Positions 1 to 64,000 of a stretch of DNA of 64,000 bases are shown piece after piece. Below the pieces are notes generated by a model. The model was not told where the DNA came from. It saw only the letters and a list, made by a program, of their open reading frames with translations, and made no database searches. The stretch is from assembly GCA_024276575.1 (NCBI GenBank), contig JAJRWY010000312.1, positions 1,161-65,160 of the forward strand, given 5' to 3'. Every line of letters starts with the position of its first letter. Position 1 is the first letter of the stretch. This DNA is from Candidatus Binatota bacterium. GTDB lineage: Bacteria > Desulfobacterota > Binatia > UBA1149 > CAITLU01. Both the position numbers and the translations under genes were made by a program.

Positions 1-4
1 GCGC

Positions 5-1909
5 GTGATGACGATGTTCGACCAATCTGCAGACGGCGAGATCTACTCGTTCTTTCTGGAGCCGGGGTTGATCGCCGGTGTGCACGGGGAGGCCCGCGAA
101 GAGCGCCGGGAGATGACGCTCGATGAGATCCCTACCGCCTTGGTTCGCGCTGTAGTGGCGGTAGAAGACCGGCGTTTCTTCGATCATGCAGGTGTTGATT
201 TGCGCGGGCTTGGACGCGCGCTACTGGTCAATATCAGCAGCGGCAGTGTGCAGCAGGGCGGTTCGACCTTGACGCAGCAACTGATGAAGAATTTTTTTCT
301 CAGTTCCGAACGCAGCATCAGCCGTAAGCTTCGAGAGGCGGCGATGGCGATGGTGGCCGAGCGGCGTTACTCGAAGTACGAGATTCTCGAAAACTACTTG
401 AACGAGATCTACCTGGGGCAGGATGGCGCCTCGGCCATTCACGGGGTGTGGGAGGCTGCGAAGTTTTATTTCGGGCGCGAACCCGCCGACCTCAGTGTCG
501 CGCAGATGGCGACGATTGCCGGTTTGATTCGCGCGCCCAACTACTACTCTCCCCACCGCCACCCCGACCGCGCCGAGCAGCGTCGCAACGTGGTTCTGGA
601 TCTGATGCACAGGCAGGGAGATATAGACGACGCTACTTATGCGGCGGCACTGGCCGAGAAGATGGATGCCGTAGATCCACCGAAACCCGCTATCGAAGCG
701 CCTTATTTCGTCGATTTCGTGCGCGATGAACTGCTTGATCGCTACCCGCGTGAGGTTCTGACCAGCGAAGGCTATCGGATCTTCACTTCACTCGACGCCG
801 AGTTGCAGACTATTGCTGAGCGTGTAGTTCGCGATAATTTGGAGGAAATAGAACAGGACATAGGCGAAGCCATCGAGCGGGCGGGCGGGCAAGCGCTGCA
901 GGCTGCGCTCATCGCGATCAATCCACGTACCGGAGCGATCCGGGCCATGGTCGGTGGGCGTGACTACGGCGAAAGCCAGTTCAACCGGGCCACCGAGAGC
1001 CGGCGCCAGCCGGGGTCGACCTTCAAGCCCATTGTCATGCTGGCGGCGCTCGGCAGTGAGCATGTCGGCGCCGTGCACATGCTTCCGACCACCAAAGTCC
1101 TGGATGCTAAATTCGAGTGGAAGTACGAAGGCCAGGTGTGGTCGCCCTCGAACTACGAGAACAAGTTTTATGGAGAGGTAACGGTGCGCGAGGTAATCGA
1201 GCACTCTCTCAATTCCGCGACGGCTCGTATTGCCCATAGTGTCGGAATAGTTCCGATCCGTGACCTTGCCGTAAGACTGGGAATGGATCCGCAGATGCAA
1301 GCCTTTCCGGCGATCGTGCTCGGTGGCTGGGAAGTACCTCCTTTCGAGTTGGCCAAAGTGTTTGGTGTGTTTGCCAATGGTGGCATGGCGGCGACGCCGA
1401 TTTCGGTGAAAAAAGTGATCGACCGCAAAGGGGGCCTAGTGGAAGGCCACCGTCTTGAAATGAAGCGTGTGATTCCTGCTGCGGATGCTTATCTGGTCAC
1501 CCATCTGCTTGAAGGAGTAATGGAGCGTGGCACCGGTGCCGGTGCACGGCGAAAGGGCTTCCGGCATCCAGCGGCGGGAAAGACCGGGACCTCCAACGAT
1601 TACAAGGACGCTTGGTTTGCCGGCTACACGCCGGATCTGTTGGCGGTGGTGTGGGTTGGTTTCGACCGCAAGGCGGGAATGGGGCTGGCAGGCTCGGAGG
1701 CCGCACTTCCGATATGGACTGACTTCATGCGCCAAGCTTTGGCGGATGCGCCGCACCGTACATTCGATGTTCCCGAAGGGGTCGTGTTGGTTGATATCGA
1801 CGAGGAGACCGGCGGCCGGGCGGTGCGTGACTGCCACAAGGTAATACGCGAGTCTTTCCTTGCCGGAGAGGAACCGCGGGAGTTGTGCCCGGAACATGCT
1901 TTGTTCTGA
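5..1909 (+). CDS. Class A penicillin-binding protein (PBP1A family, glycosyltransferase + transpeptidase), 5'-truncated by the window edge
   Basis: GT51 motifs EDRRFFDHAGVD and GGSTLTQQL are present, as are the transpeptidase motifs STFK (SxxK), SLN (SxN) and KTGTS (KTG). There is no membrane anchor and the frame is open to nt 2, so the N-terminus lies upstream. Confidence 0.9.
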   Translation: MMTMFDQSADGEIYSFFLEPGLIAGVHGEAREERREMTLDEIPTALVRAVVAVEDRRFFDHAGVDLRGLGRALLVNISSGSVQQGGSTLTQQLMKNFFLSSERSISRKLREAAMAMVAERRYSKYEILENYLNEIYLGQDGASAIHGVWEAAKFYFGREPADLSVAQMATIAGLIRAPNYYSPHRHPDRAEQRRNVVLDLMHRQGDIDDATYAAALAEKMDAVDPPKPAIEAPYFVDFVRDELLDRYPREVLTSEGYRIFTSLDAELQTIAERVVRDNLEEIEQDIGEAIERAGGQALQAALIAINPRTGAIRAMVGGRDYGESQFNRATESRRQPGSTFKPIVMLAALGSEHVGAVHMLPTTKVLDAKFEWKYEGQVWSPSNYENKFYGEVTVREVIEHSLNSATARIAHSVGIVPIRDLAVRLGMDPQMQAFPAIVLGGWEVPPFELAKVFGVFANGGMAATPISVKKVIDRKGGLVEGHRLEMKRVIPAADAYLVTHLLEGVMERGTGAGARRKGFRHPAAGKTGTSNDYKDAWFAGYTPDLLAVVWVGFDRKAGMGLAGSEAALPIWTDFMRQALADAPHRTFDVPEGVVLVDIDEETGGRAVRDCHKVIRESFLAGEEPRELCPEHALF

Positions 1910-1988
1910 GCCGGTGTGTGCGGGGGCGGCGGACGAGCGCGATTTGATGGTGCTGCCCATTGCCTGGATTTGGTTGCCGGAGGTTTAG

Positions 1989-2711
1989 TTGTTTCGAGTT
2001 TGTGACGATCGAGTGGTTCCGGCAGCGTCGCCTTCAGTACTGGCGCTTTCTTGCGCATCCTTCCGCAGGTTTCTCCGGGTTTCGGTGCATGGCCACTCGG
2101 TAGGGCCGGGGCCGGCCGCGTATCTCGCCTGTGGACTCGGTCCCGGCCTGTGCCTGGGCCTGTGCCTGATTTTCGGCATACTCTCGTGTACACCGCGCCG
2201 CTTGCCTGCACCTGCGCCGGTAGCGTTTCCGGAGCCGGTGTCTTCACCGGAGACCGCAGAAGTCGAGGCACCCGTGGAGCCGGTTTCCATCGAAGCCCTG
2301 CGGCCTGAGCCGGAGCATGTGGAAAACTGGGAAGCTTTTAGCAATTCCGTACGGATGTTGCGTGGGGAAATCCAACGCGGGGGCTACGCGCTGAAGATTC
2401 GCGGTGCCGATGAGGCACCGGTGGGGTTGGCAAGTCTGCGTCTTTGTCTCGATGCTTGGGACTTGATTCAAACGGCGGATAACGAGCGCGCCGTCGACTT
2501 GCTGGAGCGAGCCATCAGCCTGGACGGGCGCAACGGTTTCGCCTACCTTTTCCTGGCCTATGCTTATCACCGAAGCGCCCGTTTCGAGCAGGGTAGGCTG
2601 TTTTTAGGGCAGGCTTGGCGCTACCTGCCTTACGATCCACGTGTTCTCGGTGAGTTCGAAGGGCTGAAGCAGTCGATTGAACTCAACACCGCAAGCTCGG
2701 CGGTCGATTGA
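1989..2711 (+). CDS. Hypothetical protein, possible lipoprotein with TPR-like C-terminus
   Basis: A hydrophobic stretch ends in a lipobox-like ILSC (GLCLIFGILSC). A Pro/Glu-rich linker follows, then a helical-repeat-like C-terminus (AVDLLERAISLDGRNGFAYLFLAYAYHRSARFEQG). The start is uncertain (TTG 1989 or GTG 2085). No family recognised. Confidence 0.45.
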   Translation: MFRVCDDRVVPAASPSVLALSCASFRRFLRVSVHGHSVGPGPAAYLACGLGPGLCLGLCLIFGILSCTPRRLPAPAPVAFPEPVSSPETAEVEAPVEPVSIEALRPEPEHVENWEAFSNSVRMLRGEIQRGGYALKIRGADEAPVGLASLRLCLDAWDLIQTADNERAVDLLERAISLDGRNGFAYLFLAYAYHRSARFEQGRLFLGQAWRYLPYDPRVLGEFEGLKQSIELNTASSAVD

Positions 2712-2756
2712 TGAAAGCGGCACGGTTACGCAGCCAAGGATATCGAGATTTATAAG

Positions 2757-3776
2757 ATGCTGTTGTTGGCGGTGGAAAGCTCCTGCGACGATACTTCTGC
2801 GGCTGTACTCGACGGACGCCGGCTGAAGTCCAATGTGGTTACGTCGCAAGACTCACTGCACGCAGATTATGGCGGTGTGGTTCCCGAGCTTGCGGCCCGC
2901 CGCCATCTCGAGAGCATCGATGCGGTGATAGCTTCGGCGCTGGATAGGGCCGGTGTCGAGTTGTGCGAGATCGAGGCGATTGCGGTCACGCGCGGGCCGG
3001 GTTTGGTCGGATCTTTGCTCGTGGGTATGGCGGCGGCCCAAGGTTTGGGTCTGCGGCTCGGCGTCCCGGTGACCGGGGTTCACCACCTGGAAGGCCATGT
3101 ACTGTCGCCTTTGATGGATTCGGAAATACAGTTGCCGCTACTGGCGATGGTGGTGTCCGGCGGGCATACGGCCGTATATTTGCTTCGTGACATAGGAGAC
3201 TATGCGGAACTTGCCTCGACTCGCGACGATTCGGCGGGGGAAGCGTTTGACAAGGGCGCCAAGATGTTGGGCCTCGGTTACCCGGGCGGCAAGATCGTTG
3301 ATGAAATGGCGGCCCGCGGCGATTCCAGAGCTTTTCGTTTTCCACGCGCCGTGGTCAAAGCCGACCCTTGGGCTTTCAGTTTTTCGGGATTGAAAACGGC
3401 TCTATGGAATCAACTCGGCGAGTTGCACGGGGCTTCCAGGCCGTCGGATTCCCTGCCCTTGGCCGATATATGTGCGTCTTTTCAAGAGGCTATTGTCGAC
3501 GTGCTCGTCGACCGCATCATGAGTTTGGCGCTACGCCTCGAGATTCCGCGCCTAGCCGTTGCCGGCGGGGTTTCCGCCAACAGTAGGTTGCGCGAGCGGA
3601 TGAAGGAGGCCTGCGACGGGGCGGGTTTCGAGTTGGCGTTTCCGAGCATGCCTTTATGTACCGACAACGCGGGGATGATCGGCTATGCGGCGCAACGGCG
3701 TTTGGAATTGGGCTTGCCCGGACAGCCGCTGGCCGCAGTCTCGCGGTTGCCGCTCGGACCCGTCCTGCGGCCGTGA
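2757..3776 (+). CDS. tsaD: tRNA N6-adenosine threonylcarbamoyltransferase (Kae1/TsaD family)
   Basis: N-terminus LLLAVESSCDDTSAAV, HHLEGH metal site, VSGGHT, and C-terminal LCTDNAGMIG. Confidence 0.92.
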   Translation: MLLLAVESSCDDTSAAVLDGRRLKSNVVTSQDSLHADYGGVVPELAARRHLESIDAVIASALDRAGVELCEIEAIAVTRGPGLVGSLLVGMAAAQGLGLRLGVPVTGVHHLEGHVLSPLMDSEIQLPLLAMVVSGGHTAVYLLRDIGDYAELASTRDDSAGEAFDKGAKMLGLGYPGGKIVDEMAARGDSRAFRFPRAVVKADPWAFSFSGLKTALWNQLGELHGASRPSDSLPLADICASFQEAIVDVLVDRIMSLALRLEIPRLAVAGGVSANSRLRERMKEACDGAGFELAFPSMPLCTDNAGMIGYAAQRRLELGLPGQPLAAVSRLPLGPVLRP

Positions 3777-3840
3777 AGTCAGCGTTTCAACTTGGTATTC
3801 GCGGCTTCTGGGCGGCATCGTCGACCGGGGACGAGGAGCG

Positions 3841-4647
3841 GTGAGCGCACGGACGGTACGTTGGGGCCAGAACTTTCTGGCCGATCGCAGCATCGCCTGT
3901 GATATTGTCGATTGGGCCGCTATCGAGGGGAAGGCGGTAGTGGAGGTCGGGCCCGGTCGCGGTGCTCTGAGCGGCTTGCTCGCCGAGCGGGCACAACGTT
4001 TGATCATGGTCGAGATCGATCCGCGCTTGGCGCAGCGCGGGTGCGATCTTGCGGCCGGCGATCCGCGCATTTCGGTGGTAGAAGCCGACGTGTTGAAGCT
4101 CGACCCATCGCAGCTTTGTAGCGGTCCGTACACGATGGTTTCCAATCTTCCCTACGAAAGCGGCACTGCCATCGTAGATCTGTTTTTGCGCCGCAGCCGG
4201 GGGCTCGAGCGCATGGTGGTGATGCTCCAGCGCGAAGTCGCTGCGCGTCTACAGGCCCCTCCGGGTTCGCGCAGTTACGGCATCCTGTCGGTAATGACTG
4301 CGTTGCGCGCCGATGTCGAAACCGGGATGGACGTGCCGCCGGCGGCATTCAAGCCGGCGCCCAAAGTGTGGTCTCGGGTTTTGCGTATCAGCCCTATAGC
4401 CGCCCCCCGCTATCAGTTGGGAGACGAAGCCTTGTTCTCCGATTTGCTGAAGAGCGCCTTTAGGCATCGGCGCAAGATGCTTCGCAATACGCTACTACCC
4501 CGGATGGCGGCGCTGGTTGGGGAGGAGGCTGCGGTTGGCGTGCTCGAATCCGCCGGGGTCGAAGCCGAGCAACGGCCGGAGCAAGTTTCGGTATCGGCCT
4601 TTGCGTCGATCTCACGGCAAGTCCACGGCTTGCTCGAAGGGGCGTGA
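3841..4647 (+). CDS. rsmA: 16S rRNA (adenine1518/1519-N6)-dimethyltransferase
   Basis: WGQNFL, SAM loop VVEVGPGRGALS, and SNLPY. The ORF-track start at 3685 overlaps tsaD, so the in-frame GTG at 3841 (VSARTVRWGQNFL) was chosen. Confidence 0.85.
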   Translation: MSARTVRWGQNFLADRSIACDIVDWAAIEGKAVVEVGPGRGALSGLLAERAQRLIMVEIDPRLAQRGCDLAAGDPRISVVEADVLKLDPSQLCSGPYTMVSNLPYESGTAIVDLFLRRSRGLERMVVMLQREVAARLQAPPGSRSYGILSVMTALRADVETGMDVPPAAFKPAPKVWSRVLRISPIAAPRYQLGDEALFSDLLKSAFRHRRKMLRNTLLPRMAALVGEEAAVGVLESAGVEAEQRPEQVSVSAFASISRQVHGLLEGA

Positions 4648-4669
4648 GGGGAGGGTGTAGGGAGCGATA

Positions 4670-5491
4670 GTGCCCGAGCTTCCGGAAGTAGAGACTATCG
4701 CGCGTTCGTTGGCGCCGTTGCTGACCGGTCGCCGGGTGCGGAGGCTAACCCTGCGGGCGACACGCTTACGCAAGCCGCTCGATTCGTCTTTGGCCGAAGC
4801 GGTTTACGGCCGTCGTATTGAAGAGGTTGGGAGGCGTGGCAAGTACCTTCTGTTGCATCTCGACGATGGTTTTACATGGATCTGGCATATGGGAATGAGC
4901 GGTTGCTTGGTCCACCAGCGTTTGGGTGAAACTCAGGCTGCACGCAAGCACGACCATGTGATTGCCGAACTCGACGATGGAGGCCGTTTGGTGTTCAACG
5001 ACCCGCGCCGTTTCGGTTTGTCGCTGGTTGATCGCATGGCCACTTGCGGCTTGTTTTCCGCCATGGGTCCGGAACTTCTCGATGTGCAGGCCTTTAATGG
5101 GCCCTACCTAGCGTCCTGGCGCCGCCGCACCGGCCGTAACATCAAGGATGTGCTGATGGATCAACGCGTCGTCGCGGGCTTGGGCAACATTTACGCCAGC
5201 GAGATACTGTTCGTGTGTGGTTTGCGTCCCACACGCCGTCTTGCACGGATGTCGCGGGCGGCCTGCGATGCTGTGGTCGTGGCAGCCAGAGAGATCATCA
5301 GCGAGGCCATAGAGCATCGCGGCACCTCAGTATCGGATTTCCTCGACGGCATCGGCAAGCCCGGAGGCTATCAGTGGCGTCTGCGGGTCTACGGGCGGCG
5401 GGGTCAGGCCTGTCCTCGCTGCGGTAGTGCTATAAAGTCGGTGCTTATATCCCAGCGTTCCAGCTTCTACTGCCCTCGCTGCCAGAAGTAG
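4670..5491 (+). CDS. mutM: Formamidopyrimidine-DNA glycosylase
   Basis: (M)PELPEVE N-terminus with catalytic Pro2/Glu3, GRRGKYL, and a C-terminal zinc finger CPRCGS...YCPRCQ. Confidence 0.92.
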   Translation: MPELPEVETIARSLAPLLTGRRVRRLTLRATRLRKPLDSSLAEAVYGRRIEEVGRRGKYLLLHLDDGFTWIWHMGMSGCLVHQRLGETQAARKHDHVIAELDDGGRLVFNDPRRFGLSLVDRMATCGLFSAMGPELLDVQAFNGPYLASWRRRTGRNIKDVLMDQRVVAGLGNIYASEILFVCGLRPTRRLARMSRAACDAVVVAAREIISEAIEHRGTSVSDFLDGIGKPGGYQWRLRVYGRRGQACPRCGSAIKSVLISQRSSFYCPRCQK

Positions 5492-5511
5492 CGGCAGCAA
5501 CCGGCTGCAAG

Positions 5512-6345
5512 TTAAGCCCCGCGCACGTCGAGGGCTTCCCGCAATGCGTCTCCCAGTGTGTTGAGAGCCAGCACGGTCAAGCTGATGGCGATTCCGGGAA
5601 AGACGGTCAGGTGCGGGGCAATGAGGAGAAAACTGCGGCCTTCGTTGAGCATGGAGCCCCAGGATGCTTGCGGCGCTTGCACTCCCAGGCCCAGGAAACT
5701 CAACCCAGCCTCTGCGGTTATTGCTCCCGCCAACCCGAAGCTGGCCTGAACCGTCAAAGGTCCGGCTAGCATAGGCATTATGTGGCGGCTGAGTATGCAC
5801 AACGGCGTTACGCCCAGTGATCGGGCCGCTTCGACGTGCTCGCGTTTCTTCAGCGCCAGCACTTCGCCGCGGACCAAGCGAGCGTAGCCCGTCCATCCGA
5901 TCAGACTCAAGGCTAGCACCACGTTGACCAGCGACGGGCCCAGCACTGCGCTCATTGCGATTGCCAGCAGTATCCCGGGGAAGGCCATCAGTATGTCGAT
6001 GAAACGTGAGATCCAGAAATCGACCGCAGCTCCGGCATAGGCTGATATGGCGCCGACGGAAACTCCGATAAGCAATGAAAAACTAATAGTTAGCAGTCCA
6101 ACGTAAAGGGATACACGAGCCCCGTGCAGGAGCCGGCTAAGTTGGTCCCTGCCCAGCTTGTCCTGCCCCAACGGATGCTCGATGGAGGGTGGCGCGAGGT
6201 TCTCCGCGAGTTGTTGGCGGTCGGGCGGGTAGGGCGCGAGCAGGTCCGCACCGATCGCGGCGGTGCATAGTATCGCGATTACTGCCGATCCGAAGGCAAT
6301 GCCACGCCGGCGAGCCCTGCCTTTGTTTTCAGTCGGAGTCGTCAA
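5512..6345 (-). CDS. ABC transporter permease, peptide/nickel type (DppC/OppC-like)
   Basis: Multi-TM BPD-type permease with EAA loop EAARSLGVTPLCILSRHIMP. It overlaps the upstream permease gene by 17 nt. Confidence 0.85.
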   Translation of the reverse strand: MTTPTENKGRARRRGIAFGSAVIAILCTAAIGADLLAPYPPDRQQLAENLAPPSIEHPLGQDKLGRDQLSRLLHGARVSLYVGLLTISFSLLIGVSVGAISAYAGAAVDFWISRFIDILMAFPGILLAIAMSAVLGPSLVNVVLALSLIGWTGYARLVRGEVLALKKREHVEAARSLGVTPLCILSRHIMPMLAGPLTVQASFGLAGAITAEAGLSFLGLGVQAPQASWGSMLNEGRSFLLIAPHLTVFPGIAISLTVLALNTLGDALREALDVRGA

Positions 6346-7258
6346 GGCGGATTCGCGGGTCGGCCAGCGCGTAGGCCAGGTCAGTGAGCAGGTTTATCAA
6401 TACGTAAGCCATGGCAATTAGCAACACGCAGCCCTGAACCAGGGGGTAGTCGCGTGTTTGAATGGCTTCGAGAGTGAGGCGGCCGATGCCCGGCCATGCG
6501 AAGATAGTTTCGGTGATCACGGCGCCGGCAAGTAGCGAACCGAACTGAAGGCCGAGCAGTGAGATGAGCGGCGTAAGTGCGTTCGGGAAGGCATGGACCA
6601 GGATGATACGCCGCCGGGTCAAGCCCTTGGCCGCTGCGCTACGAACGTATTCTTCCTGCAACGATTCGAGTACCGCGGCGCGGGTCATGCGGGTCAGTAT
6701 CGCCGCCATCGATGCGCCTAAGGTCAGTGCCGGCAGTATCAGGTGCTGTGGGCTACCGTTGCCGGAAACGGGCAGCCACCCCAGTTCGATCGAGAAAGCC
6801 ATTATGAGCATCGGTCCCAGCCAGAAGTTGGGAATCGCTACGCCCAGGAGGCTTATTCCAAGCGTGATTCTGTCGCTGGGCGAATGTGGCCGGGCGGCCG
6901 AAAGTAAGCCGAGCGGTAGCGCGATCAACACTGCGAATGCGCCCGCGGCCAAGCTCAATCGCAGGGTTGCGGGGAAGCGCTCGGCTAGCAGTTCACGCAC
7001 CGGACGTCCGCTGTGCACCGACTCCCCGAGATCTCCGCGTGCAAGGCCGCTGAGGAAAGTCCCGTATTGCACGAGTAGCGGGCGGTCGAGCCCGAGCTTC
7101 TCGCGCAGTTCCTGGCGATCCGCGTTGGCGGCGCTCTCGCCGAGCATGATGTCGACGGGATCGCCGGGAATGAGATGGAGCAGGAGAAACACCACGCTGG
7201 CCACGCCGATTATGGTGGGCACGAAGAATGCAAGACGTTTAGTTAGGTAACTTGACAC
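6329..7258 (-). CDS. ABC transporter permease, peptide/nickel type (DppB/OppB-like)
   Basis: Typical N-terminus YLTKRLAFFVPTIIGV, LIPGDP, and EAA-like loop YVRSAAAKGLTRRRII. GTG 7258 is preferred over the ORF-track start at 7318 (uncertain). Confidence 0.82.
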   Translation of the reverse strand: MSSYLTKRLAFFVPTIIGVASVVFLLLHLIPGDPVDIMLGESAANADRQELREKLGLDRPLLVQYGTFLSGLARGDLGESVHSGRPVRELLAERFPATLRLSLAAGAFAVLIALPLGLLSAARPHSPSDRITLGISLLGVAIPNFWLGPMLIMAFSIELGWLPVSGNGSPQHLILPALTLGASMAAILTRMTRAAVLESLQEEYVRSAAAKGLTRRRIILVHAFPNALTPLISLLGLQFGSLLAGAVITETIFAWPGIGRLTLEAIQTRDYPLVQGCVLLIAMAYVLINLLTDLAYALADPRIRLDDSD

Positions 7259-7575
7259 TGTCGTTCCCGGCGTTGGCTGAGAGGGTGGCGGTGCCCGGCG
7301 TGTCACTACTCGTTCCATTGCCGGCGCCAGCGCGTGTGACTAGTGATTCCCACGCCGCCGCTTTCGTTTATGATACAGGAATTGCGCCTGGGTGTTCGGG
7401 TGTTGCCGCGCTAGGCCGGGACCGGCCATTGATCGCCGGGCTTGGCGTGCCGGACCTCGCGCCGCGTCCCTGCCGCCGAGCCGGCGGCTGCGTGGCAGAC
7501 CTGGAGACGTCGAGAGGGCGATGCGCGCGGGCCCGCGGTTCTTGAACGCGATTCGCCGGGCGCTCGAAGATAGCT

Positions 7576-8886
7576 GTGGAAGGACTCACTAAGTTTTTGT
7601 TCGAAGATCTGTGGAGCGCCGGCATGACCGGTGCTTCAAGGTTCAGCCGTTGGGCGATACAGGCTCTGCGTGTCGCGGTGTTGACGGTCGAGGGCTTTCT
7701 CGACGATCTTTGTTTGTTGAGAGCCTCCGCGCTTACTTACGCGTCATTGATGGCGCTGGTTCCGGTTTTGGCGATTTCCTTCGCGGTCCTGCGCGGGCTC
7801 GGTTGGCGGGGCGCGCGACTGGAGACGCTGATTCTCGAAAAACTCACCATTCTTTCTCCCGAAGCCATCTCCACAGTGGTCTCCTATATAGACAACACCA
7901 GTCTGACCGGTTTGGGAATATTTGGTGGGATTTTGTTGCTGGCCATCTTCCTTTCGCTGATGAGCAACATCGAGCACTCGTTTAACGCGATCTGGGGAAG
8001 CCCGCCGCCGCGAAGTTGGCTGCGCAAGGCCAGCGACTATCTTGGGCTGAGTGTCGCTGCGCCCCTTCTTCTGGCCTCGGCCACCAGTATCACCGCAGCT
8101 TTGCGGCGGGACGCGTTCGTGCAGAGCCTCGAGGCGACTTGGGGTCTCGGAGGCCTTCTCGAAGCATCGATGGCGATGGCGGCGCATGTATTGGTCTGGT
8201 TACTGTTCGCGTTCCTCTACATGTTCGTGCCTAACACAAAAGTTCGCTTGTTTCCCGCAGTGCTGGGGGCGGTGGTGGCCGGTAGTATTTGGGAACTAAC
8301 GCAGGCGGCCTACATCAATTTCCAGATCGGGGTGGCTAATTACAACGCTATCTACGGTGCGATGGCGCAGTTGCCCGTGCTGATGGCATGGGTCTATGTA
8401 AGCTGGGTTATCGTGTTGTTGGGCGCCGAACTCGTTGCCGCGGTGCAGAACCTGGGTTTCTACAGCCACGAGCGGCGCACGGCGAAGTCCGGCTACGCCT
8501 TGCGCGAGCGTCTGGGCTTGAGCATATGCGCCGAACTGGCCCGTGCCGCCCACGCTTGTTCGCCGACTCCCACGGTCGAAGATCTTGCTCATAAGCTCGA
8601 CGCGCCGGTTAAAAACATTCGCGAAATCGTCAACGATATGATTGCCGGTGGCCTGTTGCACTTCGGGGGTGAGGACGGGGAACTGTGCTTCCTTTCTCTG
8701 GCACCGAGCCGGATCCAGGTATCGAGGGTGCTGGATCTGCTTCGCGGTGCCGATCAGTTGGCGTTGCAAGCGGATGCAGGAGCCGGCACCGCCAAGGTTG
8801 CGGACTTGTGCGAGCAGCTCGACAGCCATCGCATGCAGGCTGTTTCCGGTGCCACCATTGCCGACTTAGCGTCGGAGACGAGCTGA
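7576..8886 (+). CDS. YihY/BrkB family inner-membrane protein with soluble C-terminal extension
   Basis: The multi-TM core (LRASALTYASLMALVPVLAI ... VIVLLGAELVAAV) is typical of YihY. About 140 extra C-terminal residues look winged-helix-like. The start could be ATG 7624. Confidence 0.72.
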   Translation: MEGLTKFLFEDLWSAGMTGASRFSRWAIQALRVAVLTVEGFLDDLCLLRASALTYASLMALVPVLAISFAVLRGLGWRGARLETLILEKLTILSPEAISTVVSYIDNTSLTGLGIFGGILLLAIFLSLMSNIEHSFNAIWGSPPPRSWLRKASDYLGLSVAAPLLLASATSITAALRRDAFVQSLEATWGLGGLLEASMAMAAHVLVWLLFAFLYMFVPNTKVRLFPAVLGAVVAGSIWELTQAAYINFQIGVANYNAIYGAMAQLPVLMAWVYVSWVIVLLGAELVAAVQNLGFYSHERRTAKSGYALRERLGLSICAELARAAHACSPTPTVEDLAHKLDAPVKNIREIVNDMIAGGLLHFGGEDGELCFLSLAPSRIQVSRVLDLLRGADQLALQADAGAGTAKVADLCEQLDSHRMQAVSGATIADLASETS

Positions 8887-10458
8887 AAGAATACCCCATA
8901 GTTGCCCGGAAGGGAGGGGTTCGAAGCCGGTGAGGCGCCGTGAAATGACGGTCACGTTTCGAGGCCACCAAAGCGGAATGTAGGGCAAGCGGCGCGAATT
9001 GCGCCGTTGCAGTCTCGCATAGAGCTTCCGGCGCTTGCCGGGCCGGCTGCGCAGCGCCCGTTCGCTTAGCCGGTCCGTGATAGCGTCGCTGTAGCCCCCC
9101 CTGTTGTTTCCGTCCGGAGGCTGCATTCGCGAGTGGAACACTGTTCTCATCAAGTCGGGATCTTCTATCCCTACCCAAGCTAGTGAGTAGAGATCGAAAT
9201 TCCCGGCTCGGACATCCGCGAAGAAGGTGCCCCATTCGTAGCTCTCGATTTTCAATTCGATACCGACTTCCGACAATTGAGCAGCCAGCACTTCAGCAAT
9301 GCGCCGGCGCAGTTCGATGGTCGTGGTCTTGTAACTTAGCGTCAGCCTCGGGGCCGGTCCTGGTGGGTCTGTGTAGCCGGCGCGCTCGAGCAGGCGGCGT
9401 GCGCGGTCCGGATCGTAGCTGTAGTGTCGCACTTTGTCCGAATAGGCCCAATGGTGCGGAGGCAGCATGGCATCGGCCGTTTGTGCCTGGCCTTTGAGGA
9501 TGTATCTGACGATGGCGTTGCGGTCGATCGCGTAAACCAGGGCGCGGCGCACCGGTAATTTGGCCAGGGCCGGGTGCCGCAGGTTGACTCCGATATACTG
9601 ATAGGCGTTGTAGTCGCCGAGTCGAACTTCGACTCCTTTCTCTTCTCGATCAAGCCAGTCGACGGTGTCCGGATCGATCGCGTTCTGCACGATGTCGACG
9701 CTGCCGTGCCTTAACTCCAACGCACGCATGACCGAGTCGGGAAGGACCTTGAAGATCAGCGTCTCTATCGTAGGATCGCCGGCTGCGGAGCCTTGGACCG
9801 CCTCGAGCCGGAGGCGGTCGCTATCGAAGGAGGCTAGGCGGTAGGGTCCCGAGCCAGTCAGTTCGAGCGCTGCAACCGGCTCAATGCCGAGGCCGTCGGC
9901 CGCTAGGATGCCGATACCGGTGCTGTGCATAAAGGCGGCGTCGGGCTTGCTCAGCCGGAATATGACGGTGGTTGCGCCCTCGGCTTCGACGCTTTGTAAA
10001 GAAGCGAGCGCAGCTCTTTTCGGGGACGATGACCGGTGGTCCAGGATGCTGCGGTAGGTGGCTACGACGTCGCGTGCACGCAACCGCCTACCGTCATGGA
10101 AACGCAGATCGTCGCGCAGTTCGAAGATGTAGGTCTTGCGGTCCGGCTGCCACCATTTCGAGGCGGCGTAGGGCAGTGGTCTTGCGTCGACGCCGCTGCG
10201 TGTCAGGGAAGCGAAAAGCAAGCTCCCTATGCGCGACGAGTAAGCGTCAATGCTGTAGCGTGGGTCAAGCTGGGTGGGAGAGGCCTCTATCGCTATCACC
10301 ACCGCGTCGGGGTCCCGGACTACGCTATCCGCGCACCCCCCCAGCAGCGTGAGCCCCCAGGCTACTACCAGCAACGGGGCGGAAGGAATCAAATAAAATA
10401 AGCAAGCTTTTCTCAAAGGAAATAGAACACAGTGCTTCGCTTTGGTACCATAGTGCAT
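8866..10458 (-). CDS. ABC transporter substrate-binding protein, family 5 (peptide/nickel)
   Basis: Length and sequence pattern fit DppA/OppA-type binding proteins, and there is a lipoprotein signal ...LTLLGGC. The likely true start is TTG 10416 (MRKACLFYL...), preceded by an AT-rich patch. Confidence 0.85.
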   Translation of the reverse strand: MHYGTKAKHCVLFPLRKACLFYLIPSAPLLVVAWGLTLLGGCADSVVRDPDAVVIAIEASPTQLDPRYSIDAYSSRIGSLLFASLTRSGVDARPLPYAASKWWQPDRKTYIFELRDDLRFHDGRRLRARDVVATYRSILDHRSSSPKRAALASLQSVEAEGATTVIFRLSKPDAAFMHSTGIGILAADGLGIEPVAALELTGSGPYRLASFDSDRLRLEAVQGSAAGDPTIETLIFKVLPDSVMRALELRHGSVDIVQNAIDPDTVDWLDREEKGVEVRLGDYNAYQYIGVNLRHPALAKLPVRRALVYAIDRNAIVRYILKGQAQTADAMLPPHHWAYSDKVRHYSYDPDRARRLLERAGYTDPPGPAPRLTLSYKTTTIELRRRIAEVLAAQLSEVGIELKIESYEWGTFFADVRAGNFDLYSLAWVGIEDPDLMRTVFHSRMQPPDGNNRGGYSDAITDRLSERALRSRPGKRRKLYARLQRRNSRRLPYIPLWWPRNVTVISRRLTGFEPLPSGQLWGILSARLRR

Positions 10459-10485
10459 CTACCTGTGCCTGCCGGAGGTTAGCGA

Positions 10486-12465
10486 GTGAAGGGGAGAGGT
10501 TTTGCAGCAAAGGTAACCATGGCTACGCTGATACCGGCGTTGCTCCTGTGTGCGGGTTACGCTTGCGCCACTCAGGAGTTGCCGCGTTTCGAGCAACTTG
10601 CCCCCAACGTTGAGTTCTGGAGCGACGTTTTTACCAAGTACAGTGACGAGAAAATCGTTTTTCACGATCCCTACCGGCTCGAATTAGTCTACTCGATTCT
10701 CGATGTAGGCGACATAATGAACGGCGAAGGAAGCGAGCGGCGGCGTGCTCATGACGTTGCCAAGCGCCGTGTTGCCGAAGAACGTCGTATCAAGGCGATG
10801 CTCCGGCGCTTGGCTGTTTCCCCGCCGCGCAACGCAGAAGAGAAGGAGTTGGTTTCCGCGATCGCAGGAATCTTCCATGAGGCCAAGTTCGCGAAGGTGC
10901 TGGCTGATCGGGTTCGTTCCCAGCGGGGATTGGCGAACAAGTTCTGCCCGGCTATGGAGCGGGCGCACGCGTATATGCCGAAAATGAAGCGCATCCTTGC
11001 CGCCAAGGGAGTTCCCGGCGATCTCGCCGCACTTCCCCTGGTCGAGTCGGCCTATCAGGTCGGGGCGCATTCTAGCGCGGGTGCGGCCGGGATTTGGCAG
11101 TTCACCTATGGGACCGGGCGCCTATTTTTGAAGATCGACGGTTACCGTGACGAGCGGCGCGATCCTCTGAAAGCGACTGAAGCGGCAGCGGCGTTGCTTC
11201 GGCAGAATTTCGATAAGCTCGGGAGTTGGCCGCTAGCCATAACCGCATATAACCACGGGTCTGCAGGTATGGCGCGTGCGGTGCGTACGGTGGGGACCAA
11301 GAACCTCGGCATCATCTCCGAGTCCTACAAGAGCCGCAGCTTCGGGTTCGCGTCCCGTAATTTCTACGCTGAGTTTCTCGCTGCACGTGATGCGGTGGCG
11401 AGGGCGGAAGAGATCTGCGGACCGATTTCCGTGGATGCCTATGCGCCGGACCATTTCGAACTCGACTCGTACGTCTCTCTTGCCGATCTCTCGCGAGCTT
11501 CGGGGATTTCCACCTCGCGGTTGATCGAACTCAACCCAGCGCTGCGGCCGGGCGTGGTTTCCGGAGTTCACCGCGTGCCCAAGGGGTATCGTCTCAACTT
11601 GCCTGCGGGGGCGGGCCGCGAGTTCGGCCGGCGCTATGCGAGTCTGCCGGCCTCGGTGAAGTTCGTTACTCAGCCGGAGACCCGCTATCGTGTGCATCGC
11701 GGCGAGACCTTGAGCCATATAGCGAGGCGCCACGGGACCAGCGTGTCCAGTTTGCTGAGTTTCAACGGTTTGCGCGATCCCCGGCGCTTGAGGGCGGGAC
11801 AGATAATTCGGATCCCGAGCCGGGCTTCGGCTGCTAAGACGGCTGTCGCCAAGGTATCGGTTTCTTCTCGCAGCTCCTCAGCCGCCCCGCCGCCGGCGGT
11901 CAAGGATAGCCACAACTCCTCGGGCGCTGCGTTGGCCTCATTGAGGTTCCCGCCCGGGAAAAACTTTTCCGAGCACCGAGTAGGGCGCGGCCAAACACTT
12001 TCCGAGATCGCCCGCATGTATAAGTCTTCGGTTGCTGAACTCAAGAGGCTCAATGGAATCAGCGATCCCCGCAAGCTTCGGCGCGGAGCGACGCTCAAGG
12101 TGCCGCTACGTGGTGCCGCAGTTCCGGCCGCCACTTCGGCCTTGCTGACCCGCACCCACCGGGTCGGACGGGGGGAGACGCTGTGGAGCATAGCCCGCAA
12201 TTACCGTACCACGGTAGATACGTTACAGCGGCTTAGCGGCATACGGAATCCGTCGAGACTCAAGATCGGGCAAGTCATAACAGTGCCTGATTCTGCCGTG
12301 GCCACGCGCTCAGGCAGCTACCTCACCCATACTGTTCGTAAGGGACAGACGCTATCGCATATCGCCAAGATGTACCGAACTTCGGTGCTGACGCTCAAGC
12401 GGGTGAACCGTATCAGCGACCCTCGAAAGCTGCGTCCGGGACAAACTTTGAAAGTCCCGAACTGA
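10486..12465 (+). CDS. Lytic murein transglycosylase (MltD-like) with four C-terminal LysM repeats
   Basis: SLT-type catalytic region (LPLVESAY, AGIWQFTYGTG, AYNHG) plus four LysM units (e.g. HRVGRGQTLSEIARMYKSSVAELKRLNGISDPRKLRRGATLKVP). The start may be ATG 10519. Confidence 0.85.
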   Translation: MKGRGFAAKVTMATLIPALLLCAGYACATQELPRFEQLAPNVEFWSDVFTKYSDEKIVFHDPYRLELVYSILDVGDIMNGEGSERRRAHDVAKRRVAEERRIKAMLRRLAVSPPRNAEEKELVSAIAGIFHEAKFAKVLADRVRSQRGLANKFCPAMERAHAYMPKMKRILAAKGVPGDLAALPLVESAYQVGAHSSAGAAGIWQFTYGTGRLFLKIDGYRDERRDPLKATEAAAALLRQNFDKLGSWPLAITAYNHGSAGMARAVRTVGTKNLGIISESYKSRSFGFASRNFYAEFLAARDAVARAEEICGPISVDAYAPDHFELDSYVSLADLSRASGISTSRLIELNPALRPGVVSGVHRVPKGYRLNLPAGAGREFGRRYASLPASVKFVTQPETRYRVHRGETLSHIARRHGTSVSSLLSFNGLRDPRRLRAGQIIRIPSRASAAKTAVAKVSVSSRSSSAAPPPAVKDSHNSSGAALASLRFPPGKNFSEHRVGRGQTLSEIARMYKSSVAELKRLNGISDPRKLRRGATLKVPLRGAAVPAATSALLTRTHRVGRGETLWSIARNYRTTVDTLQRLSGIRNPSRLKIGQVITVPDSAVATRSGSYLTHTVRKGQTLSHIAKMYRTSVLTLKRVNRISDPRKLRPGQTLKVPN

Positions 12466-12577
12466 CTCTGCTATCCGCGGATATTGCCGGCAGCGGACAT
12501 GATTGTCGCTCCGGTGTGAGTTTGCTGAGCATCAGACACAGCTTCGGCGTCGGGTCTTCATGTGCTAGTTTCCTTCC

Positions 12578-13297
12578 GTGGCCTATCTCCCTGTATTTTT
12601 GAATGTTAAGGATCGCCGTTGCTTGGTTGTCGGGGGTGGCCCGGTAGCTGCGGGCAAGACCCGGCTACTGCTGGAGTATGGGGCGAAAACCGTCGTGGTC
12701 GGCAAGCATTTGTGTCCTGCCTTGGTGGAACTCATAGGGCGGTGGGGCCTAGAGTTCAGTGAGCGCGAGTACCGGCCTGATGACCAGCAAGGGGTCATGC
12801 TGGTGTTTGCGTGCACCGATTCTCCGGACGTACAGGCTCAGATATTAAGTGATGCACGACGATTCGGTGTGTTGGCCTGCCGTGTGGACGACGGTTCCGT
12901 TTCCGACTTCTGCAGTGCGGCGCTCATCCAACGAGGAGAGGTCTGCGTGGCGGTATCTACCTCAGGCTCGAGTCCGGCGCTAGCCGCCCGGATAAAGCGA
13001 GAGTTGGAGCCATACATAGGTTCCCACTATGGTGTGGCGGCGACACTCCTCGGGCGTGTTCGCGAGCAGGGCTACCGCGGCGTGGCGGTAAATTCGGACG
13101 CCGGCTTGGGAAGCGGCCCCCCCGTAGACCCGGAAGTTTTTGCGGAATTATTCGGACGCGGTTTTTTGGACTTGTTGGCTCGAGGGCAACTACAACAAGC
13201 AGTCGCTTTGCTCGAGGAGTTGTGCGGGTGGCGGCACGATGCGGGGCCGGTGGAGCCTGTAGGGCCTGAGATACGACGAGGGAAGCGAAAGGATTGA
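12578..13297 (+). CDS. Precorrin-2 dehydrogenase / sirohydrochlorin ferrochelatase (CysG N-terminal domain type, SirC-like)
   Basis: YLPVFLNVKDRRCLVVGGGPVAAGKTRLLL Rossmann N-terminus and VAVSTSGSSPALAARIKRELE, characteristic of siroheme synthase N-domain proteins. Confidence 0.8.
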   Translation: MAYLPVFLNVKDRRCLVVGGGPVAAGKTRLLLEYGAKTVVVGKHLCPALVELIGRWGLEFSEREYRPDDQQGVMLVFACTDSPDVQAQILSDARRFGVLACRVDDGSVSDFCSAALIQRGEVCVAVSTSGSSPALAARIKRELEPYIGSHYGVAATLLGRVREQGYRGVAVNSDAGLGSGPPVDPEVFAELFGRGFLDLLARGQLQQAVALLEELCGWRHDAGPVEPVGPEIRRGKRKD

Positions 13298-13300
13298 GAA

Positions 13301-14131
13301 TTGGAACTGCTGGCTCTCGAGTTTGCTTGCTTTGCTTACCTTACGGCTGCGGCTGCCTACATGACAGGCATAGCCTATCCATCGGATTGGACGCGGCGTT
13401 TGGGGCCCTGGGCGCTGGGAACGGCCTTTGTTCTGCAATCTCTTTCCGTCGTCCTACACGTCATCGATACCGGCGTGATCCCGGTCGAAGGGTTTACTGA
13501 GGGACTCGCATTCTTCGCTTGGCTTCTGGTTGCCACCTACGTCTTCGTACAGCGCAAGCAGGAGGTGTCAGTACTGGCTGCGGCAATAGCACCGATGGCT
13601 TTCCTGTTTACTCTGCTGGCGATCGAGTTTTATTCCGAAAGGACGGTGCTGCCGGAGTCATGGCAGACTCCATGGCTGACGGTGCATGTAACCCTGGCTT
13701 TTCTCGGCAACGCGGTGTTTGGCCTCGCCTTTGTCGTCAGCCTCGTCTACCTGGTCCAGGAACGACTGCTCAAATCTCACCGCAGGGCTTGGATGATCCG
13801 CCGCTTGCCCGCTCTGGAAACTATGGACAGGCTCGGATACCTGTTCTTGTTCTGGGGCTTCCCCCTGCTTTCGCTGGGAATGGTAAGTGGCGGGGTCTGG
13901 GCTTTGAGTATGCTCGGCAAGTTCTGGACCTGGGAACCGCGCGAGATTCTTTCGGTTATCACCTGGGTTCTGTACGCCGGCTTGCTCGAGTTCCGCCTAG
14001 TCGGCGGCCTGCGGGGTAAGCGAGCCGCCTACCTCACTATTTTGGGCTTTATGGTGCTGGTGGTTTCCTACATCGCCGTCACCCTGATTTCCGTGCCCGG
14101 CGCCAGGCACGGCGGTGTATACACTTCTTGA
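13301..14131 (+). CDS. Cytochrome c assembly protein family membrane protein (CcsA/HemX-like)
   Basis: Eight-TM-like profile with a Trp-rich segment (GKFWTWEPREILSVITWVLYA). It sits immediately upstream of hemA, as in hemAX-type clusters. Confidence 0.72.
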   Translation: MELLALEFACFAYLTAAAAYMTGIAYPSDWTRRLGPWALGTAFVLQSLSVVLHVIDTGVIPVEGFTEGLAFFAWLLVATYVFVQRKQEVSVLAAAIAPMAFLFTLLAIEFYSERTVLPESWQTPWLTVHVTLAFLGNAVFGLAFVVSLVYLVQERLLKSHRRAWMIRRLPALETMDRLGYLFLFWGFPLLSLGMVSGGVWALSMLGKFWTWEPREILSVITWVLYAGLLEFRLVGGLRGKRAAYLTILGFMVLVVSYIAVTLISVPGARHGGVYTS

Positions 14132-14143
14132 GGAAGCCGGGTA

Positions 14144-15418
14144 GTGTCACGCCAACTATCGATACTGGGGCTGAATCACCGCACTGCGCCGGTCGAGCTG
14201 CGCGAGAAGCTGGCCATGACCGAAGGCCGCGGCGAAGGCGTGCTCGCGTCTCTTCTTACTCACGACCACATAGAGGAAGTGGTGTTGCTCTCCACCTGCA
14301 ATCGGGTCGAGATTGTCTACTGCAGCCGCGAAGGTCCGATTGAGACTGAGGAGATGACCGGCTTCCTAGTCGAGGGCACCGGGCTGAGTGTGGATGAATG
14401 CGTGCCTTACCTTTACAGTTTCGAGAACCGGGAAGCGGTCAGGCATCTGTTCCGTGTGGCCTCTAGCCTGGACTCCATGGTTGTGGGCGAGCCGCAGATC
14501 CTCGGCCAAATGAAGGAGCAGTTTGACGCGTCGGTGGACGCGCATAGTGCCGGTCCTGTACTTCACCGTGTCTTTCACAAGAGTTTCTCGGTGGCCAAGC
14601 GGGTGCGTTCGGAAACCGGAATCGCCTCGAGAACGGTTTCGGTCGCCTCCACGGCGGTGGATCTGGCCAGTCATATCTTCGAGAGCCTGGAGGGCCGGAC
14701 CGTGCTGCTGATCGGCGCCGGCGACATGGGGGAGACTGCCGCGCGCCATTTCCAGGGCGCGGGGGTCAAGGACATCATGGTGGCCAACCGCACTTTTGAA
14801 AACGGCGTAGCCCTGGCCAGGGAGTTGGGAGGGACGCCGATTCCGCTCGAGCGCCTGTCCAACTACTTGCCGCTCGCCGACCTAGTGGTGGGTTCAGCCG
14901 GGGGTGGGGAGATGCTCAGCGCCAAGGAGGTCAAGGGCCTCATGCGTGAGCGCAAGGGCCGTGCGGTATTCTTCATAGATGTCGCGGTTCCCCGCAACTT
15001 CGATCCTGCGATAAACAAGATCGACGGCGCTTATCTTTACGACATGGACGACCTCTCGTCGGTGGTAGAGGAGAACCTCGAGGAAAGGCAGCGTGAGGCG
15101 GTAAAAGGCGAGGCCATAGTGGAGGGGGAGGTCGACCATTTCTGGTTGTGGTTCGAGAAACTCGGGGTAATTCCCACGATCGTTGCTTTGCGTGAGTATG
15201 CCGAGGAGATTCGCAATCAAGAACTGGAGCGTACCGTTGCCAAGCTCAACGGCATCAGCGAGGAAGACAGGATACGTATAGACCATATGACTCGTTCTAT
15301 CGTCAATAAACTACTGCATAGGCCGACCAGCGTATTGAAACGTGAAGTTCGCCCGGATGAAGAAACTCGTATGTTGAGCGCGGTTCGCAAGCTTTTTTCC
15401 TTGGAGGACGAACTGTGA
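14144..15418 (+). CDS. hemA: Glutamyl-tRNA reductase
   Basis: LSILGLNHRTAPVELRE, catalytic Cys in LLSTCNRVEIVY, VGEPQILGQ, and NADPH loop GAGDMGE. Confidence 0.93.
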   Translation: MSRQLSILGLNHRTAPVELREKLAMTEGRGEGVLASLLTHDHIEEVVLLSTCNRVEIVYCSREGPIETEEMTGFLVEGTGLSVDECVPYLYSFENREAVRHLFRVASSLDSMVVGEPQILGQMKEQFDASVDAHSAGPVLHRVFHKSFSVAKRVRSETGIASRTVSVASTAVDLASHIFESLEGRTVLLIGAGDMGETAARHFQGAGVKDIMVANRTFENGVALARELGGTPIPLERLSNYLPLADLVVGSAGGGEMLSAKEVKGLMRERKGRAVFFIDVAVPRNFDPAINKIDGAYLYDMDDLSSVVEENLEERQREAVKGEAIVEGEVDHFWLWFEKLGVIPTIVALREYAEEIRNQELERTVAKLNGISEEDRIRIDHMTRSIVNKLLHRPTSVLKREVRPDEETRMLSAVRKLFSLEDEL

Positions 15419-16359
15419 AGCTTCGTGTGGGTACGCGGAGGAGCCCCCTTGCCTTGGCCCAGGCCGGCCAAGGTATGCGCTCGGTAGTGGACAAGGCCGG
15501 GGGCGGTGAGTGGGAGTTGATTGAGATGGTCACTACCGGTGACCGCGTTCAGGACCGTCCGTTGCGCGACGTCGGAGGTAAGGCCCTGTTCGTGCGTGAG
15601 CTTGACGATGCCCTGCTGCGTGGAGATGTCGATTGCGCCATTCATTCGCTGAAAGATGTCCCCAGCGATTTGCCGGCCGGCATCGTAATTGCCGCAGTGC
15701 TCGAACGTGCCGACGTGCGTGATCTGTTGATCAGCAAACGGGGCCTGGCGCCGGCGGAGCTTGCGCCGGGGGCGCTGGTCGGCACCACTAGTTTGAGGCG
15801 TGCATCGCAACTGCTGGCCGTAAACCCGCAGGTGAAAGTCGAAACCATACGAGGCAATGTAGCCACGCGCTTGGGGCGCTTGATGGATGGGGATTTCGAC
15901 GCGACCTTTTTGGCTGCTGCGGGTATCGCGCGGCTCGGTGCCGACCTCGGAGCGGCAAAAGCCCTAGCATTAGATCCTTGGGAGTTTATTCCTGCTCCCG
16001 GGCAGGGGGCGCTGGCCATTACTGCACGTGAAGACGACCGGAAATGCAGGGATTATCTGGCTATGGCCGAGGATGGGGCGGCGCGTGCGGCGGTTGAGGC
16101 GGAGCGCGCGCTGGCGAGAGTTTTCGGCGGCGGTTGCCATCTGCCCATCGGCGTCTATGCCGAGGCCGGGCCGGGCAGCTTAAGGATGATCGCGGTCGTG
16201 GTTTCATCTGATGGGCGCCGTTTGCTGCGCGACGAGGCTTCAGGCGAGGCTAGTCACGCGGCTGCCGTGGGTGAGGCTTTAGGCCGGCGTATGCTGGAAA
16301 ACGGCGGTGCTGAGATCGTTGCCGAAGCGGAAGCGGCTGCAGCTGGGGGGCTGGTCTGA
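15415..16359 (+). CDS. hemC: Hydroxymethylbilane synthase (porphobilinogen deaminase)
   Basis: LRVGTRRSPLALAQ, IHSLKDVP, GNVATRL, and cofactor Cys in GGGCHLPIG. 4-nt overlap with hemA. Confidence 0.9.
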   Translation: MKLRVGTRRSPLALAQAGQGMRSVVDKAGGGEWELIEMVTTGDRVQDRPLRDVGGKALFVRELDDALLRGDVDCAIHSLKDVPSDLPAGIVIAAVLERADVRDLLISKRGLAPAELAPGALVGTTSLRRASQLLAVNPQVKVETIRGNVATRLGRLMDGDFDATFLAAAGIARLGADLGAAKALALDPWEFIPAPGQGALAITAREDDRKCRDYLAMAEDGAARAAVEAERALARVFGGGCHLPIGVYAEAGPGSLRMIAVVVSSDGRRLLRDEASGEASHAAAVGEALGRRMLENGGAEIVAEAEAAAAGGLV

Positions 16360-16376
16360 GCGGGCGGGTCTATCTT

Positions 16377-17852
16377 GTGGGTGCGGGGCCCGGAGATCCC
16401 GGCCTGCTGACTCTTCGCGGGAAAGAGGCCCTCGAGCGGGCTGATGTAGTCCTCTATTACGCGCTAGCGAACTCCCGCCTGCTCGATTTTGCCCCCGCCG
16501 GGGCTGAACGCATACTCGTCGGACATCGCCACGGTCAGGAGACGGTCGGGCAGAACAGCATCGAGGAGATGCTGGTGGACTACGCTCGACGCGGTAAGAG
16601 CGTGGTTCGGTTGAAGGGCGGAGACCCCTTTGTATTTGGCCGGGGCGCGGAAGAAGCCCAGGCTTGTGCGATTGCGGGGGTGCCATTTTCGGTGATACCC
16701 GGCGTGAGTTCGGCCTCGGCCGCTCCCGCCTATGCAGGCATAGCCCTGACCCACCGTGACCTGTCTTCTTCGTACACAGTGGTGACCGGCCGTCCGGGAC
16801 GCAACCGGGACGGTGAAGAGGTAGAGGCCGACTGGGAATCTTTGGCGCGAGGTGGCGGTACTTTGGTACTGCTGATGGCGATGACGCGAATCTCAGAGAT
16901 CTCCGCGAAGCTAATCGGTGCCGGTATGTCTGCGGAAACTCCTGCGGCTGCGGGTCGCTGGGGAACTCTGCCCCGGCAAAAGACAGTGACCGGATGTCTC
17001 GGAGATATTGCGAATACGGCCGCCGCGGAGTTGATACGGCCGCCGGTGGTTTTCGTGATAGGAGACGTGGTGCGGCTCGCTGAAAGCATCTACTGGTACG
17101 AGAAACTGCCACTGTTCGGGCGTCGCATCGTGGTCACCCGCGCCCGCCATCAAGCTGCGGAATTTTCGCGTCGTCTGGAGGAATCCGGTGCCTGGGTGCT
17201 CGAGTATCCGACCATAGAGATCCGGCGGCTCGAGATAGCCGATAGCCGTCTGGACGAGGTTGCGGGTGCGGATTGGCTCTTGTTCAGCAGTGTCAACGGG
17301 GTCGAGCATTTCTTCGCGAGTTATCTCGCAGCCGGGCGTGACCTGCGCGAGCTTGCCGGCGTAGGAATTGCCGCTATCGGACCGGCCACCGCCGCGGCGG
17401 TGAAGCGGCGTGGCCTGAAGGTGGACGTGCAGCCTTTAGAGTATCGAGCGGAGGCCTTGCTCGAAGCCTTGGGGGAAGTCCGCGGAATGCGGATGATACT
17501 GGCGCGGGCCAAGGTGGCTCGTGAGGTGCTGCCCGAACAGCTCCGGGCGCGCGGCGCCGAAGTCACGGTGCTTCCGGTCTACCAGACCGTGGTGCCGCCT
17601 GATTCTTCGCAGTTCACGGAGTTCGGCGAAGTCGACATGGTTACTTTTACCAGCGCGAGTACCGTAGGGAACTTCGACCGTATAAACGGAGGACGGGCCG
17701 CCGAACTCCTGGCCGGAGTCAAGGTCGCGGCGATCGGACCGATTACCGCTGCGGCTCTCAGGGACAAGGGTATTGGGGTCGACGCCATGCCGCACGATTA
17801 TACGATTCCCGCGCTAGCCGCCGAGATAGAGCGCTGCTTTGCAAATGGCTAA
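16377..17852 (+). CDS. Uroporphyrinogen-III C-methyltransferase fused to uroporphyrinogen-III synthase
   Basis: The N-terminal half is CobA/SUMT-like ([35 protein letters not shown]). The C-terminal half is HemD-like ([21 protein letters not shown] ... FTSASTV). Confidence 0.88.
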
Positions 17853-17875
17853 GCGCTAAACTAGCATTTTGCATC

Positions 17876-18844
17876 ATGCCTTTTCCTGAGCAACGGCCTC
17901 GAAGACTACGTCGCAACGAAACCATACGCCGTATGGTTCGCGAAACTTCTGTGGGTAGCGACGATCTCATGCTGCCGCTTTTCGTGGTTCCTGGTAGCAG
18001 CGTGGAAAATGAAGTGGCTTCGATGCCCGGAGTGTTTCAGCAATCGGTCGATAAAGTGGTGGAGACCGCCAGGCGTGCCGCCGGTCTCGGAATTCCCGCG
18101 GTGCTGCTGTTCGGTATTCCTGAGCACAAGGACCCGCGGGGCAGCGAAGCCTGGCGACGGGACGGAGTCGTGCAGAACGCTGTGCGGGCGATCAAGGAGG
18201 CGGTCCCGGAGCTATGTGTAACGACCGATGTCTGTCTTTGCGAGTATACCGACCACGGGCACTGTGGAGTACTATCCGGCGATAGTGTCGACAATGACGA
18301 AACCTGCGAGCTATTGGTTGCCGAAGCGGTTTCTCACGCCGAAGCAGGAGCCGATCTCATCGCGCCTTCGGATATGATGGATGGACGTGTGGACGCGATC
18401 AGGGAAGGACTCGACGACAAAGGTTTCGAGGAGATTCCGATAATGTCTTATGCCGCCAAGTACTGTTCGGGTTTTTATGGACCCTTCCGGGACGCGGCGG
18501 AGTCGGCTCCGCGCTTCGGCGACCGGCGCTCATACCAGATGGACCCGTCCAACTCCGACGAAGCGTTGCTCGAGGTCGAGCTTGATATCGAGGAAGGCGC
18601 CGACATTCTGATGGTGAAACCGGCGATGCCTTACCTCGACATAATCCGCCGGGTCAAGGACGAGTTTCAACGTCCACTGGCCGCCTACCAGGTCAGCGGT
18701 GAGTTCGCGATGATAAAAGCGGCGGCGGCGAGGGGATGGCTTGATGAGCCGCGTGTGGTTGCCGAAAGCCTGACTGCGATAAAGCGTGCGGGGGCGGACA
18801 TCATAATTAGTTATTTCGCGTTGGATTTCGCGAAGGGGGTTTGA
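17876..18844 (+). CDS. hemB: Porphobilinogen synthase (zinc type)
   Basis: Cys-rich zinc site [14 protein letters not shown], and active-site lysines in [16 protein letters not shown] and [12 protein letters not shown]. Confidence 0.93.
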
Positions 18845-18877
18845 ATCGAGCTGTCGCGGAAGTTTCTCGCCTGCGTT

Positions 18878-20302
18878 TTGGCGCTAGTCTGCGTGGGGCA
18901 TCCGGCTCTTGTTCATGCTTCGATTAGCCAAGAGAAGAAGATGGGGGAAGAGTTTCTCGCGCAGGCGCGCCTGCAGATCCCCCTGGTTCATGACTACGAG
19001 GTTTTGAGCTTCGTCCGAGAACTCGGAACCCGCTTGGTCGCCACGTTAAAGGATCAGCCTTTCGACTACGAGTTCTTCGTGGTTCGCTCGGACGATATAA
19101 ATGCCTTTGCGGTGCCGGGAGGAAAGATATTTTTTAATGCGGGGCTTATTGCGAGAGTCGAGAGCGAAGACGAGTTGGCTGGTGTCATGGGCCATGAAAT
19201 CGCCCACTCTCATGCTCACCACATAGTTCGGCAAGAGCAAAAGAGTGCCCCAACCAACTATGCAGCTCTGCTCGGCATGCTGCTCACCGTCATTCACCCG
19301 GCACTTGGTGTCGCCGCCCTGTCGGCGGCCAACGCACAAACGCTGAAATATCAGCGTGATTTCGAACGCGAAGCGGATTTCCTGGGAGTCGGCTATGCGC
19401 GCGCAGCCGGTTTCGAAGAGGAGGCTATAATGCACTTGCTTCGCAAGTTGTTTGCGGAGCAGCAACTCAATCCCACGCTTGTTCCTCCCTATTTGAGTTC
19501 GCACCCCTTGACCGGCGAGCGTTTGAGCAACTTGGAGGCGGTGCTGGGGAATAACGAGTGGACGGGTAAGAAACTCGAGCGAAGTTACCGGCTGAAGCGT
19601 GTGCAGGCCATCGTGCGTGGGTTGTCTCAGCGTCGTGAGCAGGTAGTGCCTGAGTTTGAAAGAATGCTCGAGAGCGCCTCTGCGACCGAACGCCCCCTAG
19701 CGCTGGAACTCATGGGAATAATGATGACCCATGGCGAGGACTATGCGCTTGCACGGCCCTACCTCGAACAGGCGCGAGACGCCGGACGTAACGTGGATAG
19801 AGAACTCGGGAGAGTCTATGCACGGCTGGGAATGTCGGAGAAGGCGCTCGAGTATCTGCAGAGGGCTGCCGAGGCGCACCCGGACGATTGGAACGTTTTG
19901 GCGGACCTTGGACGCACGGAGTACCAACTCAAAGACTACGAGGGTGCGAAAGAACACCTGGAGAAGTCGGTACGTTTGTATCCCTACCTGCCGGAGGTGT
20001 TGCGTACTCTGGGAAGAGGGCTTGGAGCCTCGGATCAGGAAGGCGAGGGCTTCTACCGGTTCGGCCAGGCCTCGGAGTTGGAAGGGCATCTGGCGCAGGC
20101 GCACTATTACTACACGAAGGCGCTGGAAACATTGCCCGAAGATCATCCGTTGCGCAAGGAACTCTCCACGCACATGACGGAAGTAGAGGAAGAGGTGGGG
20201 GAAACGGAACCGGTCCCGCATCCGCGCCGCAGGGGAGACCCACCGCGTGACCCCCGCCGCGGGAGGTTCCGGCCTCAGGAAATAGGGCCGGGTATTCAAT
20301 GA
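18878..20302 (+). CDS. M48 family metalloprotease with TPR domain (BepA-like)
   Basis: HEIAHSHAHH (HExxH), a downstream ER..E region, and C-terminal TPR repeats. The signal-peptide-like N-terminus seems to begin upstream of the TTG at 18878 (see findings). Confidence 0.8.
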   Translation: MALVCVGHPALVHASISQEKKMGEEFLAQARLQIPLVHDYEVLSFVRELGTRLVATLKDQPFDYEFFVVRSDDINAFAVPGGKIFFNAGLIARVESEDELAGVMGHEIAHSHAHHIVRQEQKSAPTNYAALLGMLLTVIHPALGVAALSAANAQTLKYQRDFEREADFLGVGYARAAGFEEEAIMHLLRKLFAEQQLNPTLVPPYLSSHPLTGERLSNLEAVLGNNEWTGKKLERSYRLKRVQAIVRGLSQRREQVVPEFERMLESASATERPLALELMGIMMTHGEDYALARPYLEQARDAGRNVDRELGRVYARLGMSEKALEYLQRAAEAHPDDWNVLADLGRTEYQLKDYEGAKEHLEKSVRLYPYLPEVLRTLGRGLGASDQEGEGFYRFGQASELEGHLAQAHYYYTKALETLPEDHPLRKELSTHMTEVEEEVGETEPVPHPRRRGDPPRDPRRGRFRPQEIGPGIQ

Positions 20303-21333
20303 CCTCTTTGTTAAGTGAGCGGGTGGCGCGCATGAAGGGCTACGTTCCGGGAGAGCAGCCCCGCGCAGGCACGCTACTGAAGCTCAACACCAACGAAAAT
20401 CCGTATCCTCCTTCGCCGCGGGTTCTGCGGGCGGTGGGGGAGGCCGCCTCTCGAGACCTACGCTTATACCCCTCGGCGCGCGCCGACGAACTGCGCGAGG
20501 CGGCGGCTCAATGTTACGGATGTAGGCCGGAGCAGGTATTGGCAGCCAATGGATCGGACGAAATTCTGGCGCTGTGCCTGAGAGCCTGTGTCAGTGAAGG
20601 TGACGTGGTGGCCTTCCCGCGGCCCACGTACTCGCTTTACCCGACTTTGGCTGAGGCAGCCGGTGCCAGCATCGTCGAGGTTCCCGCTTTGCCCGGCGAG
20701 ATCCCGGCCGGCCTGCTCGAGGCCGGCGCCGCGGTTACTTTTCTGTGCAGTCCCAACTCTCCGAGCGGTGCGAGCCTGCAACTACAGGAAATATCGCGCT
20801 TCGCCCAGGCGGCGGGTGGCCTCGTGGTGGTCGATGAAGCCTACGTCGATTTTGCTTCGCACAGCGCCTTGGAGATTCTCGACCGGCATTCGAACCTGCT
20901 GGTAAGCAGGTCTTTTTCCAAGTCTTTCTCGATGGCCGGAGTAAGGCTAGGGCTTGGCTTCGCCGCTCCGGATCTGATCGAGGGGCTGAACCGGGTAAAG
21001 GATTCCTACAATGTTTCGCGTTTGGCGGCAGCGGCCGGTGTGGCTGCCCTGGCCGACTATCGCTGGATGCGTGACAGCGCTGCCAAGGTTTGTGCCACCC
21101 GGGATCGTACGATCTCCCGGCTTCGCCAGGCCGGTTGGCAGGCGGCCGACTCCGATGCAAATTTTTTCTGGCTGGACTGCGGCGGGGAAGGGGGGCTGAG
21201 CGTTTACCGGCGCCTGCGTGACGGCGGGGTTTTGGTTCGCTACTTCAACACAGAAGAACTTCGCGGGGGTGTACGTGTTAGCGTCGGTACGGATGAGCAG
21301 ATGGAGCGTTTCTTGGCAGTACTCGGAGTGTGA
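20299..21333 (+). CDS. hisC: Histidinol-phosphate aminotransferase
   Basis: Class-II aminotransferase pattern: LNTNENPYPPSP, NPNSPSG-like CSPNSPSG, and PLP lysine in SRSFSKSFSMAGVRLG. Confidence 0.85.
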   Translation: MTSLLSERVARMKGYVPGEQPRAGTLLKLNTNENPYPPSPRVLRAVGEAASRDLRLYPSARADELREAAAQCYGCRPEQVLAANGSDEILALCLRACVSEGDVVAFPRPTYSLYPTLAEAAGASIVEVPALPGEIPAGLLEAGAAVTFLCSPNSPSGASLQLQEISRFAQAAGGLVVVDEAYVDFASHSALEILDRHSNLLVSRSFSKSFSMAGVRLGLGFAAPDLIEGLNRVKDSYNVSRLAAAAGVAALADYRWMRDSAAKVCATRDRTISRLRQAGWQAADSDANFFWLDCGGEGGLSVYRRLRDGGVLVRYFNTEELRGGVRVSVGTDEQMERFLAVLGV

Positions 21334-21479
21334 GCGGCGCGTGCTCTAGCTTGGACCGCTCACAAGACGGCGCGCTGCGGAGTCTGATAAAGGCTGATGC
21401 TATCTCGAACCGTACGCCGCTCGCCGGGTAGAGGCTCACCTTTGGAGTTTCCGTTGCGAGCTTTCACGAACGGTTCAAG

Positions 21480-22952
21480 TCAATCGCTCTGTGTCTTTGC
21501 GGATGCAGCGCCGGAGCTGGGGTCCGTTTTCGCGGCAGTGGCCTGAGGAGCTGCTTCGAGGAAGTCGTCCGGCTTGAAATCCAAGCGAGAGAATAAATGA
21601 CCGCCTCCTGACATGATGGTGGGGCTGCCCGCACGCTTGAAGTAATACACGGGTTGTTCGGCGCCGGGGTCCGGGGAGCCTGCCGATGCGGCGGCGCATA
21701 CATTGCCTTCGCTGTCGGCGACGCTCACCTCGACCAGGGGCCGGTATAGGCCGAAACGTTTCAGGGCCTCCGCTTCGTTGCCCTCGTCGCTCACGATATG
21801 CTCGGCCTGCAAGCGGGCAAGACCGCTACGCACTCGCAGCGGTGCCGCCTGTTTTAGCTTGCGCTGCTGCGGCGGGTCTATGGACCAGTTCCCATCACTG
21901 TCTTCTCGAAGGACGAAGGCGGTAGATGAACTTGGCCGGAAGCGCAACTCTTTTACGGTGTCGAAGTCGCAGCGAAAAACGGATTTGTCTCTCATCTCAT
22001 TGGGGTCTTTGGTGAAGATCCGTACGGAGCTGTTGGCAACCTTTGCGATCTGCCCGTCGCCGAGCCGTCTTAGGTAGTGGCCGCTCGGTTGTTCCTCGGC
22101 GACGTCGCTCATCGCGAAACCACGGCGCTCCCCACCTTTTAACTCCACCGTTACTTCGAGAACGGGTTTATCGAGACCGAGTTCGGCAAGATCAGGTTCG
22201 TAGCCATCGGTGCCGGGATCCACGAAGGCCATAGCGCGCAAGGCGTTGATCGAGGAGACTAGAGATCTAAGTCCCGACGAATCCGCCAGATCTCTGATGG
22301 GCGCCACCATGTTCCAAGTATCCCCATTGCGCTGGAAACGCACCTCGCGATCCTTTCCCCGTAGGTTGAGACTCAGGGCTTTGTCGAAGTCGATATCGAA
22401 AAGACTCTTGTCTCGTAAGTCGAAGAGCGTTTTCTTGACTCCGGAGTGAAACAATAGCGGCGTAACCACCACCTCGTCGCTGTCTTCGAGCCTAGCGAAA
22501 GCCGAGAAGCCTACGGGGGTGGTGCGCCCGACTATAATGGCCGGCAGTTCCTGGCCGTCTTTCAAACCGAACTGTATGCGGGCCTGTGTCCCGTCGCCCT
22601 CGAGCCCGTAGCTCGAAAGCTCCAAAGTCTCGCCAGCGTCCAGGCGTCGCTGAAGTTCGAGGTCAGCGGCAGCTTTGACCAAGTTGTTTACGGTTCGCTG
22701 TTCAGCGGGGTATTCCAGCGGAGCTTCGATCTGCCATTTTCCAGCCTTTCGCCTTATCAAAATCGGCTCAGCGTCCGGATACGAAAGACGTATAGTATCG
22801 ACGTCCTCAGCCGCGAAATTCAGCAATTTGTCCGGCGCCGCTTCTGCCTCCATCTTCGGCCGTTCGACGAAATAAATATATGCGCCGAAGATCAAAGACA
22901 GGGCGGTGGCCAGAATCGCCTTCCACGGTTTCACAACGAGGAGCGCCTCCAC
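21480..22952 (-). CDS. DUF4340-like protein, accessory to GldG-type ABC system
   Basis: Single N-terminal TM followed by a long soluble region. Position and size match the DUF4340 gene that usually follows gldG-like genes. This is a family call from memory, not a motif proof. Confidence 0.55.
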   Translation of the reverse strand: MEALLVVKPWKAILATALSLIFGAYIYFVERPKMEAEAAPDKLLNFAAEDVDTIRLSYPDAEPILIRRKAGKWQIEAPLEYPAEQRTVNNLVKAAADLELQRRLDAGETLELSSYGLEGDGTQARIQFGLKDGQELPAIIVGRTTPVGFSAFARLEDSDEVVVTPLLFHSGVKKTLFDLRDKSLFDIDFDKALSLNLRGKDREVRFQRNGDTWNMVAPIRDLADSSGLRSLVSSINALRAMAFVDPGTDGYEPDLAELGLDKPVLEVTVELKGGERRGFAMSDVAEEQPSGHYLRRLGDGQIAKVANSSVRIFTKDPNEMRDKSVFRCDFDTVKELRFRPSSSTAFVLREDSDGNWSIDPPQQRKLKQAAPLRVRSGLARLQAEHIVSDEGNEAEALKRFGLYRPLVEVSVADSEGNVCAAASAGSPDPGAEQPVYYFKRAGSPTIMSGGGHLFSRLDFKPDDFLEAAPQATAAKTDPSSGAASAKTQSD

Positions 22953-24505
22953 CAGACCGCAATGCCGGCCAACAGTATCAGTTCAGGTAAGACCAGCACC
23001 GACAAGTAAAAGACAGTGCGTGCTTGATCAGGTTCGAGATAGGCTCGCGACGCCCGGATTGCGCGCGGACCTATTGATATCAGTTGATCCTCACCCGCAA
23101 GCCAAGCCACTACGCTCAAGGCGAGGTCTCCGTTGAAAAGCTGCCTGATATAACGGTTGCTGACGAAACTCGCATCGCCGAAAACCGCGAAACGCATCTC
23201 ACTGTCTTGCTCTTGGCCGAAAGTTCCCGGGGGGGCGCTACCCGCCGCCGCTAACGGTACGGGGCCTTTCTTGTCGTTCTCGTCAAGTTCCGCTTCACCG
23301 GCCTCGAAGACGCGCGCGACATCGGTCTCGGCCCAACTCGATTCGGCGGTGAAAGCCAGCGGTTTCAACGTGATGCCAGGTCTCGGATCGGAAGCCATCG
23401 ATATCGACCGTGCTACCGAGAATAGTGTGCGGTTCTTGATCGGCGACACCGCCGGATGGTCCGTGTAGTGGCTGACCACCGGATCGGTGCCGAGCGTCAT
23501 ACCTTCGAACAGACGCATTTGGCGGTCGAGAATGAGATCGTCGCCAGGGAAAATCCCAAAGGCTCCAAGAACTCCGTTGAGTTCGGCACTCTTTTGCGGT
23601 TCCAGCAGGAACAACACATGCCCGCCTTCTTCCATGTAGCTGCCGATCATCTTCAACTCAGCGGGAAAGTACTCACGGTCGGCCGCACTGACTATCAGCA
23701 AGTCTGCATCGTCCGGGATCGCGCCCGCCTCGGCGGGAAATACAGAGGCTACCTCATAGTTCTGTCCGCGCAGATCAGTCGCAAACAGTCCAAGGCCCGC
23801 AGGGCTTTCGCTGTCGTCGATAGCGCCTTCTCCGTGGCCTTCAACGAAATAGATCTTCTTTTGTGTGTCCGCGGTTACGCGGTTGATACCGTTGGTTATC
23901 GATTCCTCGTCGATCTTCCTTACTACCGTAGACCGCTCGCCCTTCTTGATCTTTAGCGTTGGAACTTGAGTGACCATCTCTCGTTGGGCTAGTTCGGGGT
24001 TTACCTGAGGGTCGATGATCCGGAATTTTAGACGGTCGCTGTGGTAGTCATAGATGTCGATTACTTCACGCAAGAACTGCTCGTCGCGTGGGTCTACGAA
24101 GGCCAGGATTTCCACGTCGCCATCCAGTCGCGACAGCACCTCCCGGGATTGCTGCGAAAGGCTGTTGACTGCCGAGGCCGTCATGTCGAAGCGCTTGTGG
24201 TAGCGTACTCCCATGAAATTGGCCATTGCTATTATCGCGACAAAAGCCAGTGAGTATATCGCTGCGTTCACTCCGTAGCGCGTTGAGCGTGCTTTGGCGA
24301 AAGCAGTGATCGATCCGCTGCCAGCCCAAAAGTACCAAATCAATGCCGCGACGCCGGCGATCAGATGGGCGCCGGCGTACCAGCCGATACTTAAATATCC
24401 GGCGCGTGGATCGTAGGTCATCCAATGTTCGAGCAGTGCGAAGACGATGAAGACCAGCCCGACGATGCCCAGTATTGGAGTGCGCCTGCCCATGCTTACT
24501 TCCAC
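22931..24505 (-). CDS. GldG-family ABC-system auxiliary protein
   Basis: N- and C-terminal TM anchors flank a large periplasmic region, immediately downstream of an ABC-2 permease. The pattern is typical of the Gldg/ABC_transp_aux family. Confidence 0.68.
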   Translation of the reverse strand: MEVSMGRRTPILGIVGLVFIVFALLEHWMTYDPRAGYLSIGWYAGAHLIAGVAALIWYFWAGSGSITAFAKARSTRYGVNAAIYSLAFVAIIAMANFMGVRYHKRFDMTASAVNSLSQQSREVLSRLDGDVEILAFVDPRDEQFLREVIDIYDYHSDRLKFRIIDPQVNPELAQREMVTQVPTLKIKKGERSTVVRKIDEESITNGINRVTADTQKKIYFVEGHGEGAIDDSESPAGLGLFATDLRGQNYEVASVFPAEAGAIPDDADLLIVSAADREYFPAELKMIGSYMEEGGHVLFLLEPQKSAELNGVLGAFGIFPGDDLILDRQMRLFEGMTLGTDPVVSHYTDHPAVSPIKNRTLFSVARSISMASDPRPGITLKPLAFTAESSWAETDVARVFEAGEAELDENDKKGPVPLAAAGSAPPGTFGQEQDSEMRFAVFGDASFVSNRYIRQLFNGDLALSVVAWLAGEDQLISIGPRAIRASRAYLEPDQARTVFYLSVLVLPELILLAGIAVWWRRSSL

Positions 24506-25320
24506 CGTGCGGCTTCAACCGCCCTATGAGTCAGAAAAAGGAACAACGATGTGAGGCTCGCGAAGTACAGCAGGTCTGCTGTGTCGATCACTCCTTTGAC
24601 CATGTTGCGGAAATGTTCGGTTACCGACAGGTAGTTGAGAACGGCCTTCATCGTTTCTCCCGCACCTTCAGCCGGCCAGTTGATGACGAACAGCAGCAGT
24701 AGAATTACCAGCGAGGTGATGGTCGCGATTATCTGGTTAGAAGTCAGCGCCGAGGTAAAGTTGCCAACCGCGACGAAAGACAACGCCATCAAGTAAAGCC
24801 CCAGGTATCCGCTGAAGATGAGCCCCATCTCCGGGTTCCCGTAAACACTGACTACTGCGGGGAAGACCAGGGTGATAGCCAACATCAACGTCACCAGTGC
24901 GGCGCCGGCCAAGAACTTTCCGCCCACGATCTCGGCTACGGAAAGCGGGGAGGTAAACAGCAATTCGTAAGTGCCGGAACTGCGCTCTTCGGCGAAACTG
25001 CGCATGGTTATCATCGGACTTACGATCAGCAACACCGTCGACATGTTCTGCAACAGAGGCCCAATTACGGCATCGTTCAAATTCAACCAGGTGGTGTCCA
25101 TGCCTTGTAGCATAGAGTATTGGGCCACCAGCCGGTTGAATTGCCCGAGTAGGTTGAAGAAGAACCACCCCGACAGCAGCAGGAAGCCGGTAAGCACCAC
25201 GTAAGCGATCGGTGAAACGAAAACCGAACGGAGATCCCGCCAAGCTATGGTCAGCAGGTTACGCATCTGCGCTACCTCGCTCATCTCTAGCCCTGTCCAC
25301 GGCCTTCCCTTCTCCGGCAT
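24496..25320 (-). CDS. ABC-2 type transporter permease (GldF-like)
   Basis: Six-TM ABC-2 profile. The true start is probably ATG 25266 (MRNLLTIAWRDL, GAGG 8 nt upstream) or 25284, which gives only a short overlap with the ATPase stop. Confidence 0.75.
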   Translation of the reverse strand: MPEKGRPWTGLEMSEVAQMRNLLTIAWRDLRSVFVSPIAYVVLTGFLLLSGWFFFNLLGQFNRLVAQYSMLQGMDTTWLNLNDAVIGPLLQNMSTVLLIVSPMITMRSFAEERSSGTYELLFTSPLSVAEIVGGKFLAGAALVTLMLAITLVFPAVVSVYGNPEMGLIFSGYLGLYLMALSFVAVGNFTSALTSNQIIATITSLVILLLLFVINWPAEGAGETMKAVLNYLSVTEHFRNMVKGVIDTADLLYFASLTSLFLFLTHRAVEAARWK

Positions 25321-26086
25321 TCCCCGCCGCGGTAGCGGAAGTCCTCCCGGATCCTCCAGTGACGCCTCTGCTTTGCGCGCTGTCGCGGCCGACGTGGCGC
25401 AGGTATTCCTGCTCGAGGCTGCCGTGGCTGGTCAAATCGGCGATGTCGGTCTCCAGCGCGACGCGGCCTTCGTTGATTATGACCACTCGCTGACAGATCT
25501 GAGCGACCTCGGGAAGTATGTGCGTTGACAGGATGACTGTACGCTCGGCGGTCAAGCCTTTGATCAACTCGCGTATTTCTATGATTTGAGCAGGATCCAG
25601 CCCGATGGTCGGTTCATCGAGAATCAGTACCGCAGGCTCATGGATCAGCGCTTGCGCGAGGCCTACACGTTGCCGGTAGCCCTTGGAGAGATGCCCGCAC
25701 AACCGGCCGGCTACTGCTTCGAGTCCACATTCCGAAACTACCCGCTCCGTGGCTTGGCGAATCTGCTTGCGGGCGACGCCTTTGAGCTTGGCGACATGTT
25801 GCAAGTAACGGTCCACCTTCATTTCCAGGTATAGGGGCGGAGTTTCCGGTAGATAGCCGATGCGGCGGCGTACCTCGAAGGAATCGTCGAAGACGTCGAA
25901 GCCGTCGACGGTTACCGTACCTTCCGTAGCCGGCATGAAGCCGGTGATGATGCGCATGGTGGTGGTGTTTCCGGCCCCGTTGGGCCCGAGAAAGCCGGTT
26001 GCCTGCCCGGTTTTCGCCTGGAAACTGACGCCGGATACAGCGGTGACCGATCCGTAACTCTTACTCAGGTTCTTTACGTCTATCAT
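25259..26086 (-). CDS. ABC transporter ATP-binding protein (GldA-like), Walker A lysine replaced by Asn
   Basis: MIDVKNLSKSYG start at ATG 26086, signature LSKGYRQRVGLA, Walker B VLILDEPTIGLD, and H-loop STHIL. Walker A reads GPNGAGNTT. The ORF-track N-terminal extension to 26368 was rejected. Confidence 0.88.
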   Translation of the reverse strand: MIDVKNLSKSYGSVTAVSGVSFQAKTGQATGFLGPNGAGNTTTMRIITGFMPATEGTVTVDGFDVFDDSFEVRRRIGYLPETPPLYLEMKVDRYLQHVAKLKGVARKQIRQATERVVSECGLEAVAGRLCGHLSKGYRQRVGLAQALIHEPAVLILDEPTIGLDPAQIIEIRELIKGLTAERTVILSTHILPEVAQICQRVVIINEGRVALETDIADLTSHGSLEQEYLRHVGRDSAQSRGVTGGSGRTSATAAGNAGEGKAVDRARDERGSADA

Positions 26087-26357
26087 TTCTTGCGCGAAGG
26101 TGGCGTCGCGTCTTGATGCAACCGTCTTAGCACAAGCAAGGTGGCTGTCAAGAAAACGCGGCGACGGCGAATATAGCGACGGCGAACGCAGGGCAGGCGA
26201 ACGAAGGGGAAGTAAACTCAGCGGCGGTAAGTGGAGTCGCAGAAAGCGCAACGCCGGCACCGAACCCGGCCTCGGCACAATCGAATCCGCTTTTGATCCT
26301 CGCGGGTGCCACGCAGCCCCGGTTGCAATTGGCAATATACTGCCCGAGTGTGGCAAG

Positions 26358-29174
26358 GTGAGCGGCAACCCCGGCAGCCCGGTTTACCTGATCGACGTCA
26401 GTTTTTTCGTTTTTCGGGCCTACCACGCGTTGCCTCCGTTGAACACCTCATCGGGGCAGGCTACCAATGCGGTTCACGGGGTCGCGACCATGCTCGAGCG
26501 GCTGCTGCGCTCGGAAAGGCCCATCTATGTCGGAGCCTGCTTCGATTCTTCCGGCGACACCTTCCGCCATGAAATCTACCCCGACTACAAAGCCAACCGC
26601 GACGAACCCGATGAAGATTTGAAGCTTCAGTTCCCGTTGGTACGGCGCCTGATTCGCGCGATGAACATAACGTGTTTCGAGCACGCGGGCGCTGAAGCCG
26701 ACGATATTCTCGCGACTCTGGCGCTGCGTTGCTCGCGGGCCGGGCATAGTGTGGTGATCGTCACCGGGGACAAGGATCTCATGCAGTGTGTCAGTGACCG
26801 GGTCTCTCTGTCGGATCCGGTCAAGGGGCGGCGGGTCGGCAAGCCTCAGGTTCTGGAGAAGTTCGGTGTGGCTCCGGAGAGTGTTCCCGATGTGCTCGGT
26901 TTGATGGGGGATTCTTCCGACAATATTCCGGGTATCAAGGGTATAGGGCCAAAGAGTGCGGCGGTATTGATGGCCCATTTCGGATCTTTGGAGCAAATGT
27001 ACGAAAGGCTCGATGAGATTGAGTCGCTTTCTCTTCGCGGCGCCAAGGCGGTGCGCAAGAAGATCGAAGAAGGCCGGGCCATGGCCTTGCTGTGCCGCCG
27101 TCTGGCGACCGTCGACTACGAAATACCGGTGGATGCGGAACTCGAAGATCTACGCCTCTGTAAGCTCTCGAGCCCTGAACTCGAGGCTTTGGCTGAAGAA
27201 CTGGAGATGAGAAAGCTGCCGGTTCGCATGCGGGAGTTGGCGAGCAACCTAGGGCTCGAGATCGACAGTGGTGGTGTGGACCGTGAAGGCCATGGCGAGG
27301 CGGCGATCGAGAAGGATGGTGAAGTGCCGGGCAGATCCGCGAGTCCGGACGCAAAGATGCCTAAGCGGTCCGGGAACGGAGCTGAGGATCTCGGATTCGC
27401 GAATTCAGGGTCCGGTGAGGCTACGGGGTCAGGGATAGAGACCGGGGCTACCAGGGACCTTTTTACGACAGTTACAGATGCCGCGCAGCTGCGGAGCTGG
27501 GGAGATTGGCGGGCCATGGCCGGCGCCAGGGTCTACGTTGTTTTGATCACCGGCGGAGATTCCGCTCCCGGCCCGGCCGTACTGGCTGTCGGCCGTCCGG
27601 CGGGTGGGGAAGGGGAGTTCTTCGAGTCGGCCCTCCTGGTTGGCGAGGCGGTCCTGACACAGTGCCTGTCCGCCTACGCGGAAGCGGAAACAGATTTGGT
27701 TGGAGTGGATATCAAGGGCCTGTGCCGTGATTTCTCGGCGCGGCCGGGAAGCGACGGCCTCGATCTGGGAGTCGCTTCGTATCTGATCGACGCTTCAGCC
27801 GGGGATCACGGCCGCGAAGACATGGCCCGCCGCTTGCTCGGCGAAGAAGCTGTCGCGCTCGAAGCACGGCCTGATGCGGTCGAAGCCGCGCTTGCACAAT
27901 TACGTAGGCTCGAGTCGCGCGTGCTCGAATTGCTGAAGGAGCGTGAACAGACAAAGCTCTACCGAGAGCTTGAACACCCACTGCTTTCCTTGCTCGCCGC
28001 CATGGAAGCGCGTGGCATAATGCTCGACGTTGAGGCTCTGCACGCGATGTCGCGGGATCTGGAAGCAAGCATGGCCGAGTTGGTGGGCCGGGTCTATGAA
28101 GCCGCGGGTTGTGAATTCAACATTCTTTCGCCGCTGCAGTTGCGAGAGATCCTGTTCACGCGTCTCGGGCTGCCGAGCAAGGGGATCAAGAAGACCAAGA
28201 GCGGCCCCTCGACCGACAGCGATTCGCTGGCGGCACTGGCCGGCAAGCACCCTCTGCCCGATCTTGTCCTCGAGTACCGCGGTATGGCCAAGCTGAAGTC
28301 GACTTATGTGGACGCGTTGCCGCGCTTGGTCGACGAGCACGGGCGGATTCATACGAGACTCAACCAGACCGTGACTGCCACCGGCCGGCTCAGTTCCAAG
28401 GATCCTAACTTGCAGAACATTCCGGTGAGAACCGAGGAGGGTTCGCGTATAAGGGCGGCCTTCATCGCGCCGCCGGGAAGGCGCTTGGTGTCGGCGGATT
28501 ACAACCAGATAGAATTGAGGGTATTGGCCGAGTTGTCGCGCGACGAGAATCTGATCGCCGCTTTCGAGCAGGGGCTGGATATCCATACTGCGACTGCGGC
28601 CGAGTTGCTCGAGTTGCCGGCTGCGGAGGTGACGCCGGCGATGCGTCGTGAAGCCAAGGTGGTAAATTACGGGATCGTCTATGGTATGGGGCCGTCGCGC
28701 CTGTCACGAGAGCTTGGGATCAGCCGTGCGGCCGCTGCCGACTACATAGAGCGCTACTTCGAACGCTACGCCGGGGTTGCCCGCTACTACGAGCAAATGC
28801 TCGAGAGGGCGCGTGAACAGGGCTACGTATCTACGCTGTTTGGGCGCCGCCGCTATTTGCACGACATAAACAGTTCCCACGGAGGCCTTCGGCAAGCTGC
28901 GGAGAGAGTCGCGACCAACACCACCATTCAGGGTAGTGCCGCCGATTTGATCAAGCGCGCCATGGTCGATCTCGAGGCAGCCCTTGAAGCCAGTGGCGCA
29001 CCCGGCGCGGATCTCATTCTACAAATTCATTACGAGCTGTTACTCGAATGCGACGTGGGGGATGTCGATGCGGTTTCGGCCCTGCTGGTCGAGGTCATGG
29101 AGGGAGTTGCGGACCTCGTTGTTCCCGTTGCGGTCGAGGTGGGTAGCGGAAGCAATTGGGCCGAGGCCCACTGA
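26358..29174 (+). CDS. polA: DNA polymerase I
   Basis: 5'-nuclease domain (GAEADDILATLA, VTGDKDL, GDSSDNIPGIKGIGPK). Pol motifs A (SADYNQIELRVLA) and B (RREAKVVNYGIVYG) are present, but motif C reads QIHYELLLE. Start set at the in-frame GTG 26358 (VSGNPGSPVYLIDVS). Confidence 0.9.
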   Translation: MSGNPGSPVYLIDVSFFVFRAYHALPPLNTSSGQATNAVHGVATMLERLLRSERPIYVGACFDSSGDTFRHEIYPDYKANRDEPDEDLKLQFPLVRRLIRAMNITCFEHAGAEADDILATLALRCSRAGHSVVIVTGDKDLMQCVSDRVSLSDPVKGRRVGKPQVLEKFGVAPESVPDVLGLMGDSSDNIPGIKGIGPKSAAVLMAHFGSLEQMYERLDEIESLSLRGAKAVRKKIEEGRAMALLCRRLATVDYEIPVDAELEDLRLCKLSSPELEALAEELEMRKLPVRMRELASNLGLEIDSGGVDREGHGEAAIEKDGEVPGRSASPDAKMPKRSGNGAEDLGFANSGSGEATGSGIETGATRDLFTTVTDAAQLRSWGDWRAMAGARVYVVLITGGDSAPGPAVLAVGRPAGGEGEFFESALLVGEAVLTQCLSAYAEAETDLVGVDIKGLCRDFSARPGSDGLDLGVASYLIDASAGDHGREDMARRLLGEEAVALEARPDAVEAALAQLRRLESRVLELLKEREQTKLYRELEHPLLSLLAAMEARGIMLDVEALHAMSRDLEASMAELVGRVYEAAGCEFNILSPLQLREILFTRLGLPSKGIKKTKSGPSTDSDSLAALAGKHPLPDLVLEYRGMAKLKSTYVDALPRLVDEHGRIHTRLNQTVTATGRLSSKDPNLQNIPVRTEEGSRIRAAFIAPPGRRLVSADYNQIELRVLAELSRDENLIAAFEQGLDIHTATAAELLELPAAEVTPAMRREAKVVNYGIVYGMGPSRLSRELGISRAAAADYIERYFERYAGVARYYEQMLERAREQGYVSTLFGRRRYLHDINSSHGGLRQAAERVATNTTIQGSAADLIKRAMVDLEAALEASGAPGADLILQIHYELLLECDVGDVDAVSALLVEVMEGVADLVVPVAVEVGSGSNWAEAH

Positions 29175-29375
29175 GCAACCCGTTAGTCGTAGTCTCGCGG
29201 TGCTTTGCTGCACTTTCTGACCCTTGGGCGCTTCGTTGGCACCGTCTACGGGTCCGGCTTTGGGATCCGCTGCTGTTTTTTACCAAAGTTATTGGATTGC
29301 ATGGAGTTTCTTCGGCTTTGATGTGAATATGGCGTGATTGGTGGCGTCTACCGCTACTGATATGGAGCTGCATAC

Positions 29376-29945
29376 GTGGAATCAGATGATGGGGAACTCG
29401 TCGGCCGCGCCAAGAACGGTGACCGGCAGGCCATGCAGCAGCTCATGGAGCGCTACCAAGGGCGTCTCACAGGTGTTGCCGTTGGTATGCTCAAGAATCC
29501 CGACGATGCCAGTGAGGTCGTTCAAGAGACCTTCATTCGTGTCTTTCGCAACCTCGCCGGTTTCAAAGGCGACTCTTCATTCTACACGTGGGTGTACAGG
29601 ATAGCCGTGAACTTGGCGATTGATTTCAAGCGCCGCCAAGCTAAGCGGCCGTTAGTTGAGTTCGATGAGAGTCTCCCCCCCAGCGAAGAGCCCATTGGTT
29701 CCGGGGCCCACGATCTCGGCGAAGATCCTTTCAAGCGTGTCAGGAATAGAGAGTTGGGCCGCAAGATTTTTCAGGCGATGGACGATTTGACCCCTGATCA
29801 CCGGGCGGTCATACTTTTGCGGGAGATCGACGGACTCTCTTACGAGGAAATCAGCAAGGTTCTCGACTGTTCGATGGGAACCGTGATGAGCCGCCTTCAT
29901 TACGCGCGCAAGAAGCTGCAGACGCGCTTGACGGAGTTATTGTGA
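29376..29945 (+). CDS. ECF-type RNA polymerase sigma factor (RpoE-like)
   Basis: Region 2 (EVVQETFIRVFRNLAGFKGDSSFYTWVYRIAVNLAIDFKRR) and region 4 HTH (LSYEEISKVLDCSMGTVMSRLHYARKKL). Confidence 0.88.
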   Translation: MESDDGELVGRAKNGDRQAMQQLMERYQGRLTGVAVGMLKNPDDASEVVQETFIRVFRNLAGFKGDSSFYTWVYRIAVNLAIDFKRRQAKRPLVEFDESLPPSEEPIGSGAHDLGEDPFKRVRNRELGRKIFQAMDDLTPDHRAVILLREIDGLSYEEISKVLDCSMGTVMSRLHYARKKLQTRLTELL

Positions 29946-30829
29946 AGGCTGTTATGAGTGAGTGCGACAAAGCTTCTGCCAACGTGATGAACTGCGCTGA
30001 GTTCAAGAAGAACTTCGATCTTTATGTAGACGATGAACTTGTCGTGACCGTTCGTGATGCGGCTGCCATGCACATTGCCTCGTGCCCGGCGTGTGAAGAG
30101 GCAGTGACCCGCTTCCAACAAAACCGCTGCATGTTGACGACGGCCGTAGCTGAACTAGCTGCGGCCGTTGACGTTTCCGGAATGTGGGAGAGAGTCGAGG
30201 CGGCTCTGGGAACGCCCGTGGCCGTAGCTGTGGAGCCGGTGCCGTCGCGGCCGCCGGCTTTCGCGAATCCGGCAGCGGGCGATATGGCGGATGCCGCGTC
30301 AAGCTCTTTGGGTAGGCGCTTGGCCGCCGCTTTCGGTTTGCGGCCGCTTGGTTATGTGTGGCGTCTGGGAACTGCTGCGAGTTTGTCGGCGGTGGCTGCG
30401 GCGATGTTGTTTTTGTTGTTTGCTGCGCCTGGTGTGGAAGTGGCCGACAACTCCGCTTCCCGATTGCAGGGTAGTTGGGGGGCACTGAGCCGCCTAGCCG
30501 CCAACTCAGATTTGCCCGTTAGCGGATCATCAAGATTTTCCTCGAGGTTTTCCCATGGCACCGGTTCGCACGTTAAGCGGGTCGCGTCCCGGCGAGTGAA
30601 GGCTGGCGGCTTTAGTGATTTTGGAGTGCCGGTTTCTTTGTCGTTGCCGTCTAAATTCTCGACGGCACTTGGTGCGCAAGCCGTGAGCCAGGCCGTTCGC
30701 GTGGATGCCATTGAGGCGGGTCCGGGCAGTTCGGTTTCCACATGGGAACTTCCGCGCAGCGGCGGCCGCGTGATATGGGTTTCCTCTACTGCCCGCACGG
30801 CGGCGTCCGCCGAAGCATTCGGTCGATGA
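29942..30829 (+). CDS. Anti-sigma factor (zf-HC2 type), membrane-anchored
   Basis: 4-nt overlap with the sigma gene, N-terminal HxxxCxxC (HIASCPACEE), and a central TM (LGTAASLSAVAAAMLFLLFAA). Confidence 0.7.
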   Translation: MKAVMSECDKASANVMNCAEFKKNFDLYVDDELVVTVRDAAAMHIASCPACEEAVTRFQQNRCMLTTAVAELAAAVDVSGMWERVEAALGTPVAVAVEPVPSRPPAFANPAAGDMADAASSSLGRRLAAAFGLRPLGYVWRLGTAASLSAVAAAMLFLLFAAPGVEVADNSASRLQGSWGALSRLAANSDLPVSGSSRFSSRFSHGTGSHVKRVASRRVKAGGFSDFGVPVSLSLPSKFSTALGAQAVSQAVRVDAIEAGPGSSVSTWELPRSGGRVIWVSSTARTAASAEAFGR

Positions 30830-31392
30830 ACAAGCCTTTGCTCCGTGCCGTGGCTTCGGCGTTGCTGGCCTGTCTGGCTTCGTACCCGGCCAGTGTCACG
30901 GCAGAGGAGCGTGCTTCGGTTGCACAAAGTGCACAAAGAGTCGCACTTCGGGTGTCGATGGTAATGGCTTCCAACGAGTCGAGGTATTTCGACCCCCGGC
31001 TCAAAGATCTCCGTGCCCAGTTAAAGCCGCTTCCTTTCAAGAATTACCGCCTTTTGGGTGTTGAAACCCGAGACCTCAGTACCTGGGCCCAGTGCGGTTT
31101 CCGCATCCCCGGCGGCCGTTACTTGCACGTCACGACCCAGGAGCGAACCGCGGACCACATCAAGATGAGGGTACTGTTGAATGAACACAACCGCCCTTTG
31201 CTAAATGCCGATGTCAAGCTCGACCACGACTCTGTCATAGTGCTGGGCGGGCCGCAGGAAGAAGAGGGCACGTTGATCATAACCATACGTGCGGTTTCCG
31301 GCTTGATGGAGCACGCACAGCCGGCGGCGGTGCATGCCGGCGGCGATTTACTGGATAGCGTAGATTCAGCGCCAGACGAGGGGAGTGAGTAG
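30826..31392 (+). CDS. Hypothetical secreted protein (third gene of the ECF module)
   Basis: ATG 30826 overlaps the anti-sigma stop (ATGA). Signal peptide MNKPLLRAVASALLACLASYPASVTA. No family recognised. Confidence 0.5.
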   Translation: MNKPLLRAVASALLACLASYPASVTAEERASVAQSAQRVALRVSMVMASNESRYFDPRLKDLRAQLKPLPFKNYRLLGVETRDLSTWAQCGFRIPGGRYLHVTTQERTADHIKMRVLLNEHNRPLLNADVKLDHDSVIVLGGPQEEEGTLIITIRAVSGLMEHAQPAAVHAGGDLLDSVDSAPDEGSE

Positions 31393-31397
31393 CGGCG

Positions 31398-31703
31398 ATG
31401 TGGCCTTTCGACAATAGCTTCTATGAGGAAATATCGGCTCGGTTCGAAACTCTGCTCAAGGACGGTGAGGACGCCGGAAATACCAATGATCTGTCGGCTT
31501 TGCTTGCTCCGGTGGATCCTTTCAACCGTTCACCCTTGTTTACACCGGTCGTGAAAGCTCTGGGCGTCGCTGCGTTGGTAGCAATGACCGGGCTTGCCGC
31601 AGCCGGTTTAGTCGTGGCCTTCGTTGCTTTCCTCGGTCTTTACTTCTTGCTTACCGAAGTATTCGGTTACGAGCTTTCTCTGGCACCGCTGCAACCGATG
31701 TAG
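31398..31703 (+). CDS. Hypothetical small membrane protein
   Basis: Begins 5 nt after the previous gene. The acidic N-terminal half is followed by two hydrophobic helices (ALGVAALVAMTGLAAAGLVVAFVAFLGLYFLL). No homology support. Confidence 0.4.
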   Translation: MWPFDNSFYEEISARFETLLKDGEDAGNTNDLSALLAPVDPFNRSPLFTPVVKALGVAALVAMTGLAAAGLVVAFVAFLGLYFLLTEVFGYELSLAPLQPM

Positions 31704-32332
31704 ATTGCGTCTTGCCGTACGGCGAGACCGAGTATTAGAGCACAGGCGACGGCTGCCGCATCGCATGCCGCCACCGCGTGCCGCCACTGGCGCAGGTGCT
31801 TGTCGTAGCCACCGGCCTGCCGGCTGCGGTCTGAATAACGCGCGGGGAAATCGAGACCGGATGGTCCGTGATCTTGCGTTCGACGGTGGCTTGGCAAGGC
31901 GCCGTAGTTACGACAATCGCTAAACAGATCAGGAAGCGGTGCCTGTGGATGCACTCCGCAAACGAAACCGCAACCACCGCCATCCGGCTCAAAAGTGTAC
32001 CATACAATCGGTACCGAAGTTTTGCGGGCATGTTCGATTTGGTTCAGATCCGAATGCTCGACTCCCGCTACTATGTAGCAGGCGATAGAAGTGGATGTTT
32101 GTGTAGCTTTGCGACCTCGTCCCCGGAGGCTTTCAATGCCTGGACCATCGCTGCGCGAGGATACGCTGACCCCCGCTGCTCTCAAGTAAAGGGATGCTTG
32201 TTCCACGCCGCGAGGGTGCCCGAGCAGTACCACTGTCGCCGCCAGTAACTTTCCCTGGCCTTCCGCACCGATGCCGGGGATGATGATCTGTCGCGCATAG
32301 CGTTCAATGCTCTCATCATCGAGAGTAGCCAT
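31667..32332 (-). CDS. ThiF/MoeB-family (E1-like) protein with degenerate nucleotide-binding site; possibly a pseudo-enzyme or decaying gene
   Basis: The N-terminus IERYARQIIIPGIGAEGQGKLLAATVVLLGHPRGVEQASLYLRAAGV aligns with ThiF MRYSRQILL..I..DGQQKLL...VLIIGLGGLG..AALYLAGAGV, but GxGxxG is replaced by GHPRGV and the DxxxxSNLQRQ segment is missing. Later segments (VPIVWYTFEPDGGGCGFV, LPDLFSDC) still follow the ThiF pattern. Confidence 0.5.
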   Translation of the reverse strand: MATLDDESIERYARQIIIPGIGAEGQGKLLAATVVLLGHPRGVEQASLYLRAAGVSVSSRSDGPGIESLRGRGRKATQTSTSIACYIVAGVEHSDLNQIEHARKTSVPIVWYTFEPDGGGCGFVCGVHPQAPLPDLFSDCRNYGALPSHRRTQDHGPSGLDFPARYSDRSRQAGGYDKHLRQWRHAVAACDAAAVACALILGLAVRQDAIYIGCSGARESS

Positions 32333-32359
32333 ATCGCTAGCGAGGTCGTAGAGCAGATC

Positions 32360-32599
32360 TCATTCTATGACGTTCTTCTCTATCGGCTCGACAGTGACGC
32401 CTTGCTCGGCGATCCATCGTACGGCCCGGTCAATCTCGTCTTGCTCACCTTCGAGTTCGAGAGCCATGATGCCCACATGCTCAGAAATCGAAGCACCGCG
32501 TATATTGGTGACCACGCGGAACTTGTGTCCGACGTGGTAAACGATCGGCTCCTTTATCTTCTCTTGGCTGTAGGTCAGGTAGAAACGTTGAAGTGTCAT
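32360..32599 (-). CDS. Free-standing NIL-domain protein
   Basis: The 79-aa sequence (IVYHVGHKFRVVTNIRGASISEHVGIMALELEGEQDEIDRAVRWIAEQGVTVEPI) resembles the C-terminal NIL domain of MetN. ATGA overlap with the cysM-like stop. Confidence 0.7.
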   Translation of the reverse strand: MTLQRFYLTYSQEKIKEPIVYHVGHKFRVVTNIRGASISEHVGIMALELEGEQDEIDRAVRWIAEQGVTVEPIEKNVIE

Positions 32600-33579
32600 T
32601 GGTTCTCCTCCGCGGCGGCGAGTTCATGGCGGTCGCGCCAGCCGGTCCACAGATTCGTAGATAAGTAGCGGTCGCCAAAATCGGGTAGCACTACCACCAC
32701 GCACCCGGATTGCAACTCCGCAGCCACTTCCAGTGCTGCGACTACCGCGGCACCGGAGGACTGTCCGACCAGCAGACCTTCTTTGGCGGCCAACTCGTAA
32801 ACCATCTCGTAAGCGGCATCGGTAGCCACACCCACCTTGCGGTCGAAGCCGGATTCGTCGTAAATACCCGGCACGATCGAGCTGCCCATGTGCTTCAAGC
32901 CTTCTATCCCGTGGAAGGCGTCGTCGGGCTCCACGGCTATTATTTCGACCTCAGGCTTGCGCGATCTCAAGTAGCGGCCGCAGCCCATTACGGTTCCGCT
33001 GGTACCGATCGTGGCGAGAAAGTGAGAGACGCGGCCGGCAGTTTGCTCCCAGATCTCGGGTCCTGTGGTCAGGAAGTGGGCCTCCGGATTGGCCGGGTTG
33101 TAGTACTGGTCGGGTTTGAAGTACGCGTCGGGATCGGCGTCGAACATCTTTTTGGCCAAGACGATGGAGCCGTCGGACCCTTCCATCGGATCGGACTCGA
33201 CTATTTCGGCGCCGTAAGCCGCAATCACCCGCAATCGTTCGCGTGAGGCGTTGGCGGGTATCACTAATTTTACCGGATATCCCAGCGCAGCGCCGATCAT
33301 CGCCAGCGCGATGCCGGTGTTGCCGGAAGTAGAATCGAGAATGGTTTTGCCGGGGCGTAAGTGTCCGTCTTCCAATCCACGACGCACCATGTTCCAGGCC
33401 GGGCGGTCTTTGACCGAACCGCCGGGGTTGAAGCCCTCGACTTTGGCGTACACTTCTACACCGCCGGCCAAGTGCGGGGTTACACCTCGCAGTTGGAGCA
33501 ACGGTGTGTCGCCGATCAAGTCGAGTATGCCTGTGGCCTCCGCCTCATTAAGGGTCGGCTGTTGGCGAGTCCGGTGCAC
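32596..33579 (-). CDS. cysM: CysM/CysK-family PLP-dependent sulfhydrylase (cysteine synthase B-like)
   Basis: IGDTPLLQL, PLP lysine in NPGGSVKDRPA, STSGNTGIALA, and GTSGTVMG. GTG 33579 is the only usable start upstream of the conserved ILDLIGDTPL. Confidence 0.85.
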   Translation of the reverse strand: MHRTRQQPTLNEAEATGILDLIGDTPLLQLRGVTPHLAGGVEVYAKVEGFNPGGSVKDRPAWNMVRRGLEDGHLRPGKTILDSTSGNTGIALAMIGAALGYPVKLVIPANASRERLRVIAAYGAEIVESDPMEGSDGSIVLAKKMFDADPDAYFKPDQYYNPANPEAHFLTTGPEIWEQTAGRVSHFLATIGTSGTVMGCGRYLRSRKPEVEIIAVEPDDAFHGIEGLKHMGSSIVPGIYDESGFDRKVGVATDAAYEMVYELAAKEGLLVGQSSGAAVVAALEVAAELQSGCVVVVLPDFGDRYLSTNLWTGWRDRHELAAAEENQ

Positions 33580-33854
33580 GCGCCGCCGGCGATAGCGGGA
33601 ACGATGGAGATTTCGTCGCCGTCTTTGACGGCGGACTCCAGGTCATCAAGAAAGCGAATGTCATCGCCGTTCACGTAAACATTTACGAAACGCCGTACTG
33701 AACCGTCGCGTTCGCAGATGCGCTCCTTGAGGCCTGGATGGGCTGCCTCGACGCTGTCGAGAACCGCGGCCACGGTCGAGCCTTCTGCGTCGACGGCTTC
33801 GTTGCCGCCTGTAAACTTTCTCAGGGGTGTGGGGATTCTTACCCGGACTGCCAT
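33516..33854 (-). CDS. MoaD/ThiS-family sulfur-carrier protein (CysO/MetO-like) with 21-codon extension beyond Gly-Gly
   Basis: ATG 33854 is preceded by AGGAGGAAC. The 91-aa beta-grasp-like sequence ends ...DGDEISIVPAIAGG, which is typical carrier length, and then the ORF continues ACTGLANSRPLMRRRPQAYST to TGA 33516. Confidence 0.8.
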   Translation of the reverse strand: MAVRVRIPTPLRKFTGGNEAVDAEGSTVAAVLDSVEAAHPGLKERICERDGSVRRFVNVYVNGDDIRFLDDLESAVKDGDEISIVPAIAGGACTGLANSRPLMRRRPQAYST

Positions 33855-33891
33855 GTTGTAGTTCCTCCTAAGTCGAATTCCGCCGATCCTA

Positions 33892-35184
33892 TCACGAACC
33901 GGTGGCCGGAGAAGCAATCGTGGAAGCCTGATCGCCGCCGGCTGTCTTGCCGGCTTCAAGACGCTCGTAAAGACGGTCGAATTCGTCGAGACGTGCTGCG
34001 ATATCGTGGGTGACCGGAACCGAATCACGAACCGCCTCGAGGGTCTTGTAGCCGTTGCCGGTAATAGAGATGACGATCGACTCATCTCGGGGTATGCGGC
34101 CTTGCTCTATGAGTTTCTTGGTAACCGCCACCGTGGTGCCCCCGGCCGGCTCGGTAAACACACCTTCCGTACGCGCCAGTAGTTTGATTGCTTCCACTAT
34201 TTCTTCGTCGCTAGCTGATTCACCCCATCCTCCGGAATCCCTGACCGCTCCGAGAACGTAATAGCCGTCGGCCGGGTTGCCGATCGCGATCGACTTGGCG
34301 ATGGTATGAGGCTTTACCGGTTCGATAAGGTCGGTTCCCCGGTGAAGGGCGTTGACGACCGGAGCGCAACCGGCGGCTTGCGCGGAGTATATCTTGAATC
34401 CGCTCTGCTCGACCAAGCCTACCCGCTGCAGCTCTTCAAAGGACTTGGCGACTTTGGGCAAGATGGTGCCGCCGGCGGTAGGAACGACGATGTGTTGGGG
34501 GAGCTTCCAGCCGAGTTGTTCGGCCACTTCGAATCCGTAAGTTTTGGCTCCTTCGGTGTAAAAAGGCCGCAGGTTGATGTTTGCGAAAGCCCAGCCGTAC
34601 TTGTCCGCGATCTCGGTGCACAGGCGGTTAACGTCGTCATAATTGCCGGAGATCGCGACCGGGACCGGGTTGTATATGGCCGATCCCACCACCTTGCCTT
34701 GTTCGAGGTTGTCGGGGATGAAGATGAAGCACCGCAGGCCGGCGCGTGCTGCATGGGCGGAAACGGAATTGGCTAGGTTGCCGGTAGAGGCGCATGCGAC
34801 GGTTTCGAAGCCGAACTCGACCGCTTTGGTCAGCGCGACCGAGACTACGCGGTCCTTGTAGGAGAAGGTCGGGTGGTTGACCGAATCGTCTTTTACGTAG
34901 AGTTCCGAGACGCCGAGCACTTCTGCCAAGCGATCGGCTTTGAGCAAGGGAGTAAAACCTGAATACAGGCCGATACGCGGCTCGGACTCCACCGGAAGCA
35001 ACTCGCGATATCTCCACAGGTTGGGTGGCCTCGCTTCAATGGTCTTGCGATCGACCGCAGCCGATATCTTGTCATAGTCGTATTCTACTTCGAGGGGGCC
35101 AAAGCAGTATTCACAGACGTGGTAGGGCTTGAGTTCGTAAGCCTCGCCACATTCACGGCACTTGAGGCCTTTTACAAAAGACAT
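33892..35184 (-). CDS. Threonine synthase-family PLP enzyme with N-terminal zinc ribbon (candidate carrier-dependent homocysteine synthase, MetM-like)
   Basis: ATG 35184 is preceded by AAGGAGA. Zn ribbon CRECG...CEYC, PLP lysine in HPTFSYKDR, and CASTGN. The functional split between ThrC and MetM cannot be decided from sequence here. Confidence 0.85.
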   Translation of the reverse strand: MSFVKGLKCRECGEAYELKPYHVCEYCFGPLEVEYDYDKISAAVDRKTIEARPPNLWRYRELLPVESEPRIGLYSGFTPLLKADRLAEVLGVSELYVKDDSVNHPTFSYKDRVVSVALTKAVEFGFETVACASTGNLANSVSAHAARAGLRCFIFIPDNLEQGKVVGSAIYNPVPVAISGNYDDVNRLCTEIADKYGWAFANINLRPFYTEGAKTYGFEVAEQLGWKLPQHIVVPTAGGTILPKVAKSFEELQRVGLVEQSGFKIYSAQAAGCAPVVNALHRGTDLIEPVKPHTIAKSIAIGNPADGYYVLGAVRDSGGWGESASDEEIVEAIKLLARTEGVFTEPAGGTTVAVTKKLIEQGRIPRDESIVISITGNGYKTLEAVRDSVPVTHDIAARLDEFDRLYERLEAGKTAGGDQASTIASPATGS

Positions 35185-35198
35185 GGTAGTTATCTCCT

Positions 35199-35957
35199 TC
35201 AGCGGTCGATGCCGGGCGCTGCAGCGGCGGGCTCGTAACCGCGGGGTCGTGAACGGGTTTCCCCCGAGCGGGAGCATCGCGGGCAAGCGGGATCCCTGGG
35301 GAAATATACATGGCGCCAACGGCACCCTGACAATTCATAGATATTCATGCGGCCGGGACACAGGCTTTTGTCTCCACCAAGGTAACGAAGCGCGTCTTGC
35401 GCTTGTGCGGTTCCCACCAAGCCGGCCACTGGTGCGAGAATGCCCATAGCTGAACAGCCGCCGTCGGCTTCCTGCGGGTGGTCGTCGGGGAAAGCGCATG
35501 CGAGGCAGGCCGACACGCCCGGCACCACGGTCATCCATTGGCCGGTGGTTCTGATCACACCGCCGTAACAGAAAGCGGTGCCGGTCGAGACTGCAACGGC
35601 GTTTATCATGAATTTCGTGGCCGGGTCGTCACAAGCGTCGATCACGAAATCATGAGAGGAAACGAGGCTCTCGGCGTTGCCGGTGTTCAACGTATCTTCG
35701 ATGGGACGAATTTCAGTGGTAACAGGGCCGCCGGCGGATGCGGCTAGAGCCTTACGCGCGGCCTCGGCCTTGGGTGCTCCGACGTCGCTGTCGCCGAACA
35801 AGACCTGCCGCTGCAGGTTCGAAAGCTCGATGCGGTCGGGGTCGATAATCGTGAGTTTGGCAACTCCGGCGCCCACGAGCATGCGCGCGGCAGCGCAACC
35901 GAGGGCGCCGACGCCCACCAACAGAACCGAATCTTTTGTTTGCTGCTGCAAGTACAA
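35199..35957 (-). CDS. ThiF/MoeB-type adenylyltransferase (E1-like sulfur-carrier activating enzyme)
   Basis: VLLVGVGALGCAAARML, IIDPDRIELSNLQRQVLF, IDACDD, and zinc cysteines CLAC...CPRC. The N-terminus is very short (only 15 aa before the glycine loop) and the start is TTG. Confidence 0.85.
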   Translation of the reverse strand: MYLQQQTKDSVLLVGVGALGCAAARMLVGAGVAKLTIIDPDRIELSNLQRQVLFGDSDVGAPKAEAARKALAASAGGPVTTEIRPIEDTLNTGNAESLVSSHDFVIDACDDPATKFMINAVAVSTGTAFCYGGVIRTTGQWMTVVPGVSACLACAFPDDHPQEADGGCSAMGILAPVAGLVGTAQAQDALRYLGGDKSLCPGRMNIYELSGCRWRHVYFPRDPACPRCSRSGETRSRPRGYEPAAAAPGIDR

Positions 35958-35990
35958 AAAAACCTCTTCCAGGCGGGATAAGGAAGAGGT
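35956..35990 (-). terminator. Intrinsic terminator forming the riboswitch expression platform
   Basis: Minus strand: ACCTCTTCC - 11-nt loop - GGAAGAGGT, a perfect 9-bp stem followed by a run of T (7 consecutive T counting the last stem base). The 5' arm region CCTCTTCCTTAT can alternatively pair with the 3' P1 strand ATAAGGAGAGG as an antiterminator. Confidence 0.8.
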
Positions 35991-36013
35991 ACTGGGTCGC
36001 GGCGACAGGCCTC

Positions 36014-36164
36014 TCCTTATCTTTCACCCTCTTTGCATTTGCGTGAACTCGATTACGCGCTCACCGCAACGCTAAGGTGCGGGACTTAGCACCTGCCGCC
36101 CGCTTGCGCAGGCCGGTTGCTGTGGCTTCACAGGGCCCATTCCCTCCGCCACTCTGAATAAGGA
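36014..36164 (-). promoter_or_regulatory. SAM-I (S-box) riboswitch aptamer
   Basis: Minus strand: P1 TCCTTAT...ATAAGGA. The conserved core reads TTCAGAGTGGCGGAGGGAATGGGCCCTGTGAAGCCACAGCAACC, then GGTGCTAAGTCC, then GAAAGATAAGGA. It closely matches the S-box consensus (CTTATCAAGAG.GGTGGAGGGACTGGCCC.ATGAA.CC.GCAACC ... GGTGC.AATTCC ... AGATAAG). Confidence 0.9.
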
Positions 36165-36170
36165 ACGGAA

Positions 36171-36199
36171 AGGGTAGCGGCACTAGGCCTCACTGTCAA
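36171..36199 (-). promoter_or_regulatory. Sigma70-type promoter for the riboswitch operon
   Basis: Minus strand: TTGACA, a 17-nt spacer, then TACCCT. It ends 6 nt before the first P1 base of the riboswitch. Confidence 0.6.
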
Positions 36200-36332
36200 A
36201 AGCTTTCGCTGCGGTGCAGCATGAACGGCGCAAGTCTGGCGGCGGACGCGGGTTCCATCTGACGATGTTTCTACATACTGTTGCCGTGCGTGGGTGTGAA
36301 TCGTCGGCAGTCCCGGTGTAGTAGAGCCGGAT

Positions 36333-37067
36333 ATGTCGCGTCGTGTAGAGTTACAGGGGCTTCGCAATTTTCGAGATCTGGGTGGGTTTAACACCCACGA
36401 CGGGCGCCGTACGGCTACCGGGCGCTTGTTTCGCTCCGACGGCTTGCACCGTGTCAGCGCCGCCGACCTTCGCTTACTCGAAGCGATGTCGATACGCAGG
36501 GTCTACGACCTGCGTAGCCAGATCGAGTTGGATAATGACGGAGTCGGGCCGTTTGCAGGGGCCGCCGGACGGCACCGGCATATGCCTCTTATCAAGGTCA
36601 GTTTGAACCCTTACGATCCCGATCTCGATTGGAAAACGATGGACTTGCGCAACCGCTACTACGAAATGCTGTGCGAAGGCGCTGCAACTATAGCCGCCAT
36701 ACTCGGTGAACTGTCGGTGGCCGGTTGCGAGCCTGCGGTTTTTCACTGCAGTGGGGGCAAGGATCGCACGGGAGTGCTCGCTGCGGTTATTCTGCGGAGT
36801 TTAGGGGTAGCCGATGATGATATCGTAGCCGACTATGCTCTGTCGGAACGCTATCTCTCGCCGGTGGTCGAGCGCTACCGGGAGGCTATGGAGGCCGGAG
36901 GTATAGACGAAGAGACGGTTTCGTATCTTATCTCGAGTCCGCCCGAGCGAATGATTCATACCCTGAACAAGATGGACGAGTGTTGGGGCGGGATCCGCGG
37001 TTACTTGGATGCGATTGGGGTGAGCGAACGACAGGTCCGCGGTCTCGAGCGCAATCTGTTGATATGA
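36333..37067 (+). CDS. Protein tyrosine/serine phosphatase (Y_phosphatase3-like)
   Basis: NFRDLGG N-terminal motif and CX5R active site HCSGGKDRTG. Confidence 0.8.
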   Translation: MSRRVELQGLRNFRDLGGFNTHDGRRTATGRLFRSDGLHRVSAADLRLLEAMSIRRVYDLRSQIELDNDGVGPFAGAAGRHRHMPLIKVSLNPYDPDLDWKTMDLRNRYYEMLCEGAATIAAILGELSVAGCEPAVFHCSGGKDRTGVLAAVILRSLGVADDDIVADYALSERYLSPVVERYREAMEAGGIDEETVSYLISSPPERMIHTLNKMDECWGGIRGYLDAIGVSERQVRGLERNLLI

Positions 37068-37245
37068 TGTTGATCTGAACCGGCTCGAACTGCCGGTCGC
37101 GGGGACTCTGGCCCGGCTCCAGAAGGGCGGGGAGTCGTTGCAACCGCCCCCCTTCTGCACTGTCCATGTCGACTCGACTCAGCCAGCGCCTCCCGGCACT
37201 TTCGACGGGGCCTCGGGCCTTCAGTGACTGGCTGCGCCGCAGGGG

Positions 37246-37947
37246 CTATAGCGATCCGCTTGGTCCCGAGTCCTCTTGCACCGCAAGAGGACTCGCACTC
37301 CCGCGCAATTCAGCGAGCTTGCGCTGTGCCTCGAGCGCGCTCTCGCTGTCCGGGTAGGTGTCGAGAACATACGAGTAGCGCGCCATCGCCGCTTCCTTGC
37401 GGTCGTGTTCCAGATAATAGTCGCCGACGTAGAGCTCATGCCTAGCGAGATGCTCGATGCTCTGCCGTAGCCGGAAGCTGGCTAGTGTAGAGTAGATGGA
37501 ATCGGGATACCTTTGCAGCAGGCGCTCGAACTGTCGTTTGGCCTGGGCAGAAGCCGAAGTGTCACGGTCTCCGTCAAGCGCCCGGTCGAGGTGGCACATT
37601 CCCACAGTGTATTCCACGAAAGGAAGGCGGTCGCTGACCGGGTAGAGCCTCTCGAAGTCGTTGAAAGCCGCGATGGCCTTCTCGTATTGGGCGGTTAGGT
37701 AGTAAGCCTGCGCGATCTTGATGCTGGCGCTCTCAGCGTATTCAGAGAAGGGGAACTGCTCGAGCAACTCTTCATAGTTACCGATGGCTTGAATGTAATT
37801 GCGGTGTTCGAAATAACGCGAAGCTTCGTCTTCCAGCTCGTCCTCGGTGAGTGGGGCGGGCGCCCCGCAAGCCGAGATCAGTATAAGGGTGGAGACTATG
37901 AGCAGGGCGCTTCGGTAGCGCCGCAATATGTGCTTAGGGCCGTTCAT
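37246..37947 (-). CDS. bamD: Outer membrane protein assembly factor BamD (YfiO family lipoprotein)
   Basis: Start ATG 37947 with lipoprotein signal LIVSTLILISAC, followed by TPR-like repeats (YFEHRNYIQAIGNYEELLEQFPFSEYAESA, IAQAYYLTAQYEKAIAAFNDFERLYP). The ORF-track N-terminal extension was rejected. Confidence 0.75.
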   Translation of the reverse strand: MNGPKHILRRYRSALLIVSTLILISACGAPAPLTEDELEDEASRYFEHRNYIQAIGNYEELLEQFPFSEYAESASIKIAQAYYLTAQYEKAIAAFNDFERLYPVSDRLPFVEYTVGMCHLDRALDGDRDTSASAQAKRQFERLLQRYPDSIYSTLASFRLRQSIEHLARHELYVGDYYLEHDRKEAAMARYSYVLDTYPDSESALEAQRKLAELRGSASPLAVQEDSGPSGSL

Positions 37948-37984
37948 ACTTGTGTAAAGCTTAGCGATGTTACGCTGCCCGGTC

Positions 37985-38014
37985 CACAGCAACCGTGGGC
38001 ACAGCAACCGTGGG
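37985..38014. repeat. Perfect 2 x 15-nt tandem direct repeat in the divergent bamD / arsA-like intergenic region
   Basis: CACAGCAACCGTGGG occurs at 37985-37999 and again at 38000-38014. With the preceding C, each unit contains the inverted half-sites CCAC-N7-GTGG (GCAC-N7-GTGG in the second copy). Confidence 0.9.
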
Positions 38015-38229
38015 CAAGAGTCCGCGGGCTGGTGTCCGGCGCTTCTTCGAGACGGTGTCTCCGGCAGGATCGGTGGCGGCCTGTTCGGCAGTGTATCGTT
38101 GCATGGTCCACAAGACAGCAAGGGGACGCCGGCAAGCCTGCAACCGGCAAGGCAAGCCTGCACACAGTGCGCTGGCCTGCATCCCGGTTGACCCGCGAAT
38201 GGGCAAGAAGTAAGGCCGGGAGTGTTTTG

Positions 38230-39198
38230 ATGAGCAAACGGCTGCAGTTCGTCGTCGGTAAGGGGGGAGTGGGCAAATCTACAGTGGCGGCCGCACTTGC
38301 CGTCGCTGCCGCCGGCCCTAACGAGCGGGTCTTACTACTGGAGTTGGGCGCGCCTGGAGGAGCCGCGCGATTGTTGTCTCCGGGTAAGCCCGGCCGGGGC
38401 CCGGTCGAAGTCCTCGACGGGCTCTATCTGGACTGCGTGGAAGGCGATGCTGCGCTGGCGGAGTACCTGGAGTTGGTCGTTCCCATACGCCGTCTTCTGC
38501 GTTTGGTTTTCGAGAGTAATCTTTACCGTAGTTTCGTCGCGGCAGCGCCAGGTCTCAAAGAGCTGATGACGATGGGAAAGATCTGGTTCGAAGCCGAGAG
38601 ACGCGATGCCGCCGGCAAGCCGCTATGGGATTGTATAGTGGTCGATGCCGGGGCATCCGGGCACAGTCTGAAGTACTTACAGATGCCGGCTACTGCCGCG
38701 GCGACCTTCAAATCGGGTTTGGTACATCGAGAGTCTCAACGCGTGGAAGCGCTACTCGAGGATCCATCGCTCTCGGTGGTGCACGTGGTCGCGTCTCCCG
38801 AAGACATGCCGCTGTTTGAAGCTGCCGAGATCGTCGAGAAACTCAACGGCCCTTTGTCGATGCCGTTCGGAAAGTTGTTCGTCAACCGTTGCCGGGAGCG
38901 ACCGCCTGAAGGCGCCGGTACGGCTGTCGACAGCTTGCGGCGGTTTACCCCACTTCCCGAGCAGCGGGCCTTGCGTGACGCTGTCGTCGATGCCGCGGCA
39001 TCCTGCCTGGGCTGGTACCGGGTGCAAGAGCGCGGTATCGCGGCGGTCGAGGACCGCCTAGGTCTGCGGGTCTGCAGGCTTCCCTTGCAGCAGAGCGAAG
39101 AATTCGGCTTAGCCGAGTTACGCCTGCTGGCTTCACTGGTCAAGGACGCGGTGCAGGACCCCGGGGGCACTAGCGACTCCCGCGACGAGGTTTCATGA
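38230..39198 (+). CDS. ArsA/Get3-like P-loop ATPase, divergent member
   Basis: ATG 38230 gives MSKRLQFVVGKGGVGKSTVAAALA (deviant Walker A). The DTAPTGH-equivalent is degenerate (VVDAGASGHSL). The ORF-track start at 37789 was rejected. Confidence 0.75.
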   Translation: MSKRLQFVVGKGGVGKSTVAAALAVAAAGPNERVLLLELGAPGGAARLLSPGKPGRGPVEVLDGLYLDCVEGDAALAEYLELVVPIRRLLRLVFESNLYRSFVAAAPGLKELMTMGKIWFEAERRDAAGKPLWDCIVVDAGASGHSLKYLQMPATAAATFKSGLVHRESQRVEALLEDPSLSVVHVVASPEDMPLFEAAEIVEKLNGPLSMPFGKLFVNRCRERPPEGAGTAVDSLRRFTPLPEQRALRDAVVDAAASCLGWYRVQERGIAAVEDRLGLRVCRLPLQQSEEFGLAELRLLASLVKDAVQDPGGTSDSRDEVS

Positions 39199-39299
39199 AT
39201 AATGCGGGATAAGGAACATCCCCGCGATGCTATGACCGAGCATGACATTGTCGGGGCGGTAGAAGAACCGGCTGCAGGTGTATTGGAGGACTCTAGCGA

Positions 39300-40436
39300 G
39301 TGAGCTTGGCGCAACTACTTGATGGCCACCGGGTGGTTGTTTGTGTGGGAACCGGCGGCGTGGGCAAGACCACAGTTTCGGCGTCGCTCGCACTGCACGC
39401 AGCGATGCAAGGCCGCCGCGCGATGGTTCTGACCATCGATCCAGCCCAGCGCCTGGCACAATCGCTGGGTTTGGACACCCTGCGGTCGGGCGGAGAAGTG
39501 ATCCCCGAACGGCTCGTGCACGAAGCTGGACTCGAACTGCCGGGCGAGCTGAGCGCGGGAATGCTGGACCAGAAAAGCGCCTGGGATGATTTCATAGGAC
39601 GTCATGCTCCCAACTCCGAGATTCGCAATGCCATTTTGGACAACGACTTCTATTTGCACTTGTCGCAATCGTTTGCGGGATCGGTGGAATACATGGCTAT
39701 CGAGGAGCTTTGCCGGGTCGAGGAGTCGAACGATTATGATCTCATCGTGCTCGACACCCCCCCTACGGGCCATGCCCTGGACTTCCTAGAAGCTCCGGCG
39801 CGGCTCGAGGCTTTTCTGGACCGCAATGTGGTCAGTTGGTTGGTCAAGCCCTATGTGTCCGTGGGCTGGTCTGCGTGGAAAGGCGGGAGCAGGACAGTGC
39901 AGTTTCTATTGCAAAAGATAGAAGATGCTACGGGGCTACAGACCCTTTCCGACGTATCCAAATTTTTCATTGCCATGGAAGAGTTGTTCGACGGCATCGC
40001 CGATCGAAGCCGCAAGGTGAGGGCCCTGTTGCGAGGAGATTCTACCGCCTTCGTGCTCGTCGCCGCTTGCGAGGAGCAGGTCCTCGGGGAAGCGGAGGAT
40101 CTGACCGCTAAGATGGAGAAGCTCGGAGTCAGCTTGAAAGCGGTAGTTATGAACCGCGTGCATCTGTCGCCGGCCGTAGACGCCGAGGTCTCAGCCGATG
40201 CTGTGTCTGATTTGCTGGAGCGGGCATCTGTGGCCGGAGCGGACCCCGCGTTAGCCGGTTGGTTGCGGCAAACTTTCTCGAACGCATACCGTACGGCGCT
40301 TGCCGAAGCAGTCAGACGCGAGGCTTTCGAAGCTGAATTGCCTAGCGGTGTCGTCAGCGCAGCGATTCCCGAAATGCCGCACGACGTGCATGATCTTCGA
40401 GCTCTTGCTGTGATCGCCTCTTATTTGTCGGCGTGA
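39300..40436 (+). CDS. ArsA/Get3-like P-loop ATPase
   Basis: VVVCVGTGGVGKTTVSASLA, TIDPAQRLAQSLG, and the signature LDTPPTGHALDFL. Confidence 0.8.
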   Translation: MSLAQLLDGHRVVVCVGTGGVGKTTVSASLALHAAMQGRRAMVLTIDPAQRLAQSLGLDTLRSGGEVIPERLVHEAGLELPGELSAGMLDQKSAWDDFIGRHAPNSEIRNAILDNDFYLHLSQSFAGSVEYMAIEELCRVEESNDYDLIVLDTPPTGHALDFLEAPARLEAFLDRNVVSWLVKPYVSVGWSAWKGGSRTVQFLLQKIEDATGLQTLSDVSKFFIAMEELFDGIADRSRKVRALLRGDSTAFVLVAACEEQVLGEAEDLTAKMEKLGVSLKAVVMNRVHLSPAVDAEVSADAVSDLLERASVAGADPALAGWLRQTFSNAYRTALAEAVRREAFEAELPSGVVSAAIPEMPHDVHDLRALAVIASYLSA

Positions 40437-41641
40437 GTTCCGGATTCTTCCGCCGCTGCGAGATCGACGCCGAGGGATGCCGAAAGAGCCTTGCGGTAGC
40501 ATTGCTCGGCCAGCCGGTCTTGGGAACGCAAACGGTGCAGTTCTCCCTCCAGAGCAAGCTTCAAGGGCGGGTTGAACCCCGGGTCGACTTCGCTTAGGAG
40601 CCGCTCGGCATCTTCCAATCGTCCGTCTTTCAAAGCGTAACCAGCGATGTGGAGTTTGAGGGCTTGGTCTTCGGGGCGGGAGGCTAGAAGCTTGCGATGA
40701 ACTTTCAACAAGCGGCTACGCCGGCCGCTGTCCGCGAGCTGTTGCTCCAACTCTTCGAGTATTCCCAGATGTGCGACCGTTTTTAGGCCTTTCTCCAGGA
40801 CCCGCAATGCGGCACGCCGCGCGCCTCGTTCAGACAGCAGCTTGGCACGAAGGATGATCGCCGGGGCGAAGCCGGGAGCAGATGATATTATGGATTTCAG
40901 CGCGGCTTCCCGCCGCTCGCTTTCCATGTGTTTGGCTACAGAGAACCGGTAGCGTATCAGCCTGTGTTTTTCGTCTTCGTCGTCCGGCTTTAGAGCGGTC
41001 AGACGGTACTGGATCTCCTCGAGTCGTTGCCAGGATCCCGCCGCTTCGAGGACGTCACGCAGTAAAGTTATCAAGGCCGCACTGGCGGGGTAGGTGGCCA
41101 GCGCCCGTTCCAGAGCCACTGCGGCAGCCGCGTAATCGCCTAGGGCATAGCAGACTTCGCCGATAGCGTGCAGCAGAAGGGGATCGTTGCCGAAGTCATC
41201 GATGCCGTTCTCCAACACCTTGCGGGCCTCTTTCAGCGCGCCCTCGCGGCGGTAGCTCTCCGCGTATTCGAGCAGGTCGAGAAGCGTCGACTCGCTTCTC
41301 TTGGTGGCACGGGTGAGCAGAGTGCGTGCACGCAGGTGCTGGCCGGCCAGAGCGAGAGATCGCGATTCGGTCTTCAAGCGGCAGTTTCGCTCGGCGTGGC
41401 GGCGCTCACGATTCATCGACCAGCGCCGTAGCGCCCAGCGGCCTTCTCTGAGCAGGAGCAGCAAGAATACCAGTGCAGCGCCGAGCATGGTGCTGGCTAT
41501 GATGATGGCCCCGAGAGAGAGTTCGTAACGGAAGGCCGGCGGCAGCTTGACTACCGAGGGTTGCGGGTTGAGGTAGACCAAGCTCGCGACGGCGGCGATC
41601 AGGGCGACGATCAGTAGGAAGGTGGCTGTGCGGCGGATCAT
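40421..41641 (-). CDS. Membrane-anchored TPR protein with LapA/DUF1049-like N-terminal two-TM domain
   Basis: N-terminus TATFLLIVALIAAVASLVYLN...LSLGAIIIASTMLGAALVFLLLLL followed by TPR-like helical repeats. There is no C-terminal Cys-rich (rubredoxin-like) module. 4-nt overlap with rsfS. Confidence 0.6.
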   Translation of the reverse strand: MIRRTATFLLIVALIAAVASLVYLNPQPSVVKLPPAFRYELSLGAIIIASTMLGAALVFLLLLLREGRWALRRWSMNRERRHAERNCRLKTESRSLALAGQHLRARTLLTRATKRSESTLLDLLEYAESYRREGALKEARKVLENGIDDFGNDPLLLHAIGEVCYALGDYAAAAVALERALATYPASAALITLLRDVLEAAGSWQRLEEIQYRLTALKPDDEDEKHRLIRYRFSVAKHMESERREAALKSIISSAPGFAPAIILRAKLLSERGARRAALRVLEKGLKTVAHLGILEELEQQLADSGRRSRLLKVHRKLLASRPEDQALKLHIAGYALKDGRLEDAERLLSEVDPGFNPPLKLALEGELHRLRSQDRLAEQCYRKALSASLGVDLAAAEESGTHADK

Positions 41642-42030
41642 TGTGAGCCTGAAGCAGTCTTCTTAGCCGACCCGTCCTCGTAGTTCCAACGCGGCGACTG
41701 TCCCCATAGCCTTTCGAGGTCGTAAAGAGCGCGGAACTGTTGTTGAAAGACGTGAACTACGATGTCGCCGTAGTCGAGAAGGGCCCAAAGCCCGTTTTCC
41801 AAGCCTTCTGTGGACAGGGGCCGCTTGGCCGAGCGGTCGCGCATGCCTTCTTCTATGCGGGCACAGATCGCGTCAACTTGAATGTGGGAGCGTCCGGTGC
41901 AGATGATGAAATAATCTGCTACCGAGGATCGCTCTGCTATATCTATTATGGTGATGTCCTGGGCTTTGCGCTCAGCGGCAAGATCGGCAATAGCGAGCGC
42001 TTGCTGCCGGGTCGATAAAGTTTCGCTCAA
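41638..42030 (-). CDS. rsfS: Ribosome silencing factor
   Basis: Iojap/RsfS pattern: DITIIDIAERSSVADYFIICTGRS..QV, WALLDYGDIVVHVF, and YDLERLW. Confidence 0.88.
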   Translation of the reverse strand: MSETLSTRQQALAIADLAAERKAQDITIIDIAERSSVADYFIICTGRSHIQVDAICARIEEGMRDRSAKRPLSTEGLENGLWALLDYGDIVVHVFQQQFRALYDLERLWGQSPRWNYEDGSAKKTASGSQ

Positions 42031-42036
42031 GTTTCG

Positions 42037-42741
42037 TCAACTCCGTTTGACTGCTCGGTACAGTCCATGTTCGAGGATGTAGCGGGCTACCGCAGGCCCG
42101 CACAGATCGGCAATTTCCCCGTCTTGACGGGCCCTTCGCCTGATTTCAGTCGAAGATATATCGAGGGCTGTGATTTGCTGGCCGATCACTCTGTGGCCGC
42201 TGCTGTGCAGGTAGCAGCCGGCTTCAGAATCATAACAAGCGTCGGACAGGGCGGCAATTGCAGGGAAAGGGGGCAGCTTAGCCTTTCCCCGGGGTTGGCT
42301 GCTGCCGCGGCCACCGGCGCGATCCAACTCGTGTCCGGGCCTGCCGGTTACTAACAAATGGCATAGCTCGAGGATCTCGCCCGCGCGGTACCAGGTGTCC
42401 AATTCGACGAAAGCATCCACGCCCAGAATCAAATACAACTCGCAGCCGGGGTAGCGCGTTCTCAGTGTCTTCAGCGTGTCGTATGTGTAGGAAAGGCCGG
42501 GCCGTCCGGCCTCCAAAGCGCTCGGCTCGAGGCGGGGGTCTTCGGCGGTCGCAAGACGTAACATTTCCATGCGGCATTGAACCGGGGCGGGTGTTTGGCC
42601 GGGTTTGTGGGGCGGGCGGGCCGAGAGCACCAACAATACTTTAGATAAATCGAAGTTGTGCGCACTGTCGCGGGCGCACGCGATGTGCCCGCGATGTACG
42701 GGATCGAAGGTGCCGCCGAGAATCCCCAGCTGCATCACCAC
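42037..42741 (-). CDS. nadD: Nicotinate-nucleotide adenylyltransferase
   Basis: GILGGTFDPVHRGH and ISSTEIRRR motifs, with a moderately long internal insertion. Confidence 0.87.
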   Translation of the reverse strand: MVMQLGILGGTFDPVHRGHIACARDSAHNFDLSKVLLVLSARPPHKPGQTPAPVQCRMEMLRLATAEDPRLEPSALEAGRPGLSYTYDTLKTLRTRYPGCELYLILGVDAFVELDTWYRAGEILELCHLLVTGRPGHELDRAGGRGSSQPRGKAKLPPFPAIAALSDACYDSEAGCYLHSSGHRVIGQQITALDISSTEIRRRARQDGEIADLCGPAVARYILEHGLYRAVKRS

Positions 42742-43998
42742 TTAACGCAACTGCCCCTGGCCGCGAACCACGTACTTGTAAGTGGTCAACTCTCGAAGCC
42801 CCATCGGTCCGCGGGCATGCAGGCGGTTGGTCGAAATACCGACTTCGGCTCCGAAACCGAACGCGAAGCCGTCGGTGAAACGAGTGGAGGCATTCACGTA
42901 TACGACGGCGGAGTCTACCCGGTCGAGGAACTTATCCGCCGCCACTTCGTCTACGGTGACGATGCTGTCGGAATGGCCGGACCCGTAGTGATTGACGAAA
43001 TCGATGGCTTCGTCGAGCGAGGAGACGACCTTGACTGCGACTATGAGGTCCAAATATTCACGCGACCAATCGTCTTCGACGGCTTGACGGGCACCGGGCA
43101 GTAGGGTGCAGGTTTTATCGTCGCCGCGTATCTCTACCCCGGCCTCTTCGAAGCGCGGCCCGATTGTGGCAAAGAATTCCTCGGCTACGCTTTCGTGGAC
43201 CAGCAGATTTTCCATCGCGTTGCACACGCCGGGCCGCTGGACCTTGGCGTTGAAGGCGATATCGGCAGCCATGGCCAAGTCGGCGGCGCTATCAACGTAG
43301 ACGTGGCAGACCCCTTCATAGTGCTTGATGACAGGAATGTTGGAATGTTGCGCCACCGCACGGACCAAACCGGGGCCTCCGCGGGGAATTATCACATCAA
43401 TGAATTCTTCCGCTTCGAGCATCGCCTGGGTGTCACTTCTTTCGGTGCTGCGTATCAGCTGAACGGCATCTTCAGGCACTCCGGCCGAGCAAAGTTCTTC
43501 AGCCAAGAGATCGGCGATGATGCTGTTCGAGGCGATAGCCTCTTTGCCGCCCTTCAGCACCACCGCGTTTCCGGATTTTACGCATAGGGCTGCGACGTCG
43601 GCGGTCACGTTGGGACGCGATTCGTAGATGACGCCGATTACTCCGATCGGGATGCGGCGTTGCTCTATGTCCAGCCCTGAAGGTGCCTGCCAGCTCCGTA
43701 TGGGCTCGAGCAGAGGATCGGGAAGTTCGGCCACCGCTTCCAGGCCTGCCGCCATCGACTCTATTCTTTCGCGACTGAGCAGCAGGCGATCCAGAAGTGC
43801 GGCGGAAAGGCCGCCGGCGCGCCCCGCTCCCAGGTCTTTGCGATTGCGTTCTTCGATCAAGGCCGCATCCCGGCGCAACCGTGTAGCGGCAGCCTGCAAG
43901 GCGGCACTACGCGTATTATCGTCGATCTGTGATAGCCGCTGCGCCGCGTGACGTGCGCGACGGCATAGATCGAGCACCGTCCCGTTGTTGTCGTTCAC
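42742..43998 (-). CDS. proA: Glutamate-5-semialdehyde dehydrogenase
   Basis: IGVIYESRPNVT, VLKGGKEA, catalytic Cys in GVCNAMENLLVH, and ASTRFTDG. Confidence 0.93.
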   Translation of the reverse strand: MNDNNGTVLDLCRRARHAAQRLSQIDDNTRSAALQAAATRLRRDAALIEERNRKDLGAGRAGGLSAALLDRLLLSRERIESMAAGLEAVAELPDPLLEPIRSWQAPSGLDIEQRRIPIGVIGVIYESRPNVTADVAALCVKSGNAVVLKGGKEAIASNSIIADLLAEELCSAGVPEDAVQLIRSTERSDTQAMLEAEEFIDVIIPRGGPGLVRAVAQHSNIPVIKHYEGVCHVYVDSAADLAMAADIAFNAKVQRPGVCNAMENLLVHESVAEEFFATIGPRFEEAGVEIRGDDKTCTLLPGARQAVEDDWSREYLDLIVAVKVVSSLDEAIDFVNHYGSGHSDSIVTVDEVAADKFLDRVDSAVVYVNASTRFTDGFAFGFGAEVGISTNRLHARGPMGLRELTTYKYVVRGQGQLR

Positions 43999-45170
43999 TT
44001 TCGGCCTCCTCGTTCACTGTTTCCTCCGCTTTGCTCCTCGACGTCGCGAAGCAGAACTAGGTCGTCTCGATGTATCAGTTCATCGCAAATGTAGTAACCC
44101 AACTCGCTCTCGATCGCGGAACTGGATTTGCCCAGTAGCGCCCGGCAGTCGCCGGCGTCATAGGAGACCAGTCCGCGGGCCACTTCGACGCCGTCTGCGG
44201 ATTCGCAGGCAACGCAAGCACCGGCACGGAAGTCACCGTGGGCTGCGGTCACACCTGCGGGCAACAAGCTTGCCCCACGTTCGCAGATTGCCTTGACCGC
44301 GCCCTCATCGAGCAGCAGGCGCCCCTGGACGGGTACTCCGTAGGCGATCCAGTACTTACGATTGGAGATCGGAGAATCCGACGGTAGGAACAGGGTGCCT
44401 ACCGAATCGTCCGCGCTCAAGATGCGCCCGAGAGTGCCCGCTTCGAGACCGTTGGCTACTACGACCGGTATGCCGCGATGGCCGGCGCTTCGCGCTGCGA
44501 GTAGCTTGCTTCGCATCCCGCCGCTTCCCAACCGGCCGGACTGTCCGCCCCCTGCGAGGTCGAGGCCTGGTCCTTTGATCACCTCGACGAGCTTGGAGCC
44601 TTGGGTCTGAGGGTCGCCCGAGTAGACCCCGTCGACGTCCGTGAGCATGATCAGTAAATCGGCCTCGGCGAGTCCGGCAACCAGCGCCGACAGGCGGTCG
44701 TTATCGCCGAACTTCAACTCGTCGATGGCTACCGAATCGTTTTCATTGACGATCGGGACGATGCGGTTCTCGAGTAGGTGGTTGAGCGTTCGTTTGGCGT
44801 TGATGTACTGGCTGCGATCGCGCAGGCCGGTCGCGGTCAGTAGCACCTGCCCAACGTGCTTGCCATGGTCGGCGAAAAATTCCTCGTACAGCGACATCAG
44901 GCCTATTTGGCCGATCGCCGCCGCCGCTTGCTGTTCGGGGATTCTAGTGGGCATGCGTTTCAAGCCCAGGCGCGCCAGCCCGGCTGCCCGCGCCCCGGAA
45001 GTGACGACGACGATCTCGTATCCGTCCTCGTGCAGCCTCGAGATCTCCGCGACGATGCGGCCTACGCGTTCGCGGTGCACTCCCGACTCGGTAGCAACGA
45101 TGCTGCTGCCCAGCTTGACGACCAAGCGTCGTGCCTGCCGGAACAGGCTGTGCTTATATTGCCTGTGCAT
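43995..45170 (-). CDS. proB: Glutamate 5-kinase (with PUA domain)
   Basis: VVKLGSS, IVNENDSV, FGDNDRLSA, GSGGMRSKL, and a C-terminal PUA-like region. 4-nt overlap with proA. Confidence 0.93.
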   Translation of the reverse strand: MHRQYKHSLFRQARRLVVKLGSSIVATESGVHRERVGRIVAEISRLHEDGYEIVVVTSGARAAGLARLGLKRMPTRIPEQQAAAAIGQIGLMSLYEEFFADHGKHVGQVLLTATGLRDRSQYINAKRTLNHLLENRIVPIVNENDSVAIDELKFGDNDRLSALVAGLAEADLLIMLTDVDGVYSGDPQTQGSKLVEVIKGPGLDLAGGGQSGRLGSGGMRSKLLAARSAGHRGIPVVVANGLEAGTLGRILSADDSVGTLFLPSDSPISNRKYWIAYGVPVQGRLLLDEGAVKAICERGASLLPAGVTAAHGDFRAGACVACESADGVEVARGLVSYDAGDCRALLGKSSSAIESELGYYICDELIHRDDLVLLRDVEEQSGGNSERGGRK

Positions 45171-45284
45171 CTCTCGTCTCTCGTCGATTCCTGCCGTCCC
45201 TACGGTTCCTGCAAATTCTATTGCCGCTGCGATCCGAGCCCCCCGGCTCCGTTACCGCTGCTATGGCGCCGGCGTGTTTTTACA

Positions 45285-46334
45285 TCAGTCGGTAGCGGCA
45301 GAACCCGGGTCAACCTCAGCCTGCCTCGCTCGCAGTTCCACAACTTTACGGCCGAGCATGGAGATAATTTCCCGGCAGCCTTCGCCGGTGGCCGATGACA
45401 GCGCGAGGAGTTCGAGTCCACGCTGTTCGAAGTATCGTTTCAGTTCGGGAAACATCGCCGCCGATTCCGGCAGGTCTAGCTTCGACATCGCGACCACCTG
45501 CGGACGTCGCACTATCTGTGGCGAGTAAGACTCCAATTCCGCGTTCACCGCGTCGAAATCCCTCATTACCTGCTCGGGGCCCTTCATGCTGGCATCGAGC
45601 AGGTGCAGTAGCATGGCACTGCGGCTTACATGCTTGAGAAACTGCAACCCCAATCCGTGGCCTTCGTGGGCGCCCTCTATCAAGCCGGGGAGGTCGGCGA
45701 TTACGAAACTTCCTCCATCCTCGTTCCACTTTACCACGCCGAGCGTGGGGGCGAGCGATGTGAATGGATACGCGCCGATCTTGGGCTTGGCTGCACTTAC
45801 GCGTGCCACCAAGCTCGATTTCCCGGCGTTCGGCAAGCCTATCACTCCGACATCCGCCAGTAGCCTGAGTTCCAGACGCAAGTTACGTTTCTCGCCAGGC
45901 GTGCCAGGGTCGGCCCGGCGCGGAGCCTGATTGACCGAGGTGGCGAATCGAGCGTTGCCACGGCCGCCGCGGCCACCGTACACCAGTACCGCCTCCTGCC
46001 CAGGACGCGTCAAGTCGGCTATGGTTTCGCCACTGCTCTCGTCGATGATCAAAGTTCCGACCGGAACCGTCAGGACCGTGTCCCGTGCGGCCGCGCCGTG
46101 CCGGCTCTTGCCGCTACCGTTTTCTCCGCGGTCGGCCTTGATCAAGTCTTTGTAGCGGTAGTCGAGCAGGGTGCTCATGCCGGCATCGGCGATGGCGATG
46201 ATGGAGCCCCCGTCGCCCCCGTCGCCCCCGGCAGGGCCACCCTTGGGCCGGTACTTCTCCCGCAGAAAAGCGCTACAGCCGTCGCCCCCGTCGCCTGCCC
46301 AAACCCGAAGCCGGGCTTCGTCGACGAATGTCAT
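45285..46334 (-). CDS. obg: GTPase Obg/CgtA
   Basis: Obg fold N-terminus FVDEARLRVWAGDGGDGCSAFLREKYRPKGGPAGGDGGDGG, G1 GLPNAGKSS, and G3 DLPGLIEGA. G4 reads SKLD instead of NKxD. Confidence 0.92.
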   Translation of the reverse strand: MTFVDEARLRVWAGDGGDGCSAFLREKYRPKGGPAGGDGGDGGSIIAIADAGMSTLLDYRYKDLIKADRGENGSGKSRHGAAARDTVLTVPVGTLIIDESSGETIADLTRPGQEAVLVYGGRGGRGNARFATSVNQAPRRADPGTPGEKRNLRLELRLLADVGVIGLPNAGKSSLVARVSAAKPKIGAYPFTSLAPTLGVVKWNEDGGSFVIADLPGLIEGAHEGHGLGLQFLKHVSRSAMLLHLLDASMKGPEQVMRDFDAVNAELESYSPQIVRRPQVVAMSKLDLPESAAMFPELKRYFEQRGLELLALSSATGEGCREIISMLGRKVVELRARQAEVDPGSAATD

Positions 46335-46358
46335 GGATTCCGCCTGTCGCGAGCGCGA

Positions 46359-46613
46359 TCAGGCCGGGTAGACGCTGACTTTCTTCCGGCTACGCCCGTA
46401 GCGCTCATAGCTGATGACGCCGTCAGTGGTGGCAAACAAAGTGTAGTCACGGCCCATGCCCACGCCGTTGCCTGGATGGATGCGCGTGCCGAGCTGGCGT
46501 ACGATGATATTGCCGGCTACCACCGACTCTCCCCCGAACTTCTTCACGCCGCGTCGCTGGCCGCGGGTATCGCGACCGTTGCGGCTGCTGCCTTGACCTT
46601 TTTTATGTGCCAT
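46359..46613 (-). CDS. rpmA: 50S ribosomal protein L27
   Basis: [23 protein letters not shown]...GRDYTLFA. The conserved RQRGT reads RQLGT. Confidence 0.93.
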
Positions 46614-46668
46614 TTCGCTATTCCGCGGTATCGGGACAAGCCCGTAGTTGACGTCTGCAGCGACGCTG

Positions 46669-46980
46669 TTAGTTGACGGCGGTTATCTCCACCGTGGTTT
46701 CCCACTGCCGGTGCCCTTGGCGCCGGCGGTAGTTCTTGCGGCGTTTTTTCTTGTAAACCAGGATCCTATGGCCACGGCCTTGGTGCAGGATCACCGCTTT
46801 GACCGAGGCGCCGGGAACCAATGGTGTCCCTACTTCCACGCCGTCACCGCCACCGCGAAGGAGTACTTCCTCGAACTCCACCGCGTCGCCGGGGGCGCCG
46901 TCGCACTTCTCGATCGTAAGCCGGGTGCCTGGAGCCACCCGGTACTGTTTTCCACCGGTCTTTATTACTGCATAGCTCAT
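46669..46980 (-). CDS. rplU: 50S ribosomal protein L21
   Basis: [15 protein letters not shown] ... [13 protein letters not shown]. Confidence 0.93.
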
Positions 46981-47114
46981 CGCCGTTTCCTCGAAAGCTA
47001 GCCAAATTGGCGTGGTTACCGTGTGATGTCAATCCCCGTGCCTAGAGTCTGGAGGCCCTCGATAACGAAGGCCTGGGTTTGCCAAGGCCGGCTGTTGCGG
47101 GTTTGGAAGGAACT

Positions 47115-47849
47115 ATGAGCATGGGAGCCGCTAGATTGCGAGAAACGGTTGTGAAAGAGGTTCCATCCTATATTTTCGCGAAGGAGCCGGTCGAGGGACG
47201 GGTCAAAACCCGCTTGTGTCCACCGCTAAGCCCACAGCAAGCCGCACGCTGCCACCTTGCCTTCGTCTCGGATATCGTTACGCGTACGGCGAAGCTCGAT
47301 GGTGCGGCCGTCCACCTTGCCTGTTCTCCCGATGGGGCAAGCCCGGTGTTGGCTCGGCTGGCCGGAGAGGCGGGCGTTGAACTGGTGGCCCAAGGCGAGG
47401 GTGATCTTGGTGAGCGCATGGGCCGGGCGCTGCAGCGGTCGGTGGGAGATTCCGGCGCTGGGTTGATCCTGGGCGCCGATGTGCCCGATCTTCCATTGGG
47501 TGTTCTGGAGCGCGCTCTGTGGCAGGTCAGCACAGGCGGTAGCGACGTAGTGTTGGGGCCGGCTGAAGACGGAGGATACTACTTGATCGGCGCCCGTTGC
47601 GAGGTGCCGGGGCTTTTCGATATCGAAGCTGAATGGGGTGGCAGCGGCGTTCTCGAGGCGACCGTGCGTAGGATCGAAAATGCGGGGGCTTCTTTTGCAT
47701 TGCTCCCGCGCTGGTGCGACGTAGACTCATACGGGGATCTAGTGCGCTTGGCCGGGCGTTTGCGTGGCACTGCGCCGGGTGCGCAAACGGACAGCCGGGC
47801 TACGCGCAAGCTGCTTGGGGAATTGGTTGCCGAAGGAGTCTCGCTCTGA
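47115..47849 (+). CDS. DUF2064 / TIGR04282-family nucleotidyltransferase-fold protein
   Basis: FAKEPVEGRVKTRLCPPL, LGADVPDLP, and VVLGPAEDGGYYLIG. ATG 47115 is preceded by GGAAGGAA. Confidence 0.7.
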   Translation: MSMGAARLRETVVKEVPSYIFAKEPVEGRVKTRLCPPLSPQQAARCHLAFVSDIVTRTAKLDGAAVHLACSPDGASPVLARLAGEAGVELVAQGEGDLGERMGRALQRSVGDSGAGLILGADVPDLPLGVLERALWQVSTGGSDVVLGPAEDGGYYLIGARCEVPGLFDIEAEWGGSGVLEATVRRIENAGASFALLPRWCDVDSYGDLVRLAGRLRGTAPGAQTDSRATRKLLGELVAEGVSL

Positions 47850-48904
47850 GGCGTATCGCAGTCTTTCGCTGGGACATCGACAAGACCTACCTCGATTCGG
47901 ACTTCGAGTCGTTGCGCGCACTGATGCGTGTGCCATTTGAAAAAGGCCGCGATAAAGTGGCGCTGCCGGGTGTGGTGGAACTGATAAAGGGATTGCGCAC
48001 GACTGCCTCGAAGCAGGGGCGCGACAGCCGTCTCTTCTTCATCACCGCGTCACCTCCGCAGATCGGGACAGCCATTCGCGACAAGCTCGAGCTTGATGGT
48101 ATCGACTACGATGGTATCGGCTTCAAAAACCAGTTCCGCCATTTGATGCGCGGAGACTTCGGAGCCTTACGCGAGCAACTTGGCTATAAGCTCAGTGAAC
48201 TGCTCGGCGGCCTCGCGCAGATCCCTCCGGGATCCCGGGAATACCTGTTCGGTGATGACTGGGAGTCGGATCCTTTCGTGTATTCGCTCTATGCCGACAT
48301 CGTGGACGGCCGCGTCGGCGCGGGCCGGGTCCTGAGTTTGCTCGAGAAAGCGGGTGTGGAGGATCTTTACGTATCCAAGGTCGAGAGGTTCCTGGCGCTT
48401 CGTGAGGATCGCGGACATCGCGTTGGCGGGATCTATATTTTGCGCCAGCGCATGCGCCGGGCCGAGGAACTCGAGTGTTTCGGCCGCCGCTTGTCTTGGT
48501 TCGATGACTATTTCGAAGCGGCGCTCTTGCTCCATTGTGAACGGCTGCTGTCGTCCGAGGCGGTTTGTGAGATTGCCGCCGCCACGCGGTTCGGGCCTGC
48601 GCACTTGAGCGCTTGCTTAGAGGGGGTGGCTTCGGGCGGAAATCGCCGCAGTTTCAAGGTACCGGCGTCGTTGCGACGACAGCTATTTGGCGCCGGCTTG
48701 CTGGAACCCAGCTCCGGGGCCGGGCCGGTCGCTGCCTTCTTCGCCCCGGCGCTGCAGTCATGTAGACGGGCGCTGAACGCCTTGCGAGCAGCCGGTGCAG
48801 TGCCCGCCTACGAGCGTTTGCTCCCGACTTGGTCGAAGCGTGCCAAACGTGGTGCCGAGTCGGAGCTGGGAGAGAAGCATGAAAGTCGAGAAGCCGCAGA
48901 ATGA
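47714..48904 (+). CDS. HAD-superfamily-like phosphatase (App1/DUF2183-like); start uncertain
   Basis: DxDxT motif WDIDKTYL, FFITASP, and FGDDWESDPFVY. The conserved region begins right after the DUF2064 stop, and the only canonical upstream start (GTG 47714) implies a 136-nt overlap. See findings. Confidence 0.55.
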   Translation: MRRRLIRGSSALGRAFAWHCAGCANGQPGYAQAAWGIGCRRSLALRRIAVFRWDIDKTYLDSDFESLRALMRVPFEKGRDKVALPGVVELIKGLRTTASKQGRDSRLFFITASPPQIGTAIRDKLELDGIDYDGIGFKNQFRHLMRGDFGALREQLGYKLSELLGGLAQIPPGSREYLFGDDWESDPFVYSLYADIVDGRVGAGRVLSLLEKAGVEDLYVSKVERFLALREDRGHRVGGIYILRQRMRRAEELECFGRRLSWFDDYFEAALLLHCERLLSSEAVCEIAAATRFGPAHLSACLEGVASGGNRRSFKVPASLRRQLFGAGLLEPSSGAGPVAAFFAPALQSCRRALNALRAAGAVPAYERLLPTWSKRAKRGAESELGEKHESREAAE

Positions 48905-49223
48905 TCCCGCGTTGTTGGTGCTGAGTACCACAGCCGACGAGGAGTCGGCACGGAAACTGTCGTCTGCGTTGGTCGAGGAAGGGCTGGCCGCATGCGTTAC
49001 CCGAGTTGCCGCAGCGTCCGTGTATCGTTGGGAAGGCAAGGTCGAGAGCGGGCCCGAATGTCTACTGCTCATAAAGACACTTGCGAGCAATTGGGAGCGG
49101 CTTGTCGAACGCCTAAAACAGTTGCACGCTTACGAAACCCCGGAGTTGATATCTTTCGAAGCGGCGAAAGTCGAGAGCGCTTATTTTTCTTGGCTGCTCA
49201 GTAGTTGCAGATCTTCTTCGTGA
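48879..49223 (+). CDS. cutA: Divalent-cation tolerance protein CutA
   Basis: ATG 48879. LVLSTTADEESARKLSSALVEEGLAACV, YRWEGKVE, and HAYETPE are typical of CutA1. Confidence 0.8.
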   Translation: MKVEKPQNDPALLVLSTTADEESARKLSSALVEEGLAACVTRVAAASVYRWEGKVESGPECLLLIKTLASNWERLVERLKQLHAYETPELISFEAAKVESAYFSWLLSSCRSSS

Positions 49224-50008
49224 TCTGCGGTGCCGGCGAGCGCCGATCCCGCGGGTTCTTGTCCCGGGATGAAGCTTTCGCGGACGATCAAAGTGTCGAA
49301 ACCGCGTGATTGTAATTGAGCAGACGCGGCGCGGGCTGCAGCCTTGTTTGCAAAAAGTCCCAAGCGCACCCGGTAGAAACGTGAGAGCAAGTCCGGGTCT
49401 TTTATGTAGAAAGCCGCATCGCCCGCGGTGTCCAGGCCGATTCCATCGATGAATGTTCGCGCGCGTCCGGGAAACTTGAAGGCGCCGATCTGCACCGAGA
49501 AAGCCTGCTCCGGCCAACTCGTAAGGCGTTCGTCGAGTACCTCGAGTTCGACTTCAGCGACTCCCTTTTCGAGTATCCCGAGCCGGATGGCGGCGGCACG
49601 CGAGATGTCAAGTATGCGTTCCCGTACGTAGGGCCCGCGGTCGTTCACGCGAACATCCACGCTGCGCCCGCTTGCTAGGTCCCGCACTCTTATCTTGGTG
49701 TCGAAGGGCAGTGTCCTGTGAGCTGCGGTCATAGCCTCGCGGTCGAAATATTCACCGTTGGCGGTCCGCCGCCCATGAAAGGCATCGCCGTACCAAGAGC
49801 ACAGCCCTTTCTGGGTGAGCGCGGGACGCGGCGGTGGGGGAGTTTGCTCGGCGGCGGCTTTCACGGGGAGGGTGGCTTGGGGAGCCGGCGTGGCCCGCAG
49901 CGGCTCTGCTGCCGGCGGTTTGCCCGCCGAGCAGGCGCTCAGGGTCAAAGCTGCCAGCGCTGCCGCGGTAGCGTTAGGAATGCGCTGCCATGATTCTACC
50001 GACAACAT
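49181..50008 (-). CDS. rlpA: Septal ring lytic transglycosylase RlpA family lipoprotein with SPOR domain
   Basis: ATG 50008, lipobox LTLSAC, DPBB domain GLCSWYGDAFHGRRTANGE...TAAHRTLPF...VRVNDRGPY, and a C-terminal SPOR-like repeat. Confidence 0.8.
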   Translation of the reverse strand: MLSVESWQRIPNATAAALAALTLSACSAGKPPAAEPLRATPAPQATLPVKAAAEQTPPPPRPALTQKGLCSWYGDAFHGRRTANGEYFDREAMTAAHRTLPFDTKIRVRDLASGRSVDVRVNDRGPYVRERILDISRAAAIRLGILEKGVAEVELEVLDERLTSWPEQAFSVQIGAFKFPGRARTFIDGIGLDTAGDAAFYIKDPDLLSRFYRVRLGLFANKAAARAASAQLQSRGFDTLIVRESFIPGQEPAGSALAGTADHEEDLQLLSSQEK

Positions 50009-50182
50009 CGCGGTGCGAGTGTGGCTGAAATCTGCGAGATCACGCAAACGCACCCTGTGTAGCTTTCTTTCGCATAGGCACGCGATTGCCCGACCGCAGT
50101 GGCGGGCTAGCCCACGTTTACTAGCGGCGGCTGCTATGCTATCGATGCGAACAAGAGGCAAAAGGAGCAGGCGAGTAAGTAA

Positions 50183-50932
50183 ATGTCAGGTCACTCTAAG
50201 TGGAGTTCCATCAAGCACAAGAAGGCGGCCAACGATGCCAAGCGTGGCAAGCTGTTCACCAAGCTGATCAAGGAACTTACCATCGCGGCGCGATTGGGCG
50301 GTAGTGATGCCGACGCGAACCCCAGGCTGAGAACGGCGATCAATAACGCCCGTGCTCAGAGCATGCCCAACGACAACATCGAGCATGCGATCAAGAAGGG
50401 CGCCGGGGAACTCGAAGGCGCCGACTATGTGGAGGTTACCTACGAAGGTTACGGCGCCGGGGGGATGGCGGTGATGCTCGAGGCCTTGACCGACAACAAG
50501 AATCGCACAGTGGCCGACATCAGGCACCTTTTCAGCAAGCACGGCGGTAATCTAGGGGAGAATAATTGCGTGAGTTGGATGTTCGACCGGGTCGGCCAGA
50601 TTCGCGTTGCTGCCGAGGGAGTGGAGGAAGAGGATGTCTTTGAGATGGCGGTGGAAGCCGGGGCCGACGATGTAGCCGGCGAAGACGATTCCTTCGTGGT
50701 GACTACCGCCGTGGACCAACTTGAAAACGTGCGCTCGGCTCTAGAAGCGGGCGGACTTCGAATCGAGGCCGCCGAGATCGCGTTGGTTCCGCAAAACTTC
50801 GTCAAGCTGTCGGGGGGGGATGCAGCGAGAGCGCTGAAGCTCATCGACGCCCTGGAAGACAACGACGACGTCCAAAGAGTCTCGGCCAATTTCGAAATCG
50901 ACGACGAGGAACTCAAACGGCTTTCCGCTTGA
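50183..50932 (+). CDS. YebC/PmpR family DNA-binding transcriptional regulator
   Basis: MSGHSKWSSIKHKKAANDAKRGKLFTKL, the canonical YebC N-terminus. Confidence 0.92.
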   Translation: MSGHSKWSSIKHKKAANDAKRGKLFTKLIKELTIAARLGGSDADANPRLRTAINNARAQSMPNDNIEHAIKKGAGELEGADYVEVTYEGYGAGGMAVMLEALTDNKNRTVADIRHLFSKHGGNLGENNCVSWMFDRVGQIRVAAEGVEEEDVFEMAVEAGADDVAGEDDSFVVTTAVDQLENVRSALEAGGLRIEAAEIALVPQNFVKLSGGDAARALKLIDALEDNDDVQRVSANFEIDDEELKRLSA

Positions 50933-51080
50933 GCCAGGAATCCTTTGACCAGATTGTCTCAGGCGCCTGCTTGGGGCCGGAGCCGGGCGCGAATCGTTTC
51001 GGTGGGCCGGCCGCTTGTTGGGCGGCCTTCTCGTTTGCGCGGAGTCGGCACGCTGCCGGCCCTCGTTGCCGGATTTCGCC

Positions 51081-51626
51081 ATGCGCATAATGGGCATTGA
51101 TCCGGGTACCATTATTACCGGCTGGGGAGTAGTCGAGGCCCAAGGCTCGCGTCTGACCTGCGTGTCTTCGGGCGTGCTGCGCGCCGGCCATGGTGAGATC
51201 GGTGACCGCCTAGCGCAAATCTATGCAGGGCTGGCTACTTTGATCGCCGAGTACCGGCCCGATGGTGTCGCTTTGGAACGGAACTTTCTGGCCAGGAACG
51301 TGCAGTCTGCTTTTCGTTTGGGTGAGGCCAGGGGGGTGGCGATGGCGGCGGTAGCCGCTGCGGGTTTGCCGCTGAACGAGTATGCCCCGATGAGTGTCAA
51401 GAAAACCGTAGTCGGCTATGGGCGTGCCGACAAATCTCAAGTGCAGGCCGGCGTGGCGAGATTGCTGGCACTCGACAGCTTGCCGCTCGAAGATGAGGCC
51501 GATGCGCTCGGCGTAGCACTTTGTTACGTTCTTAGCGGTGGTTTCGAGAGCAAGGTGCAGCAGGCGCTGGCTGCCGCGCCGGCGCCGCGGCGAAGACCCG
51601 TACGACGTAGACGGGGCGGGGGTTGA
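51081..51626 (+). CDS. ruvC: Crossover junction endodeoxyribonuclease RuvC
   Basis: MRIMGIDPGT, ALERNF, and EDEADALGVAL catalytic acidic residues. ATG 51081 was chosen over the ORF-track start at 51015. Confidence 0.9.
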   Translation: MRIMGIDPGTIITGWGVVEAQGSRLTCVSSGVLRAGHGEIGDRLAQIYAGLATLIAEYRPDGVALERNFLARNVQSAFRLGEARGVAMAAVAAAGLPLNEYAPMSVKKTVVGYGRADKSQVQAGVARLLALDSLPLEDEADALGVALCYVLSGGFESKVQQALAAAPAPRRRPVRRRRGGG

Positions 51627-51632
51627 TTCAAG

Positions 51633-52208
51633 ATGATCGCGCGTCTCCGTGGAGAACTGGAGGAGAAGTGCCCTAACGAGGTGCTCATCGACGTTGCCGG
51701 CGTTGGTTATGGTGCTGCGATCTCCCTGAATACTTTCAACAAGCTTCCCGAGTGCGGAGAGGAAGTCTCTTTGTACGTGGTGACGAACTTGCGCGAAAAC
51801 GCGCTGGAATTGTTTGCTTTTGCCGATGGTGCAGAGCGGAGCCTATTTAATGTGTTACGTACAGTATCCGGGATAGGACCTCGATTGGCAATGGCTATTC
51901 TGTCCGGCATCGACAGTGATGAGTTTCCGCGGGTGGTCGCCGAGCGCGACCTTGCGCGCCTGGTGTCAATCTCTGGAGTCGGCCGCAAGACCGCCGAACG
52001 CATCCTCGTAGAGCTTACCGACAAGATGCCGGAGCCGGGTCCGGTCAAAAGCGAGAGCGGCCCGTCGGCCGATGCCGTCGCGGCGCTGTGCTCCTTGGGC
52101 TACAAGAGAGGGGAAGCGCTCAGAGCGGTAAGCGCGGTTCGCGCCGACGGTGGCGACGGCGGCGGGGTCGAGGAGTTGATACGCGGCGCCTTGGCTAGAC
52201 TGTCGTGA
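51633..52208 (+). CDS. ruvA: Holliday junction DNA helicase subunit RuvA
   Basis: MIARLRGEL, paired helix-hairpin-helix motifs (VSGIGPRLA, ISGVGRKTAERI), and a C-terminal domain III. Confidence 0.9.
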   Translation: MIARLRGELEEKCPNEVLIDVAGVGYGAAISLNTFNKLPECGEEVSLYVVTNLRENALELFAFADGAERSLFNVLRTVSGIGPRLAMAILSGIDSDEFPRVVAERDLARLVSISGVGRKTAERILVELTDKMPEPGPVKSESGPSADAVAALCSLGYKRGEALRAVSAVRADGGDGGGVEELIRGALARLS

Positions 52209-52231
52209 GCACACTGCGTGGTTGTTGAAAG

Positions 52232-53266
52232 ATGCGAAGCAACGAGAATAGAGATGCTCTGAGCGAAGCTTCCGAAACGGATCCGGATTTTTCGCAAGAA
52301 CCGAGCCTTCGGCCGCAAACACTCGACAGTTACATCGGGCAGCGCCGCATCTGCGAGAATCTCGATATCGCGATACGGGCAGCTTCGCGGCGCAACGAGC
52401 CTCTCGACCACCTACTGCTCATCGGGCCGCCTGGTCTCGGCAAGACTTCGCTTGCCCACATCGTCGCGCGTGAGATGGGCGGCCGTGTGCATCAGAGTAG
52501 TGGCCCGGTAATCGAGAAAGCCGGTGATCTGGCGGCCATACTGACCTCGCTGGAGCGCGGCGATGTATTGTTCATCGACGAAATCCACCGCCTTGGTAAA
52601 GCCATAGAAGAGATACTTTACCCGGCGATGGAGGATTTTCGCATCGATTTGGTGATCGGAGAGGGGCCTTCGGCACGCTCGGTGTCCTTGAACTTGGCTA
52701 GGTTCACGCTGGCCGGTGCCACCACGCGCTCCGGTTTGCTCAGTGCTCCCTTGCGCTCGCGCTTCGGCAATACCTTCCGGCTCGATTTCTATGATGAGAA
52801 GGAACTCGCGGCTATCATCACACGCTCGGCGGCTTTGATGGAGGTAGAGATCGAGCAGGACGCCGCCCGCGAAGTGGCCTCGCGTTCGCGCGGCACGCCA
52901 CGCATCGCCAATCGCCTGTTGCGGCGCTTGCGCGACTTTGCGGAAGTTCGCGCCGCCGGGCGTATCGACCTCGAGGTAGCCCGGCAAGCGTTGGAAACCT
53001 TGGGGGTCGACGAAGCGGGCTTCGATACCATGGACCGTCGTTTGCTGTCGGTCATTGCAGAGAATTTCGAGGGTGGCCCGGTCGGGCTCGACACGCTTGC
53101 CGCTGCCGTAGGTGAAGATGCCAGCACCATCGAGGAAGTATACGAGCCCTATCTCATTCGCTGCGGGTATTTGCAGAAGACGCCGCGTGGCAGGGTCGCC
53201 ACGGCGCGCGCTTATGACCATCTGAAGCTCAACTCTCCCGTGCCACAGGAGAGTCTGTTCGAATAG
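52232..53266 (+). CDS. ruvB: Holliday junction DNA helicase RuvB
   Basis: [12 protein letters not shown], Walker [10 protein letters not shown], Walker [29 protein letters not shown], and [11 protein letters not shown]. Confidence 0.94.
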
Positions 53267-53284
53267 CATGCGCGGCGGTTGTTT

Positions 53285-55516
53285 ATGAGCGGCGCACCTA
53301 GGCCGGACATCTCCATTTCGCGCGAGGAAAGGGCGCGCCGACGCCGTGAGGTTGCGGTGATTCTCGCGGCCGGTCTTGCGGTGGTGTTCTTTGCCGTGTG
53401 GGAAATCGGCCGGCCGGCTGGGCGTGGAGCCACCGGTAACGTTGTCTCCTTCCTACTGGTAAACCTCAACATAGTTCTGCTTCTAGTCGTGGCGTTCCTG
53501 GTTTTGCGAAACATCGTGAAGCTGGTGATTGACCGGCGCCGGCGTGTCCCGGGTAGCCATCTTCGCGGGCGGCTGGTCTTTGCTTTCGTTACCATTGCGC
53601 TATTCCCGGCGGGTTTGATGCTCGTCATTTCGTATCAATTCGTGACCAGCAACATCGATGATTGGCTCGACAGCGAGGTCGAGCAGTCGCTCGAAGGTGC
53701 CTGGGAACTGGCCCATACCTACTATCGGGATTCTGCGGATGCGGCGCTTGCGCATGCGCGGGCCCTGGCTGCGGAGGCTGTGGAGAAGCGGCTGCTGCAG
53801 CCGTCTTCACGGACGAAATTGCGAGAGTTGGTTCTCGAACACCAGCGCGCTTACAAGCTGGGAACCATCCAGATAGTCAACTCCTCAGGCGAACAGGTAC
53901 TGGCTTTGTTCAACGAATCCACTCCTACCGGGATGCCGCTATATCCGGACGCTGAATTGATGTCAGAGAACCTCGAAGGGCGTGAGGCTACCAAAGTAGA
54001 GGCTTACGGCGAAAGTGACGTGATCAGCGGTGCGGTGCCGATACTCGACAGTAAAGGAAAAGTGCTGGGTGCGGTGGTGGTTGATTATTTCGTTGAGCGC
54101 AGTATCCGGCGCTGGAGTGAAGACATACTGAAATCCTTCAGCGAGTTCCGCCAGCTAAAGCTCAGCAAACAGCCTTTCAAGAATCTCTACGCGATTACTC
54201 TTGCTCTGGCCGCGGTCGCGGTAGTGTTCTCGGCTACATGGCTGGGTATTTATATGGCCCGGGGGGTTACCGACCCCATTGGGCGGTTGGCGGAAGCTAC
54301 TGAACGGGTTGCCGGCGGTGACTGGGAGGTTCGGCTCGAAGAAGCAGGCGGTGACGAAGTCGGCATGCTGGTCAGTGCTTTCAACACCATGACTTCACAG
54401 CTCAAGGCAACCCACGATGATCTCGATGAGAGGCGCCGTTACATCGAGAATGTGCTCGGACATATCGAAGCGGGTGTCGTGTCCATCGATGAAGAGGGGC
54501 GCATCGGTACCGTGAACTCAGCCGCAGTGTCGTTGTTGGGCCTCGACGCTGAAGGGCTTGCGGGGCTAGCTGCGGTAGAGACGTTTCAGGAGGCCGGTTA
54601 CTCGGAAATGGCGTCGCTGTTGAAAGATTTGAGTGCCGGAGTCGTAGCTTCCGGCACCCGTATCAACGTCAAGCGGGAACAGGAAGGGCGGACGCTACTG
54701 GTTACTGCGACTGAGTTGAAGCGCGTGAGTGGTGAGCGGGCGGGCTTCGTTCTTTTTGTCGAAAACGTATCACAGATAGTCGAAGTTCAGAGGATGGAGG
54801 CCTGGCGCGAGGTTGCTAGGCGTATCGCCCATGAGATCAAGAATCCACTGACTCCCATCCAACTGTCGGCGCAAAGGCTGGGCAGGCGCTTGCGTTCACG
54901 GCTCGGCGGGGAAGACGCCGAGCTACTGGAGCGCAGCGTGGAAACGATCGTCTCTCAAGTAGACACATTGAAGCAGTTGGTCAACGAGTTCTCGCGCTTT
55001 GCGCAAAAGTCGGAAGGAGACAAGCGCCTACACGATTTGAACCAGTTGGTCGAGGAGACGATCCCTTTGTACAGCGAGTCGCGCCCTGACATCAAAGTGG
55101 AATTCTCCCGTGCCGAAGAGCTTCCGGCACTGATGTTGGACCGGCAGTCGGTAAAGCGCGTTCTGATCAATCTGCTCGATAATGCGGTGGCGGCTCTTTC
55201 GGCGGACGAGGCCGTGCGTGAAAGCGGCGTCGAGCCGCAAATAGAACTTCGGACCTCTTTTGATGAAAGAACCTCGCGCGTGGTTCTCGAAGTCGCGGAC
55301 AACGGCCCAGGAATCGCTGCCAAGGACAAACCGCGGGTATTCGAGCCGTACTTCTCGACCAAGGACGATGGGACCGGCCTCGGCCTGGCTATTGTTGCTT
55401 CGGTGGCTGCCGACCACCAAGCCTTCGTTCGAGTCAGGGACAACCATCCGCGAGGCAGCCGTTTCGTGATAGAATTTCCCATCGTGCCCAAGGAGAGAGA
55501 GGTCCGAGATGCCTGA
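53285..55516 (+). CDS. Sensor histidine kinase, NtrY-like architecture (TM block - HAMP - PAS - HisKA - HATPase)
   Basis: N-terminal TM helices, HAMP (DPIGRLAEATERVAGGDWEVRLE), a PAS-like segment, H-box HEIKNPLTPIQLSAQRL, N-box LINLLDNAV, G1 DNGPGI, and G2 GTGLGLAIV. ATG 53285 (TTG 53279 is possible). Confidence 0.85.
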   Translation: MSGAPRPDISISREERARRRREVAVILAAGLAVVFFAVWEIGRPAGRGATGNVVSFLLVNLNIVLLLVVAFLVLRNIVKLVIDRRRRVPGSHLRGRLVFAFVTIALFPAGLMLVISYQFVTSNIDDWLDSEVEQSLEGAWELAHTYYRDSADAALAHARALAAEAVEKRLLQPSSRTKLRELVLEHQRAYKLGTIQIVNSSGEQVLALFNESTPTGMPLYPDAELMSENLEGREATKVEAYGESDVISGAVPILDSKGKVLGAVVVDYFVERSIRRWSEDILKSFSEFRQLKLSKQPFKNLYAITLALAAVAVVFSATWLGIYMARGVTDPIGRLAEATERVAGGDWEVRLEEAGGDEVGMLVSAFNTMTSQLKATHDDLDERRRYIENVLGHIEAGVVSIDEEGRIGTVNSAAVSLLGLDAEGLAGLAAVETFQEAGYSEMASLLKDLSAGVVASGTRINVKREQEGRTLLVTATELKRVSGERAGFVLFVENVSQIVEVQRMEAWREVARRIAHEIKNPLTPIQLSAQRLGRRLRSRLGGEDAELLERSVETIVSQVDTLKQLVNEFSRFAQKSEGDKRLHDLNQLVEETIPLYSESRPDIKVEFSRAEELPALMLDRQSVKRVLINLLDNAVAALSADEAVRESGVEPQIELRTSFDERTSRVVLEVADNGPGIAAKDKPRVFEPYFSTKDDGTGLGLAIVASVAADHQAFVRVRDNHPRGSRFVIEFPIVPKEREVRDA

Positions 55517-56780
55517 GACGATTTTGCTTGTAGATGACGATGCCAAGGTTCGCGAATCGATACGTGGCGTTCTCGGAGATGAAGGCTATGAGGTCGTAAC
55601 TGCATCCAACGGCGTTCAGGCCATGGATGCGGTTGCGGTGCATAACCCCGATCTCATCTTGCTTGATTTGTGGATGCCGGAGATGGATGGCATCGAGTTC
55701 TTACAGCAGGCTGGGTCCGGGGACTCGGCGATTCCGGTGATCGTGATCTCGGGCCACGGCAACGTGGAAACGGCGGTCCGCGCGACCAAGCTTGGAGCCG
55801 TGGATTTCGTCGAGAAGCCGTTTTCCATCGACGGGCTTCTAGCGGCGGTAAACGGAGCCTTGAATCGTTTCTCCCCCGACGAAGGTGCCGCTAGCGTCGT
55901 GGCCGGGCAATTGCCTTCGGCCGGTGGCGCGACGGCTGGTGTCAGCCAGCGCACGTTGGCGCAAAGCGTGGTCGGTGGCGGACTCGGCTTACATAGCGGG
56001 GTGAGGACCGGATTGATCTTGCAGCCGATGCCGCCGGGGAGCGGGATAAGTTTTGCGAGTATAGCGGGCGAGGGCAAAGTGCTCGCACATGTGGACAACG
56101 TGGATTCCACCGGCTACGCGACCACACTGTTCGACAAGGGGACGGTTGCGCGAACGGTAGAACATCTCATGGCGACCCTGCACGCTTATGGGATCACCAA
56201 TCTGCTGGTGAAGATAGAAGGCGAAGTGCCGATTCTAGACGGCTCAGCGGCCGAACTCTGCCAGTTGATAGACTCGGTTGGTGTAGAAGACCAGCCCTCG
56301 GCCATCGCTCCCATAGTGATCGAGGAGGAAGTGCGCATAGACGCCGGTCCGGACGAATTCATCGTGATTCGTCCTCATGACGGTTTCGAAGTAACCTACG
56401 AACTTTCTTATCCGCCGCCGGTGGGGGAACAGAGTTACACATTTTGCTTCGAAGGAGCCGGGTCGTTTCGTTCGCAGATCGCTCCGGCGCGTACCTTCGG
56501 CTTTGTCGAGGAGATCCGCGCGTTGGAAGGAGCGGGGCTAGGCCAGGGAGGACAGCTGAGCAACTTTATACTGATCGGCGAGGGCAGGATCGTCAACACC
56601 GAATTACGCTTCCCCGAGGAACTCGCGCGCCACAAGATCCTTGATATCATGGGAGATTTCTATCTCCTCGGGGCACCGATACGAGGCTCGCTGCACGCGC
56701 GAAAAACCGGGCATTCGCAGAACATCGCGTTGATGCGATTGCTAAGCGAGGGCAGAGGGAGAAGCGCGTCGAGTCGTTGA
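55509..56780 (+). CDS. lpxC: Response-regulator receiver domain fused to UDP-3-O-acyl-N-acetylglucosamine deacetylase (REC-LpxC)
   Basis: REC: DDD 9-11, D53 (LILLDLWMPEMDG), S81, K103 (EKPF). LpxC: QRTL at residue 147, GLGLHSG, TVEHL (E218/H219), PILDGSA, ARTFGF, RHKILDIMGD (H375, D379, D383), KTGHS (H402). The start overlaps the kinase stop (ATGCCTGA). Confidence 0.85.
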   Translation: MPETILLVDDDAKVRESIRGVLGDEGYEVVTASNGVQAMDAVAVHNPDLILLDLWMPEMDGIEFLQQAGSGDSAIPVIVISGHGNVETAVRATKLGAVDFVEKPFSIDGLLAAVNGALNRFSPDEGAASVVAGQLPSAGGATAGVSQRTLAQSVVGGGLGLHSGVRTGLILQPMPPGSGISFASIAGEGKVLAHVDNVDSTGYATTLFDKGTVARTVEHLMATLHAYGITNLLVKIEGEVPILDGSAAELCQLIDSVGVEDQPSAIAPIVIEEEVRIDAGPDEFIVIRPHDGFEVTYELSYPPPVGEQSYTFCFEGAGSFRSQIAPARTFGFVEEIRALEGAGLGQGGQLSNFILIGEGRIVNTELRFPEELARHKILDIMGDFYLLGAPIRGSLHARKTGHSQNIALMRLLSEGRGRSASSR

Positions 56781-56800
56781 GTCTCGCCGGCGAGACTCAA
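56777..56800. repeat. 24-nt perfect palindrome between convergent operons (possible bidirectional terminator hairpin or binding site)
   Basis: TTGAGTCTCGCC|GGCGAGACTCAA. It overlaps the TGA stop of the REC-LpxC gene. There is no flanking U-tract on either strand. Confidence 0.5.
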
Positions 56801-56838
56801 CGTAGCCGCCCGTCGTGCGGCAAGCCTTAGCTGCATGT

Positions 56839-57639
56839 TTACTTGAGCCCTAGCAGGCGGGGTCTACCGAGGGGGCCGCTTAGACGGTAGCTGCGCCAGC
56901 CCTCTGTGTTCTCGGTGGCTTTGGGAAGCAGGCCGAGCAGGACCCGCGCTTTGGCCGAAGAGTCAGCGGCTCGCACCTTGAAATACAGATCTGTTTGGTA
57001 GCTACCGTCGTCCCTGCGCGAGATGTGGCCGCGGGTCAGATGCCATTGCAGGCCGGCGGCCCTAGCCTCTGCGGATTCGATCTCGAGCTTGCCGTTGCTC
57101 AACCGACCCTTGGCTGAAACCGCATCGAACTCCCATTCGCCGATGGCCATGCCCGCCTTGCTGATGCCGCGCCCGTCCGCGTTGGCGAGCGGCAGGTGCC
57201 CGCTCACGCTGCCATCATTTGCTTCGAGCTCCATACTGCCGTTTCCGTCCGTTACGTCGATTCGTGCGTTGAAGTCGCCGCTTAGAGAAAGAAACCCCAA
57301 GCGAACGCACTTGGCGGGGTCGCCGTCAAGCAAGCGCAGTTGGAAATCGTCGGGGCCCGTAAAGTTACCCTCGATCGACCCTCCGCAGTAATCGGTGTGG
57401 AAACCTCCGAACAGTCCCAGGTATGCCGACTGAAGGTTCAATTCATAACCGTCTTTGGCAAGCCGTAGCCCACCTACTCTATAACCGAAGGGAAACGCCG
57501 GCCGTGCCGAAAGCAGCGATACTTGAACACCGCGTGGTGAAAGGCCCGCACGCAGTACGCTGGCGAGAAGACGCTCGTGCGGAAAGGTGACGGCTGCGAA
57601 AAGCGCCAGCAGGGCCGCGAACACCAGCAAGCGTTTCAT
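56839..57639 (-). CDS. gspN: Type II secretion system protein N (GspN-like)
   Basis: Last gene of the gsp operon. It has a single N-terminal anchor (MKRLLVFAALLALFAAV) and the size of GspN. The call rests mainly on position. Confidence 0.55.
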   Translation of the reverse strand: MKRLLVFAALLALFAAVTFPHERLLASVLRAGLSPRGVQVSLLSARPAFPFGYRVGGLRLAKDGYELNLQSAYLGLFGGFHTDYCGGSIEGNFTGPDDFQLRLLDGDPAKCVRLGFLSLSGDFNARIDVTDGNGSMELEANDGSVSGHLPLANADGRGISKAGMAIGEWEFDAVSAKGRLSNGKLEIESAEARAAGLQWHLTRGHISRRDDGSYQTDLYFKVRAADSSAKARVLLGLLPKATENTEGWRSYRLSGPLGRPRLLGLK

Positions 57640-58193
57640 GTCTTGGACAGCGTTGCGGCCAGCAGTACCAGGTCGAAGCGATCGCGGTCGTCGTAGCGCT
57701 TCTTCATGTCGAGCCTTCGAACGTCGATCGGCCTTTCCGCGTTCTCGATGCGCTTGAGCAGTGCCACGATCTCGGCCAATGACACTTGAGACAGCTTGAT
57801 CTCGACGGTGCTCTCCAAAGTTCCATCCTCGAGTTCCCGGCGGCTAGGATTCATCGACGCTACGCTTTCGGCGCTGACGGCCGCCGCAGTGGCTTTGTCC
57901 ATGAAAGAGAATAGTGAGAAATTCTTCGCGTCTTTCTCCGCTCCGGGCTTGCGCGCGGTGGCACCGGATTGTGCGACTCTGATCTGGCCGGCGAGTATCT
58001 TCATCTCGGCTAGGTCTCTGCGTAAAGAGGCAATCTCGGCCTCTATGCGGCGGCGTCCGGCAGTCAGGGGTTGTATGACCAGCGAGTAGGCTACGACCGC
58101 GGCGACGATAGTGCCGAGTATTGCCAACAAGCGCTGTTCCCGGGGACTGAGACGGGCAAGAATCGCGCCCAGCTTGCGCAGAAGTTCGTTCAT
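57636..58193 (-). CDS. gspM: Type II secretion system protein M
   Basis: LSPREQRLLAILGTIVAAVVAYSLVIQPL TM followed by a coiled coil and a small C-terminal domain. 4-nt overlaps on both sides. Confidence 0.7.
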   Translation of the reverse strand: MNELLRKLGAILARLSPREQRLLAILGTIVAAVVAYSLVIQPLTAGRRRIEAEIASLRRDLAEMKILAGQIRVAQSGATARKPGAEKDAKNFSLFSFMDKATAAAVSAESVASMNPSRRELEDGTLESTVEIKLSQVSLAEIVALLKRIENAERPIDVRRLDMKKRYDDRDRFDLVLLAATLSKT

Positions 58194-59653
58194 CCCTTAG
58201 CGCCTCCACGGAGCGAAGCGGAGCCCAAGGGCTCGAGCAGAAGTTGGAATGCGACGCCGTTGCCGCCGGCTGCCGCGTGTACGTCTTTGACCTCCACTTC
58301 TCCGAAGTGGCCGCTGTCGATCAGCGCTTGTTGCAACAGAGTGACGGCTTCGAAGGAGGCCCCGTTTCCGTTGAGCCTTACATTGTTGCCGCTCACGTAG
58401 AATCCGTCGAACTCGACATCCACATCCTTTGGAACGGCTTGAGACATGAGTGCCAGCACCGTTAGGGGTGTTACTGAAGCGCCGCCCGGGGTTGCCCTTG
58501 CGCCGTTGAGTTCGCGCAGCCGCATCTCCATTTTCAGCCGTGCGCCCTTGCCCTGGCGCATTCCGGGCATTGCCTTGGCGAACACGGCCTCGCTTTGTTT
58601 GCGCAGTTCGGCTCTTTCGGAAGCAAGCCGTACATAGCTGACAGTCGAGGCGAGCAGGGCCAGGCCTAGCGCAGTACCCGCCCAGGGCAATAAAGGCCTG
58701 AGTTCGCTCGATAACTCCGACCAGCGGCCGAAGGTTCCCGAACGCCGTGGCGAAAAATCAAGTAGCGGGGAAGCGATGCCGCCGGTGGCGGCGAACAGTA
58801 GCCCGACCGCCGGCGCACAAGTTCTCCAACGAGCGTCGTCCACACCTTCTAGCGGGCAGCGCTCCGGCAGTTGTTCGATGCTGAAGTGATCGCCGTCACG
58901 ATTCAGATTCTGCGCGATGGCTGCCGCACGCGGCCCTCCCAGCACTATACGCCGGGGGCAGGTCTTCATGCTACGCAGCGCGTACAGCACGTTCCTCGAA
59001 AGTAGAGCGTCGTCACAGGCGCCTATAACGCGCAGGTCCAGCAGTGCTTCCCCACCGAGAACTCCGATGGTAGCGCCGTCGACGGATGCGTCGACAATGG
59101 CTACAGTGCCTTTGTCTTCGTAACTGATTGAGCGGCGATAAATCTCCAAGGTTGCACAAGGAGCCCAGACTATGCGGTCCGCGGACAGCCCCCACTCGGA
59201 AAGACGATTCCCGAGCTTCTCGATGGCCGAGTTCGCGGCCATGGCCGCCAGTACCGGACCTCTGCGGCGGGAGTCGGTAAAGTCGTAGGCGGTAGTGGCT
59301 TCATCGAGCGAAAGCGGGACATGCTCCTCGAGCGCCGGTCCGACGGCTTGTCCCAGCCTCCTGCGGTCGCGGAAGGGGAGGTCGAGGAAGCGGTACAGCG
59401 CTGTTTCAGCCGGCAAGGTGGCGATGACACGGTCCCACGAGTCTTTGCAGAACTCTGGTATCGCCGCGTTGCCGTCGAACTCGGCGTCGCTCAGGGAAAG
59501 CAGCTTGAACGAGCCGATGGTGGCTTCGGCTCTGGCTGCGCACAGCCTCCGGCTGCTCAGGTGTAGGGCAAGTATCTTGGTGCTCACTCCGCTTGCGTTC
59601 CTATGGAGCCGGCTTTCCGCCGGAGCCGAAAAGGCGCGGCCCGAGATCGGCAA
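58190..59653 (-). CDS. gspL: Type II secretion system protein L (actin-like N-domain, TM, PilN-like C-domain)
   Basis: Architecture and position between gspK and gspM. Start uncertain: TTG 59653 overlaps gspK by 53 nt, and GTG 59587 is the alternative. Confidence 0.7.
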   Translation of the reverse strand: MPISGRAFSAPAESRLHRNASGVSTKILALHLSSRRLCAARAEATIGSFKLLSLSDAEFDGNAAIPEFCKDSWDRVIATLPAETALYRFLDLPFRDRRRLGQAVGPALEEHVPLSLDEATTAYDFTDSRRRGPVLAAMAANSAIEKLGNRLSEWGLSADRIVWAPCATLEIYRRSISYEDKGTVAIVDASVDGATIGVLGGEALLDLRVIGACDDALLSRNVLYALRSMKTCPRRIVLGGPRAAAIAQNLNRDGDHFSIEQLPERCPLEGVDDARWRTCAPAVGLLFAATGGIASPLLDFSPRRSGTFGRWSELSSELRPLLPWAGTALGLALLASTVSYVRLASERAELRKQSEAVFAKAMPGMRQGKGARLKMEMRLRELNGARATPGGASVTPLTVLALMSQAVPKDVDVEFDGFYVSGNNVRLNGNGASFEAVTLLQQALIDSGHFGEVEVKDVHAAAGGNGVAFQLLLEPLGSASLRGGAKG

Positions 59654-60650
59654 ACCGTGCCGGTGCCGAATCGTCGATGTCGGCTATGTTGGGCCCCCGC
59701 CTCGGCAGAAAATAGACTACATGTATTTCGTCCAAATCGCGATAAAGCACGGCCTCCACCGATTGGAATACGCCGTCAACTTCGCCGCTAGACAGCACTC
59801 GGAAGTAACTACTGCTGTATCGAAACATCTTGTCCAGCTTGCTCTTGCTGCGGAATGCGGTCTTCCAACCCTCGAGTTCGAGCAGCATCTGCGAGTTTCG
59901 TATCGGTGTTTGCTCGCGGTAGGCCAGGAGAGTGCCGACCAGCACACCGTCACGCAAGGCCGGGTCCAAGGCTTCGAGCACTGCGGCCGGCGCCGTATTG
60001 GGATTGATCTTGTCCTGGGTTTCCGGAAGCACCGTACACAGTGGGCGCAGGGCACTCAGGCGGTGAGTGTCGAATCCGCGGATGAGGGCGAGTTCGGCGA
60101 AGCTGCGCAAGGCGGAGTTTCTCGGTGGGTAAGGCACGCCGATACTTTGATAGTAGTCGCGCTCGGCGCCCACAGGATCGCTGCTTACCGCGTTGTTGCG
60201 GTCGAGCCAATCCGCCAACGCAGCGGCAAGCTCAGGTTCGAATTCGAGCTGGGCCAGAATCTCCATGAAACGCCGGCCGTTCGTCGAATGGACACCCGAA
60301 CCCAGTAGATTCAGGTTGAAGCGTGCGTTTTCGTCACTGATACGCAGGAAGATGGTGCCGTCCTCGCTCTGTATGGGAGGTAGCGGAGCGGCCCACAGTT
60401 CACTCAGTGCATCCACCGTCGACATGCGAGCGTCGAGCCTCAGTATCTCCGAGGCCAGTTCGATTCCCGATTCGGCCAGTAGCGCGGCACGCCTTGCCTT
60501 GAGCCAGTGGGCGGTGCGACGGTAGTCGACCTGGGCATCGTAGGTGAACTCGATCACCAGCAAGGTCAGTAGCGACATTGCCACCAATGTCATCAGCAGT
60601 GCGATCCCACGCTGGCTCCTGTTCGCGGCCGCCCCGCAGCAGCGTGTCAT
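59601..60650 (-). CDS. gspK: Type II secretion minor pseudopilin K
   Basis: ATG 60650. Prepilin-like QRGIALLMTLVAMSLLTLLVIEF lacks Glu5, as in GspK, and there is a large C-terminal domain. ATGA overlap with gspJ. Confidence 0.8.
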   Translation of the reverse strand: MTRCCGAAANRSQRGIALLMTLVAMSLLTLLVIEFTYDAQVDYRRTAHWLKARRAALLAESGIELASEILRLDARMSTVDALSELWAAPLPPIQSEDGTIFLRISDENARFNLNLLGSGVHSTNGRRFMEILAQLEFEPELAAALADWLDRNNAVSSDPVGAERDYYQSIGVPYPPRNSALRSFAELALIRGFDTHRLSALRPLCTVLPETQDKINPNTAPAAVLEALDPALRDGVLVGTLLAYREQTPIRNSQMLLELEGWKTAFRSKSKLDKMFRYSSSYFRVLSSGEVDGVFQSVEAVLYRDLDEIHVVYFLPRRGPNIADIDDSAPARFADLGPRLFGSGGKPAP

Positions 60651-61357
60651 CGCGTTCCCGTTTCCGCAGCCAGCGGCAGCAGTACCGCAGAGGTCAACTC
60701 TACTGCGGGACCTTCTTCCGCCGTTACCGCAACGGTAGTTTCGACCAGGGCCGGTGCAATATCTTTGTCGGCTCCGGGGCCTACCGAATCCCACTGCTCG
60801 AGCCACCGCTTGCGGTTGTAGAAACGAAGACTGAGTTCCGTTACCGAATCATCGAGCAACACACCCGGTGTCTCCTCAAAATCCACTTCTTCCCGCAACG
60901 GAGGCCGGATTTCGTAGCGCCATAGTTGGGTCCGGTCTTGAATTCTATAGACGACGCGGACCTGGTCGCCCCTGGCCGGACCGGCCCAGGACGCCTCGAT
61001 AGGAGCTTCGGGCGAAGGCACACCGCGTGCCGAGAGGCAGGTAAAATCCAGTACAGTGGCGCTATCGGAAGATAGTTCGAAGCGGTCCGGACCTGGGTAG
61101 AAGAATCGTTTGAGATCCCTGTTGTAATCCTGGGTCATGAAAGAAGCCCGCAGGTCTCTTTCGATGATGTCGATCAACGTACGTGCCCTCGAGTAGGCTT
61201 CGCTACGTTGGCCGACGTATCTGCGCGTGGAAACCGTGCGTGTGAAGGTGCCGTAGAGTCCGGCCGCGAGTAGTGCGAAGATCGCCATGGCTACGGTGAG
61301 TTCGAGCAAGGTCATGCCCCGTTGCCGCTGCTCGGCGCTGTAGGCTACGGCAGCCAT
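60647..61357 (-). CDS. gspJ: Type II secretion minor pseudopilin J
   Basis: ATG 61357. Prepilin N-terminus QRGMTLLELTVAMAIFALLAAGL. Confidence 0.8.
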   Translation of the reverse strand: MAAVAYSAEQRQRGMTLLELTVAMAIFALLAAGLYGTFTRTVSTRRYVGQRSEAYSRARTLIDIIERDLRASFMTQDYNRDLKRFFYPGPDRFELSSDSATVLDFTCLSARGVPSPEAPIEASWAGPARGDQVRVVYRIQDRTQLWRYEIRPPLREEVDFEETPGVLLDDSVTELSLRFYNRKRWLEQWDSVGPGADKDIAPALVETTVAVTAEEGPAVELTSAVLLPLAAETGTR

Positions 61358-61767
61358 CAATAGGACTGTTGCCTCATCACAACGGCCATGGTCGCCAGCA
61401 CTTGCGGGTCGCCGCTTCTCGATACACTTACCCGCACGCGCCGTAGCGTTTCGATGGCAGTGGGCATGACTTCGCGTGTCCATACGAAATCTTCACTGCC
61501 GGCTCCTCCGTAGCGAAGGTCCGAGGTCCCGAAGAGATCCTTGTCGCTGCTGAAGCGCCCGTGTTCAATACCGAGTTCCGGATACTCGTCTACTCGCGTC
61601 ATTGTGATCAAATGAGAGGCCAGCAAGCCGGCGCGGGTCAAGTCCAGTGTTTCGGCACTGAGCCTTATGTTGCGAGCGTGCAAGCCCAGCAGGCTTACGA
61701 TTGCGATTCCCAACAGCGCGGTTGCGATCAGAACCTCGAGCAGCGTAAACCCACGGCGATCAGCCAT
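61357..61767 (-). CDS. gspI: Type II secretion minor pseudopilin I
   Basis: MADRRGFTLLEVLIATALLGIAIVSL prepilin N-terminus, 136 aa. Confidence 0.8.
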   Translation of the reverse strand: MADRRGFTLLEVLIATALLGIAIVSLLGLHARNIRLSAETLDLTRAGLLASHLITMTRVDEYPELGIEHGRFSSDKDLFGTSDLRYGGAGSEDFVWTREVMPTAIETLRRVRVSVSRSGDPQVLATMAVVMRQQSY

Positions 61768-62344
61768 TGCCGTTCTCCAGGCCGGAGACTGTCACTTTCC
61801 CGTTCATCATGTTTATCGCGATGTGTTTGCGTTCACCGTTATCGGCCACCACGTCGAAGCTCCACTCGCCGAAGCCGCCTTCGGGTAGGAAGTAGAGATC
61901 GGCCAAGCCGCTATAGCTCGTCCCTTCCGCACCGGCGAAAGAGTCGAATTCGACCCCCGCCGGGAACTGCAGCGGTTCTGAGTATGGGTCCCATACTTGA
62001 CGAAATCCAGGATCCTCGCCGACGCTGGAGTCGCTATCTGCCGGCTCGGCGGAAGCCGTCCGGTCCTGTTGCCCGGTTTGCTCGAAAGGAAGGAATACAC
62101 TTACCGTATAGAAGTCGCGATCGAGATCCGCCCGCAGCCTATAGACCCGGCCGCGAAGCGCCGCCTCGTCGTAGAGATAAGAGATCTGTGCAGCTAGGCG
62201 CCGGGTGGTGGACTTGAGCCGCGAAGAACCGAGTTCCGGAAAACGCGGCGCGACCACCGACAAAAGAATGCCGATTATCACGATGACTAGGGTCACCTCT
62301 ATCAGGGTAAACCCCGCTCGTGGGTTACGGTTACATGCGGCCAT
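61760..62344 (-). CDS. gspH: Type II secretion minor pseudopilin H
   Basis: ATG 62344. PRAGFTLIEVTLVIVIIGILLSVVAPRF. Confidence 0.75.
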   Translation of the reverse strand: MAACNRNPRAGFTLIEVTLVIVIIGILLSVVAPRFPELGSSRLKSTTRRLAAQISYLYDEAALRGRVYRLRADLDRDFYTVSVFLPFEQTGQQDRTASAEPADSDSSVGEDPGFRQVWDPYSEPLQFPAGVEFDSFAGAEGTSYSGLADLYFLPEGGFGEWSFDVVADNGERKHIAINMMNGKVTVSGLENGNG

Positions 62345-62403
62345 ACCGGCTTTTTTCGATTCGTGATTGAGCGGCCGCGGGCCTGGCACTGAACTATCCT
62401 TGG

Positions 62404-62859
62404 CTAGAAATCTCGCGAGTCGATATCCGCGTCGAAATCTTCGCCCCCTTCTTCGCCGTCGGCACCGAGACTTCTGAGGACGTAAGTCTTTCCGTCACTT
62501 GCGAACAAGAATTCACCACCCCAGGGGTCGATGGGCACCCGCTCCATATAGCCGCCTTTGCGCCAGTTACGCGGCAGTGGCGCGATTTCCGGTTCGGTCA
62601 CCAAGGCTTCGAGCCCCTGGGCCGTGGTCGGGTATATGCCCGAGTCCAGCTTGTACATTTGCAGGCCTTCTTCCAGCGCGCGTATGTCGGCTTGCGCCTT
62701 TACCACCCTGGCTTCATCGGTCCGGCTTATGAAGCGAGGCGCAGCCAGAGATATAAGGAGTCCGAGAATCAGTACGACCACCAGGATCTCAATGAGCGTG
62801 AAGCCCGCTTCGCCTGTACGGCGGCCAGACCCGAACGGTAGCAACGTCTTTTTGTCCAT
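62404..62859 (-). CDS. gspG: Type II secretion major pseudopilin G
   Basis: ATG 62859. GEAGFTLIEILVVVLILGLLISLAAPRF, EARVVKAQADIRALEEGLQMYKLDSGIYPT, and DPWGGEF. Confidence 0.9.
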   Translation of the reverse strand: MDKKTLLPFGSGRRTGEAGFTLIEILVVVLILGLLISLAAPRFISRTDEARVVKAQADIRALEEGLQMYKLDSGIYPTTAQGLEALVTEPEIAPLPRNWRKGGYMERVPIDPWGGEFLFASDGKTYVLRSLGADGEEGGEDFDADIDSRDF

Positions 62860-62918
62860 GCGGCAAAAACCCCGGCGACAGGAAAATCTTGTGTAGCAAA
62901 AAAACACGATGGTAAATC

Positions 62919-64000
62919 CTAACGAACCAATTGGTTCATCTCAAAAACCGGAAGCATGATGGCGAGCAACACAAACAGAACCACTCCAGCCATCAGCACT
63001 ATCATCGCCGGTTCGGCCAGCCTTGCAAGTGTGTCGATCTGCTCCCCGACTTCTTCGTCGAGAGCTTCGGCCGCTTTGGCGAGCATTCCTTCGAGGTCGC
63101 CGCTACGCTCTCCGACCGCCAGCATGTCCACTATCATAGGGTGAAAAAGTGGGTTGCCTTCGAGGTGCTCAGCCAGTGACTCTCCTTCGGATACTGCCGT
63201 TTCTGCGCGTGCGAGCGCGTCATTGACCAGTAGGCTGCCCGAAGCGCTGCGGCTTATGCGTAAGGCGTCTACCAGGGTGAGGCCGCCCGAGACCATAGTG
63301 GATAAGGTTTGCGCGAATCGCGCTACCGCAAGGTCGCGGAACAGGCCACCCGCAACCGGTGTGGCCAGCAACAGGCTTTCGAAGCGGCGGCGCCCTTCGT
63401 CTCTGGACACCGCGACTCGAATTCCCGCCAGCAACGCCAGCAAGCCCAGGAACATGACCGCTCCGTAGTTGCCCACCGCCGAGCCTGCGGCCATCAACAT
63501 GCGCGTGGGTAGCGGCAACTGCTGGTTGGCTTCGGCAAAAACGCGGGTTACCTGTGGAACCACATAGGCGAGCAAAAACAGAACGATGCCACCGCCGACC
63601 AGGGACATGATGGCGGGGTATGTCATTGCCGCCCGTGCGCGCGACTGGAGCCGGGCGCTGGCTTCTGCGTGGTCGGCGATGCGTTCACACACGGAATCGA
63701 GAGCGCCGCTGGCCTCGCCGGCCTCGACCATTGCCACGTAGATTGCCGGGAACACTGACGGATGTCGCGCGAGCCCCGCGGCGAAGCTTTCACCTTCCAG
63801 TAGCCGTACGCGGATGTTGTCGAGTGCGGCTCCCAGGCGCGCTTCCACTCCGCGTTTGCGGATCGAAGCCACAGCCTCGACCAATGGTACACCGGCACGT
63901 AGCAGCGTCGCCAACTGCCGCATTGCCCGCGAGAGAACGCGTGGGGAGATGCGCCTCGAGAACAACGTCAATGGGTGGTTGAAGAGCGATCGATCGCTCT
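62919..64000 (-). CDS. gspF: Type II secretion inner-membrane platform protein F, 5'-truncated by the window edge
   Basis: Two GspF repeats (LSRAMRQLATLLRAGVPLVEA; LAVARFAQTLSTMVSGGLTLVDAL) and three TM segments. The frame remains open upstream of the TTG at 63971 to nt 64000. Confidence 0.88.
   Translation of the reverse strand, partial: SDRSLFNHPLTLFSRRISPRVLSRAMRQLATLLRAGVPLVEAVASIRKRGVEARLGAALDNIRVRLLEGESFAAGLARHPSVFPAIYVAMVEAGEASGALDSVCERIADHAEASARLQSRARAAMTYPAIMSLVGGGIVLFLLAYVVPQVTRVFAEANQQLPLPTRMLMAAGSAVGNYGAVMFLGLLALLAGIRVAVSRDEGRRRFESLLLATPVAGGLFRDLAVARFAQTLSTMVSGGLTLVDALRISRSASGSLLVNDALARAETAVSEGESLAEHLEGNPLFHPMIVDMLAVGERSGDLEGMLAKAAEALDEEVGEQIDTLARLAEPAMIVLMAGVVLFVLLAIMLPVFEMNQLVR

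Follow-up and report, generated by a model that had tools for sequence, protein, structure and literature searches.

A lone aspartate-to-tyrosine change in motif C of an otherwise ordinary DNA polymerase I gene from an uncultured Binatia-like bacterium

Either half of E. coli polA is said to support growth on rich medium, a result that Joyce and Grindley reportedly obtained in 1984. H. pylori without the polymerase is viable and sensitive to genotoxic agents, and its 5'-nuclease is essential (PMC3121766); B. subtilis ΔpolA is near wild type, as DnaE together with FEN compensates (PMC13082043). These E. coli, H. pylori and B. subtilis mutants show that what cells cannot spare in Pol I is its 5'-nuclease; they survive loss of its polymerase activity, which the replicative polymerase makes good. 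Mycobacteria tolerate insertions in the polymerase domain of Pol1, and M. smegmatis Pol1 carrying D684A-D861A keeps its FEN/EXO activity with less than 1% of its polymerase activity (PMC7102940). That a polymerase-null, FEN-proficient Pol I is compatible with viability, as a preliminary description of the locus studied here presupposed, is therefore well supported by published genetics (PMC7102940, PMC3121766, PMC13082043). In the literature that we searched, we came upon no lineage in nature whose Pol I polymerase site is inactivated by a point change.

Here, we analyzed a polA gene in which the aspartate of polymerase motif C reads as tyrosine. The gene lies in a 64 kb window, by which we mean the whole stretch of DNA that was analyzed, and which is an ordinary housekeeping chromosome region bearing PBP1, tsaD, fpg, opp, haem biosynthesis genes, obg, proB/proA, ruvCAB, lpxC and T2SS genes. 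The coding sequence (26358-29174, plus strand, with the database start GTG at 26358) specifies a 938-aa protein, P0001, whose database copy is 100% identical to the window's polA product. The mechanical open reading frame around it spans 26100-29174 on the plus strand, with the motif C codons in frame. From its N-terminus, and all on the plus strand, the product comprises an intact 5'-3' exonuclease/flap endonuclease domain (26382-27164; Pfam PF02739 and PF01367), a disordered Gly/Ser/Glu-rich linker to the central domain (27273-27476; P0001 residues 306-373, pLDDT <50) that varies in length across the aligned clade, a vestigial 3'-5' exonuclease domain (27477-28031) that lacks the Exo I, II and III carboxylates, and a family A polymerase domain (28032-29165; PF00476, E=1.6e-148). 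Pfam matches nothing further in the product. Both NCBIfam DNA polymerase I equivalogs are passed, NF004397 at 919.5 bits (cutoff 720) and TIGR00593 at 859.4 bits (cutoff 600).

Structural comparison places the protein next to well-studied enzymes. The AlphaFold (AF2) model of P0001 has a mean pLDDT of 89, and its top structural matches in Foldseek are Taq (rank 1), M. smegmatis Pol1 (rank 3) and the Bst large fragment; by phmmer against the PDB, Taq Pol I is the best match (E=5e-162). Like P0001, Taq (PDB 1TAQ/1BGX) combines a 5'-nuclease, a vestigial 3'-5' exonuclease domain without carboxylates and a family A polymerase. Unlike P0001, which has HYE, Taq has HDE (D785), while P0001 in turn differs from Taq in its disordered linker of ~70 aa and in a tyrosine at the position of Taq F667. 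M. smegmatis Pol1 (PDB 6VDE; PMC7102940) likewise joins FEN/EXO and POL in a full-length enzyme whose exonuclease domain is vestigial, and the D684A-D861A phenotype is what would be predicted for P0001 if the tyrosine were real. That mutant, however, is a laboratory double alanine affecting motifs A and C, whereas P0001 carries one natural or artefactual Asp-to-Tyr change in motif C alone. The H. pylori, B. subtilis and E. coli mutants differ from P0001 as well, being engineered deletions or insertions in cultured strains.

The surroundings of the gene allowed us to assess its orthology. An ABC-2 transporter permease (24496-25320, minus strand) belongs to the conserved upstream neighbourhood used for positional orthology, and an ECF sigma factor gene (29376-29945, plus strand) follows polA, as it does in related genomes. 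In at least 20 related loci, a polA with HDE likewise lies between the ABC-2 transporter cluster, upstream, and the ECF sigma/anti-sigma pair, downstream, and thus the window's gene is the orthologue and not a decaying paralogue. On the strength of this conserved synteny, and with no other polymerase encoded in the 64 kb window, we reject a degenerate paralogue beside a second, intact polA. We conclude that this is the ordinary chromosomal polA of an uncultured Binatia-like bacterium and encodes its Pol I orthologue.

Within the polymerase domain, the tyrosine is set among intact catalytic motifs. Motif A (SADYNQIELR, 28491-28520, plus strand) has its catalytic Asp and Glu, D714 and E719, at positions where none of the 120 aligned sequences varies. 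Motif B (RREAKVVNYGIVYG, 28644-28685, plus strand) retains the R, K and Y that are invariant among the 120 homologues (R763, K767 and Y775); its site equivalent to E. coli F762 is a tyrosine, as in 66 of the 120. The motif C beta-hairpin (LILQIHYELLLECD, 29013-29054, plus strand) was located by phmmer alignment and is a hairpin in the model, with strands at 885-890 and 893-899 on either side of the His-Tyr turn, the usual arrangement of this motif. At 29028-29036 on the plus strand, the window reads CAT TAC GAG, that is, H-Y-E in place of the canonical HDE. The His and Glu that flank the tyrosine occupy columns that are both invariant in the 120-sequence alignment, and H891 and E893 are kept in P0001, as is the motif A Asp.

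The phmmer alignment pairs 'lilqihyelllec' of P0001 with 'mllqvhdelvlea' of Taq, and the tyrosine therefore occupies the position of Taq D785 and Klenow D882. Mutants of D882 reportedly showed very large losses of kcat in work by Polesky et al. in 1990 and 1992. The residue equivalent to Klenow D882 is described as invariant, as binding the catalytic metal directly and as essential for catalysis (PMC10520511, PMC1904276, PMC7102940). Where P0001 has the tyrosine codon TAC (29031-29033, plus strand), every relative has GAC or GAT; one base therefore differs, G to T at 29031. Several claims of the preliminary description hold up on this evidence: HYE at 29028-29036 is in motif C, in frame and aligned to Taq D785; motifs A and B are normal, with catalytic residues invariant in 120 homologues; TAC lies one base from GAC, one of the two codons used by the relatives; and the motif C aspartate is an invariant metal ligand, found in every homologue examined and described as such (PMC10520511, PMC1904276). 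We also considered P856T, in the segment NTPIQG, as a second lesion, and it is not anomalous, because four other homologues carry the same Thr.

The 5'-nuclease, described beforehand as intact, indeed retains all ten of its near-invariant carboxylates (D13, D63, E113, D115, D116, D138, D140, D153, D185 and D188). If the sequence is right, the essential role of the motif C aspartate, together with this full set of carboxylates, predicts a FEN-proficient, polymerase-null Pol I.

The central domain bears on how unusual the gene is as a whole. In an L-INS-i alignment, neither P0001 nor any of the 17 clade members sampled has Exo I, II or III; in these sequences, deletions have removed the Exo II 'YD' and the Exo III segment. 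By comparison, most of 14 sampled homologues with Pfam exonuclease domains have all three (D-x-E-T for Exo I, N-x-K-Y-D for Exo II and Y-x3-D for Exo III), although in three of the 14 (P0083, P0084 and P0095) clear motifs are missing too. A Pfam search of the central region of P0001 gave no match even at E<=10. The model has pLDDT >90 across most of residues 384-558 and superposes on the Bst large fragment over ~580 residues (TM 0.85-0.87, rmsd ~3 Å), so the exonuclease fold is kept. The preliminary description was thus right that Exo I is missing, as both the alignment and the Pfam search indicate, but it cited the wrong peptide: VYVVLITGGDS (27531-27563) matches the beta-strand that follows Exo I, and the DxE position falls within the insertion immediately upstream. 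Its label of 'Taq-like, exonuclease-dead' is correct, though it applies to the whole clade. About half of Pol I orthologues (PolA1) have a disrupted DEDDy site (PMC12926913); the same loss is seen in P0001 and its clade, which in this respect do not differ from PolA1 with an inactivated site. The loss of proofreading motifs is real, clade-wide and ordinary, and the gene is a previously unseen but ordinary addition to the exonuclease-deficient Pol I group, alongside the Taq, Bst and mycobacterial enzymes. As this loss is clade-wide and common in Pol I, it adds nothing to the oddity of the tyrosine.

The tyrosine is found in P0001 and nowhere else in our comparisons. Among the 120 best homologues, aligned with MAFFT, the motif C column is D in 119 of 120 sequences and Y in P0001 only. 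A second search, which returned C-terminal fragments, gave HDE in 120/120, so that all 239 other homologous proteins (119 full-length and 120 C-terminal fragments) have HDE. We also took 160 related loci from genome and metagenome collections, 157 of which reach motif C; HDE is present in every one of the 157, with 142 recovered by a strict pattern and 15 more by a looser one. In the other three (L013, L076 and L079), the polA matches end at about query residue 832-857, upstream of motif C; in the pattern scan, L076 and L079 gave no match and L013 gave spurious matches only. The alignment with the closest PolA relatives that the preliminary description proposed therefore yields no Tyr-bearing relative with which to compare P0001, the residue being absent from them all. 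Across these sequences, the tyrosine is without evolutionary depth.

Nor did we find a second copy of the allele. The P0001 cluster has a single member, on a single 69,691-bp NCBI contig, and the source organism is a deep singleton lineage among Binatia/'Deltaproteobacteria' MAGs. The nearest full-length relative of P0001 is about 60% identical and the nearest C-terminal pieces are 63-71% identical. Exact-sequence look-ups of P0001 and HemB found no other contig on record, scans of genome and metagenome contigs with polA gave nothing above 71% identity, and a short-fragment search with the C-terminal 174 aa had a best match of 68% identity. Neither these look-ups, contig scans and fragment search nor the P0001 cluster contained an independent assembly of the same population. 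With nearest relatives just 60-71% identical, the Tyr allele is thus without corroboration, and equally without any sequence that contradicts it.

If P0001 had long done without its polymerase, then the polymerase domain might carry other marks of the loss. Relaxed selection in this domain can be rejected: P0001 keeps 89 of 90 near-invariant polymerase-domain columns, and its identity to the clade consensus in this domain is 76%, against a clade median of 75%. The whole protein has 136 columns with conservation of 97% or more; P0001 matches 135 of them and departs at the motif C Asp alone. The polymerase domain is the best-conserved domain of P0001, with 74% identity to the nearest relative compared with 65% for the 5'-nuclease, and its polymerase-to-nuclease conservation ratio falls at the upper end of the range seen in the clade. 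From this lack of relaxation, we infer that the change, if real, would be confined to a small terminal fraction of a long branch.

How surprising is one such change? Of the columns in the 120-sequence alignment, 92 never vary and 15 vary in exactly one sequence, so that a singleton at an invariant column occurs in roughly one in eight metagenome-derived PolA (15 among 120 sequences). Radical singletons in other metagenome PolA include P>R, Q>L, G>D and W>G, and N>S is also among the singletons. On the three catalytic carboxylate columns, ~0.4 singletons would be expected by chance (15 x 3/107), and thus one catalytic-column singleton is unremarkable, especially when many windows are screened for such anomalies.

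The contig offers its own controls. RuvB, encoded on the same contig, has three deviations at columns at least 97% conserved, all of them conservative (T>S, L>M, Y>F), and HemB has none; Fpg/MutM is intact, the contig is ~94% coding with 0 ambiguous bases, and we noticed no split genes among the window genes scanned. An error-rich or hypermutated contig is therefore unsupported by RuvB, HemB and Fpg/MutM, and since the contig is otherwise clean, random consensus error must be rare per base, a point that counts against an error as the source of the tyrosine. More particular sources of the change fared no better. A local assembly chimera, for which AT-rich codons near motif C might have spoken, is not indicated, as GC3 there lies at the gene's 5th percentile and is no outlier. 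A systematic miscall at a methylated CATG, the presumed original being CATGAC, is argued against by an observed/expected ratio of 0.96, which shows that CATG is not depleted. A search for an overlapping opposite-strand feature turned up just an ORF of low GC3 and a single promoter-like match, no more than chance would give. The tyrosine is thus an isolated anomaly, which an infrequent error in the consensus would fit as well as a true point mutation.

Our comparisons establish the sequence itself, its match to Taq D785 and Klenow D882, that no other sequence shares the tyrosine, that the gene is otherwise intact and that it is orthologous by position; from these we infer an artefact or an allele that is not fixed. 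On balance, we favor the view that the tyrosine is probably a consensus or base-call error or a non-fixed rare allele, and not a property of the lineage. In this model, a single G-to-T change at 29031, the first base of the Asp codon, would have turned GAC into TAC, either through a consensus or base-call error or because the assembler picked a rare deleterious allele. The native enzyme would then have HDE and be a normal gap-filling and nick-translating Pol I.

It is possible, and we put it forward tentatively, that the T at 29031 is instead real and the majority allele, a very recent loss-of-polymerase mutation in a protein that keeps its flap endonuclease. Such a folded protein would cut 5' flaps and RNA primers with polymerase activity well below 1%. 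Pol III (DnaE) or another polymerase would have to fill Okazaki and excision-repair gaps, and the cell would pay with sensitivity to DNA damage. The ten intact 5'-nuclease carboxylates, the model with its mean pLDDT of 89 and the apparent accuracy of the contig elsewhere, as judged from the RuvB and HemB controls, all fit this account, and M. smegmatis, H. pylori and B. subtilis tolerate loss of the Pol I polymerase (PMC7102940, PMC3121766, PMC13082043). Weighing against it are the status of the tyrosine as an uncorroborated singleton, a polymerase domain that is unrelaxed in 89 of 90 near-invariant columns, and the fact that deleterious alleles of a conserved repair enzyme seldom reach majority frequency. 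The fuller claim, that the tyrosine is real and carried by the sampled population, making this a free-living Binatia-like bacterium with a point-inactivated, flap-endonuclease-only Pol I, we regard as unlikely.

A polymerase-dead PolA that selection has long maintained for its flap endonuclease or as a scaffold, while a dedicated other enzyme fills Okazaki gaps, is highly improbable. The substitution itself and the known primacy of the 5'-nuclease (PMC12926913) are what speak for it. Against it, the change is shared by 0 relatives, with Asp in all 119 full-length proteins, 120 fragments and 157 loci; motifs A and B and all other near-invariant polymerase residues are kept; the polymerase is better conserved than the nuclease (74% versus 65% to the nearest relative); and surveys of family A and bacterial polymerases describe no such Pol I group (PMC12926913, PMC10201439). 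A second polymerase, the presence of which the preliminary description had proposed to check, is not encoded in the 64 kb window. P0001 also differs from evolved pseudo-polymerases, such as ImuB and the inactive half of Pol epsilon, in that it has neither a clade-shared loss nor a relaxed domain. Of the two origins offered in the preliminary description, error or a PolA kept for its flap endonuclease, the first is thus compatible with our data, as is a very recent mutation, and the second, taken as a long-standing state, is argued against. Least credible of all is continued polymerase activity of the Tyr protein, whether E893 and D714 bind the metals unaided or the enzyme has come to use metal or substrate differently. 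P0001 does retain E893, H891 and the Asp of motif A, but the D882 equivalent is described as invariant, as a metal ligand and as essential (PMC10520511, PMC1904276, PMC7102940), and is Asp in every homologue examined.

Our preferred reading, an error or a non-fixed allele, carries a caution: a lone catalytic-residue change in a normally constrained gene, without read support, does not amount to functional divergence. As matters stand, the HYE polA is chiefly a caution about metagenome singletons at invariant residues. If the tyrosine were real, the gene would parallel in nature the polA mutants that laboratories have made in the polymerase domain, and Okazaki and repair gaps would be left to Pol III or another polymerase. 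The organism would then be a bacterium that dispenses with the Pol I polymerase and keeps the 5'-nuclease, which would fit the recent view of the nuclease as the indispensable part of the enzyme.

Because the odd base in polA motif C is a G-to-T change, we inspected the window's fpg/mutM gene (4670-5491, forward strand). The gene is intact, with an N-terminal PELPEVE and a C4 zinc finger, and nothing points to defective repair of 8-oxoG. Other metagenome-derived PolA homologues also carry radical changes that occur only once, at positions otherwise invariant in the 120-sequence alignment. Across four of them (P0034, P0052, P0110 and P0111) we find a G>D change adjoining motif A, a W>G change close to the C-terminus, a Q>L change within NQTxTATGR, and a P>R change. 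These singletons offer a useful gauge of noise, or of rare alleles, in metagenome-derived data.

In motif B, the alignment places a tyrosine (NYG, 28665-28667) at the equivalent of E. coli F762 and Taq F667, the position that governs dideoxynucleotide discrimination. This residue is shared by 66 of the 120 PolA homologues, and the T7 and mycobacterial enzymes have tyrosine here too. By analogy with those enzymes, Pol I proteins with this tyrosine, the window's own polA product (P0001) among them, probably accept dideoxynucleotides.

The 5'-nuclease of P0001 is joined to its vestigial exonuclease domain by a Gly/Ser/Glu-rich linker of about 70 residues (27273-27476, forward strand), which is predicted to be disordered (pLDDT < 50 in the structure model) and varies widely in length among clade members in the alignment. 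Upstream of the database GTG start at 26358, a mechanically called ORF extends polA by 86 codons (26100-26357, forward strand), overlapping there with the long ORF (25259-26368, TTG start) of the divergent ABC ATPase. The 5' extensions of both ORFs are probably untranslated.

The surroundings of polA are strongly conserved in Binatia-like genomes (loci L001-L021, L066 and L081-L084). Upstream lies a divergent cluster encoding a DUF4340 protein, an ABC-auxiliary protein, an ABC-2 permease and the ATPase (21480-26368, reverse strand), and downstream are an ECF sigma factor and a putative anti-sigma factor (29376-30829, forward strand). Elsewhere in the window, a compact tetrapyrrole cluster (12578-18844, forward strand) comprises a sirohaem-synthase-like NAD-binding protein, a ccsA-like cytochrome c assembly protein, hemA, hemC, a fused cobA/hemD and hemB. 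Type II secretion genes (gspM, L, K, G and F-like) occupy 56839-63971 on the reverse strand, in a run that includes one ORF, 56839-57639, with no Pfam match. Finally, a HAMP/PAS histidine kinase (53279-55516) is encoded directly upstream of an LpxC, the UDP-3-O-acyl-GlcNAc deacetylase, that carries a response-regulator receiver domain fused at its N-terminus (55509-56780, forward strand), an arrangement that could couple two-component signalling to lipid A synthesis.

Follow-up and report, generated by a model that had tools for sequence, protein, structure and literature searches.

A SAM-I riboswitch-associated operon for likely carrier-dependent homocysteine synthesis, with a putatively split E1 enzyme, in Candidatus Binatota

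Sulfur-carrier proteins take part in several described routes to sulfur amino acids, including the CysO/CysM/MoeZ/Mec cysteine pathway of Mycobacterium tuberculosis. In Wolinella succinogenes, a homocysteine pathway composed of HcyS, HcyF, HcyD, and MetY was described (Krishnamoorthy and Begley, 2011, as cited in PMC5764234). A further homocysteine route, MetM/MetO/Mec/MoeZ, was described from Streptomyces albulus (Hasebe et al., 2024, Appl Environ Microbiol 90:e01247-24; as summarized in 10.1101/2024.10.14.618325 and PMC12172450), and a SAM riboswitch is located upstream of S. albulus metM according to the account in PMC12172450. This route had been named in a sequence-only reading of the DNA studied here, and these summaries bear it out.

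In this work, we analyzed a 64-kb window of a Candidatus Binatota genome (i.e., the whole stretch of DNA examined and the sequence covered for this genome) and found a six-gene operon on the minus strand that encodes an E1, a ThrC-like enzyme, a MoaD-type carrier, a CysM-like enzyme, a NIL domain protein, and an E1-like sixth protein. All of these packed genes lie where the sequence-only reading had placed them. Furthermore, the identical gene order was found again in dozens of independent contigs, so the arrangement is not due to chance. We interpret the operon as a SAM-repressed unit for protein-thiocarboxylate-dependent sulfur amino-acid synthesis. Judging from sequence comparisons, its product is most likely homocysteine, made via a small sulfur-carrier protein, and cysteine is probably a second product. 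To this explanation as a whole, including a heteromeric E1 and a NIL partner, we assign a probability of about 0.7.

The operon shares a three-part layout with the MetM/MetO module, namely, a SAM-I riboswitch followed by a ThrC-homologous PLP enzyme and an adjoining MoaD-type carrier. The same order is found in the Nonomuraea locus L048, which has a SAM-I element, a Zn-ribbon ThrC homolog, and a carrier ending in GG-stop. However, the actinomycete module consists of two genes and depends on two proteins whose genes lie elsewhere, Mec and the rhodanese domain-containing E1 MoeZ, whereas the operon in the window has its own rhodanese-less E1, a CysM-like enzyme, a NIL protein, and a pseudo-E1. 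The earlier statement that this combination matches no described system is correct for the extended six-gene form but not for the core, which is the MetM/MetO route described in 2024.

Upstream of the operon, a putative sigma-70-type promoter (36171..36199, minus strand, as are all features below) was read from the sequence, with TTGACA (36199-36194), a 17-nt spacer, and TACCCT (36176-36171). It had been called near-consensus, which is accurate for the -35 element but not for the weak -10 element that matches only 3/6 consensus positions. Owing to this -10 element, a simple scanner missed the promoter, and it called no terminator in this leader either, yet the pattern TTGAC/17 nt/TAnnnT occurs at a conserved position in related leaders. 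The SAM-I (S-box) aptamer (36014-36164) has a 42-nt insertion in P4 and matched the full RF00162 model (positions 1-108) with 75.8 bits (E = 5.5e-16; gathering score, 44.4), in agreement with the textbook S-box aptamer proposed earlier; it is the sole Rfam match in the window. SAM-I elements lie directly upstream of the operon in all related loci examined that have an intact 5' end and are also present in 30/80 further MetM-type loci; in the type B operons L054 and L056, no riboswitch was detected.

The aptamer is followed by an expression platform (35956..36021) in which RNA folds place an antiterminator strand and a terminator hairpin. The hairpin (35990-35962) has a 9-bp stem and an 11-nt loop and precedes a U7 tract (35962-35956); the stem length and the U-run agree with what had been claimed. 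In the alternative fold, the antiterminator is formed by GAUAAGGAGAGG paired with CCUCUUCCUUAUC, such that formation of the terminator hairpin is opposed by the strand at 36021-36010, which comprises the 3' half of P1 and the adjoining GAGG. All 13 of 13 leaders have a terminator with U6-U9. The TTG start codon of gene 1 (at 35957) is made by the 3' end of the U-tract, and the 3' stem of the terminator, GGAAGAGG (35970-35963), resembles a Shine-Dalgarno sequence for this start; the composite motif GGAAGAGG-U5-7-UUG-UA(C/U) is present in 9 of the 13 leaders. When SAM is abundant, the aptamer would close P1, the terminator would form, and transcription would stop, while the ribosome-binding site of gene 1 would likely be hidden within the terminator stem, a putative translational gating in addition to termination. 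When SAM is low, the antiterminator would form and the six genes would be expressed.

Gene 2 (33892..35184) encodes a ThrC-family PLP enzyme (PALP, 217 bits) with an N-terminal 4-Cys zinc ribbon (CxxC...CxxC), and we consider it a candidate MetM-type homocysteine synthase that would convert O-phosphohomoserine and the carrier thiocarboxylate to homocysteine. It could instead be a housekeeping threonine synthase within a cysteine operon of the CysO/CysM type, given that it passes NCBIfam threonine synthase models (PRK08197, 312 bits; cut-off, 303) and that its homologs, which form more than 100 clusters at 76-87% identity, are labeled "threonine synthase" in every case. The label is equally uniform for the actinomycete enzymes, and MetM is commonly misannotated in this way according to the GapMind authors (10.1101/2024.10.14.618325). 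Moreover, the gene is controlled by a riboswitch for SAM rather than by threonine, is directly followed by the carrier gene in nearly all relatives, and is orthologous to riboswitch-metM-metO-type loci that are devoid of CysM. Its product is 52% identical (387 bits) to the riboswitch-linked Nonomuraea homolog, whereas solved bona fide threonine synthases are far more distant (≤193 bits), align only from query residue 52-58 onward, and have no Zn ribbon. Taken together, a housekeeping role is hardly credible, and we retain the MetM-type assignment.

Gene 3 (33516..33854) encodes a ThiS/MoaD-type sulfur carrier (ThiS, 68.5 bits; above the cut-off of the SAMP1/MoaD_arch models) that is 49% identical to the MetO-type carrier of Nonomuraea. 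The identities of genes 2 and 3 to this locus, together with the riboswitch, support the main proposal of the sequence-only reading, i.e., a SAM-controlled, carrier-dependent route to homocysteine and possibly cysteine. For the carrier itself, the fold, the start at 33854, and the AIAGG motif were read correctly, but AIAGG is not the end of the reading frame, which continues for 21 codons to 33516. The mature part has 91 aa and ends in AIAGG (33854-33582); the 21-aa tail past Gly-Gly (33581-33519) is followed by the stop codon, and the reading frame overlaps the start of the CysM-like gene. Among orthologs, the tail ranges from 0 to 21 residues.

Such a tail implies that a protease is needed and is encoded outside the window. 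A JAMM/Mec protease was sought in the window and in all Binatia-type loci, and none is encoded there. A protease encoded elsewhere would first cut off the tail. The E1 would then adenylate the exposed Gly-Gly end, from which the thiocarboxylate would be formed. A JAMM/Mec-type enzyme would be required for the tail and also for the expected adduct of carrier and amino acid. The carrier differs from its actinomycete counterparts, which end in GG-stop, in being tailed with no Mec/JAMM gene nearby. The Wolinella pathway is similar in having carrier residues past Gly-Gly that need removal, a dedicated rhodanese-less E1, thiocarboxylate-dependent homocysteine formation, and a linkage to sulfate assimilation (seen here in relatives). 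However, its acceptor enzyme is MetY, which has a different PLP fold and uses O-acetylhomoserine, whereas the acceptor here is a ThrC homolog, and neither a MetY nor a JAMM gene is present at this locus.

Gene 4 (32596..33579) encodes a CysM/CysK-family PLP enzyme (PALP, 235 bits), a probable carrier- or sulfide-dependent cysteine synthase that would draw on the same carrier, or on free sulfide, for cysteine. As in the CysO/CysM system of M. tuberculosis, a CysK/M-family gene lies beside a ThiS/MoaD-type carrier activated by an E1, and a JAMM hydrolase is expected to be needed for the carrier-amino-acid adduct and C-terminal processing. Unlike that system, the cluster has no Mec gene, its one carrier is paired with MetM as well, the whole unit is SAM-controlled, and the enzyme is nearer to E. 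coli CysM. The nearest solved structures are E. coli/Salmonella CysM (242 bits), compared with 200 bits for the carrier-dependent M. tuberculosis CysM, and the TIGR01138 cysM score (361.5 bits) falls just under the equivalog cut-off of 394.2. These scores would also fit an enzyme that makes no cysteine for general use, either because it loads cysteine sulfur onto the carrier (protein-mediated transsulfuration) or because it uses free sulfide only and is independent of the carrier. Profile searches also found no rhodanese domain in the gene 1 E1 and no desulfurase in the operon, which speaks for the same alternative. Yet gene 4 lies immediately downstream of the carrier gene, and overlaps it here, as in cysO-cysM-type clusters, and sulfate-assimilation genes follow the operon in the relatives L046, L054, and L070, which suggests that sulfide is available. 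We know of no precedent for a CysK/M enzyme that loads a thiocarboxylate. These other roles are improbable, and we favor cysteine synthesis by gene 4.

Gene 1 (35199..35957), designated dN-E1, encodes a ThiF/MoeB family E1 (Pfam ThiF, 204 bits) that is truncated at the N-terminus, a feature overlooked in the sequence-only reading. The Pfam match begins at profile position 20 and the NCBIfam matches at model positions 20-43, such that the N-terminal RYxRQ arginine-finger segment is absent; this segment was not found in stop-to-stop translations of gene 1 orthologs either. Motif alignment shows that the GxGALG loop, DPD, NLQRQ, Lys, DACDD, two CxxC zinc motifs, and a conserved crossover-loop Cys are all kept. 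Gene 6 (31667..32332) has the reverse pattern. It has no Pfam match, and similarity to E1 models is confined to the first ~56 residues (residues 3-56 to MoeB/ThiF N-termini), which include a retained RYARQI..G..GQ segment, while every ATP-site motif (the glycine loop, DxD, NLxRQ, Lys, and DxxDN) is lost. The former description of this gene as a degenerate E1 paralog was correct. The AF2 model, a minimized E1 adenylation-type fold (pLDDT 77.7), is nearest to ThiF, MoeB, Uba4, and the inactive eukaryotic subunits SAE1 and APPBP1; two additional insertions in the window copy are of low confidence. With 47 representative clusters at E ≤ 1e-30, the gene 6 family is old and diverse, and the gene is real and conserved. 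As to its origin, long forms of gene 6 resemble the full-length E1 found in this type of operon no more closely than they resemble generic E1s. In the family alignment, R11, Y12, R14, and Q15 are invariant, and 8/17 invariant residues lie within the first 26 residues.

The two genes have matching distributions. Among 27 non-redundant operons, gene 6 accompanies dN-E1 in 24/24 operons with a truncated E1 and is present in 0/3 of those with a full-length E1 (L057, L059, and L082), with no exceptions; this perfect co-occurrence may go back to one event in the ancestor of one lineage, and the Fisher p-value for it carries no correction for phylogeny. The arginine finger of ThiF (Arg11) and MoeB (Arg14) comes from the neighboring subunit (PMC13139853), and asymmetric E1s are represented by SAE1-UBA2, NAE1(APPBP1)-UBA3, and the yeast Tcd1-Tcd2, a ThiF-family heterodimer in which one subunit donates the finger (PMC12355090, PMC13139853). 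By analogy with these pairs of an adenylation-competent subunit and an inactive homolog that gives its N-terminal arginine to the partner ATP site, we infer that two proteins share the E1 function here, one catalytically active and the other inactive but assisting. Gene 1 would supply the ATP, zinc, and carrier-binding sites, and gene 6, left with the helix and a Rossmann-like core, would provide in trans the arginine-finger helix that gene 1 has lost. Unlike the known asymmetric E1s, this heteromer, predicted from sequence, would pair two small bacterial proteins whose genes lie at either end of a biosynthetic operon, and its active subunit physically lacks the finger segment; a catalytic-cysteine domain, a ubiquitin-fold domain, and an E2 are all missing.

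Alternatively, gene 6 may act outside the E1, either as a slowly decaying relic or in a different capacity, e.g., as a docking scaffold for the carrier or the PLP enzymes, and gene 1 may be a fingerless homodimer. The finger is reported to be non-essential in MoeB and ThiF and absent from TcdA (PMC13139853), and a gene 1 homodimer might function unaided. In addition, genes 6 and 1 are the fastest-evolving of the operon (~40 and ~50% identity, respectively, compared with 70-80% for the other genes), and in the short forms of gene 6 the second, C-terminal half of the E1 fold is missing. On the other hand, a relic is at odds with a reading frame kept across dozens of clusters that share <50% identity, and the invariant residues of gene 6 are exactly the finger segment missing from gene 1, with a perfectly complementary distribution (24/0/0/3). 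A carrier-docking role is disfavored by the short forms, since in MoeB-MoaD-type complexes the carrier is bound by the very E1 region that these forms lack. Consequently, a function of gene 6 outside the E1 appears rather unlikely, and the split E1 remains our preferred reading.

Gene 5 (32360..32599), the start of which overlaps the end of gene 4 (ATGA), encodes a free-standing 79-aa NIL domain protein (PF09383, 55.3 bits). To our knowledge, the C2 domain of MetN is the only characterized NIL domain and is a methionine-binding regulatory module, with Asn295 as its key Asn. Gene 5 aligns to this domain in a weak match (E = 0.0018) that places Asn32 opposite Asn295. Across the gene 5 family, the equivalent Asn is invariant, as is the motif TNIR, and 118/118 members have no Cys. 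A NIL protein is present in 52/60 MetM-plus-carrier clusters, including 21/26 of those without CysM, and the carrier and NIL are fused into a single reading frame in two contigs (L120 and L124). These patterns point to NIL as a regular, dedicated partner of the MetM/carrier branch. MetN and MA1822, a NIL-ferredoxin of the DUF39 homocysteine pathway (PMC5764234), share with gene 5 the same Pfam domain and a methionine/homocysteine linkage. However, gene 5 has no ATPase or ferredoxin domain, and the enzymes with which it is paired have no relation to DUF39.

The earlier suggestion of a sensor or adaptor agrees with the association with MetM and the carrier and with the invariant Asn, and as a function it is plausible. 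We consider it most likely that NIL binds methionine or homocysteine and thereby modulates the pathway. A purely structural role, as an adaptor or chaperone that, for example, shields the thiocarboxylate or presents the carrier to MetM without sensing a metabolite, is somewhat less likely. In its favor, the fusions imply that carrier and NIL are made 1:1 and lie close together, the occurrence of NIL follows that of MetM and the carrier rather than CysM, its degree of conservation is similar to that of the enzymes, and a NIL-ferredoxin is required in the unrelated DUF39 pathway with no known sensing role (PMC5764234). Against this, the methionine binding of MetN C2 and the invariance of its Asn in this family favor a ligand, and gene 5 has no cysteine able to carry sulfur.

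The core of the pathway, consisting of the riboswitch, the Zn-ribbon ThrC homolog, and the carrier, is already known. What the Binatota operon adds is a carrier tail of variable length with no JAMM protease nearby, a NIL protein that regularly accompanies the pathway, and an E1 that may be split into two complementary proteins.

Downstream of the leader lie six minus-strand genes separated by 14, 37, -64 (overlap), -4 (overlap), and 27 nt. Pfam and NCBIfam identified these as genes for a ThiF-family E1 of 252 aa (gene 1, 35957-35199), a ThrC-family PLP enzyme with an N-terminal 4-Cys ribbon (gene 2, 35184-33892), a ThiS/MoaD carrier (gene 3, from 33854), a CysK/M-family PLP enzyme (gene 4, 33579-32596; PALP, 235 bits), a NIL domain of 79 aa (gene 5, 32599-32360), and a protein of 221 aa (gene 6, 32332-31667). 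The last has no match in Pfam, and its similarity to MoeB/ThiF models is confined to the N-terminal part, where ~56 residues can be aligned. All six genes are located and described correctly in the sequence-only reading, whose interpretation of the operon also proved essentially right.

The contigs reached through gene 6 homologues carry these six genes in identical order and within common flanks, namely, an ArsA-like ATPase, YfiO/BamD, a tyrosine-phosphatase-like gene, then an ECF sigma/anti-sigma pair and PolA; the neighborhood is thus conserved in independent related contigs. In a scan of species-representative genomes, true relatives of gene 6 were found only in uncultured MAGs labelled Binatia (part of the candidate phylum Binatota), Myxococcales, or Deltaproteobacteria, and all sufficiently long gene 6-bearing MAG contigs from that scan have the six-gene order. 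Contigs labelled Dormibacteraeota and Kryptonia also have the operon and flanks in common with the window. Across the loci compared, the mean pairwise identity is 79% for the gene 2 product, 71% for the carrier, 70% for the CysM-like enzyme, 69% for NIL, and 50% for the E1, and the gene 6 homologues are ~40% identical to the window copy. The surroundings show some local variation. Two related loci have fluoride-related CrcB and DUF190 genes right after gene 6 on the same strand (L001:8556-9328 and L002:8542-9306). These are absent from window positions 31400-31700, where gene 6 shares its last 37 nt with a convergent ORF of 101 aa (31398-31703, plus strand). Also, a run of plus-strand ORFs at 12578-21333 has N-termini that, as judged from the sequence, resemble tetrapyrrole-synthesis proteins (siroheme synthase-like, HemA, HemC, a uroporphyrinogen methyltransferase/synthase fusion, and HemB).

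The operon is preceded by a SAM-I riboswitch, as proposed from the sequence. The covariance model RF00162 matches 36014-36164 (minus strand) with 75.8 bits, over the gathering score of 44.4 (E = 5.5e-16), and the match spans model positions 1-108 of 108, i.e., the full four-helix aptamer, with a 42-nt insertion in P4. SAM-I is the sole Rfam family reaching its gathering score within the 64-kb window. A putative promoter can be read upstream (TTGACA at 36199-36194, a 17-nt spacer, and TACCCT at 36176-36171, minus strand). Related leaders have TTGAC, a 17-nt spacer, and TAnnnT at an equal distance from the aptamer. The promoter proposed earlier is thus present and conserved in position, but its description as near-consensus did not hold for the -10 box, which agrees with the consensus at only three of six positions. 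In the minimum-free-energy fold, a terminator hairpin of 9 bp with an 11-nt loop (35990-35962, minus strand) is followed by U7, in agreement with the earlier description, and terminators were found in all 13 related leaders. A simple scanner called neither element at the 5' end of the operon, because the -10 box has only three consensus positions and the terminator loop is 11 nt long; both were judged from folding and conservation across loci. In a fold computed without the 5' part of the aptamer, the 3' strand of P1 together with GAGG pairs with the 5' half of the hairpin. The window leader has the standard S-box OFF design and is predicted to bind SAM and repress expression.

The terminator also borders closely on the first gene. 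The TTG start codon of gene 1 takes its first two bases from the end of the terminator U-tract and is completed by a G, and the 3' strand of the terminator, GGAAGAGG, is Shine-Dalgarno-like and sits 5 nt upstream of this codon. The motif GGAAGAGG-U5-7-UUG-UA(C/U) was seen again in 9 of the 13 leaders. From this arrangement, we infer that the hairpin may gate translation of gene 1 in addition to transcription. A SAM-I aptamer is located upstream of the operon in every related locus examined with an intact 5' end, and a covariance model derived from those aptamers detected 30 more among 80 further MetM-type loci. Some loci have no recognizable riboswitch, including L054 and L056, which are operons of the six-gene type. 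Upstream of their E1 genes (about 6000-6300), neither our own covariance model nor Rfam at gathering score found SAM-I or any other family, which may reflect either different regulation or a leader diverged beyond detection.

The core of the operon resembles a recently described route. In Streptomyces albulus, homocysteine is formed from O-phosphohomoserine via a thiocarboxylate; MetO serves as the carrier, Mec as the hydrolase, and MoeZ as the E1, and MetM is the ThrC homologue (Hasebe et al. 2024, according to the account in 10.1101/2024.10.14.618325). This account bears out the precedent that the sequence-only reading had named. In S. albulus, metM is preceded by a SAM riboswitch (PMC12172450). 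A locus of Nonomuraea gerenzanensis served as a proxy for the S. albulus genes in our sequence comparison. It contains a SAM-I riboswitch (68.7 bits), then a Zn-ribbon ThrC homologue, and then a MoaD-type carrier of 91 aa that ends in GG-stop and is 49% identical to the window carrier; no E1, CysM, or NIL gene was found near this pair. Gene 2 is 52% identical to the Nonomuraea ThrC homologue (387 bits, residues 7-402), whereas solved bona fide threonine synthases, which have no Zn ribbon, reach at most 193 bits and match only from residue 52-58 on. Gene 2 is thus set apart from housekeeping ThrC, as had been suspected. Furthermore, the carrier gene lies directly downstream of gene 2 with a 37-nt gap, and this pairing is kept across about 60 loci. 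Since the layout and identity shared with Nonomuraea are high and the solved ThrCs are far more distant, genes 2 and 3 with the riboswitch constitute, by sequence, a MetM/MetO-type module. Gene 2 is a candidate for the enzyme that forms homocysteine from O-phosphohomoserine and carrier thiocarboxylate. With the cysteate-synthase model it reaches only 67 bits, the cut-off being 325, and this identity was therefore rejected. Misannotation of MetM as threonine synthase is common (GapMind 2026 preprint, 10.1101/2024.10.14.618325), and each of the more than 100 clusters that are 76-87% identical to gene 2 bears this label. The earlier statement that the six-gene set matches no described system therefore has to be divided: the SAM-I/MetM/MetO core is already known, but the extended operon is new.

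A hallmark of the extended operon is that one carrier stands between a MetM-type and a CysM-type enzyme. As in the CysO/CysM system of M. tuberculosis, a CysK/M-fold enzyme is next to the carrier, and the start of gene 4 overlaps the carrier ORF. This position right after the carrier suggests carrier-dependent cysteine synthesis. Gene 4 scores 361.5 bits with the cysM model, under the cut-off of 394.2. E. coli CysM is its closer relative (242 bits, compared with 200 bits for the carrier-dependent CysM of M. tuberculosis), although such scores do not decide the substrate. The window differs from the HcyS/HcyF/HcyD/MetY system of Wolinella, the MetY and JAMM protein HcyD of which are not among the six genes. 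As for counterparts of the MoeZ and Mec of S. albulus, the operon has an E1 of its own that lacks a rhodanese domain, and there is no JAMM ORF nearby. The crossover-loop Cys is invariant in all nine operon E1s aligned. In three relatives, the operon is followed by sulfate-assimilation and radical-SAM genes (L046:6609-11071, L054:10572-12260, and L070:11194-11751), the former for a Na/sulfate symporter, ATP sulfurylase, and APS kinase. This fits a sulfide supply from sulfate assimilation in these relatives; such genes are not downstream in the window.

The carrier was described earlier as a MoaD/ThiS-fold protein with an AIAGG end. Both the motif and the family are right, but the ORF runs 21 codons past AIAGG and into the beginning of the CysM-like gene. 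Among orthologues, the tail after Gly-Gly has 0, 1, 2, 3, 6, 8, 12, or 21 residues and is not conserved in sequence, which resembles the behavior of protease-trimmed pro-carriers. No JAMM-motif protein is encoded in the window or in any Binatia-type relative locus. In other lineages, JAMM ORFs (EACGIL...HSHP...S..D) lie beside the MetM clusters of six loci (L090, L093, L105, L112, L113, and L124). The 21-aa tail in the window (TGLANSRP..., within 33516-33600) resembles the N-terminus of the CysM-like protein in L001 (TGASTADRP...), which suggests that indels at the junction may have cost the carrier its stop codon and altered the variable N-terminus of the CysM-like protein. Other carriers vary at the same end. 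In L101 (carrier from 2267), L103 (from 1436), and L109 (from 1687), a second PAIAGG follows 7-8 residues after the first (e.g., GG-TSNGYGA-PAIAGG-R), so that the C-terminal activation motif is duplicated in tandem, and in L075 (3343-3915), the carrier ORF extends past Gly-Gly into a ~100-residue domain other than NIL.

The NIL protein appears to be a regular partner of this branch. Gene 5 matches PF09383 with 55.3 bits against a cut-off of 24 and aligns weakly (E = 0.0018) to the methionine-binding C2 domain of E. coli MetN. In the alignment to 3dhx/3dhw, its Asn32 takes the position of MetN Asn295, the residue mutated in PDB 6cvl. A methionine- or homocysteine-binding regulator is the role that we favor for this protein. 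All 118 NIL family members have an invariant TNIR and none has a Cys, such that a role as a persulfide or sulfur relay is unlikely. NIL is present in 52 of the 60 clusters with MetM and carrier, including 21 of the 26 without a CysM-like gene, and its position varies, with the order riboswitch-NIL-MetM in L100. Also, the carrier, a Gly-Gly, a short linker, and a complete NIL domain form a single ORF in L120 (3006-3602) and L124 (8276-8785), the latter with a JAMM-motif ORF at 3336-3755 besides the fusion. These counts, gene orders, and fusions indicate that NIL belongs with the MetM/carrier branch. The fused ORFs are reminiscent of ubiquitin fusions that need cleavage at Gly-Gly, and NIL acting as an adaptor or chaperone for the carrier is nearly as likely as the regulatory role. 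The published scheme of four proteins (MetO, Mec, MoeZ, and MetM) does not include NIL, and the DUF39 homocysteine pathway, which is unrelated, requires a NIL-ferredoxin (PMC5764234). A word-indexed protein search for distant contexts of free-standing NIL returned close relatives only.

The most unusual feature of the operon is the pair formed by genes 1 and 6. An ordinary E1 carries RYxRQ(I/V)..P..G..GQ, GxGGxG, DxD, NLxRQ, Lys, DxxDN, and two CxxC in a single chain, and the E1s of L021-L044 and of operons with the order E1-MetM-carrier-CysM-NIL (type A) likewise have the finger and ATP-site motifs together. Gene 1 has all of these motifs save the RYxRQ segment, with only 10 residues before the first beta-strand, and gene 6 shows the converse, with RYxRQ retained and all ATP-site motifs missing. 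Neither window polypeptide thus combines finger and ATP site as a MoeB/ThiF homodimer subunit does. The description of gene 6 as a degenerate E1 paralogue is upheld by its N-terminal match and by its AF2 model (pLDDT 77.7), which is nearest to ThiF, PaaA, MoeB, and Uba4, with further matches to SAE1 and APPBP1, both of them inactive subunits. In the gene 6 alignment, 8 of the 17 invariant residues fall within the first 26 positions (R11, Y12, R14, Q15, I16, G22, G25, and Q26). Long forms (207-265 aa; e.g., L039, L045, L046, L054, and L070) retain the zinc CxxC pairs, and short forms (about 155-170 aa) consist of a Rossmann-like core and the final helix only. The window copy has 221 aa compared with about 160 aa in most relatives and has two insertions (residues ~60-82 and ~140-175) with low AF2 confidence (pLDDT below 55). 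An exhaustive profile search found 47 representative clusters at E <= 1e-30 and about 75 down to E near 1e-20, mostly full-length matches to proteins of 150-190 aa. The representatives are less than 50% identical to each other, which indicates that the family is old and maintained. As to its origin by duplication of the operon E1, BLAST scores favor no particular source, and the long forms resemble generic E1s about as much as they resemble the operon's own E1.

In known enzymes, the arginine finger comes from the neighboring subunit (ThiF Arg11 and MoeB Arg14), and in the yeast ThiF-family heterodimer Tcd1-Tcd2, Tcd1 gives its finger to the Tcd2 site; the finger is non-essential in MoeB and ThiF and absent from TcdA (PMC13139853). 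MoeB and ThiF are symmetric homodimers, and active/inactive asymmetry has been reserved for canonical eukaryotic E1s (reviews, PMC12355090). The distribution of the two genes bears on whether they act together. A metagenome scan with the MetM alignment gave 80 loci (57-84% identity), among which are type A operons with an E1 that begins "...LSTDQIERYSRQIMVPDLGG..." immediately after the terminator. All three that reach far enough downstream (L057, L059, and L082) lack gene 6 after NIL. A conserved protein with the zinc-ribbon N-terminus MLVQCP(K/S/N)C(R/H/K)TTYKVSD is encoded downstream of each of the three (L057:7038-8087, L059:11801-12970, and L082:5702-6790). Among the non-redundant operons with enough downstream sequence, a truncated first-position E1 occurs with gene 6 after NIL in 24 cases and without it in none, and a full-length first-position E1 occurs with gene 6 in none and without it in three (Fisher's exact p = 3.4e-4, shared ancestry ignored). 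Compensation by gene 6 for the loss in gene 1 would be expected to give this pattern. The pattern could also be the trace of one ancestral event. An active module with an inactive partner that keeps the finger is seen alike in sequence, fold, and complementary distribution, and we consider it somewhat better than an even chance that genes 1 and 6 form a heteromeric E1. No catalytic-cysteine or ubiquitin-fold domain, and none for E2 transfer, was found in the gene 1 and gene 6 products (252 and 221 aa), so the likeness to canonical eukaryotic E1s is mechanistic only and does not imply membership.

Beyond gene identity, conservation, and distribution, we infer the mechanism, and the most far-reaching interpretation has two parts. 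First, the E1 would be split into an obligate two-gene enzyme in uncultured Binatia-type MAGs, with a catalytic subunit that lacks the arginine-finger helix and a pseudo-E1, of ~160 residues in most, that has this helix as its main conserved feature; prokaryotes would then have arrived independently at the active/inactive asymmetry by which eukaryotic ubiquitin-type E1s are defined. Second, NIL would be an unrecognized third core component of MetM/MetO systems in many phyla, sometimes made as a carrier-NIL fusion cleaved at Gly-Gly like ubiquitin fusions. We assign a probability of roughly 45% to both parts holding together. In the literature searched, we found no description of a truncated E1 with a pseudo-E1 or of the NIL partnership.

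The step from symmetry to asymmetry is thought to underlie eukaryotic E1 architecture. The truncated E1 and pseudo-E1 pair, together with the intact one-gene sister operons, offers a small and tractable bacterial system for examining how a symmetric MoeB/ThiF-type homodimer turns into an asymmetric active/inactive pair. What NIL domains do in homocysteine and methionine metabolism has long been a puzzle, and the carrier-NIL fusions provide a direct, testable lead. Descriptions of the MetM/MetO route date only from 2024, and its enzyme still carries the threonine synthase label in nearly all annotations. As this locus shows, the route is widespread among uncultured bacteria, in most cases with SAM-I control and commonly with NIL, which has consequences for metabolic reconstruction and auxotrophy prediction.

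Follow-up and report, generated by a model that had tools for sequence, protein, structure and literature searches.

The question raised by this locus is what a protein that begins like an E1-type adenylyltransferase, and that has lost the parts used to bind ATP, does at the end of an operon that already encodes an active E1. The window, i.e., the whole stretch of DNA analysed, covers 64,000 nucleotides of contig JAJRWY010000312.1 from a Candidatus Binatota bacterium, and the gene under study, the last of its operon, encodes 221 amino acids. An earlier note, made from the sequence alone, offered two explanations: either the two genes encode a complementary active/inactive E1 pair, or the distal one is a decaying duplicate. 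Asymmetry of the first kind is treated as a hallmark of the eukaryotic E1s, with the Bil system as the only bacterial case, while MoeB, ThiF, and MoeZ are regarded as symmetric homodimers (PMC10557695, PMC12355090).

Regarding its content, the operon (Table 1) brings together a MoaD/ThiS-type carrier with a diglycine, an E1, and both a CysM-type and a ThrC-like enzyme, and thus qualifies as a thiocarboxylate operon for cysteine and methionine. The carrier reads ...AIAGG, followed by 21 extra residues at the C-terminus, and the ThrC-like enzyme, which likely starts at M47 of the listed ORF, resembles the enzyme of the MetM/MetO pathway (10.1101/2024.10.14.618325). No ORF with a JAMM motif was found within the window. 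The NIL gene is very strongly conserved (dN/dS 0.06-0.13 in cleanly aligned pairs); its product was considered as a TusA substitute, an idea that was dropped since the protein encoded in the window contains no cysteine.

At the head of the operon lies a SAM-I aptamer, which is also found upstream of the operon in 8 of the 9 related loci scanned. It is followed by a hairpin made of CCTCTTCC, 11 nt, and GGAAGAGG, then a run of seven T that shares bases with the E1 start codon, TTG; the in-frame read-through 'EEVFLY', conserved in relatives, corresponds to GAAGAGGTTTTTTTGTAC. An alternative fold of the riboswitch region was also computed. From its layout, the hairpin may serve as the riboswitch terminator or sequester the Shine-Dalgarno (SD) sequence, and from the aptamer and the terminator-like hairpin together we infer that SAM would turn off the entire operon. 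A promoter and terminator scan across the operon gave counts no higher than those of shuffled sequence, and found no terminator-like site between the NIL gene and the distal gene.

Table 1. Features of the operon and of the 221-aa distal protein (window coordinates; res, residues of the 221-aa protein).
Feature	Position	Strand	Evidence or remark
Active E1 ('E1-alpha', 252 aa), ThiF/MoeB adenylyltransferase	35199..35957	-	Pfam ThiF E=1.9e-60, model matched only from position 20
Inactive, reduced E1-like protein, probable subunit ('E1-beta', 221 aa)	31667..32332	-	Subject of the finding
N-terminal helix, res 6-15 (...ESIERYARQ), with R11, Y12, R14, Q15	32288..32317	-	Alignment A1
Degenerate glycine loop GHPRGV, res 38-43, where GxGxxG is expected	32204..32221	-	Read from sequence
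Insertion 1, res ~57-86, specific to the window's lineage	32075..32164	-	Alignments A1, A3; pLDDT 54-55
Insertion 2, res ~134-184, Arg/His/Gln-rich, predicted disordered	31781..31933	-	Alignment A1; pLDDT <50 for res 147-170
Conserved Ala-rich C-terminal helix, res 176-200, H-x-x-A-A-C-D-A-A-A-x-A-C-A	31733..31807	-	Alignment A1; pLDDT 93-97
Stand-alone NIL domain protein, 79 aa, no cysteine	32360..32599	-	Pfam NIL E=6e-15
CysM-type cysteine synthase	32596..33579	-	TIGR01138 cysM E=3.6e-108
MoaD/ThiS-type sulfur-carrier protein, CysO/MetO-like	33516..33854	-	Pfam ThiS E=2.7e-18, SAMP1 E=1.1e-18
ThrC-like PLP enzyme, N-terminal Zn ribbon; MetM-like homocysteine synthase candidate	33892..35187	-	PALP E=7.5e-64, PRK08197 E=3.5e-93
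Terminator-like, putative SD-sequestering hairpin of riboswitch expression platform	35956..35989	-	Read from sequence
SAM-I riboswitch aptamer at operon head	36014..36164	-	Rfam RF00162, 75.8 bits, E=5.5e-16

The 221-aa ORF exists as the earlier note described it, and its N-terminus is indeed of the ThiF/MoeB type: the NCBIfam models of MoeB, ThiF, MoeZ, and SAMP-E1 align by their N-termini with residues 3-56 (best E=3.8e-9), and the family profile matches the PDB chains of Uba4, ThiF, and MoeB with E=1e-14 to 8e-10. In contrast, the Pfam ThiF model (PF00899) reaches only 11.1 bits against a cut-off of 28.1, with E=0.22 and over residues 12-39 only, and so fails its threshold; taken literally, this is the lack of a ThiF-family hit that the earlier note had named as refuting its view. 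Membership of the ThiF family is therefore missed by Pfam and found by NCBIfam, by the PDB profile, and by the fold, and the latter lines of evidence override the former. Within this N-terminus, R11, Y12, R14, and Q15 of the ERYARQ helix are invariant across the family alignment A1, and R14 is, by alignment, the counterpart of the arginine finger of MoeB (Arg14) and ThiF (Arg11), the role of which is described in PMC13139853.

What follows the helix is marked by losses. The glycine loop is degenerate in the whole family, with the consensus G-x-(P/A)-R-G-x in alignment A1, and about 22 residues with the DxD...SNLxRQ segment are deleted when the protein is aligned to the active E1 of the operon; both the GHPRGV loop and this gap had been read correctly. 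With this gap, the Asp/Arg/Lys ATP-binding segment (MoeB Arg73, Lys86, and Asp130) is gone, no CxxC pair of the structural zinc site occurs in the window protein or in the mini forms of its family, and the C-terminal beta-subdomain is missing from both. The core is nonetheless predicted with confidence (111 residues at pLDDT >= 90) and has the fold of an E1 adenylation domain, with no functional nucleotide site, i.e., that of an inactive adenylation domain (IAD).

Two insertions interrupt this core. Insertion 1 sits where active E1s have the DxD...SNLxRQ nucleotide-binding segment, while insertion 2 is lineage-specific, occupies the position of the crossover loop, and accounts for the C-terminal half that had been called rich in Arg, His, and Gln. 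Of the later segments that had been called ThiF-like, 'VPIVWY...GFV' and 'AAAVACALILGL' are conserved in the family (alignment A1), whereas only the LP of 'LPDLFSDC' belongs to the conserved core, the rest opening the lineage-specific disordered insertion. In the C-terminal helix, A193 is the same in every sequence of alignment A1, and H185, A188, C190, D191, and A192 show almost no variation; a role of C190 as a persulfide carrier was rejected, since other residues take the place of this Cys in several subgroups as well as in the long forms of the family. The word 'paralogue' holds at the level of superfamily and fold and fails in direct comparison: BLASTP of the 221-aa protein against the active E1 of the operon detects no similarity (E=0.49), a result on which recent tandem duplication of the operon's own E1 was rejected.

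The active E1 displays the converse pattern, as had been pointed out, with GxGxxG at residue 15, all catalytic motifs, and two CxxC pairs (CLAC and CPRC); none of the upstream frames contains RYxRQ. Because the SAM riboswitch and the terminator-like hairpin reach the start codon, this truncation is structural and not an artefact of annotation. Pfam detects no rhodanese domain in this E1, whereas MoeZ is full-length and possesses one. The N-terminal helix is absent from all 91 closest homologues of the window's E1, and among the next-tier homologues, the MoeZ/MoeB proteins (n=29), 21 match R[YF]xR[QH], 4 show a modified RY helix, 3 belong to the truncated clade as additional members, and the last is a fragment.

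The distal protein belongs to a family that lacks annotation and comprises ~90 full-length clusters at 50% identity, with 47 representatives at E<1e-30; a cluster look-up for the window proteins gave neither names nor accessions. Its typical members are 150-170 aa long and one relative, L019, has only 119 aa, while the long forms (216-233 aa) pass the Pfam ThiF model with 30-99 bits, keep the CxxC pairs, and share the dead loop and the ~22-aa deletion with the window protein. When metagenomes were scanned with these long-form inactive E1s, ordinary full-length ThiF/MoeB genes dominated the result, and a single one of 80 loci (L061), though an informative one, held an inactive form.

MAGs of the Binatia type carry the two-gene operon, whose core is formed by E1, SCP, and CysM, usually accompanied by ThrC-like and NIL genes, and the family member is always its last gene. 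Across 21 of 21 distinct loci, the neighbouring active E1 starts 2-25 residues ahead of its GxGxxG and is devoid of the RYxRQ helix, which the distal gene carries. These loci include three with other operon layouts and three that were reached independently from the E1 side, each of the latter with the distal gene present; almost all 21 come from one lineage with conserved flanking synteny, and they do not amount to 21 independent events. The distal gene is retained wherever enough operon DNA is visible, and no relative was seen to keep the operon and lack it, an outcome that the earlier note had considered. Since the gene persists in some operons devoid of NIL or ThrC, these two are not obligate partners. 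The evidence that can count as independent is chiefly that of the variant operons and of a set of fusions in Planctomycetota.

In these fusions, which form ~75 clusters, one chain contains a truncated active E1, a TusA domain, and the inactive domain, so that pairing with an active adenylation domain is observed either between partner genes or within the same chain. Aligned with hhalign, the family of the fusion domain and that of the distal protein match with a probability of 99% (E=7e-18), and R338 and Q339 of the fusions, equivalent to the finger Arg and its Gln, are invariant in 71 fusion proteins. The AF2 model of the fusion has a pTM of 0.90 and a pLDDT of 90.4, and its three domains are thus confidently placed relative to each other; the RYARQ helix reaches a pLDDT of 92 in the fusion versus 70-73 in the isolated protein. 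Structure searches with this model aligned one domain at a time.

We consider it probable that two genes encode this E1 and that the 221-aa protein, analogous to an IAD, is its non-catalytic subunit. The fold of this protein, the motifs that it has lost and retained, its conservation, the truncated E1 always found beside it, and the existence of natural fusions all argue in this direction, and the complementary pair suggested at the outset gains support in that all its comparative predictions held, from the conservation and retention of the gene to the 21 loci and the fusions. The 221-aa protein would pair with the helix-less active E1 via the usual E1 dimer interface, and R14 and its helix would be given in trans to the single ATP site, leaving one active site per enzyme as in SAE1-UBA2, NAE1-UBA3, and BilD. 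The heterodimer would then adenylate the C-terminal glycine of the MoaD/ThiS-type carrier, whose thiocarboxylate would feed CysM, for cysteine, and the ThrC-like MetM-type enzyme, for homocysteine. Finger insertion from a second subunit has precedents: in ThiF and MoeB, the neighbouring subunit contributes Arg11 and Arg14, respectively (PMC13139853), and Arg9 of BilD is supplied by its IAD (PMC10557695). The finger is, however, reported to be non-essential for catalysis by MoeB and ThiF (PMC13139853), and complementation may for this reason be structural as much as catalytic. Counting against the pair are also the non-significant Pfam ThiF match, the low GC3 of the distal gene, its faster evolution compared with NIL and CysM, and the thought that the truncated E1 might act as an unaided homodimer; in addition, how much of the dimer interface survives is uncertain, given the mini forms without a C-terminal beta-subdomain and the small size of L019.

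The explanation that competes most directly, although we regard it as unlikely, is that the protein is a non-catalytic E1-like adaptor that docks another component (the sulfur donor, NIL, CysM, MetM, the carrier or its extended C-terminus) and does not complete the ATP site. Such roles are played by the E1-like docking domains of YcaO cyclodehydratases and by the peptide clamps of MccB and PaaA. With no rhodanese in the active E1 and a TusA sulfur-transfer domain set between the E1-like domains of the fusions, the inactive domain could organise sulfur delivery, and the dispensability of the arginine finger in MoeB and ThiF (PMC13139853) points the same way. Yet YcaO, RRE, and a peptide substrate are absent from all loci, no match to such Pfam or NCBIfam models was obtained for the window, and the most conserved part of the protein is the finger helix and not a novel surface. 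In the MoeB-MoaD structure, the carrier is contacted by the C-terminal beta-subdomain and by the zinc site of the crossover loop, precisely the elements that the mini forms lack. Moreover, the gene is kept in operon variants without NIL or ThrC, and an adaptor would leave the invariable loss of the helix from the partner E1 unexplained.

A function of its own, unrelated to E1, appears improbable to us; one example would be a regulator that binds a ligand and cooperates with the NIL domain, perhaps in homodimeric form. NIL is, according to Pfam, a probable substrate-binding domain, the distal gene directly follows it (after 27 nt in the window, 5-8 nt in most relatives examined, and up to ~50 nt in two), and its Rossmann-like core might have kept the ability to bind a small molecule; against this, nothing is left of the glycine loop or of the residues that bind phosphate and ribose, NIL is missing at some loci that have the gene, and the fusions join the domain to E1 and not to NIL. 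To the idea that the gene is a decaying E1 duplicate, a pseudogene, or a spurious ORF whose survival at the operon's 3' end is fortuitous we give hardly any credence. The lost catalytic motifs, the missing Pfam match, and the two long low-complexity insertions of the window copy would fit decay, as would a GC3 of 0.56 versus 0.64-0.71 in the neighbours and a 3' end that, as correctly stated before, overlaps the convergent ORF 31398-31703(+) by 37 nt. Set against these are a frame that is unbroken at a conserved position in every locus, 17 invariant positions in alignment A1 among proteins 35-48% identical to the window protein, the confident core fold, the ~90 family representatives, and the maintenance of the domain in the fusion proteins of another phylum. 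The dN/dS of 0.18-0.50, the check that the earlier note had proposed alongside conservation, denotes purifying selection and is not near 1, as in a pseudogene. By these sequence comparisons, the gene is not a decaying duplicate; it is conserved and constrained. The convergent ORF is itself conserved in relatives.

Returning to the heteromeric E1, the closest eukaryotic likenesses are SAE1/UBA2 (SAE2) and NAE1 (APPBP1)/UBA3, which likewise combine a dead and a live adenylation domain around a single ATP site, and in which the inactive subunit (SAE1 or NAE1) keeps the N-terminal helix and its arginine, as the 221-aa protein does (for the domain organisation of eukaryotic E1s, see PMC12355090). 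Differences are nonetheless substantial: the inactive subunit has 150-220 aa here versus 346 aa (SAE1) and 529 aa (APPBP1) in the matched PDB chains; there are no catalytic-cysteine half-domains, UFD, or E2; the substrate is a sulfur carrier of amino-acid biosynthesis instead of a protein modifier; and the active subunit of the presumed heterodimer is physically deprived of its own N-terminal helix. BilD, the E1 of the bacterial Bil anti-phage system, is a pseudo-dimer of an inactive and an active domain with Arg9 from the former, and all other known bacterial E1-like proteins are stated to be homodimers (PMC10557695). BilD is one chain, with the IAD followed by the active domain (AAD) and a CYS domain, and takes part in phage defence together with an E2 and a DUB, whereas the present system consists of two genes, or of the Planctomycetota chain with reversed order and TusA in between, has no CYS domain, and belongs to a SAM-regulated Cys/Met operon.

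As for MoeB, ThiF, and MoeZ, the fold, the N-terminal RYxRQ helix, and a GG-ending MoaD/ThiS-type carrier as substrate are held in common, and in MoeB and ThiF the finger arginine reaches over to the other subunit (PMC13139853, PMC12596934); these enzymes are, however, symmetric homodimers with two active sites (PMC12355090), while the window protein falls below the Pfam threshold and lacks GxGxxG, DxD...SNLxRQ, and the zinc site. A further parallel is the yeast ct6A dehydratase Tcd1-Tcd2, a heterodimer of ThiF-like paralogues in which the subunit without the key ATP-coordinating arginine gives its finger to the catalytic one (PMC13139853); it differs in being eukaryotic, in acting on tRNA, and in having two full-size subunits that both keep the N-terminal helix. 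Finally, the CysO-CysM system of M. tuberculosis and the MetO-MetM system of Streptomyces albulus have the same content, namely a carrier, CysM, a ThrC-like MetM-type enzyme, and an E1, and use a single E1, MoeZ, plus the Mec hydrolase (10.1101/2024.10.14.618325), in contrast to the operon described here, with its E1 split into an active and an inactive gene, no rhodanese, and an extra NIL-domain gene.

The top similarity of the distal protein is to the N-termini of MoeB, Uba4, and ThiF, which suggests an origin independent of the eukaryotic and Bil inactive domains. On the broader scale, we lean, with some reserve, towards the view that a Binatia lineage and, in fused form, the Planctomycetota possess an obligately asymmetric E1 in primary sulfur metabolism, in which an inactive domain of ~150 aa dimerises with an N-terminally truncated MoeB-type adenylyltransferase and lends it the arginine-finger helix. 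This active/inactive architecture, serving a sulfur-carrier protein, would presumably have arisen independently of the eukaryotic one, and a living series would lead from a full-length dead paralogue to a mini domain and to a fusion, illustrating with extant intermediates the step from which the heterodimeric and pseudo-dimeric E1s of eukaryotes emerged.

If this is true, an E1 dimer has been subfunctionalised within sulfur metabolism, with one subunit in charge of the chemistry and the other contributing only a trans-acting helix and an interface, and the inactive partner of an E1 can be reduced to about 120-160 residues. The two-gene, long-form, and fused versions could then be compared side by side, making the transition from a homodimeric MoeB-like enzyme to a heterodimeric or pseudo-dimeric E1 tractable by experiment with small bacterial proteins. 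The finding would also allow a family of ~90 unannotated clusters, and the equally unannotated C-terminal domain of the Planctomycetota ThiF-TusA proteins, to be named and assigned a role open to testing, and tools for pathway reconstruction may have to expect two E1 genes where the CysO/MetO route takes this form.

The ORF that closes the operon, hereafter the inactive E1, matches the N-termini of MoeB, ThiF, MoeZ, and archaeal SAMP-E1 models over residues 3−56 (best E = 3.8e-9), and a profile built from its family aligns with the initial ∼60 residues of PDB chains of Uba4 (1e-14), ThiF (5e-10), and MoeB (8e-10). Its glycine loop reads GHPRGV, and the protein is ∼22 residues short exactly where the aligned active E1, i.e., the 252-aa protein at the head of the operon, carries IIDPDRIELSNLQRQVLFGDSDVG. 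In the active E1 the situation is reversed: GxGxxG begins at residue 15, Pfam ThiF aligns to it only from model position 20, and no RYxRQ is found in any frame upstream of it. Because the N-terminal matches, the loop, the deletion, and the converse state of the active E1 are all confirmed, the earlier note, which had described a ThiF/MoeB-like N-terminus, a GHPRGV loop, a missing Asp/Arg segment, and an active E1 with the opposite losses, was right, with three corrections. The segment LPDLFSDC, listed there as ThiF-like, opens a lineage-specific insertion past its first residues; the Arg/His/Gln-rich part is this same insertion; and the term paralogue applies only at the level of superfamily or fold, as the two operon proteins share no detectable BLASTP similarity (E = 0.49).

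Pfam ThiF (PF00899), a significant match to which had been suggested as a check, does not hit the inactive E1 significantly (E = 0.22), the similarity ending after the N-terminal part, though the NCBIfam models and the PDB profile do match. AlphaFold2 with the family alignment gave a pLDDT of 77.7 and a pTM of 0.74, with pLDDT 90−97 in the core and both insertions disordered. The protein is a reduced E1 adenylation-domain fold that lacks the nucleotide site, the CxxC zinc site, and the C-terminal beta-subdomain. By score and by motifs the window protein falls outside the Pfam ThiF family, but the E1 fold is there, and so is the finger helix, namely the N-terminal RYxRQ helix.

The genes of the operon match the content of the protein-thiocarboxylate routes in which cysteine is made via CysO/CysM and homocysteine via MetO/MetM, with MoeZ as the E1 (GapMind 2026 preprint, 10.1101/2024.10.14.618325).

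Features of the operon and of its 3' neighbor in the window
Feature	Position	Strand	Remarks
SAM-I riboswitch	36014-36164	-	Rfam RF00162, 75.8 bits; leads the operon
Terminator-like hairpin	35989-35956	-	after the SAM aptamer; CCTCTTCC, 11 nt, GGAAGAGG, then T7
Active E1, ThiF/MoeB-type	35199-35957	-	Pfam ThiF E = 1.9e-60
ThrC-like PLP enzyme	33892-35187	-	
MoaD/ThiS-type sulfur carrier	33516-33854	-	
CysM	32596-33579	-	
NIL-domain protein, 79 aa	32360-32599	-	
Inactive E1-like ORF, 221 aa	31667-32332	-	final gene of the operon
Convergent ORF, 101 aa	31398-31703	+	

Several of these genes have features of their own. The window sulfur carrier runs 21 residues beyond its Gly-Gly (GG-ACTGLANS...), overlapping the CysM start (33516-33581, minus strand), and must be trimmed before activation; the carriers of relatives have 0−11 variable residues after GG, and a scan of all 64 kb of the window for ORFs with a JAMM motif (HxHx7-12SxxD) gave none. 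The stand-alone NIL protein, without cysteine in the window, surpasses the other small genes of the operon in conservation by a wide margin (∼90% identity among relatives), and is missing from the variants L049, L052, and L133. The convergent ORF shares 37 nt with the end of the inactive-E1 gene; it is a genuine, conserved gene whose product, a small membrane protein, carries LxEVFGYE(L/I/V) as a C-terminal motif. In relatives it adjoins an ECF sigma/anti-sigma cluster, and in some (L001, L002) crcB and DUF190 genes, not present in the window, lie between it and the inactive-E1 gene.

The relatives come from MAGs that bear the names Candidatus Binatia, Binataceae, "uncultured Myxococcales", or Deltaproteobacteria, and share with the window the flanking PolA, ECF sigma/anti-sigma, BamD-like, and ArsA-like genes. 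In the main synteny set, wherever the available DNA is long enough, the genes run in the order E1, ThrC-like enzyme, sulfur carrier, CysM, NIL, and distal gene, the last being the counterpart of the inactive E1. The partner E1 starts 2−25 residues before the glycine loop, without RYxRQ, in all 15 distinct loci with a visible E1, and (E/D/A)RY(A/S)RQ is present in every distal gene of this set. An in-frame "EEVFLY" upstream of many partner E1s corresponds to the DNA GAAGAGGTTTTTTTGTAC, which in the window is the 3' arm and T-run of the terminator-like hairpin; this arm resembles the Shine-Dalgarno sequence, and the TTG codon at which the E1 starts overlaps the T-run. The minimum free energy fold is an alternative pairing, that of GATAAGGAGAGG with CCTCTTCCTTATC. 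The truncation is a property of the locus itself and no artefact of gene calling, because the hairpin after the SAM aptamer overlaps the start codon and the aptamer lies upstream of the operon in 8 of the 9 relatives scanned.

The same pairing of E1s recurs in three other layouts: L049 (E1, sulfur carrier, CysM, inactive E1, radical-SAM-like gene, and sulfate symporter, with ATP sulfurylase further downstream), L052, which has no NIL gene, and L061, where the inactive E1 is a long form. The prediction was also checked from the E1 side: the finger helix is absent from all 91 best homologues of the window E1 (43−56% identity). The next tier consists of 29 MoeZ/MoeB-type proteins, many of them with a rhodanese domain and none above 44% identity; of these, 21 match R[YF]xR[QH]; the rest are four with a variant RY helix, one fragment, and three further members of the truncated clade. 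Three truncated E1s picked from the homologue list all had an unannotated distal gene (151−187 aa) with an ERY(A/S)RQ helix. In total, a truncated E1 and a helix-bearing distal gene occur in 21 of 21 distinct loci, which come largely from one lineage and are therefore not 21 independent events. The earlier proposal of an E1 pair with complementary parts is thereby supported, the helix lost in the partner being kept in the distal gene.

Some loci deserve separate mention. In L061 (3252-4151) the partner E1 keeps a helix remnant, "EIERRGREGRQ" (TEIERRGREGRQLRDAL), with about ten residues deleted across the YxRQ finger, and looks like an intermediate stage of truncation paired with a long-form inactive E1. 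In L021 (2235-4265) the E1 and the ThrC-like enzyme share one stop-to-stop frame of 677 aa, possibly an E1-MetM fusion or merely a missing stop. L133 (GCA_035626395.1), whose E1 (P0216) is labelled "Candidatus Limnocylindrales", which we take to be Chloroflexota, has the operon and flanking synteny of the Binatia MAGs, and its taxonomic label or binning looks inconsistent. Downstream of the distal gene, several relatives (L005 1822-3063; L052 7597-8820; L135 12159-16296; L049 3296-7920) encode a protein of ∼410 aa that matches radical-SAM weakly, followed by a Na+/sulfate symporter, with ATP sulfurylase also present in L049 and L135; the window has none of the three at that position, and they may mark a sulfur-supply branch of the system.

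The alternative raised in the earlier note, that the distal gene is a decaying duplicate, is rejected on the evidence of its family. A search of 5.8 billion proteins returned 20 homologues of 153−188 aa (35−48% identical), 19 of them without any Pfam domain. The alignment has 17 invariant positions (R11, Y12, R14, Q15, I16, G22, G25, Q26, G38, G42, A46, L50, A52, G54, W111, G126, and A193) and a conserved Ala-rich C-terminal helix, and the window copy departs from its relatives only by two insertions (residues ∼57−86 and ∼134−184). When 1.84 billion cluster representatives were searched with the profile, 47 proteins came out at E < 1e-30 and ∼90 full-length matches, beyond which the family grades into long forms of 190−235 aa. 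Between relatives, the dN/dS of the distal gene (0.18−0.50) is similar to that of the partner E1 (0.20−0.37); the gene evolves faster than NIL (0.06−0.13, cleanly aligned pairs) and CysM (0.04−0.26), and its GC3 is unremarkable. The distal gene is clearly constrained, and the family is conserved and unannotated.

Inactive forms make up a graded series. In the Binataceae loci L022 and L023, and in L043 and L061, the distal gene has 216−233 aa, is still recognised by Pfam ThiF through a split match that leaves out the nucleotide-binding segment, and keeps both CxxC pairs; the glycine loops are already dead (AGTARD, GSAHDV, GRAADV, GTGQLA). The deletion of the nucleotide-binding segment is shared with the short forms of the window type, which additionally lack the C-terminal subdomain. 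At L019 (7992-8351) the distal gene has just 119 aa, with the helix, beta1, and the C-terminal helix kept and the middle strands gone, which suggests that the family can be reduced even further.

In Planctomycetota MAGs, the named sources of such proteins, Rosetta-stone fusions of 440−550 aa join a truncated active ThiF, TusA, and an inactive E1-like domain, in that order. The representative P0170 (469 aa) has an active E1 domain with the glycine loop from residue 11 and a TusA domain in which the motif reads CPLNLL. Next come IEDTLDLERYARQVVLPEVG... and a Rossmann-like domain that is degenerate. P0170 as a query retrieved ∼75 clusters, most covering 74−100% of the query, annotated only as ThiF and TusA, with the C-terminal domain unannotated. 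Profile-profile comparison places columns 1−60 of the window family on fusion positions 328−387 (probability 99%, E = 7e-18). R338 and Q339, the second Arg and the Gln of ERYARQ, are invariant in 71 aligned fusions, none of which has the finger motif at its N-terminus; R338 is equivalent to MoeB Arg14 and ThiF Arg11. AlphaFold2 of P0170 (pLDDT 90.4) predicts a confident placement of the three domains relative to each other, because the pTM of the whole chain is 0.90, and the finger helix reaches pLDDT 92 versus 70−73 in the isolated window protein. Of the fusions, one was examined in its context, L136 (7001-8407), and its surroundings are not those of a Cys/Met operon.

In the homodimers formed by ThiF and by MoeB, each subunit needs the N-terminus of its counterpart to complete its active site (PMC12596934), and ThiF Arg11 and MoeB Arg14 act as arginine fingers reaching over from the neighboring subunit (PMC13139853). 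We infer that the 252-aa and 221-aa proteins would pair into a heterodimer that has just one active site. The inactive subunit would bring in the dimer interface and, with its N-terminal helix, R14, while the active subunit would bind ATP and the C-terminal glycine of the carrier. The adenylated carrier would be converted to the thiocarboxylate, then consumed by CysM and the ThrC-like enzyme, and SAM would switch the operon off. The active E1 of the proposed pair lacks a rhodanese domain as sulfur donor, in place of which the Planctomycetota fusions have TusA. The main rival reading, an inactive E1 that serves as a docking or adaptor protein, leaves unexplained both the finger helix, which is conserved more strongly than any other element, and the fact that the active E1 has always lost its own. 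Even in the proposed heterodimer, the inactive subunit may serve stability or the positioning of the carrier or sulfur donor more than chemistry, because the finger is reported to be non-essential for catalysis by MoeB and ThiF (PMC13139853).

Bacterial sulfur-carrier E1s have been described as homodimers (PMC10557695, PMC12355090, PMC12596934). In the searchable literature, whose coverage is incomplete, no account turned up of an active/inactive E1 encoded by two genes in sulfur-carrier operons. Functionally closest are the eukaryotic E1s SAE1-UBA2 and NAE1-UBA3, where it is the inactive domain that provides the finger, together with the IAD/AAD pseudo-dimer of BilD and Tcd1-Tcd2 of yeast. 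In BilD, too, the inactive domain supplies the finger (PMC10557695), and the same role is proposed for the inactive E1 of the window.
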